Counted from the stretch's first letter, positions 1-64,000 are shown. The stretch is 64,000 bases of DNA from an uncultured Chloroflexia bacterium (GCA_963709605.1 CAVPWX010000019.1:21120-85119); one strand, 5' to 3'. Translations and numbers: made by a program. Notes: a model not told the origin generated them from the letters alone.

Positions 1-1729
1 CGAACTCCCGGTCGAGGGCGGCGAGGGCGTCGAGGTCGAGGGCGACGCCGGTCGCCTCCATCCGGGCGAGAACCGGGACCAGGGGCAGCTCCAGCTCGGC
101 GAAGAGCCGCGCGAGCCCCACCTCGTCGAGCGCCGCCGCGAGCGAGGTGCGGGCGGCGAGGGCTCCGAGCGCCTCGAGGGCGGCCCGCTCCCCGGCGCCG
201 AGGCCGGCGGCGGCCGGGGGCAGGTCCAGGTCGAGTCGCTCGTGGACCACGTCGGCGATCCCCTGGCTGCGGAGCGAGGCGTTGAGGAGATAGGCCGCGA
301 CCTGGGTGTCGAACGCGACCGGGGTCGGCGCCGCCGCCAGGTCGTCGCCGAAGCGGGCCACCAGGAAGGGCTTCACCTCGTGGCCGACGAGAGGCGTTCC
401 CGCCACCTCGAGGGCACGGCGGGCGGCGGTCGCGGCCTCGGCCCCCTCGAAGACGACGACGCGACCGTCCTCCCCGGCAAGGGCGAGGGCGAGCGGCGTC
501 CCGGCCCGCGGGCGGGGGTCGTCGAGCAGGAGCGCGGCACCGACGGCCGGGAGGGTCGCCAGCCAGCCCCCGAGCGATGACGCGGCGCCGGCGTCCGCCC
601 GCTCGACGCGGCCCGGGTCGGCCACCAGCGCGGCGAGGGCCGCCCGCAGGTCGCCGGCGGGGAGCGGCGTCGGCGGCCCGGCCTCGGCGGCCGGGCGCGG
701 CCCGACGGCGTCGAAGTCGAGAGAGAGCTGGAGGCTGCCGGACGAGGCCCGGCGGGGCCGCGGAGCGGCGCCCGGGGCCCCACCGGGCGCCCTGGCGGCC
801 CCCACGTCGCCGGCGGCCTCGCGGGAGCGCACGACGGCCTCGGCGGCCGTCTCGCCCGCCAGCGGCGGGAGGCGGTCGATGAGCGTCCGGAACTCGTACT
901 CGCGGAAGAGCCGGACCACGGCGTCGCGGTCGTACTCCCCGAGGCGGGCCGCCTCGACGTCGAGCTGGACCGGGACGTCGCGGACCAGGCGCTGCAGGTC
1001 GCGGCTGGCGAGCACCCGCTCCCTGGCCTCGAGGAGCAGAGGGCGGAGCTTCTCGGGGGTCACCTCGTCGAGCCGCTCGTAGAGGAGGTCGACGCCACCG
1101 AAGGTGGCAACCAGCTTCGCGGCGGTCTTCTCCCCCACCCCGGGGACCCCGGGGATGTTGTCCGTCGTATCGCCCTTGAGCGCCTTGTAGTCGAGCATCT
1201 GGTCGGGCCGCAGGCCCCACCGCTCGTCGATGCGGGGAAGGTCGTAGACCACCGTGTTGGCCACCCCGCCGCGCAGCGAGACCACGAGCCGCGTCCGGTC
1301 CGTCACGAGCTGGAGCATGTCGAGGTCGCCGGTGACGATCGTCGTCTCCAGGCCGGCCGCCTCGGCCTGCCCGACGAGCGTGGCGATCACGTCGTCGGCC
1401 TCGAAGCCCTCGTGCTCGTAGACCGGGAAGCCGAGGGCCGCGACGACCTCGCGGACCTTCGGGAACTGGTCCCGCAGCTCGTCCGGCATCCGCTGGCGCG
1501 TCGCCTTGTACTCCTCGAAGCGCTCGTGCCGGAAGGTGGGCTTCCCGAGGTCGAAGGCGATCGCCACGGCGTCCGGCTTCACGTCCTGGATCGCCCGCAG
1601 GACGATGTTGGTGAAGCCGAAGACGGCGTTGACGAGCTCGCCCTTCGACGTCGTGAGCGGCGTCTCGATGAGCGCGTAGTAGCCGCGGTAGATGAGCCCG
1701 TTGCCGTCGAGCAGCATCAGGCGGGTCAT
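1..1729 (-). CDS. polA: DNA polymerase I, N-terminal portion (5'-3' exonuclease domain onward); gene continues beyond window start
   Basis: Hand translation of the minus strand from ATG (complement of 1727-1729): MTRLMLLDGNGLIYRGYYALIETPLTTSKGELVNAVFGF...YKALKGDTTDNIPGVPGVGEKTA...ELELPLVPVLARMEATGVALD. The frame stays open and in register to position 1 (checked at 1198 and 61). It is absent from the ORF track because no stop lies in the window. Confidence 0.9.
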   Translation of the reverse strand, partial: MTRLMLLDGNGLIYRGYYALIETPLTTSKGELVNAVFGFTNIVLRAIQDVKPDAVAIAFDLGKPTFRHERFEEYKATRQRMPDELRDQFPKVREVVAALGFPVYEHEGFEADDVIATLVGQAEAAGLETTIVTGDLDMLQLVTDRTRLVVSLRGGVANTVVYDLPRIDERWGLRPDQMLDYKALKGDTTDNIPGVPGVGEKTAAKLVATFGGVDLLYERLDEVTPEKLRPLLLEARERVLASRDLQRLVRDVPVQLDVEAARLGEYDRDAVVRLFREYEFRTLIDRLPPLAGETAAEAVVRSREAAGDVGAARAPGGAPGAAPRPRRASSGSLQLSLDFDAVGPRPAAEAGPPTPLPAGDLRAALAALVADPGRVERADAGAASSLGGWLATLPAVGAALLLDDPRPRAGTPLALALAGEDGRVVVFEGAEAATAARRALEVAGTPLVGHEVKPFLVARFGDDLAAAPTPVAFDTQVAAYLLNASLRSQGIADVVHERLDLDLPPAAAGLGAGERAALEALGALAARTSLAAALDEVGLARLFAELELPLVPVLARMEATGVALDLDALAALDREF

Positions 1730-1843
1730 GGCGGGCGGGGACCTCCGGCCTCCGCCGGCGGGGCCGGCGGGTTCGAGGCCAGTGTACCGGCCGGGCGGCC
1801 CAGTGGGCCGGCGTCGGGGGGGAAAGGCCCACCGGGCAGGGCC

Positions 1844-1870
1844 GGAACGGCCCGCCCACCCCGGGCGTCC
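1844..1870 (+). promoter_or_regulatory. candidate ECF-type promoter (GGAAC-N17-CGTCC) upstream of the ECF sigma gene
   Basis: GGAAC at 1844-1848, a 17-nt spacer, and CGTCC at 1866-1870 fit the general ECF -35 GGAAC / -10 CGTC pattern and the usual autoregulation of ECF sigma genes. It overlaps a near copy of box1 (1857-1881). A TAGACT -10-like hexamer follows at 1883-1888. Confidence 0.35.
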
Positions 1871-1947
1871 GGAGGGCCGTGCTAGACTCGCGCCGCCTCG
1901 CCGCCCCGACGTTTCAAGGCGTCTGCGCCGGAAGGAGCCGAGTCCCG

Positions 1948-2610
1948 TTGGACGATCCGCGCTCGACCACGACCGGCGAGCGCTCCTCCGCCGCCGAGCG
2001 GCCGTCCGCGCGGCCGTCCGCCCGCCCCGGCGACGAGGCGGCCGCGCGCCGCGACGAGATCCTCGTGGCGCGGGCCCTCGAGGGCGACCTCGGGGCGTTC
2101 AACCAGCTCGTGGAGGCCTACCAGGACCTCTGTCACTCCCTCGTCGCGCGCCTCGTCCCCGACCCCGACCAGGCCGCCGACGCGGTGCAGGAGGCGTTCT
2201 TCTCCGCGTACCGCAACCTGCGGACCTACCGCGGGCCCTCCTTCCGCGGCTGGCTGACGCGCATCGCCGTCAACGCCGCCATGGACCTCCAGCGGGCCCG
2301 CAAGCGACGCCCCGTCTCCCCCTATCCCGAGCTGGAGGACGAGTCCTGGCAGCCGACCGCCGGGCCCGACACCGACCCGGAGACGATCGCCGGCGCCGCG
2401 GAGCGCGGCCGGGTGCTCGCCGCCGCCCTGGCCGCCATCGCCGCCGACCAGCGGACGGCGATCGTTCTCTACGACGTCGAAGGCTACGACTACGCCGAGA
2501 TCGCCCGGCTGACCGGCGTCTCGCTGGGGACAGTGAAGTCCCGGATCCACCGCGGCCGGCTCGCCCTGCGCGGGCTGCTCGCCGACCGCATGGAACTCTT
2601 CCGCAGCTGA
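1948..2610 (+). CDS. ECF-family RNA polymerase sigma factor (sigma-70 regions 2 and 4)
   Basis: ORF 1879-2610. Motifs: LVEAYQDLCHSLV, DAVQEAFFSAYRNLRTYRGPSFRGWLTRIAVNAAMD (region 2) and TAIVLYDVEGYDYAEIARLTGVSLGTVKSRIHRGR (region 4 HTH). Start placed at TTG 1948 behind GGAAGGAG (1931-1938); GTG 1879 is also possible. Confidence 0.85.
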   Translation: MDDPRSTTTGERSSAAERPSARPSARPGDEAAARRDEILVARALEGDLGAFNQLVEAYQDLCHSLVARLVPDPDQAADAVQEAFFSAYRNLRTYRGPSFRGWLTRIAVNAAMDLQRARKRRPVSPYPELEDESWQPTAGPDTDPETIAGAAERGRVLAAALAAIAADQRTAIVLYDVEGYDYAEIARLTGVSLGTVKSRIHRGRLALRGLLADRMELFRS

Positions 2611-2625
2611 GGCCGTCAGAGGACC

Positions 2626-3400
2626 ATGCCGCTCGCCTCCCACACCCCCGCCGCCGAGGCCGCCGATCATGCCGAGCTGATCGTGGCCCTCGACGCGGGC
2701 GACCTCGCCGGCCCGGACCTCGACCGCGCTCGGGCACTCTCCGCGTCGTGCGCCGGGTGTGCCGCGTTGGTCGTGGACCTGGCCGCGATCCGCGGCGCCC
2801 TGCCGGCCCTCCCCGTCCCGCCCCGGCGCCGGGACTACCGGCTGACCGACGAGGACGCGGCCCGCTTCCGGCCGACCGGATGGCGGCGCGCGCTTGGCTG
2901 GCTCGCCGCTCCCGGCTCGACGGTGCGGCCGCTCGCAACCGGCCTGGCGACGCCTCGGGGTCGTGGGCCTGCTTCTGACCGCCGGCCTGCCGGGCTTCGG
3001 CGGGGGCGCGGCCATGGCGCCCGTGGACACGGAGCGCGTCGAGGCCCCGGCCGCGGGGGGCGCCGCCCAGGGCGACGAGTACACGATGACCGGGCCGGCC
3101 CCCGCGCCCACGGGCGCCGCCGCGCCCCTCTCGACCGCTGCCCCGGGGCCCGGGGCCTCGGAAGCGCCCGACGGTGCCGGGCCCGCGGTCATGGCGCCCG
3201 GCGAGCCCTCGCCGGATGCCAGCGCCGAGCGCAACGTCACGGCCGGCGCTCCCGACGACGCCGGCGACGCCAAGCTCGGCGAGACTGCGGCTGCCACCGG
3301 TGACGGGCTCCCTGTCGGGCTGCTGGTCTCGCTCGCGCTTCTCGCGTCCGGGATCGCCCTCTTCGTCGCTCGCGCGCTCGCCAGGGGCCGCCTCGCGTGA
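2626..3400 (+). CDS. putative anti-sigma factor (single-pass membrane protein); apparent +1 frameshift near 2953
   Basis: It starts 16 nt after the sigma gene. The cytoplasmic part (..SCAGCAALVVDL..RPLATGLAT) is in the frame of ORF 2626. The continuing TM helix LGVVGLLLTAGLPGF, an Ala/Pro-rich tail and a C-terminal hydrophobic segment are in the frame of ORF 2894-3400. The junction is at acg-c-ctc around 2953. Confidence 0.5.
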
Positions 3401-3407
3401 CCGCGGG

Positions 3408-3441
3408 CCGGCCAGGACCCGGGGTCGCCGGTCCTGGTCGG
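3408..3441. terminator. GC-rich hairpin between convergent genes (possible bidirectional terminator)
   Basis: CCGGCCAGGACC (3408-3419) pairs with GGTCCTGGTCGG (3430-3441): 12 bp including one G-T. It lies between the anti-sigma stop (3400) and the aminotransferase stop (3443). There is no clear U-tract. Confidence 0.3.
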
Positions 3442-3442
3442 A

Positions 3443-4807
3443 CTACCCGAAGAGCGCCTCGACCGCCTCTGTGAACACGGCCGTGTGGCGATCGACGTCG
3501 GCCTCGGTCGTGGCCGGGGACATGAGAGCCATGTTGTGGAACGGCGTCATCAGCACGCCCCGGTTCATCGCCCAGAGGTGGAGCAGCCGGGCCAGCTCGC
3601 TGTCGTCGTGGGCAGCCTGGTCGGAGCCGTTGCGCGGCAGTTCGGGCATGAAGTGGTACTCGCACCGGGCCCCGAGCCGCGTGACGTGCCACGGGACGCC
3701 GCGCCCACGCAGGACCCCGGCCACACCGGCCTCGAATCGCTCCGCAAGCGGGATCATCCGGGCGAAGGCCTCCTCGGTGAGAACCTCCGTGAGGGTCGTC
3801 CGAATCGCCGCCAGCGAGAGCGCGTTCCCCGCGAGCGTCCCGCCGATCCCGCCGACGTCGCAGTCGTCCCACTCGATCGAGGCCTTGACGCGCTCGCCCA
3901 CCTCCTCGGTGAAGCCGTAGGCGCCCGCCGGGATGCCGCCGCCGATCGTCTTGCCGATCGTGAGGATGTCGGGCGTTAGGCCGTGCGCTCCGGTGTAGCC
4001 ACCCGGGCCGGCGCAGATCGTGTGGGTCTCGTCGTTGATGAGGAGCGTCCCGTACCTGCGGGTGAGCTCGCGCACGCCTTCGTGGTAGCCCGGCTCCGGC
4101 AGGACGATGCCCACGTTGGTCAGGGCGGGCTCCATGAGCGCAACGGCGACGTCACCGTGCGCGAGCTCCCGCTCCAGGCCCGCGAGGTCGTTGAACTCCA
4201 CCACGCGCGTCGTCTCAGCCGGCGCCACCGGCTTGCCGATGTTCCCGCGCCGCGGCCCGACCGAGCCGTCCGGTCGGAGTGAGGCAAACGCCTCGTCGAC
4301 GGAGCCGTGGTAGTTGAAGTTGTGGACGAGCACCTTGGACCGGCCCGTGATGTGACGGGCGAGCCGGATCGCGAAGCGATTCGCGTCCGTGGCCGTGAGC
4401 GTGAATTGCCACCACCGGACCCCGAATTGGCGCTGGAGCTCGTCCGCAGCAACGATCGCGTCCTCCGTGGGCAGCATGTGGGTGATGCCGCGGCGCATCT
4501 GGCGCTCGACCGCACGGATCGTGGCGTCCGGGCCGTGCCCGGCCATCGCACCCGTGTCGCCCAGGCAGAAGTCGACGTACTCGTGGCCGTCGACGTCCGT
4601 GAAGTGGGCCCCTCGGGCCTCCTCGACGAAGAGCGGGAAGGGTCCTGCCCACTTGACCATCCAGTTCATCGGGACGCCGTCGAGAAGGGAGCCCTGGGCA
4701 CGCTCGAACAGCGCCTTCGACCGCGGATTCGCGCGCTCGAAGGCCGTCATCTCGGCATCCATGAGTCGCTGCATCCGGGAGCGGTCGAGGGTCCTGCCGC
4801 CTGTCAT
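3443..4807 (-). CDS. class III (PLP-dependent) aminotransferase, glutamate-1-semialdehyde aminomutase-like
   Basis: ORF 3443-5167 trimmed to internal ATG (4805-4807): MTGGRTLDRSRMQRLMDAEMTAFERANPRSKALFERAQGSLLDGVP...LINDETHT...DILTIGKTIGGGIPAGAYG. This is the typical class III fold with the PLP lysine context. Confidence 0.85.
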   Translation of the reverse strand: MTGGRTLDRSRMQRLMDAEMTAFERANPRSKALFERAQGSLLDGVPMNWMVKWAGPFPLFVEEARGAHFTDVDGHEYVDFCLGDTGAMAGHGPDATIRAVERQMRRGITHMLPTEDAIVAADELQRQFGVRWWQFTLTATDANRFAIRLARHITGRSKVLVHNFNYHGSVDEAFASLRPDGSVGPRRGNIGKPVAPAETTRVVEFNDLAGLERELAHGDVAVALMEPALTNVGIVLPEPGYHEGVRELTRRYGTLLINDETHTICAGPGGYTGAHGLTPDILTIGKTIGGGIPAGAYGFTEEVGERVKASIEWDDCDVGGIGGTLAGNALSLAAIRTTLTEVLTEEAFARMIPLAERFEAGVAGVLRGRGVPWHVTRLGARCEYHFMPELPRNGSDQAAHDDSELARLLHLWAMNRGVLMTPFHNMALMSPATTEADVDRHTAVFTEAVEALFG

Positions 4808-4998
4808 CGATGCTCCTTTGCTGCGTCGGCGGGCCGTCTGCCGCGCCGTGGGCGAACCGGGGCCGCGGAGCCTGCAGGACGTCGCCCCCGCCGGGCGAGG
4901 CCGTGCGCACCACGGGGCGATGATAGAGGCCGCCCGGAACCGGCCGGGCGGCGTCCCGCATCCCGGATCGGCGAGCCCCTCGCTAGACTTCAGGACAG

Positions 4999-5084
4999 CC
5001 CGGGATGGCGGAATGGCAGACGCACCCGACTCAAAATCGGGCGAGGGCGACCTCGTGGGAGTTCGAATCTCCCTCCCGGGACCA
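4999..5084 (+). tRNA. tRNA-Leu (anticodon CAA), CCA encoded
   Basis: Cloverleaf drawn by hand. Acceptor CCCGGGA/TCCCGGG. Anticodon stem CCCGA/TCGGG with loop CTCAAAA. Long variable arm CGAGG-GCGA-CCTCG. T arm GGGAG-TTCGAAT-CTCCC. Discriminator A plus CCA. A TAGACT -10-like hexamer lies at 4984-4989. Confidence 0.9.
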
Positions 5085-5447
5085 GCCTGGCTCCACCCAG
5101 CGCTCCGTACAGCCCGACGCCGACGGCCGAGTGAGGCTCTCCGCCCGGCGGAGCAACAGCTCCTCACGTCGACCGGCGGTGATGGAGCCCGGCGCGACAG
5201 CCATCGCCCAGTCCCGGATCGTGATCTCGACCGTCCTGCCTGGCCAACGAACAGCGTCGCGGATCCCCGCGACGAGCCAGAACGCGAGGTACGCGGAGAC
5301 GAGGGCGCCCCAGCAGGCCACGAAGACGAGGTTGTGCGTGAGGAGCGACAGCACGGCCGCCGCGATGAGGAGTGGCAGGGCGAACACCGGGATCACGACG
5401 AGGAGGATCGCCAAGAGCCAGGGCATCCAGCCAAGCCAGTCCCGCAT
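5031..5447 (-). CDS. hypothetical membrane protein (about 2-3 TM helices)
   Basis: Minus ORF 5031-5927 with start set at ATG 5445-5447 behind GGAG. Sequence: MRDWLGWMPWLLAILLVVIPVFALPLLIAAAVLSLLTHNLVFVACWGALVSAYLAFWLV... GC3 bias is good. The last ~18 codons run antisense through the 3' half of tRNA-Leu, so the true stop is uncertain. Confidence 0.4.
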   Translation of the reverse strand: MRDWLGWMPWLLAILLVVIPVFALPLLIAAAVLSLLTHNLVFVACWGALVSAYLAFWLVAGIRDAVRWPGRTVEITIRDWAMAVAPGSITAGRREELLLRRAESLTRPSASGCTERWVEPGWSREGDSNSHEVALARF

Positions 5448-5640
5448 GCCGGGGAGACTCCCCGCCCCCAGCGCCCCGTCACGAGGCATCGGTGGCGAAG
5501 TGAACCCGGTCGCCCGTCTCTGGGCTGGCCGGGGCCGCTCGGTGTCGGCCAGTGGGGTCACGGCCGTGACGTTGCGATAGGCAGGAACGGTCCCGGGCTC
5601 CGGACCGGGCGTTCCGCTCCGGCTCGCCGGGGCAGGGCGC

Positions 5641-5784
5641 GCTCCGGGCGTCCGGGGGCCGTGACATAAGTCCTTGCGACCCGCGCGTTGCGCGCCGACG
5701 CTGGGCGGTTGGCGGGAGGCTCTGACGCGCGGCCCACGCTCCGGCCGCCGGGACCGCGCCGAGCCACTGGCGAGACCGACCCGC
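5641..5784 (+). promoter_or_regulatory. conserved promoter/leader module, copy A
   Basis: Box1 GCTCCGGGCGTCCGGGGGCCGTG (5641-5663). 78-nt core GGTTGGCGGGAGGCTCTGACGCGCGGCCC...GAGCCACTGGCGAGACCGACCCGC (5707-5784). It ends 27 nt before GTG 5812 (SD GGAGG 5801-5805). The promoter part is more diverged than in C, F and G. Confidence 0.6.
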
Positions 5785-5811
5785 GCTTGGGGCGTCCCCA
5801 GGAGGGTAGAG

Positions 5812-6356
5812 GTGCGCCGAGTCATCGTCGCTCTGTGTTCCATGGCCTTGCTGGCCACCGTGCTCGCGCCGGTCGGGGCGGCCAAGTCCATCCAGATGGC
5901 GCCCCTCATGCGGGGCGTCATCGACATGGCGACCTACTTCGGGCTGTCGCCCGACTGGTCCGACCTCCCGACGTGCCCGGTCGTCTCGAAGCAGAAGGTG
6001 AGTGACCCGACGGGCTGCTGGTACGGCAAGGTCAAGGGCGACATCAGCGGGACGATCGCCTTCTGGGAGGATCCGGCCGGCGTCGAGATCGTCCCGGGCA
6101 AGACGCTGAAGTTCTACGAGAAGTTCACCTTCTGGCCGAGCAACGGCAGCGGCTGGGTCATCGGCTACGACGTGGGCTTCTACGACCTGGTCACGGGCGC
6201 CTTCCGGGCGAGCGGCTGGGTCACGGCTCGTCGGCGGGAGAGTGGGCGGCCCTGCGCGGGCGCTGGTTCTACGAATGGGGCACGACCAGCGACCCCAGTG
6301 TCCTGCCCATCACCTCCCCCGCGACCCAGTTCATCATCACGAAGGTCAAGGGCTAG
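5812..6356 (+). CDS. hypothetical exported protein; apparent -1 frameshift near 6230
   Basis: GTG 5812 after a GGAGG SD. Signal-peptide-like VRRVIVALCSMALLATVLAPVGAAKS. The N-terminal part is in the frame of ORF 5674. The GC3 bias switches near 6230 to the frame reading EWAALRGRWFYEWGTTSDPSVLPITSPATQFIITKVKG, with stop TAG 6354-6356. Confidence 0.5.
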
Positions 6357-6495
6357 GGTCGGCTATCGCAAGGTCGACCCGCGCGAAGGCGACGGCCGCT
6401 TCGCCGACTCTCGAAGGCGCAACTGCGGCCGCGATGTCCCGACACACGGCCCCCGGCTCTGCACCGATGGCTTGGCTCCGCTTGCGGGCTGGGAC

Positions 6496-6667
6496 GCGCA
6501 CCGGGCGTCCGGGGGCCGTTCGCCTCAGATTCGCTGTGCCACCCCGACACGTGTATGCTCCGCCGACTCAGGGGGGAGGCATGGGAGCCGTCGGGCTCCC
6601 GCCAGCGCGGCGTCCCATACGGTCGCCCGACCGTCGCGCAGGGCCAATGGCGAGTCCGACCACCCTG
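6496..6667 (+). promoter_or_regulatory. conserved promoter/leader module, divergent copy B
   Basis: Box1 GCGCACCGGGCGTCCGGGGGCCGTTCGCCTC (6496-6526). TATGCT -10-like hexamer (6554-6559). The core variant CAGGGGGGAGGC...GGGCCAATGGCGAGTCCGACCACCCTG (6569-6667) has a replaced central hairpin. It ends 38 nt before GTG 6706. Confidence 0.55.
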
Positions 6668-6705
6668 ACCCCGGGCGCGCGTGCGCCCAGAAAGGAGGGG
6701 TCCCC

Positions 6706-7059
6706 GTGACCTCTCGCTCGCCTGGCGCCCGGCTTCGGCTCGTGGTCGTCGTCTCGATGGCCACAGCGGCCCTCGTGCTCGCCCCATCGGTGGCGGCGAA
6801 AACTCCCCCGGTCGCACCGGCACAGACCCTGACGCAGGCCTGCGCTCCGACCGGCGGCTCCCAGCCCATCGCCGGGGGATTCCGGGCGGGCCAGTGGGTC
6901 ACGTCCGCGACGCAGGGTTCCGTTCCGCGCGGCAGCTCCCAGCCCATCGCCGGGGGATTCCGGGCGGGCCAGTGGGTCACGTCCGCGACGCAGGGCTGCA
7001 GTCCGGGCGACCTCTACCCCCTCTCTGGAGGGTATCGGGCAGGTCATTGGGTTCCTTGA
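6706..7059 (+). CDS. hypothetical small exported protein with internal 26-aa repeats
   Basis: GTG 6706 lies 5 nt after AAAGGAGGGG (6691-6700). Signal-like RLRLVVVVSMATAALVLAPSVAAKTP. Repeats GSQPIAGGFRAGQWVTSATQG occur twice, with a third degenerate unit LSGGYRAGHWVP. Confidence 0.55.
   Translation: MTSRSPGARLRLVVVVSMATAALVLAPSVAAKTPPVAPAQTLTQACAPTGGSQPIAGGFRAGQWVTSATQGSVPRGSSQPIAGGFRAGQWVTSATQGCSPGDLYPLSGGYRAGHWVP
6857..6995 (+). repeat. two perfect 61-nt direct repeats, period 78 nt, inside CDS 6706-7059
   Basis: GCTCCCAGCCCATCGCCGGGGGATTCCGGGCGGGCCAGTGGGTCACGTCCGCGACGCAGGG at 6857-6917 and again at 6935-6995. The repeat is in frame (26 codons). Confidence 0.85.
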
Positions 7060-7192
7060 CGTGCCGCAGTCGCGACATGGACTCACGCTCGGGGCCGGAG
7101 GCTCTGTGATCCGCAGGTAGCGACCTGGGCCACAGCTCACGACCGTCCCTCGGCTGCGCACCGGGTGCTCCGCGCTCTCCTGGGGGTGGGAA

Positions 7193-7334
7193 GCGCACCG
7201 GGCCTCCGGGGGCCGTTCGCCTCTCGCCAGATGCCCGACCGCCGCGTACGGTGGGCGGTTGGCGGGAGGCTCCGACACGCGGCCCACACCCTGGCCGCCG
7301 GGACCGCGCCGAGCCACTGGCGAGACCGACCCGC
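7193..7334 (+). promoter_or_regulatory. conserved promoter/leader module, copy C
   Basis: Box1 (7193-7228). TCGCCA (7224-7229), 17 nt, then TACGGT (7247-7252). 4 nt later comes the 78-nt core 7257-7334. It ends 25 nt before ATG 7360. Confidence 0.6.
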
Positions 7335-7359
7335 TGCCTCCACGCACGGGGTCGCCGAG

Positions 7360-7801
7360 ATGCAGGTTCGTCAGTCAGTCGAGATCGCGGCCCCGCCGGA
7401 GCGGATCTGGCCGCTCCTGGTAGAGCCGGACAACGTCCTGAAGTGGTATCCCACGCTCCGGAGGTTCGAGTACGAGGATGCGGGGCAGCGAGGCCCCGGT
7501 GCCCGGGTCTACGCGGAGGAGAAGGCGTCGGGCATGCTCATGAAGCTTCCACTTCGTGATCACCGACTGGGTCGAGAACCGGACGGTCTCGCTCCACATG
7601 GTCTCCGGGACCGGGGTCAAGGGCTACGACCAGAGCTGGAAGGTGGAGCCGCTCCCGGCAGGGTCCCGCTTCACCTTCGAGGAGCACGTCGAGCTGCCCT
7701 ACGGCGTTCTCGGCAGCCTGCTCGGCAAAGTCGGACAGCGCAGCTCCGAGGCCCACGTCAAGGAGATGCTGGCAGAGCTCAAGGTGCTCGCCGAGGCGTA
7801 G
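7360..7801 (+). CDS. SRPBCC (START/Bet v1-like) superfamily protein; apparent +1 frameshift near 7549
   Basis: MQVRQSVEIAAPPERIWPLLVEPDNVLKWYPTLRRFEY...GMLMKL is in the frame of ORF 7165. It continues as (H)FVITDWVENRTVSLHMVSGTGVKGYDQSWKVEPLPAGSRFTFEEHVELPYGVLGSLLGK in ORF 7556-7801. An extra C sits in cttCCactt. Confidence 0.65.
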
Positions 7802-7988
7802 CTCGCCAATCCGCGTGCCCCCATGAGGGGTCCCGCCCCGCCCCGCTCGCTCCGTTATTGCGGGATGAGACCCGCACCGGGCGACCCGAGGGCCGTTCTG
7901 CGTCCTCGACCGGCGCATATCTCGGTAGCCGACGGGCCGAATTCGACCCCTCTCGACCGTCCCGCGACCCGCACCGCTGAGCACGAGA

Positions 7989-8086
7989 CGGGACGAAACG
8001 GAAGCCGCCGGACGCGGGGGGGGACTCAAGATCGGGCGAGGGCGACCTCGTGGGAGTTCGAATCTTCCTCCCGGGACCAGCCTGGC
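7989..8086 (+). pseudogene. degenerate second copy of tRNA-Leu; the 3' 64 nt form a direct repeat of 5028-5091
   Basis: 8023-8086 matches 5028-5091 with 2 mismatches (anticodon loop CTCAAGA; T arm TCTTCC). The 5' half (7989-8022) is only loosely similar and cannot form the anticodon stem or acceptor stem. Confidence 0.65.
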
Positions 8087-8383
8087 AGCATCACGAACGT
8101 CAGCGGGCCCATCCGGGCGCAGGAGTGACGAGCACCACGAGCGACGAGCGTACGTCGGCCCCGGATTCGAGGCAATCCGCGGCGGACAGTCGATGAGCTG
8201 AAGAGCAGGGAGGACGAGATGACCGACGAGGAGATCATCGACCTCGTCCGGGGGTAGCCAGCCGCCCGTCTGCTGACTGTCCCGCGCCCTCGCCTCCAGT
8301 GTGGGAACGGGACCCACCCGGCGACCGGGGGTCGCTCGGCTCCTCGTGTGAACCCAGCGGTTGGCGTCGGCCTCCCGGGTGCA

Positions 8384-8911
8384 CTACCCCTCCAATCGGG
8401 GGAGCGCCGCTTCGGCGGGTGCGGCCGCGGGCTCCGTCGGTGCGGCGGCCGCGACGGCTTCAAGAGCCTCCTCGGTCACCTCGTGGACTTCGGGGGTGCC
8501 GCCGAGTTCGGTGAGCTTGTTGGAGATCATCGCGGCTTCCGGATCTTCCTCCACGAGGACGCCGATCGCGGCCTTGCCGCCGGCGAGCTCCGCGGCGATG
8601 CGCTCGCGGTCCGCGTCCGTCAGCCCCAGGCCCTTGTGGTGGAAATGGCCGAGGATGGCGCCGCCGACCATCCCGGCGAGCAGGGTTGGCGGCGCGACCA
8701 CGGCCAGCACGAGGCCGATGCCGGCGCCCGTCTTGCTGCTCCGCGTACCCAGCTTGTGCTCCTTGATCTGGCCGTTCTCGTCGGCGACCAGCACGCCGAC
8801 AGGTCGGGGCATGACGTTGTTGTCCTTCTCCCAGGCCATGAGCGACTTCACCGCGGCGTCGGCGGTGGCCTCGTCGGCGAAGATCCCCAAGACCATCTGG
8901 TGAGCAGCCAT
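8384..8911 (-). CDS. membrane protein resembling the DUF1269 / glycine-zipper stress-protein family
   Basis: ORF 8384-8932 with start at ATG 8909-8911, 7 nt after GGAGGA. Sequence: MAAHQMVLGIFADEATADAAVKSLMAWEKDN...GAGIGLVLAVVAPPTLLAGMVGGAILG...GKAAIGVLVEED. Confidence 0.6.
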   Translation of the reverse strand: MAAHQMVLGIFADEATADAAVKSLMAWEKDNNVMPRPVGVLVADENGQIKEHKLGTRSSKTGAGIGLVLAVVAPPTLLAGMVGGAILGHFHHKGLGLTDADRERIAAELAGGKAAIGVLVEEDPEAAMISNKLTELGGTPEVHEVTEEALEAVAAAAPTEPAAAPAEAALPRLEG

Positions 8912-9121
8912 TCCAAGATCCTCCGATCTCATTGTCCGTCGGAGTCGTCAGCCAGCCGCGGCGGTGATGAAGGGGACTCCCGGGCGCATCACGCAATCCC
9001 GGACAGCAGGAATGCCGTTGACGGCGACAGCGGAATCGGTGTCATCGTCCAATGTAGGGGATACGGTCAACGAAGCCCAGACCCGCAAGCCGGGCTGCTG
9101 CAGTCAGGGCCGAGGCTAGCG

Positions 9122-9258
9122 GCGCTCCGTCCGGGGGCGGTTCGCCACGCGCCGAATGCCTGACACGCGCATATGGTCATGGACAGCGGGGGGCTCTGAC
9201 ACGCGGCCCACACCCCGGCCGCCGGGACCGCGCCGAGCCACCGGCGAGACCGGCCCGC
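9122..9258 (+). promoter_or_regulatory. conserved promoter/leader module, copy D
   Basis: Box1 variant GCGCTCCGTCCGGGGGCGGTTCGCC (9122-9146). TATGGT (9172-9177). Core GCGGGGGGCTCTGACACGCGGCCCACACCCCGGCCGCCGGGACCGCGCCGAGCCACCGGCGAGACCGGCCCGC up to 9258. Confidence 0.55.
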
Positions 9259-9758
9259 CGACGACCTCCCTCGGCAGCGGCGAGTCCACCGGCCAGCTCG
9301 ACGATCTCCGGGTCCAGGCGTAGCGAGCCCAGATCGTCCTGGATGCGATCGAGGTGCTGAAGGCGCGCCCTGACACCGACGCGCGGCAGATCGGCCTGAT
9401 GGGGATCAGCCAGGCCGGCTGGGCCATGCCCCGGGTGCTCGCGACGCACCGCCCCGCACCGGGCGCTCCGCTCTCCTCGGAGAGTTGGACGCGCACTGGG
9501 CGCCCGCGGGCCGCTGATCCCGTGAGAGACGACGCGCGTGAGCGTGCATGGGCCGCCGTGCACGACTCGATCGCCCGGATGCCGGGCTGGGCCGTGGGCC
9601 CGTCCACTCACCGCGGCGAGGGCACGACCTGGTACGTATCGGCGGTCGGCCTGCGGCGACGGGGACGGCAGGCGACACGCGAGGCGATCGCCGCAACCGA
9701 GACGACGGAGACTGCCACCCTGGGCGCCCTCGCCGTGCTGCTCGACGCCCGCGACTAG
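9259..9758 (+). pseudogene. mosaic gene remnant: internal fragment of an alpha/beta hydrolase with in-frame TAG, fused to an unrelated small C-terminal segment
   Basis: One frame reads ..LGSGESTGQLDDLRVQA-TAG(9321-9323)-RAQIVLDAIEVLKARPDTDARQIGLMGISQAGWAMP (GxSxG elbow). It then continues with ..HDSIARMPGWAVGPSTHRGEGTTWYVSAVG..TLGALAVLLDARD stop 9758. There is no N-terminus or start codon after leader copy D. Confidence 0.45.
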
Positions 9759-9898
9759 GGAACACGACCTATTGGGTCGACCCGCCGCGGACGCCCACAA
9801 TCCGAGGGCCGGCGCTGCTCCCAAAGGGGTGCCCCGTCGGCTCGGCCCCCGGCTCCGCACGGACCCACCGCTCTACTCCGGGAGGTGGGTGGGTCGGG

Positions 9899-9956
9899 GC
9901 ACCGGGCGTCCGGGGGCCGTTCGACTCTCGCCGGGCCCGAGGCCTGCTGCCACGAT
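9899..9956 (+). promoter_or_regulatory. box1 plus promoter without the structured core, copy E
   Basis: GCACCGGGCGTCCGGGGGCCGTTCGACTCTCGCC (9899-9932). TCGCCG (9928-9933), 17 nt, then CACGAT (9951-9956). A short unrelated leader follows, with a GGAGGG SD before ATG 10001. Confidence 0.5.
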
Positions 9957-10000
9957 GCGCTCACAACCAAGGGCTGGAGTGTGACGGAGGGTCGTTCTCG

Positions 10001-10279
10001 ATGTGCGCCATCCTGCTCGCCGCGCTTCTCGGGCCGCGAGCCATCAACGTGGTCTGGTGGCTGCTCGACTCGGAGCGCTGGGCCTCCACGTTCAGCGGCC
10101 CACTCGTGCCCATCCTCGGCATCCTGTTCCTGCCCTGGACGACGCTTGCCTACGTGGTGGTCGCGCAGGAGGGACTGACCGGCCTCGGGTTCGTCGTCGT
10201 CTTGATCGGGTTCTTCGCGGACGTCGGGACCTACGGCTCGAGCGCCTACACGAACAAGGACAAGATCGGCTTCAAGTAG
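10001..10279 (+). CDS. hypothetical small membrane protein (92 aa)
   Basis: ATG 10001 after a GGAGGG SD. Sequence: MCAILLAALLGPRAINVVWWLLDSERWASTFSGPLVPILGILFLPWTTLAYVVVAQEGLTGLGFVVVLIGFFADVG... It has hydrophobic helices and good GC3 bias. Confidence 0.55.
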   Translation: MCAILLAALLGPRAINVVWWLLDSERWASTFSGPLVPILGILFLPWTTLAYVVVAQEGLTGLGFVVVLIGFFADVGTYGSSAYTNKDKIGFK

Positions 10280-10460
10280 GCCTGGGTGCTCCGGTCGTGT
10301 CGGGGCCAGCCCAGCCGCCGCTCGGACGAGGTCTCTTCGGGACCCCCGCGGGGTGGGTGCGGCCGCGATAGCCCGTCACCACGGCCCCCGGCTCCGCTCC
10401 GGGCGCTTGCTCTCACCGGGAGAATCGAGATCCGGCGGCTGACGACAAGCGAATGATCTG

Positions 10461-11002
10461 GTGATGGAAGAGGACGAGACTCGAAGCGGCAACGGCGGGT
10501 CGATGCCCGTGGAGATCCAGGCCCTGATCTCCATGTTCGCCGCGGCCGTGCTGATGACGGCCGTGGCAGTCCTCGGTGTCTTCATCGCGGGCGAGCAGCC
10601 GCCGCGGCTCGTCCTCCCGGGAACGACGTGGCAGTGGACCGGCTCGACGACCGGCGCCGGTGAGGCCGAGCTCGTGGTGCCGGATCCCGCGGAGTACACG
10701 GTCCAGTTCAGCCGCGACGGCACGTACGAGGCCGCCGCCGACTGCAACCAGGTTGCCGGGACGTACCGCGTGGTTCCGGCCGGGAGGGCGGGGGCTCCAC
10801 GAACGGCCTGACGCTCGTGCCGGCTCCCGCCAGCCTCGCTTCCTGCGGCGCCGAGTCGCTGTCGGACCTGTTCCTGGAGCAGCTCGGATCGGCAAGCCGA
10901 TACGCGATCGCGGGCTCGCAGCTCACGATCACGCTCGCTCCGTCCGGCACGATGACGTTCGAGGCGGCGTCCCCGGTCGTCAGCTCCTCCCCGGGCGCCT
11001 AG
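10461..11002 (+). CDS. META (HslJ-like) domain protein with N-terminal membrane anchor; apparent -1 frameshift in a G-run at 10782-10795
   Basis: ORF 10461-10811 (..TTWQWTGSTTGAGEAELVVPDPAEYTVQFSRDGTYEAAADCNQVAGTYRVVPAG) continues in ORF 10817-11002 as GSTNGLTLVPAPASLASCGAESLSDLFLEQLGSASRYAIAGSQLTITLAPSGTMTFEAA. Together they form a complete META-domain pattern. Confidence 0.6.
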
Positions 11003-11219
11003 TGGGCACGCGGTGAGCGGGCCGCCTCACCCGGGACCTGCGCCGCCCCGGCCGGGGGCAGCGCGCCTGCCTGTGATCCCCTGTCCCGTGAGCACACCTG
11101 GGCCTGGACGACCGAGAAGGCATGGGCCGGGGACGCCCGACAGGACCCTGGATCGCGAGGCCGGGACCGGAGCGACGGCCCAACCTGCATGTCTCGTCTC
11201 GCTGGGCGAGAATTCGCGC

Positions 11220-11903
11220 ATGCAGGCGGACCGCTCTTCGCGCATCGCGTACCGCATGGTGATCGCCGCCATCGTCGGGGTGGCCACGCTGTTGCCCGGC
11301 GCAGGCACGGCCGGCAGCGCCACATTGCCGCCCGTGCTGCTGGTCCACGGGTTCCGAGGATCGCCAAGCGCCTTCGACACGATGGCCGCGCGCCTTGCTC
11401 GCGATGGTCGAGAGGTCCATGCGATCGCCCTGCCAGGCCAGGACAACATCGTCAACGCCAGGGCGATCCGCGACTTCGCCGCCGCCCATCACCTCCGGCG
11501 AGTCGACGTCGTCGCTCACAGCATGGGCGGGCTCTCGAGCCGCTGGTTCGCCAGGTACCTTCGTGGGAACATCAGCATCGCGCACTATGTCGCGCTCGGG
11601 ACACCGCAGTACGGCCTGTGGGCGACCTGCGCGGCGCCGCTCGACTACGGCGGCCAGATGTGCCCGGACGGGGCGTTCCTCCGCAAGCTGAACACCGGCG
11701 ACGACACCCCTGGAACCACCAGGTACACCTCGATCTCCAGTGCCGATGACGGAATCGTGCCAGCGTCGTCATCGCGTCTCGACGGAGGCGCCTGCCTCGT
11801 CCGCGACCGCGGCGTCACCCACGGCGGTCTCCTGTCCGACGCCCGGGTCTACCAGCAGGTCGTCCGTTCGCTGAACGGCCGCTGTCCGCCGGCGTTCGAC
11901 TGA
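11220..11903 (+). CDS. secreted alpha/beta hydrolase, lipase class 2-like
   Basis: ORF 11013-11903 with ATG 11220. Signal-like MVIAAIVGVATLLPGAGTAGS. Motifs LLVHGFRGS and the nucleophile elbow VVAHSMGGLSS. C-terminal GDDTPGTTRYTSISSADDGIVP..THGGLL (Asp/His region). Confidence 0.75.
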   Translation: MQADRSSRIAYRMVIAAIVGVATLLPGAGTAGSATLPPVLLVHGFRGSPSAFDTMAARLARDGREVHAIALPGQDNIVNARAIRDFAAAHHLRRVDVVAHSMGGLSSRWFARYLRGNISIAHYVALGTPQYGLWATCAAPLDYGGQMCPDGAFLRKLNTGDDTPGTTRYTSISSADDGIVPASSSRLDGGACLVRDRGVTHGGLLSDARVYQQVVRSLNGRCPPAFD

Positions 11904-12018
11904 CCATCGGCCTGTGGCAACGGCCCCCGATGGCCCATCGCGCCGGCGACGCCCAGAAGCGTCGGCACGACCCTTCTCCCGACGCACGAGCGAACCCGAC
12001 GACATGAGACAAGAGGCA

Positions 12019-12148
12019 TCCGGGGGCCGTTTGCCACTCGCCAGGTGCCCCTGCCCCCCCTAAGGTTGCAGGTTGGCGGGAGGCTCTGACACGCGGCCCG
12101 AACTCCGGCCGCCGGGACCGCGCCGAGCCACTGGCGAGACCGACCCGC
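12019..12148 (+). promoter_or_regulatory. conserved promoter/leader module, copy F
   Basis: Box1 from TCCGGGGGCCGTTTGCCACTCGCC (12019-12042). TCGCCA (12038-12043), 17 nt, then TAAGGT (12061-12066). 4 nt later comes the 78-nt core 12071-12148. It ends 23 nt before ATG 12172 (SD GGGAGG 12158-12163). Confidence 0.6.
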
Positions 12149-12171
12149 GGGTTGCCCGGGAGGCTTGTCTC

Positions 12172-12528
12172 ATGTCCGAGTTCGGACTCTTCGTCGGGTG
12201 GGGCCCGACGCGCGCCGGCAGAGAGGCTGCGGCGGATAGAGTGTTCGGGGAAGCGGTCGCCCACTGGAACGGGCTCAAGGCAGCCGGCGAGATCGAGAGC
12301 GTCGAGCTGGTGATCCTGGGCGCCCACGGCGGTGACCTGGCCGGCTTCGCGCTCCTCCGCGGTGATCCCGAGAAGCTGGCACGCGTCAACACGTCCCCGG
12401 AGTTCGCGCGCATCACGATGCGAGCCCAGACGTGCCTCGACAACGTCGGTGTCGTCCACGCATACGTGGACGACGGCGTCATGCGTGTCATGGGCGCCTG
12501 GCGGGAGGCGATCGCCGACCTGGTCTGA
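12172..12528 (+). CDS. hypothetical cytoplasmic protein (118 aa)
   Basis: ATG 12172 inside ORF 12073-12528. Sequence: MSEFGLFVGWGPTRAGREAAADRVFGEAVAHWNGLKAAGEIESVELVILGAHGGDLAGFALLRGDPEKL... GC3 bias is strong. I recognise no family. Confidence 0.6.
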   Translation: MSEFGLFVGWGPTRAGREAAADRVFGEAVAHWNGLKAAGEIESVELVILGAHGGDLAGFALLRGDPEKLARVNTSPEFARITMRAQTCLDNVGVVHAYVDDGVMRVMGAWREAIADLV

Positions 12529-12665
12529 CACCGAGGCCGCACAGGCTCGGATATCGGCCTCCGGCTGCGCGCCGGTCGCTCCGCTCCGCCGGGAGGCGGG
12601 ATGGGCACGTGCAGCGGGCGCCTCGGGGGCCGCCGCCTTCGGACGATGGCTACGTACATCGCGAC

Positions 12666-12806
12666 GTGCACCCGGCGTCCGGGGGCCGTTCGTCTCTCGC
12701 CATCTCGACGACCGTCGCGTACGGTGACTGGTAGCGGGAGGCTGGGGCACGCGGCCTGAACTCCGGCCGCCGGGACCATGCCGAGCCATTGGCGAGACCG
12801 ACCCGC
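12666..12806 (+). promoter_or_regulatory. conserved promoter/leader module, copy G
   Basis: Box1 GTGCACCCGGCGTCCGGGGGCCGTTCGTCTCTCGCC (12666-12701). TCGCCA (12697-12702), 17 nt, then TACGGT (12720-12725). 4 nt later comes the core 12730-12806. It ends 18 nt before ATG 12825. Confidence 0.6.
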
Positions 12807-12824
12807 GGGAAGCGAGCGATCCAG

Positions 12825-14825
12825 ATGCCCAGGTTGATGACCCGATCCACGTCCCGTCTGCGCACCCTCGCCGTCGGGCAGGCCCTCGTTCTCCTCGTCG
12901 CCCTCGGCGCGCCGATCACGGCGCTGGCGGCCGTCGACTCCGTGTCGCCGTCCTCGCTCGCCCAGGGCGCGACGAACCAGCTGGTCACGATCAACGGCTC
13001 GGGCTTCGAGAGGAGGTGCAGGACCTACAGCATCACCTTCTCCGGCAGCGGCGTGACCGCGACCGGCGTCCACCGGAGCAGCGACGCAACGATGACGGCC
13101 AGCGTCAGCGTCGCCGCGGATGCCCCTCTCGGCCCGCGCGACGTCATGGCCAGCGGCAGTGGCCGGTGCGACGGCTTCAGCTACATCGGGACCGCCAAGC
13201 TCACGGTCACCGCCGGCGGAGCGATCGCGACGAAGCTCGCGATCACCTCGATCAACCCACCGAGCCCCACTGCCGGCGCTGCCTTCAGCGTGACGGTCCA
13301 GGCGCAGGATGCCGCCGGCAGCCCGGCCACCGTCACGTCGGCCACCGGCGTCGCCCTGGGCCTCGCCGCCGGCACCGGGACGCTCGGCGGCACCCTGACC
13401 GGCACCATCGCCAACGGCACGAGCTCGGTCTCGATCTCCGGGGTCACCTACTCCAGGGCCGAGGCCGGGGTCCGCCTGACCGTCACCGGCACCAGCGGCA
13501 TGACGCTGGCGTCGGGCACCAGCGCGGCCTTCAGCGTCGTCGCGGGGTTCACGAGGCTGCAGCTGCTCGTCCCCGGCGAGCGGGCCGCCCCCGGCACGCC
13601 CTCCGGCAAGACCGGCACCCCGACCGCGCAGACGGCCGGCACCGCGTTCACCGTCACCGTCAACGCGGTCGACGCGAACTGGAACGTCGTGAGCTCGACC
13701 CACACGGTCGCGATCACCTCGAGCGACCTCAACGCCACCCCGCCCGCCAACGCCGCCCTCGCGGCCGGCACCAGGACGTTCAGCGTCACCCTCAAGACGG
13801 CCGGCAGCCGGACCGTCACCGCGACGGACGTCACCGACGCCACGAAGACCGCGAGCACAAGCCCCCCGATCACCGTCAACCCGGGCCCGTTCACCAAGCT
13901 CCAGCTGCTCGTCCCGGGCGAGACCGCCGCGCCGGGCACGGCAACCGGCAAGACGGGCGTCCCGACCACCCAGGCGGCAGGCGTCCCGTTCACCGTGACC
14001 GTCAACGCGGTCGACGCGAACTGGAACGTCGCGAGCTCGACCCACACCGTCGGGATCACCTCGAGCGACGCCGCCGCGACCCTTCCCGCGAACGCGACCC
14101 TCGCGGCCGGCACGAGGACGTTCGGCGTCATCCTCAACACGGCCGGCAGCCGGACCGTCACCGCCACGGACGTCACCGACAGGGCCAAGACGGCCAGCAC
14201 CAGCCCCCCGATCTCGGTCGTCTCGCCCGCCACGCTCTCGCTGACCCGCTCAAGGGGGATGGTCGCGTACGGCGAGACGGTCGGCTTCTTCGTGCAGCTC
14301 GGGCCGAACGGGGGGAACAGGTCGGTCGTCCTCGAGTACGCGAGCGTCGGCACCCCCTGGACGACGATCGCCAGCCTGGTGACCAACGCGGCGGGCGCTG
14401 CCGCCTTCACGTACGCGCCGACGCGGACCGGGTGGGTCCGGGCCCGCTTTGCTGGCGCGGCGGATCTCGGCGCCGCGACCAGCTGGCTCTGGCTCATCGG
14501 CGTCCGCCAGGTCGTGACCCTCGCACCGAGCCACACGGGTGTGATGACGATCGCCCAGGGGCGCTCGATCACGTTCCGCTCCACGGTCAGCCCGCTTCGG
14601 CCGGACCTCCTGCCGTCGGTCGTGACGTTCCGCTTCTACCGCAACGTCGGCGGGGCCTGGGTGCTCCGCTACCAGCGGAACGTGCCCACCGACGCCGCCG
14701 GCGTCGCCCGCACCACGTTCACGTTCGGTGCCCGTGGCACCTGGTACGTCCGCGCGTTCGCGCCGCGCACGCCCTACAACTCGATCAGCCGCTCCACCCC
14801 GCGCGAGGTCTTCCGCGTGCGGTGA
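12825..14825 (+). CDS. large exported protein with tandem bacterial Ig-like domains (putative surface/adhesin-like protein)
   Basis: ORF 12789-14825; the first codons lie in leader G, so the start is set at ATG 12825. Signal-like LRTLAVGQALVLLVALGAPITALAAV. There are repeated ~100-115-aa units with AGxxFxVTVxAxDAxxN and TxTATDVTD motifs. Confidence 0.75.
   Translation: MPRLMTRSTSRLRTLAVGQALVLLVALGAPITALAAVDSVSPSSLAQGATNQLVTINGSGFERRCRTYSITFSGSGVTATGVHRSSDATMTASVSVAADAPLGPRDVMASGSGRCDGFSYIGTAKLTVTAGGAIATKLAITSINPPSPTAGAAFSVTVQAQDAAGSPATVTSATGVALGLAAGTGTLGGTLTGTIANGTSSVSISGVTYSRAEAGVRLTVTGTSGMTLASGTSAAFSVVAGFTRLQLLVPGERAAPGTPSGKTGTPTAQTAGTAFTVTVNAVDANWNVVSSTHTVAITSSDLNATPPANAALAAGTRTFSVTLKTAGSRTVTATDVTDATKTASTSPPITVNPGPFTKLQLLVPGETAAPGTATGKTGVPTTQAAGVPFTVTVNAVDANWNVASSTHTVGITSSDAAATLPANATLAAGTRTFGVILNTAGSRTVTATDVTDRAKTASTSPPISVVSPATLSLTRSRGMVAYGETVGFFVQLGPNGGNRSVVLEYASVGTPWTTIASLVTNAAGAAAFTYAPTRTGWVRARFAGAADLGAATSWLWLIGVRQVVTLAPSHTGVMTIAQGRSITFRSTVSPLRPDLLPSVVTFRFYRNVGGAWVLRYQRNVPTDAAGVARTTFTFGARGTWYVRAFAPRTPYNSISRSTPREVFRVR
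13548..14231 (+). repeat. tandem duplication of a 342-nt (114-codon) Ig-like domain unit inside CDS 12825-14825
   Basis: FTRLQLLVPGERAAPGTPSGKTGTPTAQTAGTAFTVTVNAVDANWNVVSSTHTVAITSSD... (13548-13889) versus FTKLQLLVPGETAAPGTATGKTGVPTTQAAGVPFTVTVNAVDANWNVASSTHTVGITSSD... (13890-14231). Identity is high at protein and DNA level. Confidence 0.85.
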
Positions 14826-14857
14826 CGGAAGCGGCGCCACGGTGGCGCCGCCGAGGA

Positions 14858-15676
14858 ATGGTGAGTCGCTCGTGGCGGGGCGCGCGGGATCCCGCGCCGG
14901 ATCGTCCGACCCGCTACGCTCATCCGGTGACCGCCTGGCCGCGCCGCGCCAAGATCGCCTTCGTCGGCTCCCACGGCATCCGCAAGACGACGGCGGCGTA
15001 CGCCTTCGCCCACACCATCCAGCGTGCCGGCCGCTCCGTGGAGTTCGCCCGGGAGGTCGTCCGCGACAACCCCCTGGGCATCAACGAGACAGCCACGGGC
15101 GAGGCCCAGCTGTGGGTCCTCGTCAGCCAGGTGCGCCAGGAGCTGGAGCTGGCCCCCAAGGCCGAGGTCCTCGTCACCGACCGGGGGGTCGTCGACAACT
15201 ACGCCTACTACCTGCGCGCCTGCGGCGGCGTCGACCGCTTCGACATCGAGCCGCTCGTGCGGAACTGGGGCGGCACGTACGACCTCGTCGTCCGCCTGAT
15301 GCCGGACATCCCGCTCCGGGAGGACGGGATCCGCACCACCAACAACGCATTCCGGGAGCTCATCGAGGAGATCCTCGACCGCGTGCTGCCGGGCTTCGTC
15401 CGGCCCGAGCGGCTGGTGACGCTGCCGGCTTCCGCGATCACCGACTCCTTCGACTGGTGGCCGCTCGCCGAACGCCTCGCCGCCATGGTGGGCGCGCCTC
15501 TCCTGGGGGACGACGTCGAGGCTGCCCGGCGGCCGCGAGCGCGCCGCGTTCCGGCCGCCCCTCCGGCTGCGGCCGTGCCCCCCGGGACCCAGCTGGACCT
15601 CGAGCTCCCGGGGGCGCCGGGGCGCCGGGGCGCCGGCGGTGACCCGCCCACGACGGGGTCGTCGCACCGACGCTGA
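14858..15676 (+). CDS. P-loop NTPase (AAA_28 / NadR-like ATP-binding protein)
   Basis: C-terminal part of ORF 13016-15676. Walker A in KIAFVGSHGIRKTTAAYAF. Walker B-like VLVTDRGVVDNY. The start is uncertain (ATG 14858 has a poor SD; GTG 14927 is an alternative). The Pro/Ala/Gly-rich tail may be low complexity. Confidence 0.6.
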   Translation: MVSRSWRGARDPAPDRPTRYAHPVTAWPRRAKIAFVGSHGIRKTTAAYAFAHTIQRAGRSVEFAREVVRDNPLGINETATGEAQLWVLVSQVRQELELAPKAEVLVTDRGVVDNYAYYLRACGGVDRFDIEPLVRNWGGTYDLVVRLMPDIPLREDGIRTTNNAFRELIEEILDRVLPGFVRPERLVTLPASAITDSFDWWPLAERLAAMVGAPLLGDDVEAARRPRARRVPAAPPAAAVPPGTQLDLELPGAPGRRGAGGDPPTTGSSHRR

Positions 15677-15787
15677 CCCGGGCGGCTCTCGATCCCGCGC
15701 GGCGTGACCTCCGGCACTGTCGCCGCGCCGTGGCGGGCCGCACGATCTGGACCGCGAACCGCAAGCGTTGCGGGAAGGAGATCGTCG

Positions 15788-16810
15788 TTGTCGGGCCGGC
15801 ATGTCGTCGCGGCCACCCTCGGCGTCGGGGTCGCGCTCGTGGCGCTCGGCTATGCGGGCGCCAGCTGGCTGCTCTTCGACGCGGCCTCGAGGGTCGACGC
15901 CCGCTGCGGCTTCTTCGAGGACGGCACGCCTCGGTTCGGCGAGTACACGCCGGCCTCCTTCGGGACCGACGGGGTCTCCGACGACAGCCTGGCGGAAGGA
16001 TTCGACACCGCCCCGTACGCGATGCCGGACTACGAGGAGGTCCGCTTCGAGAGTCGCGACGGTGTCGACCTCGTCGCCTGGTGGGTGCCCGGCGCCTCGC
16101 CCGACGCCCCGGCCGTCGTCGTCGTCCACGGCAAGGGGAGCTGCCGCCGCGACCCGGTGGTCCTCCTCCCGGCGGGGATGCTCAACCGGTACGGCTTCGC
16201 CGTCCTCATCGTCGACGTGCGCGACATGGGCGACTCGGAGGTCATCGACGGCCGCTACAGCGGCGGGACGCAGGAGTACCCGGACGCGCTCAGCGCGTGG
16301 GACTGGCTCCGCGCCCGCGGCCTCCCGGCCGAGTCGATCGGACTCCTCGGCGAGTCGAACGGCGCCGCCACCGTGGTGATCGCGGCGGGCGAGGAGCCCG
16401 AGATCGCCGCGACCTGGGAGGACAGCGGCTACTCCGACACGCCGACCATGATCCGGGAGGAGGTGCGGTACCAGGGCTACCCGGAGATCCTGACCGAGGG
16501 GGCGATGCTGTGGGCCCGGCTCTTCGGGATCGACCTGGAAGAGCGGCGGCCGATCGACGCGATCGCCAAGCTCGGGAGCCGCCCGCTCCAGGTGGTCCAC
16601 GGCACGTCCGACGACCGGGTCCAGCCGCACCACGCCCTCGACTTCGTCAGGGCCCGCGAGGAGGTCGTGGGCAAGGCCGGCCAGGGCGTCGAGCCCTGGT
16701 TCGTGACCGGTGGCGAGCACGTCGAGTCGTCGTTCCTCGTCCCCGACGAGTACGAGCGGCGGCTCGTCGCGTTCTTCTCGGACGCCCTCGGGGCCCCGCA
16801 GGCGCCCTGA
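15788..16810 (+). CDS. membrane-anchored alpha/beta hydrolase (dienelactone hydrolase / S9-like)
   Basis: ORF 15704-16810 with start placed at TTG 15788, 7 nt after GGGAAGGAG. TM VVAATLGVGVALVALGYAGASWLLF. Motifs VVVVHGKG, nucleophile elbow IGLLGESNGAA, and HGTSDDRV..GGEH. Confidence 0.75.
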   Translation: MSGRHVVAATLGVGVALVALGYAGASWLLFDAASRVDARCGFFEDGTPRFGEYTPASFGTDGVSDDSLAEGFDTAPYAMPDYEEVRFESRDGVDLVAWWVPGASPDAPAVVVVHGKGSCRRDPVVLLPAGMLNRYGFAVLIVDVRDMGDSEVIDGRYSGGTQEYPDALSAWDWLRARGLPAESIGLLGESNGAATVVIAAGEEPEIAATWEDSGYSDTPTMIREEVRYQGYPEILTEGAMLWARLFGIDLEERRPIDAIAKLGSRPLQVVHGTSDDRVQPHHALDFVRAREEVVGKAGQGVEPWFVTGGEHVESSFLVPDEYERRLVAFFSDALGAPQAP

Positions 16811-16913
16811 GCCGCGTCGCGGCCCAGGACTCCCGGTGGTGCCTGGCGTCGCCCGCGCGCCGGGTGCGTTACGCTCCGCGCGATCCGCCTGCCACCAATC
16901 ACGGAGCCCGCCC

Positions 16914-17486
16914 ATGTCCTTCCTGCGCCGCCTCTTCGGCGGAGACGAGCCCGCCCCGGTCCCCGCCACCCCGCCGCCCGCCCCCGCGCCCTCGCCGGAG
17001 GCCGAGACGGCGACGGTGCGCAAGATCGTCGCCCGTCTCGAGGCGCTCCCGCCCGATCGCGCCCGGCTCCTGGCCGGGGCGGCCTACGTGGTGACGCGGG
17101 CGGCGAACGCCGACCTCGAGATCACCGACGAGGAGGCCGCCGTCGTCGAGCAGGCCCTCGTGGAGAAGACCGGCATCACGGAGGCCGAGGCGGTGATCGT
17201 CGTCGAGGTCGCGCGGCAGCAGGCGCGCCTCTTCGGCTCGACCGAGGACTACCTGGTCACTCGCGAGTTCAAGCGCGTCGCGACCCCCGAGCAGCGCCTC
17301 GGCGTCATGCGCGCGTGCTTCCTCGTCGCTGCCGCGAACGACGAGATCTCGTCCCCCGAGAGCGCGGTCCTCAACCAGATCGCCACCGAGCTCGAGATCG
17401 ATCCGGCCGACTTCGACGCCATCCGGAGCGAGCACCGGGAGCAGCTCTCGGTGATCAGGGCGATCCGTACCGTCCAGGGCGGCTGA
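16914..17486 (+). CDS. TerB-family (tellurite-resistance TerB-like) protein
   Basis: ATG 16914 in ORF 16710-17486. Two TerB-like halves: AAYVVTRAANADLEITDEEAAVVEQAL and MRACFLVAAANDEISSPESAVLNQIATELEI. Confidence 0.55.
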   Translation: MSFLRRLFGGDEPAPVPATPPPAPAPSPEAETATVRKIVARLEALPPDRARLLAGAAYVVTRAANADLEITDEEAAVVEQALVEKTGITEAEAVIVVEVARQQARLFGSTEDYLVTREFKRVATPEQRLGVMRACFLVAAANDEISSPESAVLNQIATELEIDPADFDAIRSEHREQLSVIRAIRTVQGG

Positions 17487-17504
17487 CGGGGGCCCCGGGG
17501 CGGC

Positions 17505-17599
17505 GCCGGGCGAGGGTGCCGCCGCCGGGCGAGGGTGCCGCCGCCGGGCGAGGGTGCCGCCGCCGGGCGAGGGTGCCGCCGCCGGGCGAGGGTGCCGCC
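17505..17599. repeat. five perfect tandem copies of a 19-nt unit GCCGGGCGAGGGTGCCGCC
   Basis: Units at 17505, 17524, 17543, 17562 and 17581, followed by a partial sixth (GCCGGC). The array is intergenic between the convergent TerB-like gene (stop 17486) and dnaE (stop 17662). Confidence 0.95.
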
Positions 17600-17661
17600 G
17601 CCGGCGCACGACGACGCGCGACGAAGATCGCCGGTGCGGCCGCGACGGGCCGGTTCCGCGA

Positions 17662-20600
17662 TCAGGCCGGGGCAGCATCCTCCTGGCCATCCGACGCCAG
17701 GGCGATCTCCACGATGCCGGGGCGCAGGCGGCGGGCCACCTCCGCGACCAGCTCGGCGTCGTAGGCGACGCCGCCGCGGAGCTCCATCGGGAGCGTCGGC
17801 CGACCGGATCCCTGGGGCAGATGCACCGTGACGCGCGTCGCGCCGGGCCGCTCGCGGAACAGGTCGCGAACGGCGGCCATCGCCCCCTGCAGCTCGTCCG
17901 CGGGGAGCCCCGCCGAGAAGCTTACGTGCAGCCGACCATCAGGCCCCGCCTCGCGGGGCAGCGTCGGCGCCGCCGCCGTGGCAGCCACGGCCTCGCGCGC
18001 CTCGTCGGGGAACAGCGGCTCGTCGCGGTCGGGGGCGGCGGCCGCGAGATCGGCGGGCTCGAGCGAGCCCGGCACCGGCTCGGGCGGCGAGGGGGCCGGC
18101 ACGGGACGCGGCGCAGGACCGGGAGCCGCCGCGTCCGAGCGGATCGGCGAGGTGGCCGCCGGCACGGTCGCCGGGGCAAGCGCCGCCGCTCCACGGGGCG
18201 CGACCTCGTGGCCCGGCGGGCCGCGGCGGCCGGAGGGCCCCTGCCCGCCCGCGCCGTTGCCGTTCGCCTTCCCGTTGCCGTTCCCGCTCCCGTTTCCGTT
18301 GCCCTGCCGGCCGCGCGGGCGCCCGCGGTCGGCCGCGGCAACCTCGGCCGCGAACGCCTCTTCGCCGGTCGTCGTCGCCGCGTCGAAGTCGCGAACCAGA
18401 TCGGCGAGCAGCGAGATGTCCTCGCCGCGGTGGTCGATCCGGCCGGCGACGAGGAGGATCGCGCCCGCCTGCCACGTCGGTGCCGTCTGCTCGTAGAGCC
18501 GCGGGAAGACGACGACCTCGATCGAGCCCTGGAGGTCCTCCAGGGTGGCCACGGCCATCGTGGCGCGGGCCTTCGTGACGACGGTCCGGACCCCGGTCAC
18601 GACGCCGCCCACCACGATCCGCTGGCCCTCGAGCGACTCGTCCTTCAGGTCCCCGGAATAGGCCGTGACGAACCGCCCGATCCGCTCGGCCACCTCGCCC
18701 AGGGGATGGTCCGAGAGGTAGAGGCCGAGGAGCTCCTTCTCCCAGCGGAGCCGCTCGCGGACCGGGACCTCCGTGGCCTCCGGCAGCGGCGCCTCGAGCG
18801 CGGCCGGCTCGGCCGCCATGTCGAAGAAGCTGATCTGGCCCGATGCCCGCTCGCGCTGGTCGGCCTGGGCCGCGGCCAGGACGTCGTCGAGGGCCAGGAG
18901 GAGCTGGGCCGGATGGCCGAAGGCGTTGAGGGCGCCCACCTTGACGAGCGACTCGAGGACCCGCTTGTTGACGAGGCGGAGGTCGACGCGGCCGCAGAAG
19001 TCGGCGAACGAGCGGAAGGGGCCGCCCTCGTCGCGGGCGGCGATGATCGACTCGATCGCGCCCTGGCCCACGTTCTTCACGGCGAGGAGCCCGAAGCGGA
19101 TCGCCTCTCCCTCCACGGTGAACTCGAGGTGGCTGGTGTGCACGTCGGGCGGGAGGACGGCGATGCCGAGCCGGCGGCACTCGGCGACGGCCGCGGCCAC
19201 CTTCTCCTCCTTGTCCCGGAAGGCGGTCAGCACGCTGGTCATGTACTCGACGGTGTAGTTCGCCTTGAGGTATGCCGTCTGGTAGGCGACGAGGCCGTAC
19301 GTCGTCGCGTGGGCCTTGTTGAAGCCATAGCGCTCGAAGGGCTCGAAGGCCTTGAAGACCGCGTCGATCGTCTCCGGGCGCACCCCCCGCTCGGCGGCCT
19401 GGGTCACGAACTGGTCCTTCATCGAGCGCAGGACGTTCGACTTCTTCTTGCGGATCGCGTAGCCGAGGGTGTCGGCCTCCGGGCCGCTGAAGCCGCCCAG
19501 GGCGGTCGCGGCGGCCATGATGTCCTCCTGGTAGACGAAGATCCCGTGGGTCCGCTCGAGGAACGGCTCGAGGAGCGGGTGGAGGTAGGTCACCTTCTCC
19601 TGGCCGTGCTTGCGCCGGATGTAGGCCGGGATGTTGTCCATCGGCCCGGGCCGGTAGAGGGCGACCATCGCCGCCAGGTCGTACACGGACGTCGGGCGGA
19701 GCTCGCGGACGTAGCGGCGCATCCCCGCCGATTCCAGCTGGAAGACGCCCGTCGTCTCGCCCGACGCCAGCAGCTCGAAGGTCCGTGCGTCGTCGAGGGG
19801 GATGGCCTCGAGGTCGATCTCGACGCCGCGGTGCTCCCGGATGAGGTCGACGGCCGCGCGCAGGATCGTCAGGTTCGAGAGGCCCAGGAAATCGAACTTG
19901 AGCAGCCCCAGGGCCTCGATGCCGTGCATCTCGTACTGGGTCATCGTGGCGTCGGAGTTCGTGGCCCTCTGGAGCGGCATCAGCTCGGTCAGCGGCTCGC
20001 GGCTGATCACGACGCCGGCGGCGTGCGTGGAGGCGTTGCGGGCGACCCCTTCGAGCTGCCTCGCGAAGTCGATGATCCGGCGCACCGTCGGGTCCGCGTC
20101 GTGCATCTCGCGCAGCTGCGGGCTGACCTGGAGGGCCTCGTCGAGGCGGATGCCGAGCTGGTTCGGGACCGCCTTCGCGATCCGGTCGACATCACCGTAG
20201 GGGCTCCCGAGGACCCGGCCGACGTCGCGTATCGCCGCCCGGGCGAGCATCGTCCCGAAGGTGATGATCTGCGCGACGTGGTCGGTGCCGTACTTGCGGG
20301 AGACGTAGCTGATGACCTCGTCGCGCCGGCCGTCCTCGAAGTCGACGTCGATGTCGGGCATCGTCACCCGGTCGGGGTTGAGGAAGCGCTCGAACGGCAG
20401 CTGGTAGTGGATGGGGTCGACCGGAGTGATCCCCAGCGTGTAGGTGACGATCGATCCCGGGGCGCTCCCCCGGCACGTCGTCTGGATCCCCTGCTCCCGG
20501 GCGAAGCGGACGAAGTCGGCGACGATGAGGAAGTAGCCGGCGTACCCCATCGAGGTGATCACGCCCAGCTCGTAGTCGAGTCGCGCCTGGAGCTCCGGGG

Positions 20601-21556
20601 TGGCCGTCCCATAGCGGCGGGCGAGGCCGCGCTCGCATTCGGCCCGCAGCCAGCTCTCGGCGGTCTCCCCCGCCGGCACCGGGAAGTGCGGGATCCGCAG
20701 CTGGCCGAGGGGCAGCTCCAGGTCCACCATCTCGGCGACCCGGCGCGTGTTCCGGTAGGCCTCGACCTGGTCCGGGAAGAGGGCGAACATCTCGGCGGTC
20801 GACTTCAGGTAGAACTCGGGGGTCTCGAACCGCAGGCGTCCGGGCGTGTCGAGGTTGCTGCCCGTCCCGACGCAGAGCAGGACGTCGTGGGCCTCGGCCT
20901 GGGACTTGTGGACGTAGTGAAGGTCGTTGGTCACGACGAGGGGGAGCCCGGTCTCGCGGGCCAGCCGGAGGAGCTTCGGGTTGAGCGCGGCCTGCTCGGG
21001 GAGCCCGTGGTCCTGCAGCTCGAGGTAGAAGCCGTCCTTCCCGAAGATCTCCCCGTACTCGCCGGCGAGGCGGGTCGCCAGCTCCCGGTCGTCGACCTCG
21101 AGCGCCTTCGGGATCTCCCCGCCGAGGCAGGCCGACATGCCGATGAGCCCCTCGGCGTGGCGGGCGAGGTGCTCGCGATCGATGCGGGGCTTGTAGTAGT
21201 AGCCCTCGAGGTGGGCGTCGGTCATGAGCCGGCAGAGGTTCCGGTACCCGACCAGGTCCTTCGCCAGGAGGACCAGGTGGAAGGGCTGGGCGTCGGCTTT
21301 GCCCTCCTTGTCGCGCATCGAACGGCGCGCCACGTAGGTCTCCACGCCGAGGATCGGCTTGATCCCCTTGGCCCGGGCGGCCTGGTAGAAGGCGACGGCG
21401 CCGTAGAGGGCGCCGTGGTCGGTCAGGGCGAGGGAATCGAGGCCCAGCCGCTCGGCCTCGTCGACGAGATCGCCGAATTCGGCCCAGGCCGTCGAGAAGG
21501 GAGAACTCGGAGTGGACGTGAAGATGAGTGAAGTCTCGGGCACTGAGGGTCGTCAC
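17662..21556 (-). CDS. dnaE: DNA polymerase III alpha subunit; apparent +1 frameshift near 21476-21479
   Basis: ORF 17662-21543 (1293 aa) carries the PHP, polymerase core, HhH and OB regions. The true N-terminus MTTLSARDFTHLHVHSEFSLLDGLGRI is in ORF 20192-21556 and joins GDLVDEAERLGLDSLALTDHG after removing one base from GAATTC. Confidence 0.9.
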
Positions 21557-21629
21557 GGGAGGTCAATGGTAGCCGGGGCCGACGATGGGAGCGGTGGACG
21601 ATTGGCTCTGTTGACGGTAGGCTCGGCGA

Positions 21630-22040
21630 ATGGGAGATGGTGAAGCTCCGGAGCCCGCGCCCGCTGGCACCGCGCCAGGCGTCGACCCGACGGCCCTGCA
21701 GATCGTCCGGACGCCGGTCACGCTCGTGGGCCTTGAGGCGATGGCGGAGAGCATGTTCGGCAACCTCGTGAAGGCCGTCGTTGACGTCGAGCGGGGCGTC
21801 ATGGCGATCGGGGGCGAGATGCACGCCGACGAGGAGGCACTGCTCCTCGGCGATGGTTCTCCTCAGGCGAGCCTGTGGGGCATCAACCTCTACCCGGCGG
21901 AGTTCGGCAGCGCCAGGTTCATCGAGTTCGACTCGGTGGTCAACATCCGCCCGAGGCTGGGCAACCGCACGCGGTCGGTCGATGATGCCGTCGCGCGCGC
22001 GGCGATCACCGCGGTCGTCGACCGGCTGGTCACGCGATGA
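21630..22040 (+). CDS. conserved hypothetical protein (resembles the DUF5674 family)
   Basis: ORF 21630-22040. Motif VVDVERGVMAIGGEMHADEEALLLGDGSPQASLWGINLYP. Confidence 0.55.
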   Translation: MGDGEAPEPAPAGTAPGVDPTALQIVRTPVTLVGLEAMAESMFGNLVKAVVDVERGVMAIGGEMHADEEALLLGDGSPQASLWGINLYPAEFGSARFIEFDSVVNIRPRLGNRTRSVDDAVARAAITAVVDRLVTR

Positions 22041-22369
22041 CGATCCACGCCGGCCTGGCGAGCGGCCGCTGGTGGACGCTCAGCCTGGCCGAGCAGCTTG
22101 GCAACGCCGGAGCCGATGTCGGCCGCGCGATCCGGGCCAGGGACGAACGCGATCAGGGTCGTTTCGACGCGGCGTTCGACCGAGCGCTCGAGCTGCTCGA
22201 CCTCACCCTCGCCGACCCTCGTTGGAGCGGCCCCCGCCTTCGCGAGATCGCGCGCACGCGCGAGGTCGTTTGCGACTTCCTCGTCGGCGACAACCGCTAC
22301 GGCTCCACCCCCGAGGTGCTCGACAACTACTTCCTCGCCTTCGCCATCGCGGCTCGGCGCAACAGGTAG
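22037..22369 (+). CDS. conserved hypothetical protein
   Basis: ORF 22037-22369 has an ATGA start/stop overlap with the previous gene. Sequence: WWTLSLAEQLGNAGADVGRAI..ALELLDLTLADPRW..VVCDFLVGDNRYGSTPEVLDNYFLAFAIAARRN. I do not assign a family name. Confidence 0.55.
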   Translation: MTIHAGLASGRWWTLSLAEQLGNAGADVGRAIRARDERDQGRFDAAFDRALELLDLTLADPRWSGPRLREIARTREVVCDFLVGDNRYGSTPEVLDNYFLAFAIAARRNR

Positions 22370-22540
22370 GGGGGCCAGTGGACGTCGCCGTCGGATCCCG
22401 CCGTGACCGGCGGACTCCCTCGCCGGTCGCCGGCCTCCCGGGGCCGCGCTCGTCCGCGATCGCCGACGGGCCGCCTCGCGCGCCGCTACGATCGCCGCGA
22501 GGGCGAAAGCGCGCTCGCGGAGCAACGATCGGAGTGGGCA

Positions 22541-23398
22541 ATGGACGTCACGCTGCGCCGCGCCACCGCGGCCGACACGCCGGAGTGCGGGCGCATCCTC
22601 TACGAGGCGTTCGCGACGCTGGCGGACCGCCACGGCTTCCCGCACGACTTCCCCTCGATCGAGGCCGCGACGAGGAGCATGGGCGCCCTGGTCGGCAACC
22701 CGGGGTTCCACGGCATCGTCGCGGAGGTCGACGGCCGTGTCGTCGGCAGCTCCTTCCTCGATGAGCGCTCCACGATCCACGCGATCGGGCCGGTGAGCGT
22801 CGACCCGACGGCGCAGGATCATCATGTCGGCCGCGTCCTCATGGTCGCGATGCTCGAGAGGGCGAAGGAGACGGGCACCCCGGGCGTGCGCCTCGTGCAG
22901 ATCTCGTACCACAACCGGTCGCTGAGCCTGTACGCCAAGCTCGGGATGGACGTGCGCGCGACCTTCGCGGCGATGCACGGGGATCCCCTGCACGTCTCGT
23001 TCCCGGGCTATGCCGTGCGCACCGCGACCGAGGCCGACGAGGCGGCCTGCAACGCCCTGTGCCTGCGCGTCCACGGCCACACGCGGGCGGGCGAGCTGCG
23101 CGGGCCGATCGCACACGGCAACGCGAAGGTCGTCGAGCGCCTCGGGCGGATCACCGCCTACACGACGGGCGTCCACTACTTCGGCCACTCGGTCGCGGAG
23201 ACGAACGACGACCTCCAGGCGCTCATCGGCGCCGCGGACGACTTCGGGACGCCGGGCCTCATCGTCCCCCTCGACAACGGCGAGCTCTTCCGCTGGTGCC
23301 TGGCCCACGGGCTGCGCGTCTTCTTCGTCCAGAACCTGATGGCGCTCGGCGTCTACCAGGAGCCGCGCGGCGCGTACCTCCCCTCCGTGGGCTACTGA
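22541..23398 (+). CDS. GNAT-family N-acetyltransferase (two-domain)
   Basis: ATG 22541 in ORF 22403-23398. Sequence: MDVTLRRATAADTPECGRILYEAF...VSVDPTAQDHHVGRVLMVAMLERAKETGTPGVRLVQ. Confidence 0.75.
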   Translation: MDVTLRRATAADTPECGRILYEAFATLADRHGFPHDFPSIEAATRSMGALVGNPGFHGIVAEVDGRVVGSSFLDERSTIHAIGPVSVDPTAQDHHVGRVLMVAMLERAKETGTPGVRLVQISYHNRSLSLYAKLGMDVRATFAAMHGDPLHVSFPGYAVRTATEADEAACNALCLRVHGHTRAGELRGPIAHGNAKVVERLGRITAYTTGVHYFGHSVAETNDDLQALIGAADDFGTPGLIVPLDNGELFRWCLAHGLRVFFVQNLMALGVYQEPRGAYLPSVGY

Positions 23399-23473
23399 CG
23401 GACTGCCGCACGTCTGGCGGGGCTCGAAGCCCGTCGCGAGACACCCGGGCCGGATCGGCGCTAGGCTCGTGGG

Positions 23474-23863
23474 ATGGAACACGCCGAGCGAGCCGGTGCC
23501 GGCGGGCCGGACCCCTTCGAGACCGCCCTCGCGGATGCCATCGAGCGGCTGCCCGACGAGTACCGGGCCCAGCTGGCGACGGTCGCGGTCGTCATCGCGG
23601 ACGAGCCGTCGGCAGAGGAGCTGGCGTTGACCGGCGCGCAGGGGCTGCTCGGTCTCTACCGGGGCGTGCCGCGGACGGTCCTCGGCGCCGGCCACGCGGC
23701 GATCCCCAGCGTCATCACCCTCTACCGCGGCCCGCTGGAGCGCATGTACCGGGGCCCGGTCGCTCTCGTCGAGGGGGTCGAGGAGACGCTGCGCCACGAG
23801 CTGGCCCATCACCTCGGGATCTCCGACGCCCGGCTCGGCGAGCTGCGGCGCGGGGAGCGCTGA
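23474..23863 (+). CDS. zincin-like metallopeptidase family protein (HExxH)
   Basis: ORF 23474-23863. Motifs VAVVIADEPS..LLGLYRGVP and ETLRHELAHHLG. Confidence 0.65.
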   Translation: MEHAERAGAGGPDPFETALADAIERLPDEYRAQLATVAVVIADEPSAEELALTGAQGLLGLYRGVPRTVLGAGHAAIPSVITLYRGPLERMYRGPVALVEGVEETLRHELAHHLGISDARLGELRRGER

Positions 23864-23930
23864 GGCCGCGACCGAGCCGGCCGCGCCGGGCGTCACGCTC
23901 GGCCGTGGGCCGGACCGGCCGCGCCGGCCG

Positions 23931-24977
23931 TCACCCGAAGGAGGCGATCGCCTCCACGAGCAGGTCGACGAAGCGGCCCCGGTCGATGTGGACGCCGACC
24001 TCGACGTTCGGGGGGAGGCCGCGGAGGCCCTCCCTGTCGGCCACGGTGCGGCCACGGGTCAGCTCCCCGGCCGTCTCCACGTCGACGCGCAGCAGCTCCG
24101 TCACGACGAGGCCCGGCACCGCCAGGTGGGCGACCGCCACGGCGTCGTGGATCGGCGAGCCGTCCCAGCCGTAGCGCCGCCGGTGGTAGACCGCGAAGAA
24201 GCGCAGGAGGTCGACCCAGATCCGGGCGATCCGCGTGCCGAGCGCCTCCAGGCGGGCCACGTCCGGCTCCAGGAAGAGGGCCTGGTGGGTGACGTCGAGG
24301 CCCATCATCGAGACCGGGATCCCGCTCCCGAAGACGATCGCGGCGGCCTCCGGGTCCTGCCAGATGTTGAACTCCGCGGCCGCCGTGGTGTTCCCCTCCC
24401 CCAGCGAGCCGCCCATGAGGCAGATCCGCTCGATGCTCTCGCGGATGCGCGGGCGCGCCCGCAGGAGCAGCGCGACGTTGGTCAGCGGCCCGGTCGCCAC
24501 CAGGGTGACCGGGCGGCCGGCCCCCGCCACCAGCGCCTCGGTCAGCGCGAGGGCGCCCTCGGGGCGGGGCGCCGCCTCCGGCTCCGGCAGGTCCGCCCCG
24601 TCGAGGCCGCTCTCGCCGTGGAACTCGACCGGGGTCCAGCTCTCGCGCAGGAGCGGCCGCTCGGCGCCCGGCGCAATCGGCACGTCCGACCGCCCCAGCA
24701 GCGCCAGCACCCGCAGCGCGTTGCGGGTCGTGTTGGCGAGCGGCGAGTTGCCGCCGACCGTGGTGATCCCGAGGACGTCCAGCTCGGGCCGGGCGAGCGC
24801 GAGCGTGATCGCCAGGGCGTCGTCGTGGCCCGGATCGCAGTCGAGGACGATCGGCCGCGGGCCGTCCCGCCCGCGGGCGTCCTCCGCGGCCGGGCGCAGG
24901 GGCTCGGCGGCGGCGACCGATGTCGAGCCGCCCGCCGGGGCGGGCCCCGGCGCAGCCGCGCTTCCCTTCCCGCTCAC
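23931..24977 (-). CDS. nucleoside hydrolase (inosine/uridine-preferring family)
   Basis: ORF 23931-24977. The motif IVLDCDPGHDDALAITLAL contains the DxDxxxDD signature. The GTG start overlaps the stop of the upstream permease (GTGA). Confidence 0.85.
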   Translation of the reverse strand: MSGKGSAAAPGPAPAGGSTSVAAAEPLRPAAEDARGRDGPRPIVLDCDPGHDDALAITLALARPELDVLGITTVGGNSPLANTTRNALRVLALLGRSDVPIAPGAERPLLRESWTPVEFHGESGLDGADLPEPEAAPRPEGALALTEALVAGAGRPVTLVATGPLTNVALLLRARPRIRESIERICLMGGSLGEGNTTAAAEFNIWQDPEAAAIVFGSGIPVSMMGLDVTHQALFLEPDVARLEALGTRIARIWVDLLRFFAVYHRRRYGWDGSPIHDAVAVAHLAVPGLVVTELLRVDVETAGELTRGRTVADREGLRGLPPNVEVGVHIDRGRFVDLLVEAIASFG

Positions 24978-26242
24978 TCCTTCACGTACGGCGTCCCGTC
25001 CGCGGCGGGCATCCGGACCCGGCCCACGAGCCCCGCCACCACGACGATCGTGGTGATGTACGGGACCATGAGCAGGAACTCCGAGGGGACCGGCGAGCCC
25101 AGGATGGAGAGGCGACTCTGGAGCGCGTCGGCGAAGCCGAACACGAGGCTCGCGAGGAACGCCCCGATCGGCGTCCAGCCCCCGAAGATCATCGCGGCAA
25201 GGCCGATGAAGCCACGGCCCGCCGTCATCTCACGTTCGAAGCCGCCGGTGGAGCCCACCGTGAAGTAGGCACCGCCGAGGCCGGCGACCATGCCGCCGAG
25301 GATGACGTTGCGGTAGCGGGTGAAGTTGACGTTGATCCCCACGGTGTCCGCGGCCCGCGGGTGCTCGCCGACCGAGCGGACCCGGAGCCCGTAGCGCGTG
25401 TAGAAGAGCGCGAAGTGGATGACGATGATCAGCACGAACAGGGCGTAGGTGAAGAAGTTCCCCGAGAAGAAGATCGGGCCGATGATCGGGATGTCGGAGA
25501 GCACCGGGACCACGATCGGCTCGAAGCGCGGCGGGATGTTCAGCTCCTTGTTGGCGGACAGGACGCGCGTCGACAGGAAGGCCGTGAGGCCTGCTGCGAA
25601 GATGTTGATGACGGTCCCGGCGATGATCTGGTTGACCCGGTAGCGGATCGAGAGGACCGCCAGGACGAAGGCCAGCAGGCCGCCGACGATCACGGCACCG
25701 ATGACCCCGATCCAGTTGCTGCCGGTGATGCTCGACACGACGGCCGCGATGAAGGCGCCCGAGAGGAGCATTCCCTCGATCGCGATGTTCACGACGCCGG
25801 CTCGCTCGCAGAGGACGCCCGAGAGGGCGCCGAACGTGATCGGGACCGCCCGGTAGAGGGTCGTCTGGAAGATCCCGACGAGGCTCATCGACTTCCCCGC
25901 CGCGGCCCAGGTGAGGAACCCGAAGACGAAGGCAATGAGCGCGATGGAGAGGAGGATCGCCCACTTCGCGCCGATGGCCCGGGTGAGCTGGAGTGCCCCG
26001 CAGAAGGCGCAGATACCGGCCATCAAGTAGAGCGTCGGGCCGGTGGGGACGACGAGGTCGGGCAGCTTGATCGCCGGCGCCGCCCCGAGGTTGAGCCCGA
26101 AGGTCGTCTCGGTGCCCGCCTCGACGCCCCCGGCGAAGACGAGCGACAGGATCGCGGCGAGGGCGAAATAGAAGATCGCCAGCCCCAGCGAGCGCCGGGG
26201 GATGCTCCTGGCGGCGGGCACGGCCACGGCCGCCGCGCTCAC
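24974..26242 (-). CDS. ABC transporter permease (BMP/nucleoside-type)
   Basis: ORF 24974-26950 trimmed to GTG 26240-26242, which overlaps the stop of the upstream permease. The protein is multi-TM: ..RSLGLAIFYFALAAILSLVFAGG...VNIAIEGMLLSGAF. Confidence 0.8.
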   Translation of the reverse strand: MSAAAVAVPAARSIPRRSLGLAIFYFALAAILSLVFAGGVEAGTETTFGLNLGAAPAIKLPDLVVPTGPTLYLMAGICAFCGALQLTRAIGAKWAILLSIALIAFVFGFLTWAAAGKSMSLVGIFQTTLYRAVPITFGALSGVLCERAGVVNIAIEGMLLSGAFIAAVVSSITGSNWIGVIGAVIVGGLLAFVLAVLSIRYRVNQIIAGTVINIFAAGLTAFLSTRVLSANKELNIPPRFEPIVVPVLSDIPIIGPIFFSGNFFTYALFVLIIVIHFALFYTRYGLRVRSVGEHPRAADTVGINVNFTRYRNVILGGMVAGLGGAYFTVGSTGGFEREMTAGRGFIGLAAMIFGGWTPIGAFLASLVFGFADALQSRLSILGSPVPSEFLLMVPYITTIVVVAGLVGRVRMPAADGTPYVKE

Positions 26243-27552
26243 GTCCGCCACCCCTGGGCCATGATCTCCGTCCCCGTCGTCGGTTTCACCTTGATCCGGT
26301 AGATCTCGCGGATGAGCGCCGGCGCCGCCACGAACATGATGACGAGCGCCTGGATCACGACGACCAGGTCGATCGGGATCCCCGTCGCCGCCTGCATCGG
26401 CGTCGCCCCGGCGCGGAGCACACCGAAGAGGAGCGCGGCGAGGACGACCCCCAGCGGCGACGATCCGCCGAGCAGGGCGATCGCGATGCCGTCGAAGCCG
26501 TAGCCGGGCGAGAAGCCGGGCGTGAGGGCCTTGTTGACGCCCAGGATCTCCGTCGTGCCGGCGAGGCCGGCGAGGCCGCCGGAGATCGCCATCGTCAGGA
26601 TCAGCGCCCGCGAGATGTTGATGCCGGCGTACCTCGCGGCCGACGGGTTGAAGCCGACCGCCCGGAACTCGAAGCCGAGCGTCGAGCGGAAGAGCAGCCA
26701 CGAGACGGCGCCGGCCGCGACGAGGGCCAGGACGAACGCCCAGTTGACCCGCAGCCCCTCGATGATCGGCGGGATCATCGCCGTCGGCTCGACGATCGGC
26801 GAGATCGGGTCGCTGCGGCCCGGCCGCTGGTACCACGGCTGGCGCAGGACCCAGTTGAGGAGCTGGTAGGAGATGTAGTTGAGCATGATCGTGACGATCA
26901 CCTCGTGGGCTCCCGTGCGAGCCTTGAGCAGGCCCGGGATGAAGCCCCACAGGGCCCCGCCCAGGAAGCCGGCCGCGATCGCCAGCGGCAGGTGGATGAT
27001 CAGCGGCAGCCCGGTGATCGAGAAGCCGACGAAGGTGGCCACGATCGCCCCGAGGTAGAGCTGGCCCTCGGCGCCGATGTTGAAGAGGCCGGCCCGGAAG
27101 CCGAGGGCGACGGCCAGGCCGGTGAAGATGAGGGGCGTCGCCGCCAAGAGCGACTCGCTGATCGGGTTGAACGCCGCCTTGATCTGGTCGAGGTCGCCCG
27201 AGGCGAACGCCTCGAGGTAGGCCTGCGGGCTTCCGAGCGCGCCCGTGAACAGGGCCCCGTAGCCTTCGGCGACGGCGGCGATCGACTCCTGCAGCGCCTT
27301 GAGCGGGTCGGTCGTCCAGAGCGCGATGAGCTCCTGGTCCGACAGGACGATGACGAAGGCGCCGATGAGGAGCGCGGTGAAGACGGCGAGGACGGGGACG
27401 ACGAGGGCGTCGGCGATGCGCCGGGCCCGGCCGGCAGCCTCCGCCCCGGCCGTCCCGTCGCGGGCCGGCGGCTCAGGCGCGCTCCGCTCGGGCTCCGCGG
27501 GCTGCGACGGCGCGGTCGCCGGCCCGTCGGGGGGTCGCTCCAGCTCGCTCAT
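26239..27552 (-). CDS. ABC transporter permease (BMP/nucleoside-type)
   Basis: ORF 26239-27552. Motif FNIGAEGQLYLGAIVATFVGF. It overlaps the ATPase gene by 4 nt. Confidence 0.8.
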   Translation of the reverse strand: MSELERPPDGPATAPSQPAEPERSAPEPPARDGTAGAEAAGRARRIADALVVPVLAVFTALLIGAFVIVLSDQELIALWTTDPLKALQESIAAVAEGYGALFTGALGSPQAYLEAFASGDLDQIKAAFNPISESLLAATPLIFTGLAVALGFRAGLFNIGAEGQLYLGAIVATFVGFSITGLPLIIHLPLAIAAGFLGGALWGFIPGLLKARTGAHEVIVTIMLNYISYQLLNWVLRQPWYQRPGRSDPISPIVEPTAMIPPIIEGLRVNWAFVLALVAAGAVSWLLFRSTLGFEFRAVGFNPSAARYAGINISRALILTMAISGGLAGLAGTTEILGVNKALTPGFSPGYGFDGIAIALLGGSSPLGVVLAALLFGVLRAGATPMQAATGIPIDLVVVIQALVIMFVAAPALIREIYRIKVKPTTGTEIMAQGWRT

Positions 27553-29168
27553 CCGGCCGTCCCTCCGTGCATCGCCTCCGGGCTGTCGGCGTGGGGTGGG
27601 GTTGGTGGGGGCGGGACCCCGGCGCCGGGCGGCGACCCCGGCGCGACGCCGTGCGCCTCGGCGTCCTCGAACGCGCCGCCCATGTAGAGGCCGAGCCGCT
27701 CCGGTGTCGCCTCCGCCGGGTCGAGGATCGCCACGATCTGCCCGTGGTACATGACCGCGATCCGGTCGCCGAGCGCGAGGACCTCATCGAGCTCCGTCGA
27801 GACGATGAGGACGGCCGCGCCCTCGTCGCGCTTCTGCACGATCCGCCGGTGGATGTACTCGATCGAGCCGACGTCGAGGCCGCGCGTCGGCTGGGCGGCG
27901 ACGAGGAGCTTGATCGGGCGCGAGAACTCGCGGGCCACGATCACCTTCTGCTGGTTGCCGCCGGACAAGTTCGCGGCCTGGTTGAGGATGCTCGGCGTGC
28001 GGACGTCGAACTGGTCGACCAGGCTCGCGGCCGTGGCCAGGATCGCGTCGCGATGGAGTCGCACGCCGTCGGCGAACGGCTTCAGGTAGTACGTGTTGAG
28101 GACCATGTTCTCGGCGATCGTGAAGGCCGGGACGAGCCCCTCCTCGAGGCGGTCCTCGGGCACGTGGGCAACGCCGGCTTCGAAGATGCGCCGCGGATCG
28201 GGCCGGATGGCCCGGCCGGCGATCGAGATCGACCCGGCCGCCGTCCGGCGCAGGCCGGTGATCGCCTCGACGAGCTCCGTCTGCCCGTTGCCCTGGACTC
28301 CGGCCACGGCGACGATCTCGCCGGCGTGCACGACGAGATCGAGGTCCCGCACCGCCTGGTGGCTGCGGTCGTCGAGGACCGAGAGCCCGGCGATCTCGAG
28401 CACGGGCTCCGCGGGGCTCGCGGCGCTCTTCTCCACCTCCAGCTCCACCGGGCGGCCGACCATCATCTGGGCCAGCGACTGCTGGGTGGCCTCGGCGGGA
28501 ACGGCCGTTCCGACCACCTTGCCGCGCCGCAGCACGGTGATCCGGTCGGAGATCTCGAGGACCTCGTTGAGCTTGTGGGTAATGAAGATGATCGAGGTCC
28601 CGCCGGCCTGGAGCGAGCGCATGATCTCGAAGAGCTCCTCGGTCTCCTGGGGCGTCAGGACCGCCGAGGGCTCGTCGAGGACGAGCAGGTCGGAGCGACG
28701 GTAGAGGGTCTTGATGATCTCCACGCGCTGCCGGACGCCCACCGGCAGATCCTCCACGAGGGCGTCGGGGTCGACATGCAGGTTGTGCCGCTCGGAGATC
28801 TCCAGGATCCGGGCGCGGGCCGTCGCCTTGTCGAGGACCATGAGGGGCCCGCGCGTCGACTCCACGCCGAGCATCACGTTCTCGGTCACCGTGAAGACGG
28901 GGACCAGCATGAAGTGCTGGTGGACCATCCCGATGCCGGCCTTGATCGCGTCTCCCGGGTCGCGGAACGTGACCGGCGTGCCGTCGATGAGGATCTCGCC
29001 CTCGTCCTGCTTGTACAGGCCGTAGAGGACGTTCATCAGCGTGGTCTTGCCCGCGCCGTTCTCGCCGAGGAGCGCGTGGATCTCCCCCGGCTCGACCGTG
29101 AGGTCGACACCCTCGTTGGCGATGACCCCGGGGAAGCGCTTGGTGATCCCGCGGAGCTCGAGCCTCAC
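27549..29168 (-). CDS. ABC transporter ATP-binding protein with duplicated ATPase domains
   Basis: ORF 27549-29168. Walker A GENGAGKTTLMN, LSGG signature motifs, and a second domain GVQGNGQTEL / LSGGNQQK. Confidence 0.9.
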   Translation of the reverse strand: MRLELRGITKRFPGVIANEGVDLTVEPGEIHALLGENGAGKTTLMNVLYGLYKQDEGEILIDGTPVTFRDPGDAIKAGIGMVHQHFMLVPVFTVTENVMLGVESTRGPLMVLDKATARARILEISERHNLHVDPDALVEDLPVGVRQRVEIIKTLYRRSDLLVLDEPSAVLTPQETEELFEIMRSLQAGGTSIIFITHKLNEVLEISDRITVLRRGKVVGTAVPAEATQQSLAQMMVGRPVELEVEKSAASPAEPVLEIAGLSVLDDRSHQAVRDLDLVVHAGEIVAVAGVQGNGQTELVEAITGLRRTAAGSISIAGRAIRPDPRRIFEAGVAHVPEDRLEEGLVPAFTIAENMVLNTYYLKPFADGVRLHRDAILATAASLVDQFDVRTPSILNQAANLSGGNQQKVIVAREFSRPIKLLVAAQPTRGLDVGSIEYIHRRIVQKRDEGAAVLIVSTELDEVLALGDRIAVMYHGQIVAILDPAEATPERLGLYMGGAFEDAEAHGVAPGSPPGAGVPPPPTPPHADSPEAMHGGTAG

Positions 29169-29250
29169 CCCTCCCTGCCCTCCCTGATAGGTGACAGGCG
29201 GCGTCCCGGAGGACGCCGCCTGTCACTGGCTCACGCTCGGTGGACGACGG

Positions 29251-30381
29251 CTAGGGGGCGAAGTAGTCGGCGACCTTCACCTCGCCGGAGATGATCTTGT
29301 TCTTGAGGGCGGTCGCGCCGTCCTTCAGCTCCTGCGGGACCGCGGCCTCGAAGTCGTTGAAGGGACCCATGTCGACGCCGCCGTTGGCCAGCGTGCTGAT
29401 GAAGACCGCGGCGGGGGGCTCACCGGCGATGCCGCGCAGGACCGCGCCAGCGACCGAGACGTCGATCTTCTTCAGGATGCTGGTCAGGAGGACGTCCCGG
29501 TACTGCGGGGCCGACTGGACCCAGTCGACGTCGACGCCGATGCCGTAGTCCTGGGCCGTCGACTCCTGGAGCGCCGCGTAGGCGCCGCCGCCGATCGGGC
29601 CGCCGACCGGCAGGATGACGTCGGCGCCCTCCTGGATCATCGGGACCGCGATGGCCTTGGCGTTGTCAAGCGACTCGAAGTCGCCGGTGAAGGAGCCTTC
29701 CTTCTTGACCGGGTCCCAGCCGAGGACCCGGACGCTGGTGCCCTTCTCCTTGTTGTAGTAGTTGGCGCCGGCCACGAAGCCGTCCATGAAGTCGGTGACC
29801 GGGCCGCCGATGTTGATACCGCCGAACGTGCCCATGATCCCGGACTTGGACATCCCGGCCGAGACGTAGCCGACGAGCATGGCCGCCTCGTTCGTCGTGT
29901 AGACGAGGCCCTCGACGTTCGGGATCGGCGGGTCGTAGGCGAAGTCGACGATCGCGAACCGGATGCTGGGGTTCGCCTCGGCGGCGGCCTTCGTGGCGTC
30001 GCCGAGCAGGAACCCGACGGTCACGATCATGTCGCAGCCTTCGGTGACGAACTGGTTGATGTTCTTCTCGTAGTCGGTGGCCGCGCGGGACTCGAGGAAC
30101 TTGACCTCGGCGCCGGTCGCGGCCCCAACGTCCTCCATGCCCTTCCAGGCGTTCTCGTTGAAGCTGTTGTCGTCGATGCCGCCGACGTCGCTGACCATGC
30201 AGGCCTTGTAGTCGACGGGCGCGGCCGTCGGGGCCTCGGTCGGGGCCTCGGTCGGCGCCTCGGTTGGCGCCGCCGTCGGGGCCTCGGTGGGCACGGGAGT
30301 CGGGGTGGCCCCCGCGCCGCATGCGGCGACGAGGATGGAGGCTGCTGCGAACGTGGCGAGCAGCCCACGAGTCGTGCGCAA
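29251..30381 (-). CDS. BMP-family (PnrA/Med-like) substrate-binding lipoprotein
   Basis: ORF 29251-31038 trimmed to TTG 30379-30381, 6 nt after GGAGGA. Lipobox ILVAAC, a TEAP-repeat linker, then ACMVSDVGGIDDNSFNENAWKG. Confidence 0.85.
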   Translation of the reverse strand: MRTTRGLLATFAAASILVAACGAGATPTPVPTEAPTAAPTEAPTEAPTEAPTAAPVDYKACMVSDVGGIDDNSFNENAWKGMEDVGAATGAEVKFLESRAATDYEKNINQFVTEGCDMIVTVGFLLGDATKAAAEANPSIRFAIVDFAYDPPIPNVEGLVYTTNEAAMLVGYVSAGMSKSGIMGTFGGINIGGPVTDFMDGFVAGANYYNKEKGTSVRVLGWDPVKKEGSFTGDFESLDNAKAIAVPMIQEGADVILPVGGPIGGGAYAALQESTAQDYGIGVDVDWVQSAPQYRDVLLTSILKKIDVSVAGAVLRGIAGEPPAAVFISTLANGGVDMGPFNDFEAAVPQELKDGATALKNKIISGEVKVADYFAP

Positions 30382-30555
30382 GGACACTCCTCCTTTTGCG
30401 CGGCCCGCGCTTCGCGGCCGGGAGACCGGCCGGGAGCCGCGGGGGCGTGACACTAGGATCGCTCCCCGCCTCCTGCGGGGGCGATCGGGGGGGCCGGCAA
30501 TCCGGTTCGAGGTGGAGTATGCACGGCGCGCAAGGCCGCGTGCAATGATCCTGCA

Positions 30556-31048
30556 ATGGTTGGCGACGACCGCGCCCGGCTGGCCGAGGTGCTCGATCTC
30601 CAGGAGGGGCGGGGGCCCGTTCCCGTGCTCGACGAGGCGGCGCTCGTGGCGCTGCTCGGGAGCCGGCCGCGCGTGGCCGTCGTGGGCGTCTCGGACCGCC
30701 CGGGGCGCCCGTCGCGGGAGGTCTTCCTGGCGTTGCGCCGGGCCGGCCTCGACGTCGTGCCCGTCACGCCGCGGTTCGCCTCGGTGGGCGGGGTGCCCGC
30801 CTATCCCGACCTGGCCGCCGCGGCTGCCGCCACCGGTCCCTTCGACATCGTCGACGTCTTCCGGCGGGCCGAGGAGCTGCCCGCCCCACGCCGTGGAGGC
30901 CGTGGCGACCGGCGCCCGCGTCCTCTGGCTGCAGCTCGGGATCGTCAGCTGGGAGGCGGCCCGGATCGCCCACGCGGGCGGGCTCGGTGTCGTGATGGAT
31001 CGCTGCCTCTCCGTGGAGCTCTGGCGCCTGGGCGGCACGGGCGGCTGA
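30556..31048 (+). CDS. CoA-binding domain protein; apparent +1 frameshift in a C-run at 30884-30887
   Basis: ORF 30556 (..RVAVVGVSDRPGRPSREVFLALRRAGLDVVPV..FDIVDVFRRAEELPA) continues in the frame of ORF 30287-31048 as HAVEAVATGARVLWLQLGIVSWEAARIAHAGGLGVVMDRC. Confidence 0.7.
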
Positions 31049-31134
31049 GGCGCGCCGGCGGCCCGAGCGGCTGGGCGGCTGGGCGGCGCCCGCCGCGCAC
31101 CGAGGGCTGGGCGGCTGGGCCGTCGATGCGGCGC

Positions 31135-31419
31135 TCAGCCCGCGGCGAGGATGAACCCCACGATCACCAGCGCAACGCCGACCGTCGCGACCGCGGCCCA
31201 GGTCCGGGCCTCCCGGCGCAGGAGCGCCATGGCGACCGACGCGCCGGTCTTCTCGTCGGCCGCTGAGCCGGGGCCGCCGCGCCAGGCGCGGTAGCGCTCC
31301 GCGTTGGCGTCCTGCGCCTTCAGGGCCTGGTAGCGCCGCCAGGGCTCGCGTGCCCGGGCGTAGCCGAGGGCGAAGAGGACCACGCCCACGGCGACCAGCC
31401 CATAGCCCAGCAGCGTCAC
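31135..31419 (-). CDS. small two-TM membrane protein (94 aa)
   Basis: ORF 31135-31419. The GTG start overlaps the gatB stop (GTGA at 31416-31419). Sequence: MTLLGYGLVAVGVVLFALGYARAREPW...AAVATVGVALVIVGFILAAG. Confidence 0.6.
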   Translation of the reverse strand: MTLLGYGLVAVGVVLFALGYARAREPWRRYQALKAQDANAERYRAWRGGPGSAADEKTGASVAMALLRREARTWAAVATVGVALVIVGFILAAG

Positions 31420-32937
31420 GCCTCACCTCCCGATCCCAGGCGATCGCGCAGGGCCGCCTGCACGAGCGCCGCGTTGGCCTGCCCGCGCGACGCCTTCATG
31501 ACCTGGCCGACGAGGAACCCGACGGCCTGCGCCTTGCCGGCGCGGAAGTCGGCCACGGCACCCGGGTTCGCCGCGATCACCTCGTCGACCAGCCGCCCGA
31601 CGGCGCCGGCGTCCGAGATCTGGGCGAAGTCGCGCGCGGCGATGAGGTCGCGCGCGGGCGTCCCGCCGGCGATGTGGTCGGCCACGACCTCGCGGGCGTT
31701 CGGCCGGCTGAGGCGCCCGCCGAGGATCTCGCCCAGGACGTATGCCAGCGAGGCCGCGTCCGCACGGCCCGCCAGCCCGGTGGGCGTGCGCTCGGCCGTC
31801 TCCTTGAGGGCCCGCCCGTAGTCGCCGGTGACGAGGTTGGCGACCTCCTTCGCCGGCAGCCCTGGCCCGGCGGCGCGGATCGCCTCGAAGGCGACGGCCA
31901 TCGCCTCGTCGTTCACCAGGACCGCGGCGTCGTACGGCGAGAGGCCCAGCTCGCCGACGTACCGTGCCCGGCGGGCGGCCGGGAGCTCGGGCAGGCGCGC
32001 CCGGATCGCGTCCAGCCAGGCCGGGTCGATGTGGAGCGGCGGCAGGTCGGGCTCGGGGAAGTAGCGGTAGTCGTCCGAGGATTCCTTGACCCGCATGACG
32101 TACGTCGCGCCCTTCACGTCGTCCCAGCCGCGGGTCTCCTGGCGGAGCGGCTCGCCGGCGTCGAGGGCGGCCGCCTGGCGCTCGATCTCGAAGGCGATCG
32201 CCCGCTCGACCGCCCGGATCGAGTTCATGTTCTTGACCTCGACGCGGGTCCCGAAGGGCTCCGTGCCCCACGGCCGCAGCGACACGTTCGCCTCGACCCG
32301 CATCTGCCCGTTCTCCATCTCGGCATCGGAGACGCCGATCGTCCGCAGCAGGAGCCGCAGCTCCTCGGCGTAGCGGCGCGCCTGCTCGGCGCTCCGGATC
32401 TCCGGCTCGGTGACGATCTCCATGAGCGGCACGCCGGCCCGGTTGAAGTCGACCAGGCTCACCCGGCTCCCGTCCGGGCCGGTCGCGTGGACGAGCTTGG
32501 CGGTGTCCTCCTCGAGGTGGGCCCGGGTGATGCCGATCGTCACGGGCCCCTCCGAGGTGTCCACCGTCAGCGACCCCTGCGAGGCGAGCGGCAGGTCGTA
32601 CTGGCTGATCTGGTAGCCCTTGGGGAGGTCCGGGTAGAAGTAGTTCTTGCGGTCCCAGCGCGTCGCCGGCGGGACCGTCGCCCCGATCGCCAGGCCGGTC
32701 GTCAGGACGTGCTCGACGGCGGCCCGGTTGATCGTCGGCAGGACGCCGGGCAGCGCCAGGCAGACCGGGCAGGTGTGGGTGTTGGGGGCGGCGTCGGGGT
32801 CGGCGCACGGCGCAGGAGCAGAACATCTTGCTCGCGGTCCGGACCTGGCAGTGGACCTCGATCCCGATGACCGCCTCGTAGCGCTCGAGGGCGGCATGGG
32901 CCGACGACCCGGGAGCCGAGGCCGACGCCGCGCTCAC
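31416..32937 (-). CDS. gatB: Asp/Glu-tRNA amidotransferase subunit B; apparent +1 frameshift near 32802-32811
   Basis: ORF 31416-32897 carries ..ADPDAAPNTHTCPVCLALPGVLPTIN...FYPDLPKGYQISQYD... to the C-terminus. The N-terminus VSAASA..ERYEAVIGIEVHCQVRTASKMFCSCA is in the adjacent frame, starting at GTG 32935-32937. Confidence 0.9.
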
Positions 32938-33203
32938 GACAGCCCCCCGAGGACCGAGCCGGTCGAGCGCGAGGAAGAGCCCGTAGAGGGCCAGGGCGAG
33001 CCAGGCGAGCGGCGGCGACAACCGAGCGGGCGGCCCGGCGCACGCCTGTCCGCGCGTGGAGCGGCCGCGCGGCGTCGATCGCCGCTCGCGTCGGGTCGCC
33101 CTCGCCGCACGGCCGGCGCGATCGCCTCCCGCGCGTTCCGGTAGCCGGACCAGGTGCCGACCACGGCGAGGGCGAGGCCACAGGCCATGAGCAGGAGACC
33201 CAT
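32934..33203 (-). CDS. small membrane protein, possible paralogue of 31135-31419
   Basis: ORF 32934-33203. The TGA stop overlaps the gatB GTG (GTGA). N-terminal TM MGLLLMACGLALAVVGTWSGYRNAREA. A second TM-like segment (LAWLALALYGLFLAL) appears only in another frame, so internal indels are possible. Confidence 0.35.
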   Translation of the reverse strand: MGLLLMACGLALAVVGTWSGYRNAREAIAPAVRRGRPDASGDRRRAAAPRADRRAPGRPLGCRRRSPGSPWPSTGSSSRSTGSVLGGLS

Positions 33204-33284
33204 GGCCGAGAGTGTCGCACAGGACCCGGCGCCCGTGGAGGAGGCCGGCCGCCCGCGGAGGAGCTCGGGCGGCCGGCCGGGGGT

Positions 33285-34262
33285 TCAGCAGGGGCCGGAA
33301 TCCGGGTCGCGTCGGCAGCCGACCAGGTGGCCCGGCTCGATCTCGACCAGGGCGGGGGCCATCCCCGCGGCGGCGGCACTCCCCGCAGCGGCGGGGCCGG
33401 CCGGGACGACGGCGTGGTACGGGCACGGCTCCTCGAACAACTTCGCGCCCGCGCTCCACATCGCCGCGACCTCGCCCTTCGTGCCCCACCGGTCGTGGAG
33501 CTGCGGGACTGCGGCCAGCAGCGCCTTCGTGTACGGGTGGAGCGGGTTGCCGAAGACCAGCGCCGTCGGGCCCATCTCCACGACGCGGCCGCGGCGGAGG
33601 ATCAGCGTCCGCTCGCTGATGTAGTTGCCGAGCGACAGGTCGTGGGTGATGAAGAGGATCCCCAGCCCCTTGGCCTTGAGGTCGCCGAGCAGGTTGAGGA
33701 CGTCGATCCGCGTCGACGCGTCGAGCATGCTGATGATCTCGTCGGCGACGAGGTAGCGGGTGTCCAGCATCAGCGCCCGCGCGATCAGGAGCCGCTGGAC
33801 CTGACCGCCGCTCAGCTGGTGCGGGTACTTGTGGAGGACCTGGCCCGGTTCCAGGTTGACGGTGGCCAGGGACGCCGCCTGCTTCTCCTGCCAGGCGCCG
33901 CCGCCGAGGTCGCGGAAGTAGACGTCGCGGAGGACGTTGAAGAGGTGGTCCACCTTGAAGATGGGGTTGCACGAGCTGAAGGGATCCTGGAAGACACCCT
34001 GGACCCGCCGGTAGTAGTCCTTGAGCGCGGCACCCTTCAGGCCCGCCACGTCGACGCCGTCGACGGTGATCGTCCCGTCGTTGACCGCGAGCAGGCGCAG
34101 GATCATCTTCCCGATCGTCGACTTGCCGCTCCCGCTCTCGCCGATGAGCGAGACCACCTCGCCCTCGTGGAGGTCGAACGAGACGTCGCGGACGGCACGC
34201 AGCTCCTTGCCGCCGAAGAGGCCCACCTTGTAGGTCTTGCCGACCCGGTCGAGCGTCAGCAT
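33285..34262 (-). CDS. ABC transporter ATP-binding protein (OppF/DppF-like)
   Basis: ORF 33285-34334 trimmed to ATG 34260-34262. Sequence: MLTLDRVGKTYKV..LIGESGSGKSTIG..LSGGQVQRLLIARAL. Confidence 0.85.
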   Translation of the reverse strand: MLTLDRVGKTYKVGLFGGKELRAVRDVSFDLHEGEVVSLIGESGSGKSTIGKMILRLLAVNDGTITVDGVDVAGLKGAALKDYYRRVQGVFQDPFSSCNPIFKVDHLFNVLRDVYFRDLGGGAWQEKQAASLATVNLEPGQVLHKYPHQLSGGQVQRLLIARALMLDTRYLVADEIISMLDASTRIDVLNLLGDLKAKGLGILFITHDLSLGNYISERTLILRRGRVVEMGPTALVFGNPLHPYTKALLAAVPQLHDRWGTKGEVAAMWSAGAKLFEEPCPYHAVVPAGPAAAGSAAAAGMAPALVEIEPGHLVGCRRDPDSGPC

Positions 34263-34264
34263 CG

Positions 34265-35215
34265 TCAGGTGGCCTTCCAGCAGGCGACCGCGTGGCCGGG
34301 GGAAACCTCGACGAACGGGGGCTCCTCCACGCACTTCTCGAACGCCAGCGGGCAGCGGTCCCGGAAGCGGCAGCCGGCGGGCGGGTTGAGCAGCGAGGGC
34401 GGCGACCCGGGGATCCCCTGCAGCCGCTCCTCCTCGTAGCGCACGCCGACCTCGGGCAGCGACGAGATGAGGAGCCGCGTGTACGGGTGGAGCGGCACCT
34501 GCATCATCGTGTCGGTCGGCGCCTTCTCGGCGAGCTTCCCCGCGTACATCACGGTGAGCGTGTCGGCGATCTGGTAGAGGATCGAGACGTCGTGGGTGAC
34601 GACGATCATGCTGTCGACGAAGGCCCGGTCGCGGAACTCCACCAGCGTCTGGGCGACGGCCTTTTGGCTCGTGACGTCGAGCGCGGAGGTGATCTCGTCG
34701 GCGATCAGGAGCGACGGGTTGAGCAGCGTCGAGATCACCATGACCATCCGCTGCTTCATCCCGCCCGACAGCTCGATCGGGTAGCGGTCGAGCACCTCGG
34801 AGGTGAGGCCGACCAGGACGAGCCGCCGCTCGAGCTCCTCCCGCAGGTCGGCGAACCGCCGGTGGCGCGCCTCCACGAGGTCGGCGACCATCGTCCCGAT
34901 CTTGCGGGTCGGGTTCATCGCGCTCATCGCGTACTGCGGCACGATGGAGATGCTGTTGAAGCGGAACTCGTCCATCGCGTCGGAGTCGGAGATCGGCAGC
35001 TCGACGCCGTCGAGCACCACCCGGCCGCCCACGTGCTTCATGCGGCCGTCGATCCGGACGAGGCTGTTGCCGAGGGTCGACTTGCCGCAGCCGGACTCGC
35101 CGGCGAGCCCCATGATCTCGCCGTCTGCGACCTCGAACGAGACCCCGTCGAGGGCCTTCACGTCGCCCGCGAGGGTCCGGTAGTAGACGCGGAGGTCGGT
35201 GACCTGGAGGCTCAC
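34265..35215 (-). CDS. ABC transporter ATP-binding protein (OppD/DppD-like)
   Basis: ORF 34265-35614 trimmed to GTG 35213-35215. Sequence: VSLQVTDLRVYY..LAGESGCGKSTLG..LSGGMKQRMVMV, with a C-terminal Opp-type extension. Confidence 0.85.
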   Translation of the reverse strand: MSLQVTDLRVYYRTLAGDVKALDGVSFEVADGEIMGLAGESGCGKSTLGNSLVRIDGRMKHVGGRVVLDGVELPISDSDAMDEFRFNSISIVPQYAMSAMNPTRKIGTMVADLVEARHRRFADLREELERRLVLVGLTSEVLDRYPIELSGGMKQRMVMVISTLLNPSLLIADEITSALDVTSQKAVAQTLVEFRDRAFVDSMIVVTHDVSILYQIADTLTVMYAGKLAEKAPTDTMMQVPLHPYTRLLISSLPEVGVRYEEERLQGIPGSPPSLLNPPAGCRFRDRCPLAFEKCVEEPPFVEVSPGHAVACWKAT

Positions 35216-35217
35216 GG

Positions 35218-36138
35218 TCAGGACTCCCGCAGCCGGGGGTTGAAGATCTCGTCGAGGCCCACGTTCGTCACGTAGAGCGCGCCGACGATGGCCGTGATCC
35301 CGATGCCGGGCGGGATGAACCACCACCACATCCCGAGCTGGAGGGCGCTCCAGGCGACGGCGTTGTACATCATCAGGCCGAGCGAGATGCCCGACGTCGG
35401 GCCGAGGCCGATGAAGTCGAGCGACGCGGCGATGAGGATCGCGCTGCCGAACAGGAGGATGAACGTCAGGAAGAGGTAGGAGCTCATGTTGGGGGCGATC
35501 TCGCGGAAGACGACCCGCCAGCTCGAGACGCCGCTGATCTTGGCGAGGTCGACGAACTCGCGGGACTTGAGCGAGAACGTCTGGGCCCGGATCGCCCGGG
35601 CCGCCCACGGCCACGAGGTGAAGCCGATGAAGGCCGCCTCGAGGAGGAGGCCGCGCGTCTGCAGGTAGGCCGTGACCACGATGAGGACGGCGAGCGTCGG
35701 GATCACGAGCACGACGTTCGTGATCACGTTCAGGACCTCGTCGATCCTGCCGCCGCGGTAGCCGGCGACGAATCCGACGGTCATCCCGATCAGCGCCGCG
35801 ATCCCGCCGCCCAGGAACCCGACCACGAAGGTCGCGACGAGGCCGTGGACGAACTGGGCGAAGACGTCCTGGCCGAAGGTGGTGGTGCCGAACCAGTACT
35901 CGGCCGACGGCGGCGCCCCGAGGGGGCCCACGAACTCGTTCGGATCGCCCGGCGCGATGATCGGCGCCAGGAGGGCGAGGATGGCGAAGACGGCGAGGAT
36001 GGCGATCCCGACGAGGACCTTCTTGCTGCGGAACGCGAAGTAGAGGATCTCCCTCCGCCGGCCGACCGATTCGGAGGCGGGCATCGGCCCGGCCGGCCCG
36101 GCGACCGGCACGTAGTCCAGCGGCTGGGCGTCGCTCAT
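35218..36138 (-). CDS. ABC transporter permease (OppC/DppC-like)
   Basis: ORF 35218-36780 trimmed to ATG 36136-36138 (ATGA overlap with the upstream permease). Sequence: MSDAQPLDY..FGTTTFGQDVFAQ.. Confidence 0.85.
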   Translation of the reverse strand: MSDAQPLDYVPVAGPAGPMPASESVGRRREILYFAFRSKKVLVGIAILAVFAILALLAPIIAPGDPNEFVGPLGAPPSAEYWFGTTTFGQDVFAQFVHGLVATFVVGFLGGGIAALIGMTVGFVAGYRGGRIDEVLNVITNVVLVIPTLAVLIVVTAYLQTRGLLLEAAFIGFTSWPWAARAIRAQTFSLKSREFVDLAKISGVSSWRVVFREIAPNMSSYLFLTFILLFGSAILIAASLDFIGLGPTSGISLGLMMYNAVAWSALQLGMWWWFIPPGIGITAIVGALYVTNVGLDEIFNPRLRES

Positions 36139-37127
36139 GCCGTGCCTCCGGTCAGCCCGGTGCGCGTCCGCGGGTCGACGACCACGTAGGCGATGTCGAC
36201 GAGGAAGTTGGCCACCAGCACGCCGGCGATCACGAACAGGAAGATCCCCTGCAACAGGAAGTAGTCCTGGTTCTGGACGGCGGCGAGGAGGAGCTTCCCG
36301 ATGCCGGGGTACGAGAAGACGATCTCGGTCACGAGGGCGCCGGCCACGATCACGCCGAGCGAGAGGGCGAGGCCCGTGATCTGCGGCAGCACCGCGTTCC
36401 GGAAGGCATAGCGCCGGATGAGGCCCGTCGGCGCCCCCAGCGACGCCAGGTAGCGTGAATAGTCCGCGTCGAGCTCGTAGATGATCATGTTGCGCATCCC
36501 GATCGCCCACCCGCCGAACATGACGAGGAAGAGCGACAGGAACGGCAGGAACCAGTGCCACGCCAGGTCGATGGCGAACGACAGGGTGAACGACGGCTCG
36601 ATGTCGTAGCTGTAGGCGCCGGAGATCGGGAAGATGCCCAGCTCCGTCGCGAAGATCCAGGCCAGCATGATCGCCAGCCACATGTACGGCGTGGCCGTGA
36701 GGACGTACCCGATCGGCAGCAGCGTGTTGTCGAGCACGCGACGGCGGGCCGCGATCGCACCCGCCTTGTTCCCCGTCCACCAGCTGAGGAGGATGGCCGG
36801 GACGAGAAGGGCGAGCGTGTAGGGCAGGGCCGCCATGATGACGTCGGTGACCGGCCGACCCGAGAGGTAGACGCTCCGGCCGAGGTCGCCCTGGAGGAGC
36901 CGCCCCCAGAAGTTCAGGTACTGCTGCCAGAGCGGGAGGTCCAGCCCGAAGAGGGCCTTGTAGTAGGCGATCAGGTCGGCCACCGCCTCGGGCGCCACCT
37001 GGGTTCGCGACAGGAGGCTCTGGATGGGGTCGCCCGGCATGAACCGGGGGATCATCCAGTCGATCGTCGCCGCAACCCAGAAGGTGAAGACGTAGATGGC
37101 GAGCTTGCGCCCGAAGTAGCTTCGCAC
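36135..37127 (-). CDS. ABC transporter permease (OppB/DppB-like)
   Basis: ORF 36135-37127. Sequence: MRSYFGRKLAIYVFTFWVAATIDWMIPRFMPGDP.. Confidence 0.85.
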   Translation of the reverse strand: MRSYFGRKLAIYVFTFWVAATIDWMIPRFMPGDPIQSLLSRTQVAPEAVADLIAYYKALFGLDLPLWQQYLNFWGRLLQGDLGRSVYLSGRPVTDVIMAALPYTLALLVPAILLSWWTGNKAGAIAARRRVLDNTLLPIGYVLTATPYMWLAIMLAWIFATELGIFPISGAYSYDIEPSFTLSFAIDLAWHWFLPFLSLFLVMFGGWAIGMRNMIIYELDADYSRYLASLGAPTGLIRRYAFRNAVLPQITGLALSLGVIVAGALVTEIVFSYPGIGKLLLAAVQNQDYFLLQGIFLFVIAGVLVANFLVDIAYVVVDPRTRTGLTGGTA

Positions 37128-37211
37128 CCGATCTCCCGGTCGGCAGTCAGATGAGCCCGGATGAGGTGCCCCTCCTCCCGCCCGGCGGGAGGAGGGGCCA
37201 CATGACCGTGA

Positions 37212-38972
37212 CTACGGGGCCGGGACCGGCTCCAGGTTCGTGAGCATCTTGATGGCGCCCATCTGCCAATAGCCGTTCCAGGTGCACGGGAGGACCTGCT
37301 CGCCCTCGTCCGATGGCCAGTTGGTCCAGACGACGTTGCTGACTTGCGACCACATCCCGTTGTACCAGAGCGGGATGACCGGCATGTCGGTCAGGCTGAT
37401 CTTCTGGAGCTTGGAGGTGATCTCCTTCGCCTTGGCCACGTCGTCGACGGGCGTCTTGTCCAGCTCCTGGACCAGGGCCCATGCGTCGGCGTTCTCGTAG
37501 CCCCCGAAGTTGCGGTTCTTGCCCTCGGGGGACATGAGCGGCTGGCGGAACATGTAGTCGTAGTAGGTCCACGGCGAGTTCGAGATCTGGACCTCGTTGT
37601 TGAGGACCAGGTCGAAGTTCATGTTGTTGCGGTCGTTGACCAGGCCGTTGTAGTCGGTGATCTTGGCCTCCGTGTTGATCCCGACCTTCTTGAGGCTGGC
37701 CACGATCACGTCGCGGGCGGCCTCCCAGTCGGACCAGCCGCTGGGGACCATGATCGTGAGCTTGATGGCCGAGCCGTCCTTGTTGGTGACGAACCCGTCG
37801 CCGCCCTTCTTGTACCCGGCGGCGGCGAGAAGCCGCTCGGCCTTCTGGGGGTCGTAGCTGAAGCCCAGCTCGCTTCGCTGGGCCGTGTCGATGTACTTCT
37901 CCCACGTCGGGAGGAGGCCCGTGGGATCGGCGGCCGCGACGATGTTGCCGTAGACCTTGTTGACGATGTCGGGGACGTTGACCGCCCACGCGATCGCCTT
38001 GCGGAACTCCGGGTCGTCGAGGGGCGGCTTCTGGTCGTTGGTGACGAGCCAGGCCGTGTTCGCCGACAGCATGTAGGGGGCCTCCTTGTAGTACGTGGAG
38101 ACGTAGCCCTTGTCGACGAGCGTGGCGATGCCCGGAAGGAAGTTGTTGGAGAGGTCGAAGTCACCCTGCATCAGCCGGCCGAGCGCCACGTTGTTGGCGC
38201 CGTTGACGATGTCGACGATGTACTTCGGCTTGACCTCGAGGTCGATGCTCTTGCCCCACCAGGAGTCGTTGCGCTCCCAGACCATGCGGTCCTCGGCGTG
38301 GGTCCTGTACTTGTAGGGGCCCGTCCCCACGCCGTCCTGGTTCAGGTCCTTGAGGATGTCCTCGTTGGCCTTGGCCTCCCAGATGTGCTTCGGGACGATC
38401 GGGCTGTTGTAGGTCCAGAGGGCCCACTGCTGGTACGCCGGGTTGCCGAACTTCACGACGACGGTGCTGTCATCGGTCGCCGTGGCGTCGGTGACGAAGT
38501 CCCAGATGTTGGAGCCGACGACCTTGATCTTCGCCAGGCCGATCGTGAAGGCGACGTCCTCGGCCGTGAACGGCGTGCCGTCGCTCCAGGTGACGCCCGA
38601 CCGGACCTTGATGGTGTACGTCGTCGGGTCGGTCCACGACGCGCTCTCGGCGAGCCACGGCTCGAACGTGTCGGCCAGCGGATCGAACAGGAAGAGCGTC
38701 TCGTACTGCAGGCCCACCACGCCCATCGCGGCGTTCGGGTCGAGCGGGTTCCAGGTCGAGGGCGGGCCCCACTGCTTGCCCGTGGTGTAGATAGTCTCCG
38801 CCCGCGGGTAGCTCTCGACGGGCGCCTCGGTGGCGGGCGCCTCGGTGGCGGGTGCCTCGGTGGCGGGTGCCTCGGTTGCGGGTGCCGCCGACGGCGTCGC
38901 GCCGGCCGCGCAGGCTGCCGTGGCGATGCTCGCGATCGCGAGCAGGGCCAGCAGCCGCTTCGCATGTGCCAT
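37212..38972 (-). CDS. ABC substrate-binding lipoprotein, family 5 (Opp/Dpp type), probably oligosaccharide-binding
   Basis: ORF 37212-39053 trimmed to ATG 38970-38972, 8 nt after GGAGGA. Lipobox IATAAC, an ATEAP x4 linker, and a family 5 body (..IYTTGKQWGPPSTWNPL..). Confidence 0.8.
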   Translation of the reverse strand: MAHAKRLLALLAIASIATAACAAGATPSAAPATEAPATEAPATEAPATEAPVESYPRAETIYTTGKQWGPPSTWNPLDPNAAMGVVGLQYETLFLFDPLADTFEPWLAESASWTDPTTYTIKVRSGVTWSDGTPFTAEDVAFTIGLAKIKVVGSNIWDFVTDATATDDSTVVVKFGNPAYQQWALWTYNSPIVPKHIWEAKANEDILKDLNQDGVGTGPYKYRTHAEDRMVWERNDSWWGKSIDLEVKPKYIVDIVNGANNVALGRLMQGDFDLSNNFLPGIATLVDKGYVSTYYKEAPYMLSANTAWLVTNDQKPPLDDPEFRKAIAWAVNVPDIVNKVYGNIVAAADPTGLLPTWEKYIDTAQRSELGFSYDPQKAERLLAAAGYKKGGDGFVTNKDGSAIKLTIMVPSGWSDWEAARDVIVASLKKVGINTEAKITDYNGLVNDRNNMNFDLVLNNEVQISNSPWTYYDYMFRQPLMSPEGKNRNFGGYENADAWALVQELDKTPVDDVAKAKEITSKLQKISLTDMPVIPLWYNGMWSQVSNVVWTNWPSDEGEQVLPCTWNGYWQMGAIKMLTNLEPVPAP

Positions 38973-39049
38973 ACCAGTGCTCCTCCTTGCTCCTCGCAGC
39001 CGGGGCTGCAGGTTGACCAGCGGTTGTCGCGGATGTGATGGCCGATCGG

Positions 39050-40069
39050 TCAATTGCGCGGCACACCTCCTGCCGTCGACCGGCGAACGACGAGCTCGGT
39101 GGGAAGGATCACGCGGCGAGGTCCTCCGCCGGGGTCGGCGAGCACGTGCAGCAGCGATTCGGCAGCCTCGGCGCCCTGCTGGCGGATGCTCTGGCGGACG
39201 GTGGTGAGGGGCGGGTGGAGGTGCGCCGCGAAGTCCAGGTCGTCGAAGCCCGCGAGGGCGACGTCCTCGGGCACGTGGAGGCCACGCTCGTGGAGCACCC
39301 GCAGCGCGCCCCGCGCGGCGAGGTCGTTGGCGCAGAACACCGCGTCCACGCCCCGCTCGACCAGCTCGGCGGCCCCGGCCTCGCCGGCGCTCTCCGTGTA
39401 GTCGCCGTCGACGATCAGCTCGTCTGGGGGCAGCCCGACCCGCCGAAGGGCGTTGCGGTAGCCCGTGACGCGGTCCTCGGCGGAGAACGTGCCCCGGGCC
39501 CCGGTCACGTGCCCGATCCGTCGCCGGCCGATGCTCACCAGGTGCGAGGTCGCGATGTCGGCCGCCGTGACGTTGTCGATGTCCACGTAGCTCGCGGCAC
39601 GGTCGGCGCCCCGGTGGCCGACCAGGACGGTCGGCAGGCGCGAGTCGAGGAGCCCGTCGACCAGCGTGTCGCGGATGTTGTGGGCCGTCACGATCACCCC
39701 GTCGAGGCTCATCGAGAGGATCCGATCGAGCGTCTCTTCCCTCGTCCGGTGGCCGAGCCAGAGCATCATCCCGGTCGAGCGCTCGGCCAGGACGTCGCTG
39801 ATGCCCTGCAGGAGCTGCGAGAAGTAGCGATCCCCGAACAGCAGGTGGGGATCGACGTGGAGGACGACCCCGACCACGCCCGAACGACCCGAGGCGAGCG
39901 TCCGGGCGGCACGGTTGGGCCGGAATCCCGTCTCCTCGAGGACGTCCAGCACGCGGCGGCGCGTCGTCTCCGCCACCGGGCCGCCGTTGATCACGCGCGA
40001 GACCGTCGCCCGCGAGACGCCGCTGGCCGCCGCCACGTCGTCGAGCGTTCGCGCCACCGCGCCCTCCAT
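39050..40069 (-). CDS. LacI-family transcriptional regulator
   Basis: ORF 39050-40069. N-terminal HTH LDDVAAASGVSRATVSRVINGG plus a periplasmic-binding-protein-like sugar-binding core. Confidence 0.9.
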   Translation of the reverse strand: MEGAVARTLDDVAAASGVSRATVSRVINGGPVAETTRRRVLDVLEETGFRPNRAARTLASGRSGVVGVVLHVDPHLLFGDRYFSQLLQGISDVLAERSTGMMLWLGHRTREETLDRILSMSLDGVIVTAHNIRDTLVDGLLDSRLPTVLVGHRGADRAASYVDIDNVTAADIATSHLVSIGRRRIGHVTGARGTFSAEDRVTGYRNALRRVGLPPDELIVDGDYTESAGEAGAAELVERGVDAVFCANDLAARGALRVLHERGLHVPEDVALAGFDDLDFAAHLHPPLTTVRQSIRQQGAEAAESLLHVLADPGGGPRRVILPTELVVRRSTAGGVPRN

Positions 40070-40079
40070 GAACCTCGGA

Positions 40080-40095
40080 CTGAAAGCGCTTTCAG
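40080..40095. promoter_or_regulatory. LacI-type operator O1 (perfect 16-bp palindrome CTGAAAGCGCTTTCAG)
   Basis: It matches the LacI/CcpA-family operator pattern TGnAAnCGnTTnCA and lies 11 nt upstream of the lacI-family start codon, in the divergent intergenic region. Confidence 0.7.
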
Positions 40096-40179
40096 AATAG
40101 CCGTTTACGGGCCCGTGTCAAGTGGACTTCCGAGCGTGGACGATGCATGTACAATGCGCGATGGACGGGCCAGCCAAGA

Positions 40180-40193
40180 TGTAAGCGCTTCCA
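40180..40193. promoter_or_regulatory. LacI-type operator O2 (TGTAAGCGCTTCCA)
   Basis: An imperfect palindrome closely related to O1. It abuts and overlaps the AAGGAG SD (40193-40198) of the GH1 gene. A TACAAT -10-like hexamer lies at 40150-40155. Confidence 0.55.
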
Positions 40194-40204
40194 AGGAGCA
40201 GACC

Positions 40205-41554
40205 GTGACGACTCCCGGCTTTCCGGCGGACTTCACGTGGGGCGCCTCGACGTCGTCCTACCAGATCGAGGGCGCGACGGCCGAGGACGGCCGCGGCGAG
40301 AGCATCTGGGACCGCTTCGCACACACCCCCGGGCGGGTTCGCGGCGGCGACACCGGCGACGTCGCCTGCGATCACTACCACCGCTACCGGGACGACGTCG
40401 CGATCATGGCCGAGCTCGGGCTCGACGGGTACCGCTTCTCCATCGCCTGGCCGCGGATCCTCCCGGCCGGCACCGGGGCGGTGAACGAGGCCGGCCTCGA
40501 CTTCTACGAGCGCCTCGTCGACGCGCTCCTGGAGCGCGGCATCGAACCCCACGCCACCCTCTACCACTGGGATCTCCCGCAGGCGCTCGAGGACGCCGGC
40601 GGGTGGCCCCTCCGCGCGACCGCCGAGGCGTTCGCCGGGTATGCCGACGTCGTCGCCCGCCGCCTCGGCGACCGACTGGCGACGCTCGCAACCCTCAACG
40701 AACCGTGGTGCTCCGCCTACCTCGGATACGAGTCGGGTGAGCATGCCCCGGGGCGGACGGAGCCGGCCGCGGCGCTCGCCGCGAGCCATCACCTGCTCGT
40801 CGCCCACGGCCTCGGGGTCGCGGCGATCCGGGCGGCGGCGCCGCGGACGAGGGTCGGCATCGTCCTGAACTTCCAGCCGCACGCCCCACTGAGCGACCAT
40901 CCCCTCGACCTCGAGGCGGCGGCGCTCGGCCACGACCGCTTCAACCGCTGGTACCTGGAGCCCGTGACCGGCGGCGACTACCCGGCGGACACGGCCCGGA
41001 GGCTCGGCTGGCGCCGGGACGAGGTCCTGCCCGGCGACATGGCGACGATCGCCGCGCCGCTCGACTTCATGGGCGTCAACTACTACACCCGGAGCTTCGA
41101 GCGCTCACCCCTCCTGCCGCCCCTGGCGCCCCCCGCCGATCGCGAGCTGACCGCGATGGGCTGGGAGGTCTACCCGGAGGGGCTGACGGGCGTCCTCGAG
41201 TTCGTCGCCTCGCGGACCGGCGACCTGCCGCTCTACGTGGACGAGAACGGGGCGTCGTACGACCTGGACCCGGCGGACCCGACCCGTGACCCCGATCGCG
41301 TCGAGTACCTGCGCCGCCACCTCGTCGCGGCACGGACGGCCATCGACCACGGCGTGCCGCTGCGGGGCTACTTCGTCTGGTCGCTGCTGGACAACTTCGA
41401 GTGGGCCCAGGGCTACGCCCGCCGCTTCGGCATCGTCCACGTGGACTTCGGCACCCAGGAGCGGCGCATCCGGGACAGCGGGCGCTTCATGGCGGCCATG
41501 GCCCACGGCGGTGAGCCGGCCGAGGTGGCGGTGACGGCCGAGGTGGCCCGGTGA
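40205..41554 (+). CDS. GH1 family beta-glucosidase
   Basis: GTG 40205, 6 nt after AAGGAG, in ORF 39035-41554. Motifs [21 protein letters not shown] (acid/base Glu) and YVDENG (nucleophile Glu). Confidence 0.9.
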
Positions 41555-42523
41555 CGGCCGTGCCGGTCCCCTGGGAGGACCGTCCCGCCGGCGCGACCGG
41601 GGTCTTCTGGCGCTCGAGTCGCAACCCGATCATCGGGCGTCACCACCTCCCTCGCTCGAACTCGGTCTTCAACTCGGCGGTCGTCCGGTTCGGTGACGGG
41701 TTCGCCGGCGTCTTCCGCGTCGACGACACGGCGCGGACGATGAACCTCCACGTCGGCAGGAGCGCGGACGGCGTCGCCTGGGCGATCGACCCCGAGCCGA
41801 TCTCCTTCCGGGCCTCCGACGACCGGGTCGCCGAGATCCAGGAGACCTTCGAGCACGCCTACGACCCCCGCGTGACGTGGCTGGAGGACCGTTTCTACGT
41901 CACCTGGTGCAACGGCTACCACGGCCCGACGATCGGGATCGCCTGGACGACCGACTTCGTGACCTTCCACCAGCTGGACAACGCGTTCCTCCCGTTCAAC
42001 CGCAACGGGGTGCTCTTCCCGCGACGGGTCGGCGGCGTCCTACGCGATGCTCAGCCGGCCGAGCGACAACGGCCACACGCCCTTCGGCGACATCTTCGTC
42101 TCCGAGAGCCCCGACCTCGTCCACTGGGGCCGCCACCGCCACGTGATGGCGCCACGGCCGTGGAGCTGGGACTCGGCGAAGGTCGGGGCCGGCCCGACCC
42201 CGATCGAGACGGACGAGGGCTGGCTCCTCCTGTACCACGGCGTCCTCATCTCGTGCAACGGCTTCGTCTACGCGATGGGGGCTGCCCTTCTGGACCTCGA
42301 CGAGCCCTGGCGGGTCCTCTCACGCCCTCGCGACTACCTGCTCTCGCCCCAGGTGCCGTACGAGCAGGTGGGCGACGTCCCGAACATCGTCTTCCCGTGC
42401 GCCGCGCTGCTGGACCGCGAGGCCGACCGCCTGACGGTCTACTACGGCGGCGCCGACACCGTCGTGGGCATGGCCCATGCCCACCTGTCGGAGGTGATGG
42501 CGTTCCTGCGAGCCGGCGCCTGA
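41551..42523 (+). CDS. GH130 family glycoside phosphorylase (beta-mannoside phosphorylase-like); apparent +1 frameshift near 42039
   Basis: GTGA overlap with the GH1 stop. ORF 41551 (..[49 protein letters not shown]) continues in ORF 42047-42523 as [30 protein letters not shown]... An extra C sits in gtCCtac. Confidence 0.75.
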
Positions 42524-42587
42524 CCGGGCGCCTGACCGGGCGCGGGTCGAGGCGCCGCGGCGGCGGGGCCGGCGGCCGGCGGCGCGT

Positions 42588-43784
42588 CTACGAACGCGTC
42601 CGGGCGACAAACCGCCCGATCCGCGCGAGGGCCTCCTCGATGTTCTCGTAGCTCGTCGCGTAACACATCCGGACGTGGCCCCGGCCCGATGGGCCGAAGA
42701 CGCTCCCCGGCACCGTCGCGACGAGCTCCTCGACGAGGAGCCGCTCGGCGAACGTCTCGTCGTCGAGGCCGGTCGAGGTGATCCGCGGGAAGGCGTAGAA
42801 CGCTCCGCGCGGCTCGAAGGTCTCGAGGCCGAGCGCGTTCAGCCCGTCCACGAGGAAGCGCCGGCGCCGGTCGTACTCCTGGCGCATCCGCTCGACGTCC
42901 GCCTCCGCCGTCACGAGCGCGACGAGCGCCGCGTCCTGGCCCGTCGTCGGTGCCGACATGATCCCGTACTGGTGGACCTTCATCATCCCCTCCAGGATCC
43001 CGGCCGGGGCGCAGACGTACCCGATCCGCCAGCCGGTCATCGCGTACGCCTTGGAGAAGCCGCCCATGAGGATCGTGCGCTCGCGCATCCCCGGCAGGGC
43101 GCTCATCGCCCGGTGGCGGTAGTCGCCGTAGGCGAGCCGGTCGTAGATCTCGTCCGAGTAGACGAGGAGATCGTGGCGGACGGCGAGCGCCGCGAGCTCG
43201 TCCTGCACGGCGGGCGGGAGGACGGCGCCGGTCGGGTTGCAGGGGAAGCCGAGGAAGAGCGCCTTCGTCCGCGGGGTGATCGCGGCCTCGACCGCGTCAG
43301 GCTCGAGTGCGAAGTCGTCCTCGAAGCGGGTCGGCACCGGGCGCACGACTCCCTCGGCGAAGACGATCGCGGGGATGTAGGCAACGTACGACGGCTCGTG
43401 GAGGATCACCTCGTCGCCCGGGTCGACCGTCGCCCGCAGCGCGAGGTCGAGCGCCTCGGAGGCGCCGACGGTCACGAGCACCTCGGTCGCCGGGTCGTAG
43501 TGGACGCCGTAGCGCCGCGCGATGTGGCTCGCGATCGCCCGGCGCAGCTCGAGCGTGCCGTGGTTGCTCGTGTAGTGGGTCCGCTCGGCGCGCAGGCTGG
43601 CGATGCCGGCCTCGATCACCTGGGGCGGCGTCGTGAAGTCGGGCTCCCCCACCCCGAGGCTGATGATGTCCTCCATCGTCGCCGCGATGTCGAAGAAACG
43701 CCGGATCCCCGAGGCCGGGACGGCGAGGACGCGCTCGGAGAGCACGCGGTCGGCAAGCGGCAGGCGCGGAGTCGGATCGGTCAT
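42588..43784 (-). CDS. class I/II PLP-dependent aminotransferase (aspartate/aromatic type)
   Basis: ORF 42588-44549 trimmed to ATG 43782-43784. Motifs ..[37 protein letters not shown]. Confidence 0.85.
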
Positions 43785-43785
43785 C

Positions 43786-45375
43786 TCAGTGTCCTCCCGC
43801 CAGCACGGCGGCTCGCTCGGCGGGCGTTGGGCCGGCCGGGTCGGCGGCGGCCGCCAGGCCGGGCGGCTCGACGGTGCGCCAGGCGGCCCCGGCCGTGATT
43901 CCTTCGTAGGCCCGGGCGAGCTCCAAGAGACGGGCCTCGGACCAGGCCGGGCCGATGAGCTGGAGCCCCACCGGGAGGCCGTCCGACAGCCCGCAGGGGA
44001 CGCTGATCCCCGGCAGGCCGGCCATGTTGGGCGGCAGGGTGCAGGCGTCGGCGAGATACATGGCGACCGGGTCTCCCATCCTCGCCCCGAACGGCCAGGC
44101 GACGAAGGGGCTCGTGGGCGCCACGAGGGCGTCGATCCCGCTCCCGAAGGCGGCGTCGAAGTCGCCCTTGATGAGCGTCCGCACCTTCTGGGCCTTGAGG
44201 TAGTAGGCGTCGTAGTAGCCGGCCGAGAGGGCGTAGGTCCCCAGCATGATCCGGCGCTTGACCTCGGCGCCGAAGCCGCTTCCGCGGGTGGCGAGGTAGT
44301 TCGCCAGCACGTCGCCGCCGCGCACGGAGTGCCCGTAGCGGATCCCGTCGTAGCGGGCCAGGTTGGCGGAGGCCTCCGCCGGGGCGACGATGTAGTAGGC
44401 CGCCAGGCCGTACTCCGTGTGGGGCAGGCTGACGTCGACGATCTCGGCCCCGGCCGCCGCCAGGGCCGCCACGGCCTCGCGGACGCGGGCCTCGACGCCG
44501 GGCTCCATGCCGGCCACGAAGTACTCGCGGGGCAGCCCCAGCCGGACACCGCGCAGCGCGCCGGCCGCCTCGTCGTCCGAGGCCGGGAGCGCCAGCAGCT
44601 CCCCGGGGACGGGGATGGGGGCGGAGGTGGAGTCGCGCTCGTCGCGGCCGGCCACCGCGTGGAGGAGAAGCGCGGCGTCGCGGGCGTCGCGCCCGAACGG
44701 CCCCACCTGGTCGAGCGACGACGCGAAGGCGACGATCCCGTAGCGGCTGACCCGCCCGTACGTCGGCCTCATCCCGACGATCCCACAGAGAGCCGCCGGC
44801 TGGCGGATCGAGCCGCCGGTGTCGGTGCCGATGGCGAGCGGGACGTGGTAGGCCGCCACGGCCGCGGCCGAGCCACCGGAGCTGCCGCCGGGCACACGGT
44901 CGAGGTCCCACGGGTTCGCCGTCGGCCCGTAGGCCGAGTGCTCGGTCGACGAGCCCATGGCGAACTCGTCCATGTTGAGCTTGCCCAGGATCACGGCGCC
45001 CGCGTCGCGGAGGCGTTCGGTGATGTGGGCGTCGAAAGGTGCCACGTAGCCGGCGAGGATGCGGCTCCCGGCCGTGGCCTGGCCGCCGCGCACGGTGACG
45101 AGGTCCTTGAGGCCGACCGGGACGCCGCACAGGGGGTGGAGGGCGGCGAGGGCCTGCCCTCCATCCGCCCGGGCGGCCGCGAGCCGGGCGTCCGCGGCGT
45201 CGGCGGCGGCCAGGGCATTCGCCGCGTCGATGACGAGCCAGGCATTGAGCGCGCGGTTGCCCGCCTCGGCGGCCTCCAGGTGGGCGGCGGTCAGCTCGCG
45301 CGAGGAGATCTCGCCGGCGCGGAGGCGGGCCGCCATCGCGTGGGCGGTGAGGCGGGTCAGGGAGCGCTCGGCCAT
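43786..45375 (-). CDS. gatA: Asp/Glu-tRNA amidotransferase subunit A
   Basis: ORF 43786-45570 trimmed to ATG 45373-45375. Amidase signature GGSSGGSAAAVAA..GTDTGGSIRQPA. Confidence 0.9.
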   Translation of the reverse strand: MAERSLTRLTAHAMAARLRAGEISSRELTAAHLEAAEAGNRALNAWLVIDAANALAAADAADARLAAARADGGQALAALHPLCGVPVGLKDLVTVRGGQATAGSRILAGYVAPFDAHITERLRDAGAVILGKLNMDEFAMGSSTEHSAYGPTANPWDLDRVPGGSSGGSAAAVAAYHVPLAIGTDTGGSIRQPAALCGIVGMRPTYGRVSRYGIVAFASSLDQVGPFGRDARDAALLLHAVAGRDERDSTSAPIPVPGELLALPASDDEAAGALRGVRLGLPREYFVAGMEPGVEARVREAVAALAAAGAEIVDVSLPHTEYGLAAYYIVAPAEASANLARYDGIRYGHSVRGGDVLANYLATRGSGFGAEVKRRIMLGTYALSAGYYDAYYLKAQKVRTLIKGDFDAAFGSGIDALVAPTSPFVAWPFGARMGDPVAMYLADACTLPPNMAGLPGISVPCGLSDGLPVGLQLIGPAWSEARLLELARAYEGITAGAAWRTVEPPGLAAAADPAGPTPAERAAVLAGGH

Positions 45376-45388
45376 GGTCCGGCGATCC

Positions 45389-45685
45389 CTACTCGCGGCC
45401 GATGATGGCGGGCACGAGGAGGAAGTCACCGTCGCGCGCGGGCGCATTGGCGAGGGCGTCGTCCACCGCGAGCGAGGTCCGGGTGACGTCCTCGCGGAGG
45501 ATGTTCTCCAGCTCGATCGTCTGGGCGGTGGGCGGGATCGCGTCGGTGTCGAGCCGGGCGAGGACCGCATACTGGTCCAGGATGTGGTTGAGCTGGCCCT
45601 CGAGGCGCGTCAGCTCCTCGTCGCCCAGGCCGAGCCGGGCGAGGTGGGCGACGTGCTCGACATCGGCGCGCGAGAGGGTACCCAT
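45389..45685 (-). CDS. gatC: Asp/Glu-tRNA amidotransferase subunit C
   Basis: ORF 45389-45685. Sequence: LSRADVEHVAHLARLGLGDEELTRLEGQLNHILDQYAVL.. Confidence 0.85.
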   Translation of the reverse strand: MGTLSRADVEHVAHLARLGLGDEELTRLEGQLNHILDQYAVLARLDTDAIPPTAQTIELENILREDVTRTSLAVDDALANAPARDGDFLLVPAIIGRE

Positions 45686-45799
45686 GGCCCCCGATGATAG
45701 CCGAGCGGACGGGGGCCGCCGGAGATCGGCAGGTGGCGGGGCGGTCCGGGGCGTCTGCGGTCGCTGCCGGGTCGTCGGCGACGAGCGCGACAGTGCGCC

Positions 45800-50939
<5,140 letters not shown>

Positions 50940-50994
50940 GTCCCGATTGTACCGGCGCCGGCTTCACGGCCCCTTCACCGGCGAGGGTCGGGCG

Positions 50995-51804
50995 CTACCC
51001 GCGGACCCCGCCCGGTGCGTCGTCGACCTCGTCGGCAGGGGGTGCGGTGATCGTCAGCGGTTCGTCGTACTTGCTGAGCTCCAGGCGGATCGCCAGCGGG
51101 GCCGCGCCGCCGGCCGGGATGTCGAGGCCGAGCGTGGCCAGGCGGAGGTCGTTCTTGCGGACCCCGGCGGTGACCGTCACGTCGCCGACCGCGTCCGCCA
51201 GCCCGGGGATCGAGGTCCCCAGTGAGCCCAGGGCGTCGCGGACCTCCGCCGCGGGGACGGTGAAGCGCACCGTGTAGCAGTCGGTGCCGGTGCAACGGGT
51301 GTCCTCGAGCTTCTCGGGCTCGAGCTCCGGCCGGGCAAGGAAGGCGGCCATGCCCTCCAGGATGGCTCCCGGGTCGCCGCCCACCCCGCCGGCGGCCGGC
51401 TGCTGCACCCAGCGCTCGCCGGTGAGGAGGGGGGCCCTGAGATACGAGAAGCCGTCGACCACCACGAGGTCCAGCCGGAAGTTGAAGAGCGCCGGCGCGA
51501 GCAGCTCGACCGCGAGCGCCTCCCCGGCCACGTCCACGTCGCCCTCGAGCGTCGTGCCGTCGAGCGGCAGGGGCGCCCCGCCGCCGATCCCGAGGGCGTT
51601 GATGGCGACCTCGCCGTCGATCGCGCCGCGGAGGTGGACGGTCTCGAGCTCGCCGAGCGAGGCGGCGCCCGCCTGGAGGATCTCGACGGGGTCGGTGAGC
51701 GGCGTCGCGCTCGGCCCGCAGGCGGCGACCGCGACGAGGACGATCGTCGCGAGTGCCGCGGCGAGGAGCGGGCGGTATGCCCGGCCCGAGGCAGAGTGAA
51801 GCAT
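50995..51804 (-). CDS. lipoprotein resembling the LppX/LprAFG family
   Basis: ORF 50995-51804. Lipobox LVAVAAC. Length and pattern (..LGELETVHLRGAIDGEV.. ..FSYLRAP..) fit lipid-binding LprG-like lipoproteins, but the assignment is tentative. Confidence 0.5.
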   Translation of the reverse strand: MLHSASGRAYRPLLAAALATIVLVAVAACGPSATPLTDPVEILQAGAASLGELETVHLRGAIDGEVAINALGIGGGAPLPLDGTTLEGDVDVAGEALAVELLAPALFNFRLDLVVVDGFSYLRAPLLTGERWVQQPAAGGVGGDPGAILEGMAAFLARPELEPEKLEDTRCTGTDCYTVRFTVPAAEVRDALGSLGTSIPGLADAVGDVTVTAGVRKNDLRLATLGLDIPAGGAAPLAIRLELSKYDEPLTITAPPADEVDDAPGGVRG

Positions 51805-51945
51805 CGGAACCTCAGGAGGACGCCCGACACGCGGGCGGTCGCGCTTCAGCGTGCCGCACGACCGCGTCCGCGGTCAAATGGCCGGCCAGCGCGCGGCAAC
51901 GGCGGCGCGACCTCCGGCACTCGCCATCCCGACACCCCGGAATCG

Positions 51946-51981
51946 GAAGGGGCCCCGGCCGTTCCCGGCCGGGGCCCCTTC
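51946..51981 (-). terminator. strong hairpin downstream of groEL (intrinsic terminator candidate)
   Basis: A perfect 16-bp stem GAAGGGGCCCCGGCCG / CGGCCGGGGCCCCTTC with a 4-nt loop, 24 nt after the groEL stop (52005-52007). Confidence 0.65.
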
Positions 51982-52004
51982 GCTGCGGTGCGAGAGAGGG
52001 AGGG

Positions 52005-53717
<1,713 letters not shown>

Positions 53718-54020
53718 TCAACCCTCGACGATCGCGAGGATGTCCTTCTGGCTCACGATGAGGAGATCGTCGCCCTCGACCTTGAACTCGGTCCCGGCGT
53801 ACTTGGCGTACAGGACCTTGTCGCCGACCTTGACGTCCATCGCCTCGCGCGTGCCGTCGTCGAGCATCTTGCCCGGCCCGGCCGCGAGGACTTCGCCCTC
53901 CTGGGGCTTCTCCTTCGCGGTGTCCGGCAGGACGATGCCGCTCTTCGTCATCTCCTCGCGCGGCAGGGGCTTGACGACGACGCGGTCGCCGAGCGGGCGA
54001 AGCTTGTTGGAAGTGACCAA
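53718..54020 (-). CDS. groES: co-chaperonin GroES
   Basis: ORF 53718-54200 trimmed to TTG 54018-54020, 8 nt after GAAGGAGGA. Sequence: (M)[49 protein letters not shown]. Confidence 0.9.
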
Positions 54021-54186
54021 CGCGCAATTCCTCCTTCGAGACTGCTTTCGCGGCGGGCGCCTGGCGGCGCCTCCCGCCCGATCGACTGGCTGCCTCCGCG
54101 GGCTCGCGGCCCGGCGAGGGCTCCCCGGTGCCTCGCCAACGGGTTCCGTCCCCATCCGGGCGGGAGCCCGGCACGACGGCCGTTTG

Positions 54187-54213
54187 CTAGCACTCATCAA
54201 CTGAGAGTGCTAA
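54187..54213. promoter_or_regulatory. CIRCE element (HrcA operator) upstream of groES
   Basis: CTAGCACTC-N9-GAGTGCTAA versus the consensus TTAGCACTC-N9-GAGTGCTAA, about 170 nt upstream of the groES start. Confidence 0.85.
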
Positions 54214-54307
54214 CGATCCTAGCCGACGGCTGCGGAGATGTCAACGGGCGCACCGCCGGGGCCGGCGGGACCGGCGGGGGCGTCCGCGTGCGGGTACGCT
54301 GCGACCC

Positions 54308-55136
54308 ATGAACAGCTGCATCGCGCTCCGCGCGGCGGGGGCCGAGGCCGTCCTGGACCCGGCTGCCGGTGGAACGAATCGCCGCCCTGAGGGTCGGCGG
54401 CCTCGAGGTGCTCGTCACCGAGGGCTGGGGTCCCATCGCCTGGGGCTGCTACCCGATGATTCCCTGGGCGGGCCGGCTTCGGGACGGGGTCCTCCGCTGG
54501 CGTGGCGAGGAGCACCGGCTGCCGGCCGGCCTGCTCCCCCCGCACTCCATCCACGGGACGCTCCTCGAGGCGGCCTGGGAGATCGTCGAGGTCGGCCCGG
54601 CCGAGGCGACGCTGGCGGCCGATCTCGGGCCACCCTGGCCGTTCGGCGGCCGTGCCGTCCACCGGGTGACGCTCGGGGCCTCGAGCCTCCTCGCGGAGAT
54701 CGAAGTGCACGCCGGCGACCGGCCCATGCCGGCGGTCGTGGGCTGGCACCCCTGGTTCCCCCGGGTCCTGCGCGACACCGCGGGTACCCCGGTCGGCGAG
54801 CCGCTGGTCGTGGACCTCGCCGCCGGCGGGATGCTGCGGCGCGGCGCCGACGGGCTGCCGACGGGCGAGGTGGTTCGGCCGGCCCCGCCCGGACCATGGG
54901 ACGATTGCTTCGTCGAGCTGGCGGACAGCCCCGGCGTCCATTGGCCGGGCGCCCTCGAGGTGCGGATCGCAAGCAAGGCCCCGTTCTGGGTCGTCTACAC
55001 GGAGCGCGCCGACGCGGTCTGCGTCGAGCCGCAGACGGGGCCGCCGAACGGGCTCAACAGCGGCGAGCACGCGGTGGTGGAGCCGGGCTCTCCGCTGGTG
55101 GCCGAGATGACGATCACCTGGCGCGGTCGCTCCTGA
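54308..55136 (+). CDS. aldose 1-epimerase family protein; apparent +1 frameshift near 54373
   Basis: MNSCIALRAAGAEAVLDPAAGG (ATG 54308) joins RIAALRVGGLEVLV... of ORF 54369-55136 after removing one A from ggAAcg. Later motifs: HGTLL.., GWHPWF.., CVEPQTGPPN. Confidence 0.7.
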
Positions 55137-55253
55137 GGCGTCGCCGAAGCCACGCTCGCGCGCCGGCCTGCCGCACGCGGGCCCCGCTCGCCGCACGCCC
55201 CGGTGGCCACGACGGGCGGCCGCTCCCCGGGGCCGCTCCCCGGGGCCGCTCCC

Positions 55254-56078
55254 CTACCCGGCCGGGGCGGGGAAGACCCGGTCGAAGGCGGCGACGAGCT
55301 GGGCGCCCAGGGCGTCCGGGCGCTCCCCGCGCTGCTCGGCCACCCAGGCCGCCGTCACCCGGACCCAGGCCGGCTCGTTGCGCCGGCGCGGCGCACCGGG
55401 CGGCGACAGGTAGGGCGCGTCCGTCTCGACGAGGAGCCGCTCGGCGGGCACGAGGCGGACGCTCTCGGCCGTCGCCTCCTCGCCCTTGCGGAAGCAGAGG
55501 CCCGAGATCGAGATGGCACAGCCCAGCTCGAGGGCGGCCGCCACGTAGTCGACCGGCCCCGAGAGCGAGTGCAGGATCGCCGGGGACCGGTCGCGAAAGG
55601 CCTCCCGGGCCGCCGAGCCCCCGAACCCGGCTGCCCGCAGCTCTGCGAGGAGGGCATCCTGCGCGTCGCGCTGCCCGGCGGCACTCCGGCAGTGGAGGAT
55701 CGCCGGCTTGCCGGTGGCCAGCGCCAGGGCAAGGTTCCGCCGGAGGCTGACGAGCTGGTCCTCGACGGGCGAGAAGCGCCGGTCGTAGTCGAGGCCGGTT
55801 TCGCCGATGGCGACCACGGCAGGGTCGGCCGCCAGGGCGGCGGTCCGCTGCCAGGCCGCCTCGTCGGTCTCGGCCGCGGCGTGGGGGTGGATGCCGACCG
55901 CGGCGACGAGCCGCGGGAAGCGCGCCACCAGCTCGAGGGCCCGGACGCTCGAGGCCTCGTCCCAGCCGGGCACGAGGATCCGCTCGACGCCGCCGATCTC
56001 GGCGGCCGCGAGGATCTCAGCGACGTCGTCGGCGAACTGCGGCGACTGGAGGTGGGCGTGGCTGTCGACGAGGCGCAT
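55254..56078 (-). CDS. tatD: TatD-family metal-dependent hydrolase/DNase
   Basis: ORF 55254-56393 trimmed to ATG 56076-56078. Sequence: MRLVDSHAHL..GETGLDY..HCRSA..ETDAPYL. Confidence 0.85.
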   Translation of the reverse strand: MRLVDSHAHLQSPQFADDVAEILAAAEIGGVERILVPGWDEASSVRALELVARFPRLVAAVGIHPHAAAETDEAAWQRTAALAADPAVVAIGETGLDYDRRFSPVEDQLVSLRRNLALALATGKPAILHCRSAAGQRDAQDALLAELRAAGFGGSAAREAFRDRSPAILHSLSGPVDYVAAALELGCAISISGLCFRKGEEATAESVRLVPAERLLVETDAPYLSPPGAPRRRNEPAWVRVTAAWVAEQRGERPDALGAQLVAAFDRVFPAPAG

Positions 56079-56095
56079 CGGCGGGCCGCCTTCGC

Positions 56096-57826
56096 TCAGG
56101 CGGGCGCGAGAGCAGCCGGACCCGGGCCGGAGCCGGCGGGGCCGGTCTCGGCCCCGGCCGGGCTCGTCTCGGCAGGATCGTCGGCGGCCTCGATCTCGAG
56201 GCGCGGGAAGAGCGGCGTGGGAACGGCGAGCGTCCCCGGCTCGCCGGCCCGGGCCCCCCACGCGAGCTCGTCGAGGAGCGCGGGGCCGCCGGTCCCGTCC
56301 GGGGCCCACGGGTACGCGTAGCCCAGCTGGGCGAGGACCCGCGGCGCGGCGCCCGGCATCACCGGCGCGGCCGCCAGGGCCACGAGCCGGCACGCCTCGA
56401 GGAGGTCGCCCAGGACGTCGGGCAGCCGCGTCGCGGCCACCGCGTCGCCGGCCTTCGCGGCCTTCGCCATCGCCCAGGGAGCCTCCGCGTCGACCGTCTT
56501 GTTGGCGGCCCCGACGAAGTCCCAGAGCGCGGCCAGCGCCTCGTTGACCAGGCAGCCGTCGAGCTTCTCCTCGACGACGCGGAGCGCCCCGGCCCAGGCG
56601 GCGGCAAGCGGCGCGTCCGCGGCGGGACGCGGTGCCGGCCGCTCGCCCGCGAGGTAGCGGCCCGCCATCGTGACCGTCCGGTTGACGAGGTTCCCGAAGT
56701 CGTTCGCGAGGTCGGCGTTGTAGCGGCGCAGGAAGCCGTCCCAGGAGACGTCGCTGTCACGGTCGAAGGCGACCTCCCGCAGGGCGACGTACCGCGCGCC
56801 GTCGGCGCCGAAAGCGGCCACGAAGTCGAGGGGATCGAGGAAGTTGCCACGGCTCTTGCTCATCCGCTCGCCCTGGGCCAGCAGCCAGCCGTGGACCCAG
56901 ACGTGCCGGGGCGCCTCGAGCCCGGCCGACCAGAGCATCGCCGGCCAGAAGATCGTGTGGAAGCGGGCGATGTCCTTGCCGATCACGTGGAGGTCCGCCG
57001 GCCACCAGCGGGCGAACAGCGCCGGGTCGTCCGGGAAGCCGGCGCCGGTGATGTAGTTGATGAGCGCGTCGTACCAGACGTAGATCGTGCCGGCCTCGGG
57101 GTCCCACGTCCCGTCGGGGCGCCGCGCGTCCGACCCGTCGGGGAGGACCGGGAACGGGATCCCCCACCCCGCGCCGGCGCGGCTGATCGAGAAGTCCTCC
57201 AGGCCGCCCCGGATGAAGCCCAGCATCTCGTTGCGCCGGTAGTCGGGCTGGACGAAGTCCGGGTGCTCCTCGTACCAGCGCTCCAGGCGCTCCTGGTAGG
57301 CCGAGAGCCGGAAGAACCAGTTCTTCTCGGTGAGCCACTGCAGCGGCACGTCGGGGTGGTTCGGGCAGATCGTGCCGGCAGCCGTCTCGGCGACGTCGGT
57401 CGCGTTCCGGAAGCCCTCGTTGGGGCAGTACCAGCCCTCGTAGATGCCGACGTAGATGTCGCCGTTCGCGTGGGCCCGCCTGACCATCTCCTGGGCCGAC
57501 CGGACATGGTCGGGGTCGGTCGTCCGGATGAAGCGGTCGGGCGAGATGAGGAGGGCGTCCTCGGCCGCCTGGAAGAGGGCGACCTTCTCGTCGACGAACT
57601 CCCTGGGGGTCCTCCCCTCTTCCGCCGACCGCATCGCGATGTTGACGCTGTGCTCGTCGGTGCCGGTCAGGAAGCGGGTCGGCACGCCGCGCATGCGGTG
57701 CCAGCGGGCCAGGGCGTCGGCCCCGATGACCTCGTAGAGGGTGTGGACGCCGGGCTTGCTGTTGGCGTAGGCGATGGCGGTCGTGATGTAGAAGCGGTCG
57801 GGGACGCTGGGACGGGAGTCGGGCAT
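56096..57826 (-). CDS. metG: methionine--tRNA ligase
   Basis: ORF 56096-57904 trimmed to ATG 57824-57826. Motifs FYITTAIAYANSKPGVHTLYE (HIGH-type region) and KMSKSRGN. Confidence 0.92.
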   Translation of the reverse strand: MPDSRPSVPDRFYITTAIAYANSKPGVHTLYEVIGADALARWHRMRGVPTRFLTGTDEHSVNIAMRSAEEGRTPREFVDEKVALFQAAEDALLISPDRFIRTTDPDHVRSAQEMVRRAHANGDIYVGIYEGWYCPNEGFRNATDVAETAAGTICPNHPDVPLQWLTEKNWFFRLSAYQERLERWYEEHPDFVQPDYRRNEMLGFIRGGLEDFSISRAGAGWGIPFPVLPDGSDARRPDGTWDPEAGTIYVWYDALINYITGAGFPDDPALFARWWPADLHVIGKDIARFHTIFWPAMLWSAGLEAPRHVWVHGWLLAQGERMSKSRGNFLDPLDFVAAFGADGARYVALREVAFDRDSDVSWDGFLRRYNADLANDFGNLVNRTVTMAGRYLAGERPAPRPAADAPLAAAWAGALRVVEEKLDGCLVNEALAALWDFVGAANKTVDAEAPWAMAKAAKAGDAVAATRLPDVLGDLLEACRLVALAAAPVMPGAAPRVLAQLGYAYPWAPDGTGGPALLDELAWGARAGEPGTLAVPTPLFPRLEIEAADDPAETSPAGAETGPAGSGPGPAALAPA

Positions 57827-57933
57827 GGCCGCGCGATCGTAGCAGGGGTGGAGCGACGCCCGGGGGGCGGGGGCGGTCAGCGCGTCGTGCGGAGCGCCTC
57901 CCACGGCCCTCCCGGCCGGTCAAGACGCCCCGC

Positions 57934-60204
57934 TCAGTGGCGGAAGTGGCGGACCCCCGTCAGCAGCATCGTGGCGTCGGCGGCGTCGGCGGCGGCGATC
58001 GCGTCGGCGTCGCGGAGCGAGCCGCCGGGCTGGGCGAACGCCGTGACGCCGGCGGCCAGGCAGACCTCCACCGCGTCGGGGAACGGGTAGAAGGCGTCCG
58101 ACGCACAGGCCGCGCCCACGAGCCGGTCGGCGCCAAGGAGCGCCGTCGCCTTCGCCACCGCCTGGCGGGCCGCGTCGACGCGGCTCGTCTGGCCCGAGCC
58201 CATGCCGATCAGCATCCCGTCCCGGACGAGGACGATCGCGTTGGACGTCACGCCCCGGACCAGGCGCCAGGCGAGGTCCAGGTCGCGGCGCTCGGCGTCG
58301 TTCGGGGCGCGCTTCGTGACCACGGTCCAGCCTGCCGGGTCGTCGGGGGCGGTGTCCGGCGTGGTGACGAGGACCGCTCCACCGGCAGACCGCAGGGAGC
58401 CGGTGGGCTTCGGCCCCGGGAGCGGAGCGGTCCCGCCGAGCCCCTGGTCGAGGACCAGCCGCAGGTTCGGCTTGGCCGCCAGGACCTCCATCGCCGCCGG
58501 GTCGAAGGCGGGCGCCACAACCACCTCGAGGAAGATGCTCGTGAGGCGCTCCGCGACAACCCGGTCGACCGGGCGGGTGAGAGCGACCACCCCGCCGAAG
58601 GCCGAGACCGGGTCCGCGGCCAGCGCGTCGTCCCAGGCCGCGGCGAGTGTCTCCCGCTCGGCCGCGCCGCAGGGGTTGGTGTGCTTGACGATGACGCAGG
58701 CCGGGCCACGGAGGAGGCGGGCGACGCCGGCCGCGGCCGAGCCGTCGAGGACGTTGTTGTAGGAGAGGGCCTTGCCCTGCAGCGGCGGCTCGCCGGTTGC
58801 GAACGGCCCGTCGGCGGCGGCCGCGCCCGGGCGCCGGTAGCGCGCCGCCGGCTGGTGCGGGTTCTCGCCGTAGCGCAGCGTCTCGACCTTCTCCAGGGTC
58901 ACCGTCAGGCGGGCCGGGTACGGGTCCTCGGCGCCGGGCATCCCCGGGTCGGCGGGGAGCGCCACGCCCTCGGCAGCCATCCGCTCCGGGAGCACCTCCG
59001 CGATCCGCGCGTCGTAGGCGGCCGTGTGGCGGAAGGCCTCGACGGCAAGCGCGGCGCGCAGGCCGGGCGGCACCGCGCCACCGGCGTCCAGGGCGGCGAG
59101 GACCGCGTCATAGCGCCCGGGGTCGGTGACGATCGCCACGCTCGCGTGGTTCTTGGCCGCCGCGCGGACCATCGACGGGCCGCCGATGTCGATCTCCTCG
59201 ACGAGCCCGTCGAGGTCGAGCTCGCCTCGGAGGGCGCGCTCGGCGGCCGCGGCGAACGGGTAGAGGTTGACCACCACGAGCTCGAAGGGCTCGATGCCGG
59301 CGGCCGCGAGCTGCGCCCGGTGGGCGGGCAGGCGCCGGTCGGCCAGGATCCCGCCGTGGACCCGCGGGTGGAGCGTCTTGACGCGGCCGTCGAGCATCTC
59401 CGGGAAGCCGGTGACCGCCGCGACGTCCGTGACCGGGAGACCGGCATCGCGCAGCGACCGCGCCGTGCCGCCGGTGCTGACCAGCTCGAAGCCGCGGGCG
59501 ACGAGCCCCGCTGCGAACGGGACGAGCCCCGCCTTGTCCGAGACCGACAGGAGCGCCCGGCGCGGCACCGGCACCGCCTCGGCCGCCCGGGCCGCGTCGA
59601 TCGTCACCCGCCGGCCGTCGACCCGCAGGGCACCCGCCAGCAGGAGCCCGACGGCCCGCGGCAGGAGGCGGTGCTCCACGGCCTGGAGGCGCTCGAGGAG
59701 CGTCTCCTCGGTGTCGCCGGCCAGGACCGGGACCGCCTCCGCGACGACGATCGGGCCGCCAGCGAGTGATGCGTCGACCAGGTGGACCGTGACCCCGGTG
59801 ACGGCCGCCCCGGCCGCGAGGGCGTCGCGGACGGCGTGGGCGCCGGGGAACGCCGGCAGCAGCGACGGATGGACGTTGAGGACCCGGCGGGGGAAGGCGT
59901 CGAGGATCGCGGGCCCGACGAGGTGCATGAAGCCGGCCAGCACGACCGCGTCGACCTCCATCGCCCGAAGCGTCTCGGCCAGGCTCCGGTCGGCCAGGGC
60001 ACGGGTGTCGAGGCTCCGGGCGCCGAGACCCTCGATGAGGGCCGTGTCCATCCCGGCGTCGGTCGCCCAGTCGAGGGCGGCGCACGACCCGCCGGCGAAG
60101 ACGAGGGCGATCTCGGCGTCCAGGGCCCCCCGCTCGATGCGCGAATGGAGCGCCCGCAGGTTGCTGCCACTCCCGGAGACGCCGATCGCGACCCGGGCGC
60201 TCAC
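57934..60204 (-). CDS. purH: fused phosphoribosylglycinamide formyltransferase (PurN) / AICAR transformylase-IMP cyclohydrolase (PurH)
   Basis: A single open frame from GTG 60202-60204. The PurN part is [39 protein letters not shown]. An ~12-aa linker DAARAAEAVPVP follows. The PurH part is RRALLSVSDKAGL..KTLHP..LLTGVRHFRH. There is no stop between them. Confidence 0.85.
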   Translation of the reverse strand: MSARVAIGVSGSGSNLRALHSRIERGALDAEIALVFAGGSCAALDWATDAGMDTALIEGLGARSLDTRALADRSLAETLRAMEVDAVVLAGFMHLVGPAILDAFPRRVLNVHPSLLPAFPGAHAVRDALAAGAAVTGVTVHLVDASLAGGPIVVAEAVPVLAGDTEETLLERLQAVEHRLLPRAVGLLLAGALRVDGRRVTIDAARAAEAVPVPRRALLSVSDKAGLVPFAAGLVARGFELVSTGGTARSLRDAGLPVTDVAAVTGFPEMLDGRVKTLHPRVHGGILADRRLPAHRAQLAAAGIEPFELVVVNLYPFAAAAERALRGELDLDGLVEEIDIGGPSMVRAAAKNHASVAIVTDPGRYDAVLAALDAGGAVPPGLRAALAVEAFRHTAAYDARIAEVLPERMAAEGVALPADPGMPGAEDPYPARLTVTLEKVETLRYGENPHQPAARYRRPGAAAADGPFATGEPPLQGKALSYNNVLDGSAAAGVARLLRGPACVIVKHTNPCGAAERETLAAAWDDALAADPVSAFGGVVALTRPVDRVVAERLTSIFLEVVVAPAFDPAAMEVLAAKPNLRLVLDQGLGGTAPLPGPKPTGSLRSAGGAVLVTTPDTAPDDPAGWTVVTKRAPNDAERRDLDLAWRLVRGVTSNAIVLVRDGMLIGMGSGQTSRVDAARQAVAKATALLGADRLVGAACASDAFYPFPDAVEVCLAAGVTAFAQPGGSLRDADAIAAADAADATMLLTGVRHFRH

Positions 60205-60566
60205 CGGGCGCCGGCCCCGCCTGCCCTCGACGCCGCGCTCGTCGTCGAGGACGCCCCGCCGAGGGGCTCTACGGCGCAGTGCTCGATGAGCGGGTTGGCG
60301 AGGAGCTCGCCTGCCAGCCGCTCCACGAGCGCGCGGGCGGCCTCCTGGTCGACGGCCTCCACGGTCAGCTCGACCCGCCGCCCCACGCGGACGTGGCCGA
60401 CCCCGGCCACGCCGAGGTGCCGCAGGCGCTGCTCCACGGCTCGCCCCTGCGGGTCGAGGATCCCTTCGTTGGGGGTGACGTTCACGGCGAACCGGAAGCT
60501 GCCGGCCGGCGCCGCGGCGGGCGCGCGATCCACGTCGGGTGTGCTCGTCGCGTCGGGCGTGCTCAT
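60201..60566 (-). CDS. purS: phosphoribosylformylglycinamidine synthase subunit PurS
   Basis: ORF 60201-60689 trimmed to ATG 60564-60566. Motif [29 protein letters not shown]. The stop overlaps the purN GTG (GTGA). Confidence 0.75.
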
Positions 60567-60763
60567 GGGGCGATGACGTCCTCCTCGAGGACGACGCCGG
60601 CCAGCCTGGCCGGGCGCCCACAGCGACGGGACCGGCGGAGTATAGCAGGGGGTTCCGGCGGCCCGGCGGCCTCCCAGGCCGCACCGCAAGAGGACGATCC
60701 GCCCGGGGTCCCGGTACCTTTCGGCGACCCGGGGGACGCGACGCCGAACCGTACGCTGCGCTC

Positions 60764-62326
60764 GTGGTTCGCTTGCTCGCAGGTCTGGGGCTCGTCGCCC
60801 CGGTCGCGGCCGTCCTCCTCGTCGCCTACGCGGTCTCCGGCGCGGCCCCGGACGATCGCGCCGGCCTCGCGGCGGCCGCGGGCGGGGCGCTGGCCGGGAT
60901 CGCCGTCCTTTCGGCGATCGTCTCTCTCTGGCTCCGGGCGCGCATCGTGCCGGTCGTGCAGGCCGTCGAGCGGATCGCCGCGGGCGACGTCGAGTCGCCG
61001 CTGCCCAAGCTGCAGGGGGGCCTGGGCGGACGGCTCGTCGTCGCCGTGGCGGCCGTGGCCCGGAACCTCGCCGAGACGCACGACGCGGCGACCACGGACC
61101 GGCTCACCGGCATCGCGAACCGGCCGGCCATCCTGGCGGGACTCTTCAGCGAGGTGGAGCGCGCTGGGCGCTACGACCGTCCCCTGGCCGTCGCCTTCGT
61201 CGACATCGACCTCTTCAAGGCCGTCAACGACATGTACGGCCACGAGGCCGGTGATGTCGTCCTGCGCGGCGTGGCGGCCACGATCCGGGCCAACCTCCGC
61301 GCAGCAGACACGGTCGGCCGCTACGGCGGCGAGGAGTTCATGGTCATCCTCCCGGAGACCGACGTCGATGCGGCGGCCGCCCTCGCCGAGAAGCTGCGCC
61401 AGCTCATCCTCGGCGCGAAGTTCGCGATCGAGGGCCACGGCCCGGTGAGCGTCACCGTCTCGATCGGCGTGGCGACGGGCGTGGGACGGACGCTCCGCGT
61501 GGAAGCGCTCGTGCGCGACGCGGACGCCGCGATGTACTCGGCCAAGGCGCTCGGCCGCAACCAGGTCTACCTCTTCGAGGAGCCCGACGAGGACGCCCGG
61601 GTCCCCCGGGCCCCGATCTCGCCCGAGGGGCGGGCGCGCGCCGTCGAGGTCGGGCAGCACGCCCGAAGCGCCGCGGAGCAGGCCCTCATCCAGACGCTCG
61701 TCCCCTACCCGACCCACCGCGGCCAGCCGTCACCGCTGATCGCGACCCTTTCCGTCCTCCTCGGTCGCCGACTCGGCCTGCCCGACGCCGACCTCGACCG
61801 GCTGCGGATCGCGGCCCTCCTCCACGACGTCGGGAAGCTGGCCCTCCCCGAGGAGATCCTCGAGAAGCCCTCCGCCCTCACCTCGCAGGAGTGGCAGGCG
61901 GTGGTCCAGCATCCCCGCATCGGGCAGGTCATCCTGGAGCAGGCGTCGGCGATCAAGGACGCGGTGCCGATCGTGCTCCACCACCACGAGCGCTTCGGCG
62001 GCGAGGGCTATCCGTTCGGGCTGCGCGGCCGGGAGATCCCGCTCGGGGCCCGGATCGTGGCCCTCGCGGACGCCTACGACGCGATGGTCCAGGATCGCCC
62101 CTACAAGCGGGCGATGAGCCACAACGAGGCGATCCGCGAGATGGCCCGTCATGCCGGCACCCAGTTCGACCCCGAGCTGGTGGAGGCCTTCATCGACATG
62201 TTCGGTGACGGGATCCCGGACGTCGATCCCTCGCTCGTCGCGCTCGTCGACCACGGCCCCGCGTCGCTGACCGGCCGGGCCGCCGCCCGGGCGGCGCGCA
62301 CGAGGCGCAGGACGGCCACGGGGTAG
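60764..62326 (+). CDS. membrane-associated GGDEF (diguanylate cyclase) plus HD-GYP (c-di-GMP phosphodiesterase) protein
   Basis: ORF 60539-62326 with start placed at GTG 60764. Two TM segments plus a HAMP-like segment. GGDEF domain with RYGGEEF. HD-GYP domain with LLHDVGK and [12 protein letters not shown]. Confidence 0.85.
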
Positions 62327-62585
62327 ACAGCGGCGGCGGACCCACGCGCCCGCCACCTCCGGTACGTCGCGCGCGGTCAGCGTCGCGTGCCGTCAGCGCC
62401 GCGCTCCGCCAAGGGCCGCGTAAGCGCGCGATGGGTCGCCGATAAGCGCCTCTCGCTAGGGTTCGTCTCCGGCGGGCCCGCACCGGTCGTCCACGCGGGC
62501 CCGCCGGCACCGCCGAGCCTCGACCCGCCGTCCATGCGAGAGGCCGCTCCCCGGCGCCGCCGGGCCGGCCAGGAGGGAACGGACC

Positions 62586-63044
62586 GTGAACAGGGTCCTC
62601 TTGACCGGGCGGCTGACCCGGGACCCCGAGATGCGCGCGCTCGCCTCGGGGAAGCACGTCACGAGCTTCGCCGTGGCGACGAACGAGTACGTCGGGGGCG
62701 GCCGTGAGAAGGCCGAGTACCACGCGGTGATCACCTGGGACCGCCTGGCCGACATCTGCGCCCAGTACCTGGGCAAGGGCAGCATGGTCGCCGTGGAGGG
62801 CCGCCTCCAGACCCGCCAGTGGGACGACGACGCCGGGAAGCGGCACTGGAGGACCGAGGTCGTCGCGGCCTCCGTGGAGATGCTGTCAGGGCGGAAGAAG
62901 AAGGACTACGCCGCCGACGCGCTCGCGGCCCAGGCGACCTCACTGGGCATCGACGCGGTCGAGCTCGACGACGACGGGACAGCCGCCGCCGTGCTGGCCG
63001 CGGGCGAGCCGGAGGCCGACGAGCTCGAGGCGGAGGTCGCCTGA
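62586..63044 (+). CDS. ssb: single-stranded DNA-binding protein
   Basis: ORF 62586-63044 (GTG, SD GGAGGG). OB fold MNRVLLTGRLTRDPEMR..YHAVITWDRLADICAQYLGKGSMVAVEGRLQTRQW. The acidic tail ends DELEAEVA. Confidence 0.88.
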   Translation: MNRVLLTGRLTRDPEMRALASGKHVTSFAVATNEYVGGGREKAEYHAVITWDRLADICAQYLGKGSMVAVEGRLQTRQWDDDAGKRHWRTEVVAASVEMLSGRKKKDYAADALAAQATSLGIDAVELDDDGTAAAVLAAGEPEADELEAEVA

Positions 63045-63061
63045 CCCGGATTCCCCTCCCC

Positions 63062-63094
63062 GCGACGGGCGCCGTCCTCCCCGGCGCCCGTCGC
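63062..63094. terminator. hairpin between convergent ssb and the cation exchanger gene (bidirectional terminator candidate)
   Basis: A perfect 13-bp stem GCGACGGGCGCCG / CGGCGCCCGTCGC with a 7-nt loop. A second 8-bp hairpin GCCCGCCG / CGGCGGGC lies at 63103-63126. Confidence 0.5.
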
Positions 63095-63135
63095 CTCCCC
63101 GCGCCCGCCGGGTCACCTCGGCGGGCGGCCGGCGC

Positions 63136-64000
63136 TCAGCTGAGCTCGAAGAACGACACCGCGAGGATGATGTAGACGATCATCAGCAGCGCCCCCTCCA
63201 GCCAGTTCGACTCGCCGTCGAAGGCGATCAGCGCGCTGATGCCGACCGCGGCGGCGACCGCCGCGACCTCGAGGGGATGGAAGACCAGGTCCATCGGCTG
63301 GCCGATGAGCGCCCCCACGATCACGAGCACGGGGCCCACGAAGAGGGCGACCTGGAGGCTCGAGCCGTAGGCGACCGCCATCGAGAACTCGATCCGGTTC
63401 TTCCACGCGAGCTGGACGGCGACGAGGTGCTCCGCGAGGTTGCCAATGGTAGGGATCAGGATGACGCCGACGAAGAAGGTCGAGAGCCCGAACGTCTCGA
63501 TGAACGGCTCGATGGCCCCGACGAGGATCTCCGACAGGACCGCCAGCAGCGCCGCGGTCGCGAGCAGCACGCCCACCGCCACACCGCGGCCCCAGGCCGG
63601 GCCGCCGTGCTCCGCGGCCGGCTCGTGGCCGCCGAGGGTCCGGCTGGAGTTCGTGAACGAGAAGACCAGCGAGAGCGCGTAGCCGGCGATGAGGAAGACC
63701 GAGACGAGGACTGATTCCTCGGTGATCGTCCCCTGCTCGCCGGGGCCGGTGCTGAAGGCGAAGATGGCCGGCACGAAGAAGCCGATCGCGGCGACCACCA
63801 GCAGTGCCGCGTTCGAGCCGGCGATCCGCGCGTCGAAGCGCTGGATACCGTTGCGGAGCCCGCCGACGAGCACGCTGGCGCCGAGGACGAGCAGCAGGTT
63901 GCCGATGATCGACCCGGTCAGGGAGGCCTTCACGACCTCGATGAGCCCCTCCCGGAGGGCGAAGAAGGCGATGATCAGCTCGGCGATGTTGCCGAAGGTC
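63136..64000 (-). CDS. Ca2+/H+ (CaCA family) cation exchanger, C-terminal part; the 5' end lies outside the window
   Basis: ORF 63136-63933 extends in frame to 64000 (..TFGNIAELIIAFFALREGLIEVVKASLTGSIIGNLLLVLG). Second alpha-repeat GNLAEHLVAV. Confidence 0.8.
   Translation of the reverse strand, partial: TFGNIAELIIAFFALREGLIEVVKASLTGSIIGNLLLVLGASVLVGGLRNGIQRFDARIAGSNAALLVVAAIGFFVPAIFAFSTGPGEQGTITEESVLVSVFLIAGYALSLVFSFTNSSRTLGGHEPAAEHGGPAWGRGVAVGVLLATAALLAVLSEILVGAIEPFIETFGLSTFFVGVILIPTIGNLAEHLVAVQLAWKNRIEFSMAVAYGSSLQVALFVGPVLVIVGALIGQPMDLVFHPLEVAAVAAAVGISALIAFDGESNWLEGALLMIVYIILAVSFFELS

Follow-up and report, generated by a model that had tools for sequence, protein, structure and literature searches.

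An array of predicted c-di-GMP-II-GAG riboswitches with candidate promoters before unrelated genes of a Chloroflexota bacterium

Canonical and variant c-di-GMP-II riboswitches

The canonical c-di-GMP-II riboswitch, Rfam family RF01786 of Clostridium and Clostridioides with the crystal structure 3Q3Z, belongs to a class reported to act as an ON switch. The c-di-GMP-II-GAG aptamer, RF03169 in clan CL00127, is a variant for which we know of no confirmed ligand, and to our knowledge no experiments exist on such leaders in the Limnocylindria-type lineage of Chloroflexota. Weinberg et al. (PNAS, 2017) reportedly suggested that such variants may sense other signalling molecules of bacteria. The canonical RNA combines a kink-turn with a pseudoknot, at which the ligand pocket is located (PMC9495366, PMC7583470). 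It occurs in multiple copies per genome and its cargo comprises surface and secreted proteins; in Paraclostridium, 59 doublets and nine triplets lie upstream of a surface-anchor protein gene (PMC9481103).

The window described here, a 64-kb stretch of DNA, carries six c-di-GMP-II-GAG aptamers, five canonical and one divergent (B). They share with RF01786 the clan and the architecture, have the same kind of cargo and are likewise multi-copy, but they score best with the GAG-variant model rather than with the parent, and their host is a Chloroflexota bacterium of about 72% GC, not a member of the Firmicutes. The platform that follows them appears to be translational, in contrast to the transcriptional or splicing control of the best-studied parents, and their pseudoknot bulge reads AGA where the 3Q3Z RNA has AA. 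Many copies of one second-messenger riboswitch, associated with surface proteins, are common to the window and to tandem or multi-copy c-di-GMP regulons; unlike the tandem leaders of the Paraclostridium type, the window aptamers are single, each with its own candidate promoter and gene. Compared with RF03169, the helices, kink-turn, pseudoknot and GGCGAGACCG strand are the same, while the fixed promoter, a conserved sequence named box1 and a CGTCCC-SD platform lie outside the Rfam model, whose extent is limited to the aptamer. The GCG variant, RF03170, differs by one base (GGCGAGACCG versus GGCGAGCCCG), and this position is A in the five canonical window copies and U in aptamer B (GGCGAGUCCG in the alignment).

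Organization of the array

The seven modules, A to G, that the original prediction had placed on the + strand were all found in their places when the sequence was inspected, and their reading as units of a promoter and a structured 5' leader gained support. The repeats are real and far exceed chance. A repeat search of the window recovered a box1 family and, separate from it, families spanning A, C, D, F and G (134/131 nt; ungapped identity 66-86%); box1, TCCGGGGGCCGTTCGCC, abuts the -35 and, with up to three mismatches allowed, has five matches against 0.03 expected, all at 5.6-12.7 kb. In a MAFFT alignment of the copies the common order is box1, -35/-10 and core, and further alignments extend the conserved unit about 55 nt upstream beyond box1 (consensus CCCCCGGCTCCGCACCGGGCGCTCCGCTC...GGATGGGACGCGCACC), giving a full unit of about 190 nt made of an upstream element with box1, a promoter and an aptamer. 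There is one aptamer per gene, at spacings of 0.7-2.9 kb, each with its own promoter-like region, and the aptamer-bearing leaders precede unrelated genes for secreted and membrane proteins, in agreement with the earlier view that conservation lies in the regulatory element and not in the cargo. Additional box1-like relics lie at 7866-7900, 9481-9521, 10376-10420 and 12612-12635.

All features that follow are on the + strand. The array is preceded by a tRNA-Leu(CAA) gene (4999-5084; ARAGORN, Rfam tRNA match of 55.8 bits), and modules A to C are flanked by an att-like direct repeat of 64 nt, one copy of which (5028-5091) comprises the tRNA-Leu 3' part plus 7 nt, while the other, 97% identical in the repeat search, is an orphan tRNA-Leu 3' part (8023-8086). 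Module A consists of an upstream element (5588-5667, box1 at 5641-5667), a promoter-like TTGCGA, 17 nt, GACGCT (5674-5702) whose position fits the family-wide -35/-10 signal, and an aptamer (5706-5790, core 5712-5784) that scores 72.4 bits with RF03169, for which the gathering score is 40 bits. The module ends at 5784 and is followed by GCGTCCCC (5792-5799), the SD AGGAGGG (5800-5806) and the GTG at 5812 of a small exported protein gene (5812-6356) with a signal peptide in its translation; its reading frame breaks near 6225-6240, with a GC3 of 0.95 on either side. Module B has an upstream element (6447-6525) with a perfect box1 (6499-6524) and a promoter-like TTCGCT (6530-6535), 18 nt, TATGCT (6554-6559). 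Its divergent aptamer (6566-6670) scores 33.3 bits with RF03169 (E = 0.0018), under the gathering score; an extra 20 nt folds as a hairpin inserted between P2 and P3, and P1 is kept by compensatory changes (CAGGG/CCCUG). The module ends at about 6668, before the GTG at 6706 of another small exported protein gene (6706-7059), which contains an internal 78-nt tandem duplication. In module C, the upstream element and promoter-like region (7140-7252; box1 7196-7221; TCGCCA 7224-7229, 17 nt, TACGGT 7247-7252), again in register with the family-wide signal, lead into an aptamer (7256-7340, 69.6 bits); the module ends at 7334, and the ATG at 7360 opens a gene for an SRPBCC (Polyketide_cyc2) protein (7360-7801; Pfam PF10604, E = 1.8e-19 on the joined translation) whose frame breaks near 7548-7556.

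Module D retains a truncated box1 and a promoter-like region (9122-9177, with TATGGT at 9172-9177) before an aptamer (9180-9264, 61.2 bits) substituted at two otherwise conserved positions, A12G and U63C; in the translations downstream of it there is no intact ORF, only a hydrolase remnant (9321-9470). Module E (9843-9956; box1 9900-9925; TCGCCG 9928-9933, 17 nt, CACGAT 9951-9956) shows no aptamer and no Rfam match in the Rfam scan, and a 92-aa membrane protein gene follows (10001-10279). Module F, with the 3' part of box1 and a promoter-like region (12019-12066; TCGCCA 12038-12043, 17 nt, TAAGGT 12061-12066), holds the best-scoring aptamer of all copies (12070-12154, 76.6 bits); the module ends at 12148, and the SD GGGAGG (12159-12164) and the ATG at 12172 of a 118-aa protein gene (12172-12528) come next. 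This aptamer and gene are kept together as a unit in genome L095, at 78.6% DNA identity. The upstream region of module G (12550-12725) carries the box1-like copy at 12612-12635 in addition to box1 (12669-12694), TCGCCA (12697-12702), 17 nt and TACGGT (12720-12725). Its aptamer (12728-12812, 63.7 bits) has two P3 mismatches; the module ends at 12806, and the ATG at 12825 begins a gene for a 666-aa exported repeat protein (12825-14825) with a weak IPT/TIG match and a 342-nt internal repeat. The Pfam scan gave no match for the products of genes A, B and F. Several cargo genes of the window are frame-broken and aptamer D is without cargo, so part of the array may be decaying.

Family and fold of the aptamers

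Judged by covariance-model match, the repeated core is a catalogued riboswitch aptamer, RF03169, and the window copies are ordinary new members of it. Copies A, C, D, F and G match the model over its full length (1-86) at 61.2-76.6 bits (E = 1e-9 to 1e-13), well above the gathering score, and five overlapping matches of lower score, to another member of the clan, also exceed that model's gathering score. The core had been thought unlike any riboswitch family, and a match of this kind had been set beforehand as refuting its novelty; that part of the original prediction falls, and its proposal of a ligand-binding riboswitch aptamer at the mRNA 5' end is strengthened. A further 25 RF03169 matches, and one to RF03170, were found at 12 related loci, one of which (L175) has five GAG copies and one GCG copy on one strand.

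The fold comprises a 5-bp P1, a 3-bp P2 (GGC/GCC), a kink-turn made up of tandem G.A pairs and a UCU bulge, then P3, and a pseudoknot in which the P3 loop CCGG-CCGCC pairs with the 3' strand GGCG-AGA-CCG. P1 and P3 had been drawn correctly at the outset, while P2 had been extended to five pairs, of which three are conserved, and the kink-turn and pseudoknot had been missed. The GGCGAG-ACCG strand described as an invariant joining strand is, according to the structure test on the alignment, the pseudoknot partner of the variable loop plus CCGGCCGCC. In an alignment of 70 aptamers, pairing reaches 100% in P2, 84% in P3 and 89-99% in the two helices of the pseudoknot; the inner pairs of P1 are kept in 51-68 of the 70, and 81% of cells are paired in the real structure, compared with 30-42% in slid controls. 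The kink-turn bases G19, A20, G56 and A57 are either invariant or conserved to 90% or more. Both-side changes occur at 13 pairs versus 8.8 in shuffles; most core pairs never vary or change on one side only, and the covariation is thin because the aptamers are so strongly conserved. In the RF03169 model's P1, the six outermost pairs are only about 45% paired, as expected if these bases precede the transcript start: P1 is only about 5 bp long in the Chloroflexota clade because the promoter sits at the model's outer-P1 position.

Promoter and translation platform

A -35/-10 pair keeps a fixed distance from the aptamer in about 70 relatives, almost all of them from Limnocylindria-type Chloroflexota MAGs. 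A is enriched at -14 (32 of 70 family members) and T at -10 (33 of 70), T and then G are enriched at -39 to -37, and TANNNT begins at -15 in 13 sequences versus 0-3 elsewhere. A scan with an E. coli-type promoter consensus gave no match to the promoter hexamers. The fixed distance suggests a transcription start about 3 nt ahead of P1, which would place the aptamer at the very 5' end of the mRNA, and each aptamer would be served by its own sigma-70-type promoter.

An SD and a start codon lie 16-30 nt past P1 in most of the 70 leaders, and a terminator scan found no terminator-like site in the leaders, which together point to translation initiation of the downstream gene as the step most likely controlled by ligand binding. 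A CGTCCC motif that looks new stands ahead of the SD in one third of the leaders. Thermodynamic modelling does not establish whether the switch is ON or OFF: forcing the aptamer moved the unpaired probability from SD to AUG from 0.37 to 0.47, and SD masking by native aptamers was no better than by shuffled ones (0.366 versus 0.386, p = 0.078).

Role of box1 and origin of the array

The upstream element, including box1, which also looks new, can be interpreted in different ways. Quite possibly, if short of probably, it is a protein-binding site by the -35 (an operator, activator or UP-like element), and the cassette would then gain a second, transcriptional input beside the riboswitch. Its most conserved stretch, (G)TCCGGGGGCCGTTCGCC, adjoins the -35 hexamer in every copy and persists in copies that lack the element's 5' half (D, F, L092, L065); box1 also stands before aptamer-less genes, at E and at three L019 copies, each before a small membrane protein gene, and a direct repeat of CGCACCGGGCG lies within the element. 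The long hairpin that can be drawn has no covariation support (RNAalifold consensus -7.4 kcal/mol, covariation term +0.48), which puts the conservation at the sequence level, as expected of a DNA site. However, box1 (up to seven mismatches) accompanies only 17 of 71 aptamer hits from the window and GTDB loci; it is absent from most family members elsewhere, so the riboswitch does not require it. A metagenome scan seeded with box1 found an aptamer at a fixed distance of 33-39 nt after 92 of 133 sites, and a truncated aptamer after several of the others, a coupling that could merely reflect recent duplication of one cassette. The same coupling fits a functionless flank, hitch-hiking in a recent lineage-specific expansion of the cassette, which we regard as conceivable with rather more doubt; the -35 to -10 spacer (GATGCCCG.CCGCCGCCTACGGT) is common to the copies as well and speaks for common descent of the whole unit. 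Yet the element is about 80% or more identical across GTDB species representatives, against 72-78% for coding DNA of the same genomes, and aptamer-less copies retain box1 and the -35 before unrelated leaders. It is unlikely that the imperfect palindrome of about 75 nt ending in box1 (GGCCCCCGG ... CCGGGGGCC) acts as an RNA hairpin, terminator or insulator that would stop upstream read-through and let each gene answer only its own riboswitch. A, B, C and E each form one long hairpin ending at CCGGGGGCCG (-42 to -54 kcal/mol), and 80-90 nt separate the element from the stop codon of the same-strand gene before it in B, C, E and G, but fold z-scores are weak (-0.6 to -2.5), there is no U-tract, the terminator scan finds nothing at the element, the outer stem lacks covariation in the alignment fold, and D, F and many relatives retain the 3' arm only.

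Promoter-carrying intergenic repeats and integron attC arrays likewise place a recurring conserved unit between unrelated genes of one strand, and the window resembles them in its conserved unit of about 100-190 nt and its variable, tRNA-adjacent setting. A recombination-driven, integron-like cassette system in which the repeat is a recombination site rather than a regulatory one would account for the small, unrelated same-strand genes, mostly of unknown function, with a conserved imperfect palindrome between them, for the tRNA gene and 64-nt att-like repeat adjoining the array, and for close relatives that differ in gene content and share modules. We consider it very improbable: no integrase or recombinase was seen among ORFs at 5-15 kb or, for the rest of the window, among the 25 most frequent of the 56 Pfam families matched there, nor were attC core sites or target-site duplications seen in the window. 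The attC core sites read RYYYAAC / GTTRRRY, while the repeat's 3' end reads GTTCGCC and its 5' end has no conserved AAC. Moreover, the repeat holds a genuine riboswitch aptamer together with a promoter, in fixed geometry to the next start codon. Spread of a regulatory cassette by recombination, the alternative raised in the original prediction, also fits, since the unit at 7137-7339 is 81-89% identical in other species (L019, L034, L103, L011, L082) with different, unrelated genes downstream. A density of 3-6 aptamers per 5-8 kb is usual for the lineage, often beside tRNA genes; the contigs L175, L119, L011 and L066 carry 3-6 on one strand. In the two closest genomes, L042 and L085, an aptamer is preceded on its own strand by tRNA-Leu(CAA) at a distance of 1-2.7 kb. 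The regulatory unit of about 190 nt has most probably spread by duplication inside tRNA-adjacent variable islands of Limnocylindria-type Chloroflexota.

A putative envelope regulon

The cargo of 56 relatives includes SnoaL_2 (five), Polyketide_cyc2 (four), methyltransferase (three), TPR (two) and collagen-repeat (two) proteins, and most of the other downstream genes encode signal-peptide or lipoprotein-type N-termini. A protein with GGDEF and HD_5 domains is encoded at 60539-62323 of the same window, in line with c-di-GMP signalling in this genome. With high confidence, we interpret the array as GAG-variant riboswitches with their own promoters that act on translation of an envelope/secretome regulon and have spread as a cassette. 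The RNA family is known; what is new is its members in the Chloroflexota array, together with the apparently new box1 and CGTCCC motif. Read from sequence, the heterogeneous cargo, mostly signal-peptide or lipoprotein products with small SRPBCC, SnoaL and methyltransferase proteins as the remainder, would amount to an envelope/secretome regulon under one small-molecule signal, which would be c-di-GMP or a related second messenger.

Identity of the repeated leader

All modules of the array, seven promoter and leader repeats named A to G of which only E is without an aptamer, lie on the + strand at the positions originally proposed, as read from the sequence of 5400-13200. A repeat search grouped A, C, D, F and G in families of 131-134 nt with 66-86% ungapped identity, and box1, the conserved DNA box abutting the -35 element, formed a separate repeat family in the window. 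When a 22-nt box1 pattern was searched with up to three mismatches, the 64-kb window gave five matches against 0.03 expected by shuffling, all confined to 5.6-12.7 kb. A MAFFT alignment of eight regions revealed a common order of upstream element (a conserved stretch that includes box1), box1, -35/-10 pair and core, the latter being the structured part of the leader.

The whole window was scanned with cmscan at gathering threshold, and the core was recognized as the aptamer of the c-di-GMP-II-GAG riboswitch (RF03169, gathering score 40 bits). Five full-length matches, each spanning model positions 1-86, were found on the + strand, namely aptamer A at 5706-5790 (72.4 bits), C at 7256-7340 (69.6 bits), D at 9180-9264 (61.2 bits), F at 12070-12154 (76.6 bits) and G at 12728-12812 (63.7 bits), and the sole other Rfam match in the window at this threshold is a tRNA. 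Aptamer B, at 6566-6670 (+), was recovered in a permissive scan with 33.3 bits (E = 0.0018), under the gathering score. RF03169 is the best-scoring model of its clan for every copy, with lower scores for matches to the rest of the clan. The window copies belong to the c-di-GMP-II clan on the grounds of score, helices, kink-turn and pseudoknot, yet not to its canonical class, whose parent model (RF01786) is the best match of none of them. The original prediction held that the core fits no known riboswitch or leader family and proposed a cmscan against Rfam as a check; with RF03169 above its gathering score in five copies, the RNA is a known one and the main claim to novelty falls. The finding itself is real: the window copies are ordinary RF03169 members, with B as an outlier, of an RNA that was already catalogued.

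Aptamer fold and pocket variants

Structure statistics were computed on 70 aligned aptamers, among which the core is near-invariant. P2 is paired in 100% and P3 in 84%, inner P1 pairs occur in 51-68 of the 70 sequences, and the family structure with its pseudoknot has 81% of cells paired, against 30-42% in slid controls. Covariation is modest but above that of shuffles, being limited because the core hardly varies. Where the P3 loop pairs with the 3' joining strand as a pseudoknot, the CCGCC/GGCG pairs form in 98.9% and the CGG/CCG pairs in 88.8% of the 70 sequences; since these pairs almost never vary, the figures express compatibility rather than covariation. Between P2 and P3 lies a predicted kink-turn sequence, GGC-UCU-GA...C-GA-GCC, with a 3-nt bulge and tandem G.A pairs, for which the alignment has G19, G56 and A57 invariant and A20 conserved to at least 90%. 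Class II c-di-GMP riboswitches have been described as having such a kink-turn (PMC9495366), and in their architecture the pseudoknot serves as the ligand pocket (PMC9495366, PMC7583470). The helices drawn originally therefore need partial revision: P1 (GCGGG/CCCGC) and P3 stand, P2 shrinks to GGC/GCC in the family model, the UCU with GA...GA is the kink-turn, and the variable loop with CCGGCCGCC pairs with the joining strand GGCG-AGA-CCG as the pseudoknot.

Copies A, C, D, F and G carry the pocket strand GGCGAGACCG with the GAG-defining nucleotides, from which the match to the GCG model differs solely by A to C at the variant-defining position. Copy B has a U at this position (window 6650-6660) and is consequently neither GAG nor GCG; it retains P1 through compensatory changes (CAGGG/CCCUG) and has an additional hairpin between P2 and P3. 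In individual arrays, one position of the pocket strand takes different bases, as GGCGAG-A-CCG (GAG), -C- (GCG) and -U- (window copy B), the -C- copy being found at 1197-1282 (-) of the related locus L175, with RF03170 as best match. This single-position variation may tune specificity or may be tolerated.

Promoter, leader and expression platform

The promoter was characterized in 70 upstream regions, with positions counted from the G of GCGGG. An A occupies -14 in 32 of the 70 and a T occupies -10 in 33, a T followed by a G is seen at -39 to -37, and TANNNT begins at -15 in 13 sequences versus 0-3 elsewhere. This position-specific signal backs the -35/-10 pair proposed originally and puts the predicted transcript start about 3 nt 5' of P1. 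The fixed geometry between promoter and P1 explains why the outer six P1 pairs of the Rfam model, about 45% paired in the 70 aptamers, are not kept in this clade. A strict scan with the E. coli consensus promoter gave zero matches, as expected for host DNA with 72% GC. Box1 was also considered as an ECF-type promoter, read in either direction, and this was rejected, given that the spacing does not fit GAAC-N16/17-CGTC and that A2 and T6 are retained at the -10 in the manner of a housekeeping promoter. At 1879-2607 (+), 3 kb before the array begins, lies an ECF-type sigma gene (Sigma70_r2 + Sigma70_r4_2) whose synteny is shared by the two closest genomes; the promoters of the modules do not resemble ECF-type ones.

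The aptamers are placed as cis-acting leaders, immediately 5' of an ORF that has the same orientation, with the exception of D, which has no intact ORF behind it. Most of the 70 leaders have a start codon 16-30 nt past P1 and an SD-like sequence. No terminator was detected between P1 and the start codon, where there is no room for one either, so that the expression platform is most likely translational. Of 69 leaders, 24 have a CGTCCC motif between P1 and the SD, 4-9 nt past the former and 0-3 nt ahead of the latter, with a background of 1.6%. Window copy A carries the motif in its (G)CGTCCC form (GCGTCCCC, 5792-5799). A complement of this form is found in GGGAC(C)GC, on the 3' side of P3, and a poorer one in the 5' GGGAGGC. 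With RNAduplex, the P3 3'/pseudoknot strand gave a mean z of +0.33, which lends no support to pairing with CGTCCC, and for the 5' strand GCGGGAGGC z was -0.30 over all leaders and -0.88 over those with the motif. In modelling of ON versus OFF control, the unpaired probability from SD to AUG rose from 0.37 to 0.47 when the aptamer was forced; evolved masking of the SD was not significant in a shuffled-aptamer control (p = 0.078), and whole-leader MFE folds gave no consistent alternative structure.

Downstream genes

The genes behind the modules encode small exported proteins (gene A, 5812-6356, and gene B, 6706-7059), an SRPBCC (Polyketide_cyc2) protein (gene C, 7360-7801), a 118-aa protein (gene F, 12172-12528) and a 666-aa exported repeat protein (gene G, 12825-14825); the products of genes A, B and F have no Pfam domain. 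Only an alpha/beta-hydrolase remnant with a GISQAG motif (9321-9470) lies behind aptamer D, and the aptamer-less module E precedes the gene for a 92-aa membrane protein. In 56 relatives, proteins encoded behind the aptamer are SnoaL_2 (5), Polyketide_cyc2 (4), methyltransferases (3), TPR lipoproteins (2) and collagen-repeat proteins (2), and most of the others are domain-less with signal-peptide or lipoprotein N-termini. Aptamer F and gene F are kept as a unit in another genome (L095, 78.6%).

Single frame breaks are found in gene A (~6225-6240), gene C (~7548-7556) and a META-domain gene at 10461-11002 (~10790-10817), and GC3 stays high on both sides of each. The broken frames and the hydrolase fragment represent either pseudogenes in a decaying island or assembly indel errors. 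Internal repetition is also present, as a 78-nt tandem duplication in gene B (91%, 6831-6986) and as 300-nt copies at 342-nt spacing in gene G (85%, 13547-14188).

Arrays in relatives and the box1 cassette

GTDB species genomes were scanned once with a structure-based pattern, which gave 118 loci; about 75 aptamers were left after removal of chance matches in actinobacterial coding sequences. These chance matches, in Streptomyces and other actinobacteria, were set aside: they have no aptamer HMM match, and their upstream flanks have a conserved coding-like sequence in common. Nearly all of the approximately 75 aptamers come from MAGs labelled Chloroflexota, "uncultured Chloroflexia", Candidatus Limnocylindrales/Limnocylindria or CSP1-4. 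The housekeeping genes of the window are most similar to those of two of these MAGs, with DNA identity of 78% and 74% over the polA region, so that the window very probably derives from a Chloroflexota bacterium of Limnocylindria type. Aptamer arrays are the norm in this lineage: L175 has six matches in 5.7 kb, including one that fits the GCG variant best, L119 has four in 8.5 kb, and L011 and L066 have three each.

The conserved unit is larger than the module first described, as about 55 nt 5' of box1 are also common to the copies, with an upstream element consensus of CCCCCGGCTCCGCACCGGGCGCTCCGCTC, a short hairpin and GGATGGGACGCGCACCGGGCGTCCGGGGGCCGTTCGCCTCTCGCCA. The whole unit of about 190 nt is 81-89% identical in genomes of other species, ahead of unrelated genes. 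A metagenome scan seeded with box1 only gave at least 120 contigs; the aptamer follows box1 at a fixed 33-39 nt in 92 of the 133 sites with enough downstream sequence, and several of the remaining sites have a truncated aptamer. Box1 also stands ahead of aptamer-less genes (module E in the window and three copies in L019) and is absent from most aptamers in other genomes.

Folded one sequence at a time, the upstream element forms a long hairpin, a feature that a structured RNA or terminator would have. This reading was demoted, as z-scores were weak, an alignment fold gave no covariation for the long hairpin and a terminator scan found nothing there; a terminator is accordingly among the less likely explanations, together with a recombination site. 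The lack of covariation means that conservation acts at the sequence level, which favours a DNA-level role for the box1 element, as an operator or promoter element adjoining the -35. Passive co-duplication of the element comes as a close second to this favoured reading. A coding function was rejected, because the copies differ by indels and their frames vary relative to neighbouring ORFs; that all frames are open in the element is expected at 72% GC.

Partial copies of the upstream element or box1 without an aptamer occur at 7866-7900, 9481-9521, 10376-10420 and 12612-12635 and suggest repeated rearrangement inside the island. In five metagenome loci (L119, L162, L184, L212 and L167), the aptamer behind box1 and the promoter stops after its first ~25 nt (GGCGGGAGGCTCTG...) and gives way to a different leader that these loci have in common (...GACGGGCGCGACGCCGACGGATCAT), reflecting either recurrent disruption or another leader variant. 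A second repeat family with the palindrome-like GCGACTTATCGCGAC is located just 5' of box1 cassettes in the metagenome loci L124, L175, L183, L126, L127, L121 and L169.

Genomic setting

The array starts about 0.5 kb past a tRNA-Leu(CAA) gene (4999-5084), and the 3' 57 nt of this gene plus 7 nt (5028-5091) are repeated 3 kb away at 8023-8086 with 62 of 64 positions identical, forming an att-like direct repeat that brackets modules A-C. The array is flanked by housekeeping genes (polA exonuclease, dnaE, gatAB, purH, metG, ligA, groES/EL and uvrD). No integrase was found among the ORFs of 5-15 kb or among the 25 most frequent of the 56 Pfam families matched by the remaining sequence of the window. 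The tRNA-Leu(CAA) gene also lies just 5' of an aptamer in the two closest genomes (L042 and L085), the array of L019 begins directly after a tRNA-Pro and that of L122 lies beside a tRNA-Leu 3' end. A blastn-short search of the tRNA-Leu repeat against the related loci gave zero matches and is silent on att-like duplication in relatives. Integron attC core sites are RYYYAAC and GTTRRRY; the present element differs from an integron gene-cassette array in that its 3' end is GTTCGCC and its 5' end is without a conserved AAC. Elsewhere in the window, at 17501-17623, a 19-nt unit (CGCCGCCGGGCGAGGGTGC) occurs five times in tandem, with a period not divisible by three, beside the end of a 1293-aa minus-strand ORF.

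Ligand and significance

At 60539-62323 (+) the window encodes a protein of 595 aa whose domains are GGDEF (GGEEF motif) and HD_5/HD-GYP-type, so c-di-GMP is probably made; judged from these domains, its synthesis and probably also its degradation are encoded in this genome. To our knowledge, the GAG variant is an orphan riboswitch candidate with no confirmed ligand. The GAG and GCG variants were reportedly proposed by Weinberg and colleagues in 2017 as possibly sensing a different signalling molecule. A literature search for a GAG or GCG ligand returned solely lists of model names, and nothing later than Weinberg et al. 2017.

A joint reading, which we consider rather unlikely as a whole, is that GAG senses another signalling nucleotide and not c-di-GMP, that the cassette is a two-input regulatory module made up of box1 operator, promoter, aptamer and CGTCCC-SD platform, and that Limnocylindria genomes have each gained dozens of copies of it in islands beside tRNA genes. 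If so, it would control a large, fast-evolving secretome regulon, and natural A/C/U variation at the pocket position inside one array would fine-tune specificity or shift it.

The residual interest is in the orphan ligand, the CGTCCC platform motif and the conserved box1-promoter-aptamer cassette with its dispersal over islands beside tRNA genes, box1 and CGTCCC being conserved, unexplained elements. The lineage offers hundreds of near-identical GAG aptamers with a simple platform, most likely a translational one, and a clear regulon made up of secreted proteins, lipoproteins, SRPBCC and SnoaL proteins and methyltransferases. The GAG aptamers of this lineage are consequently good material for ligand identification, and they are also informative on the use of second messengers by uncultured soil and sediment Chloroflexota.
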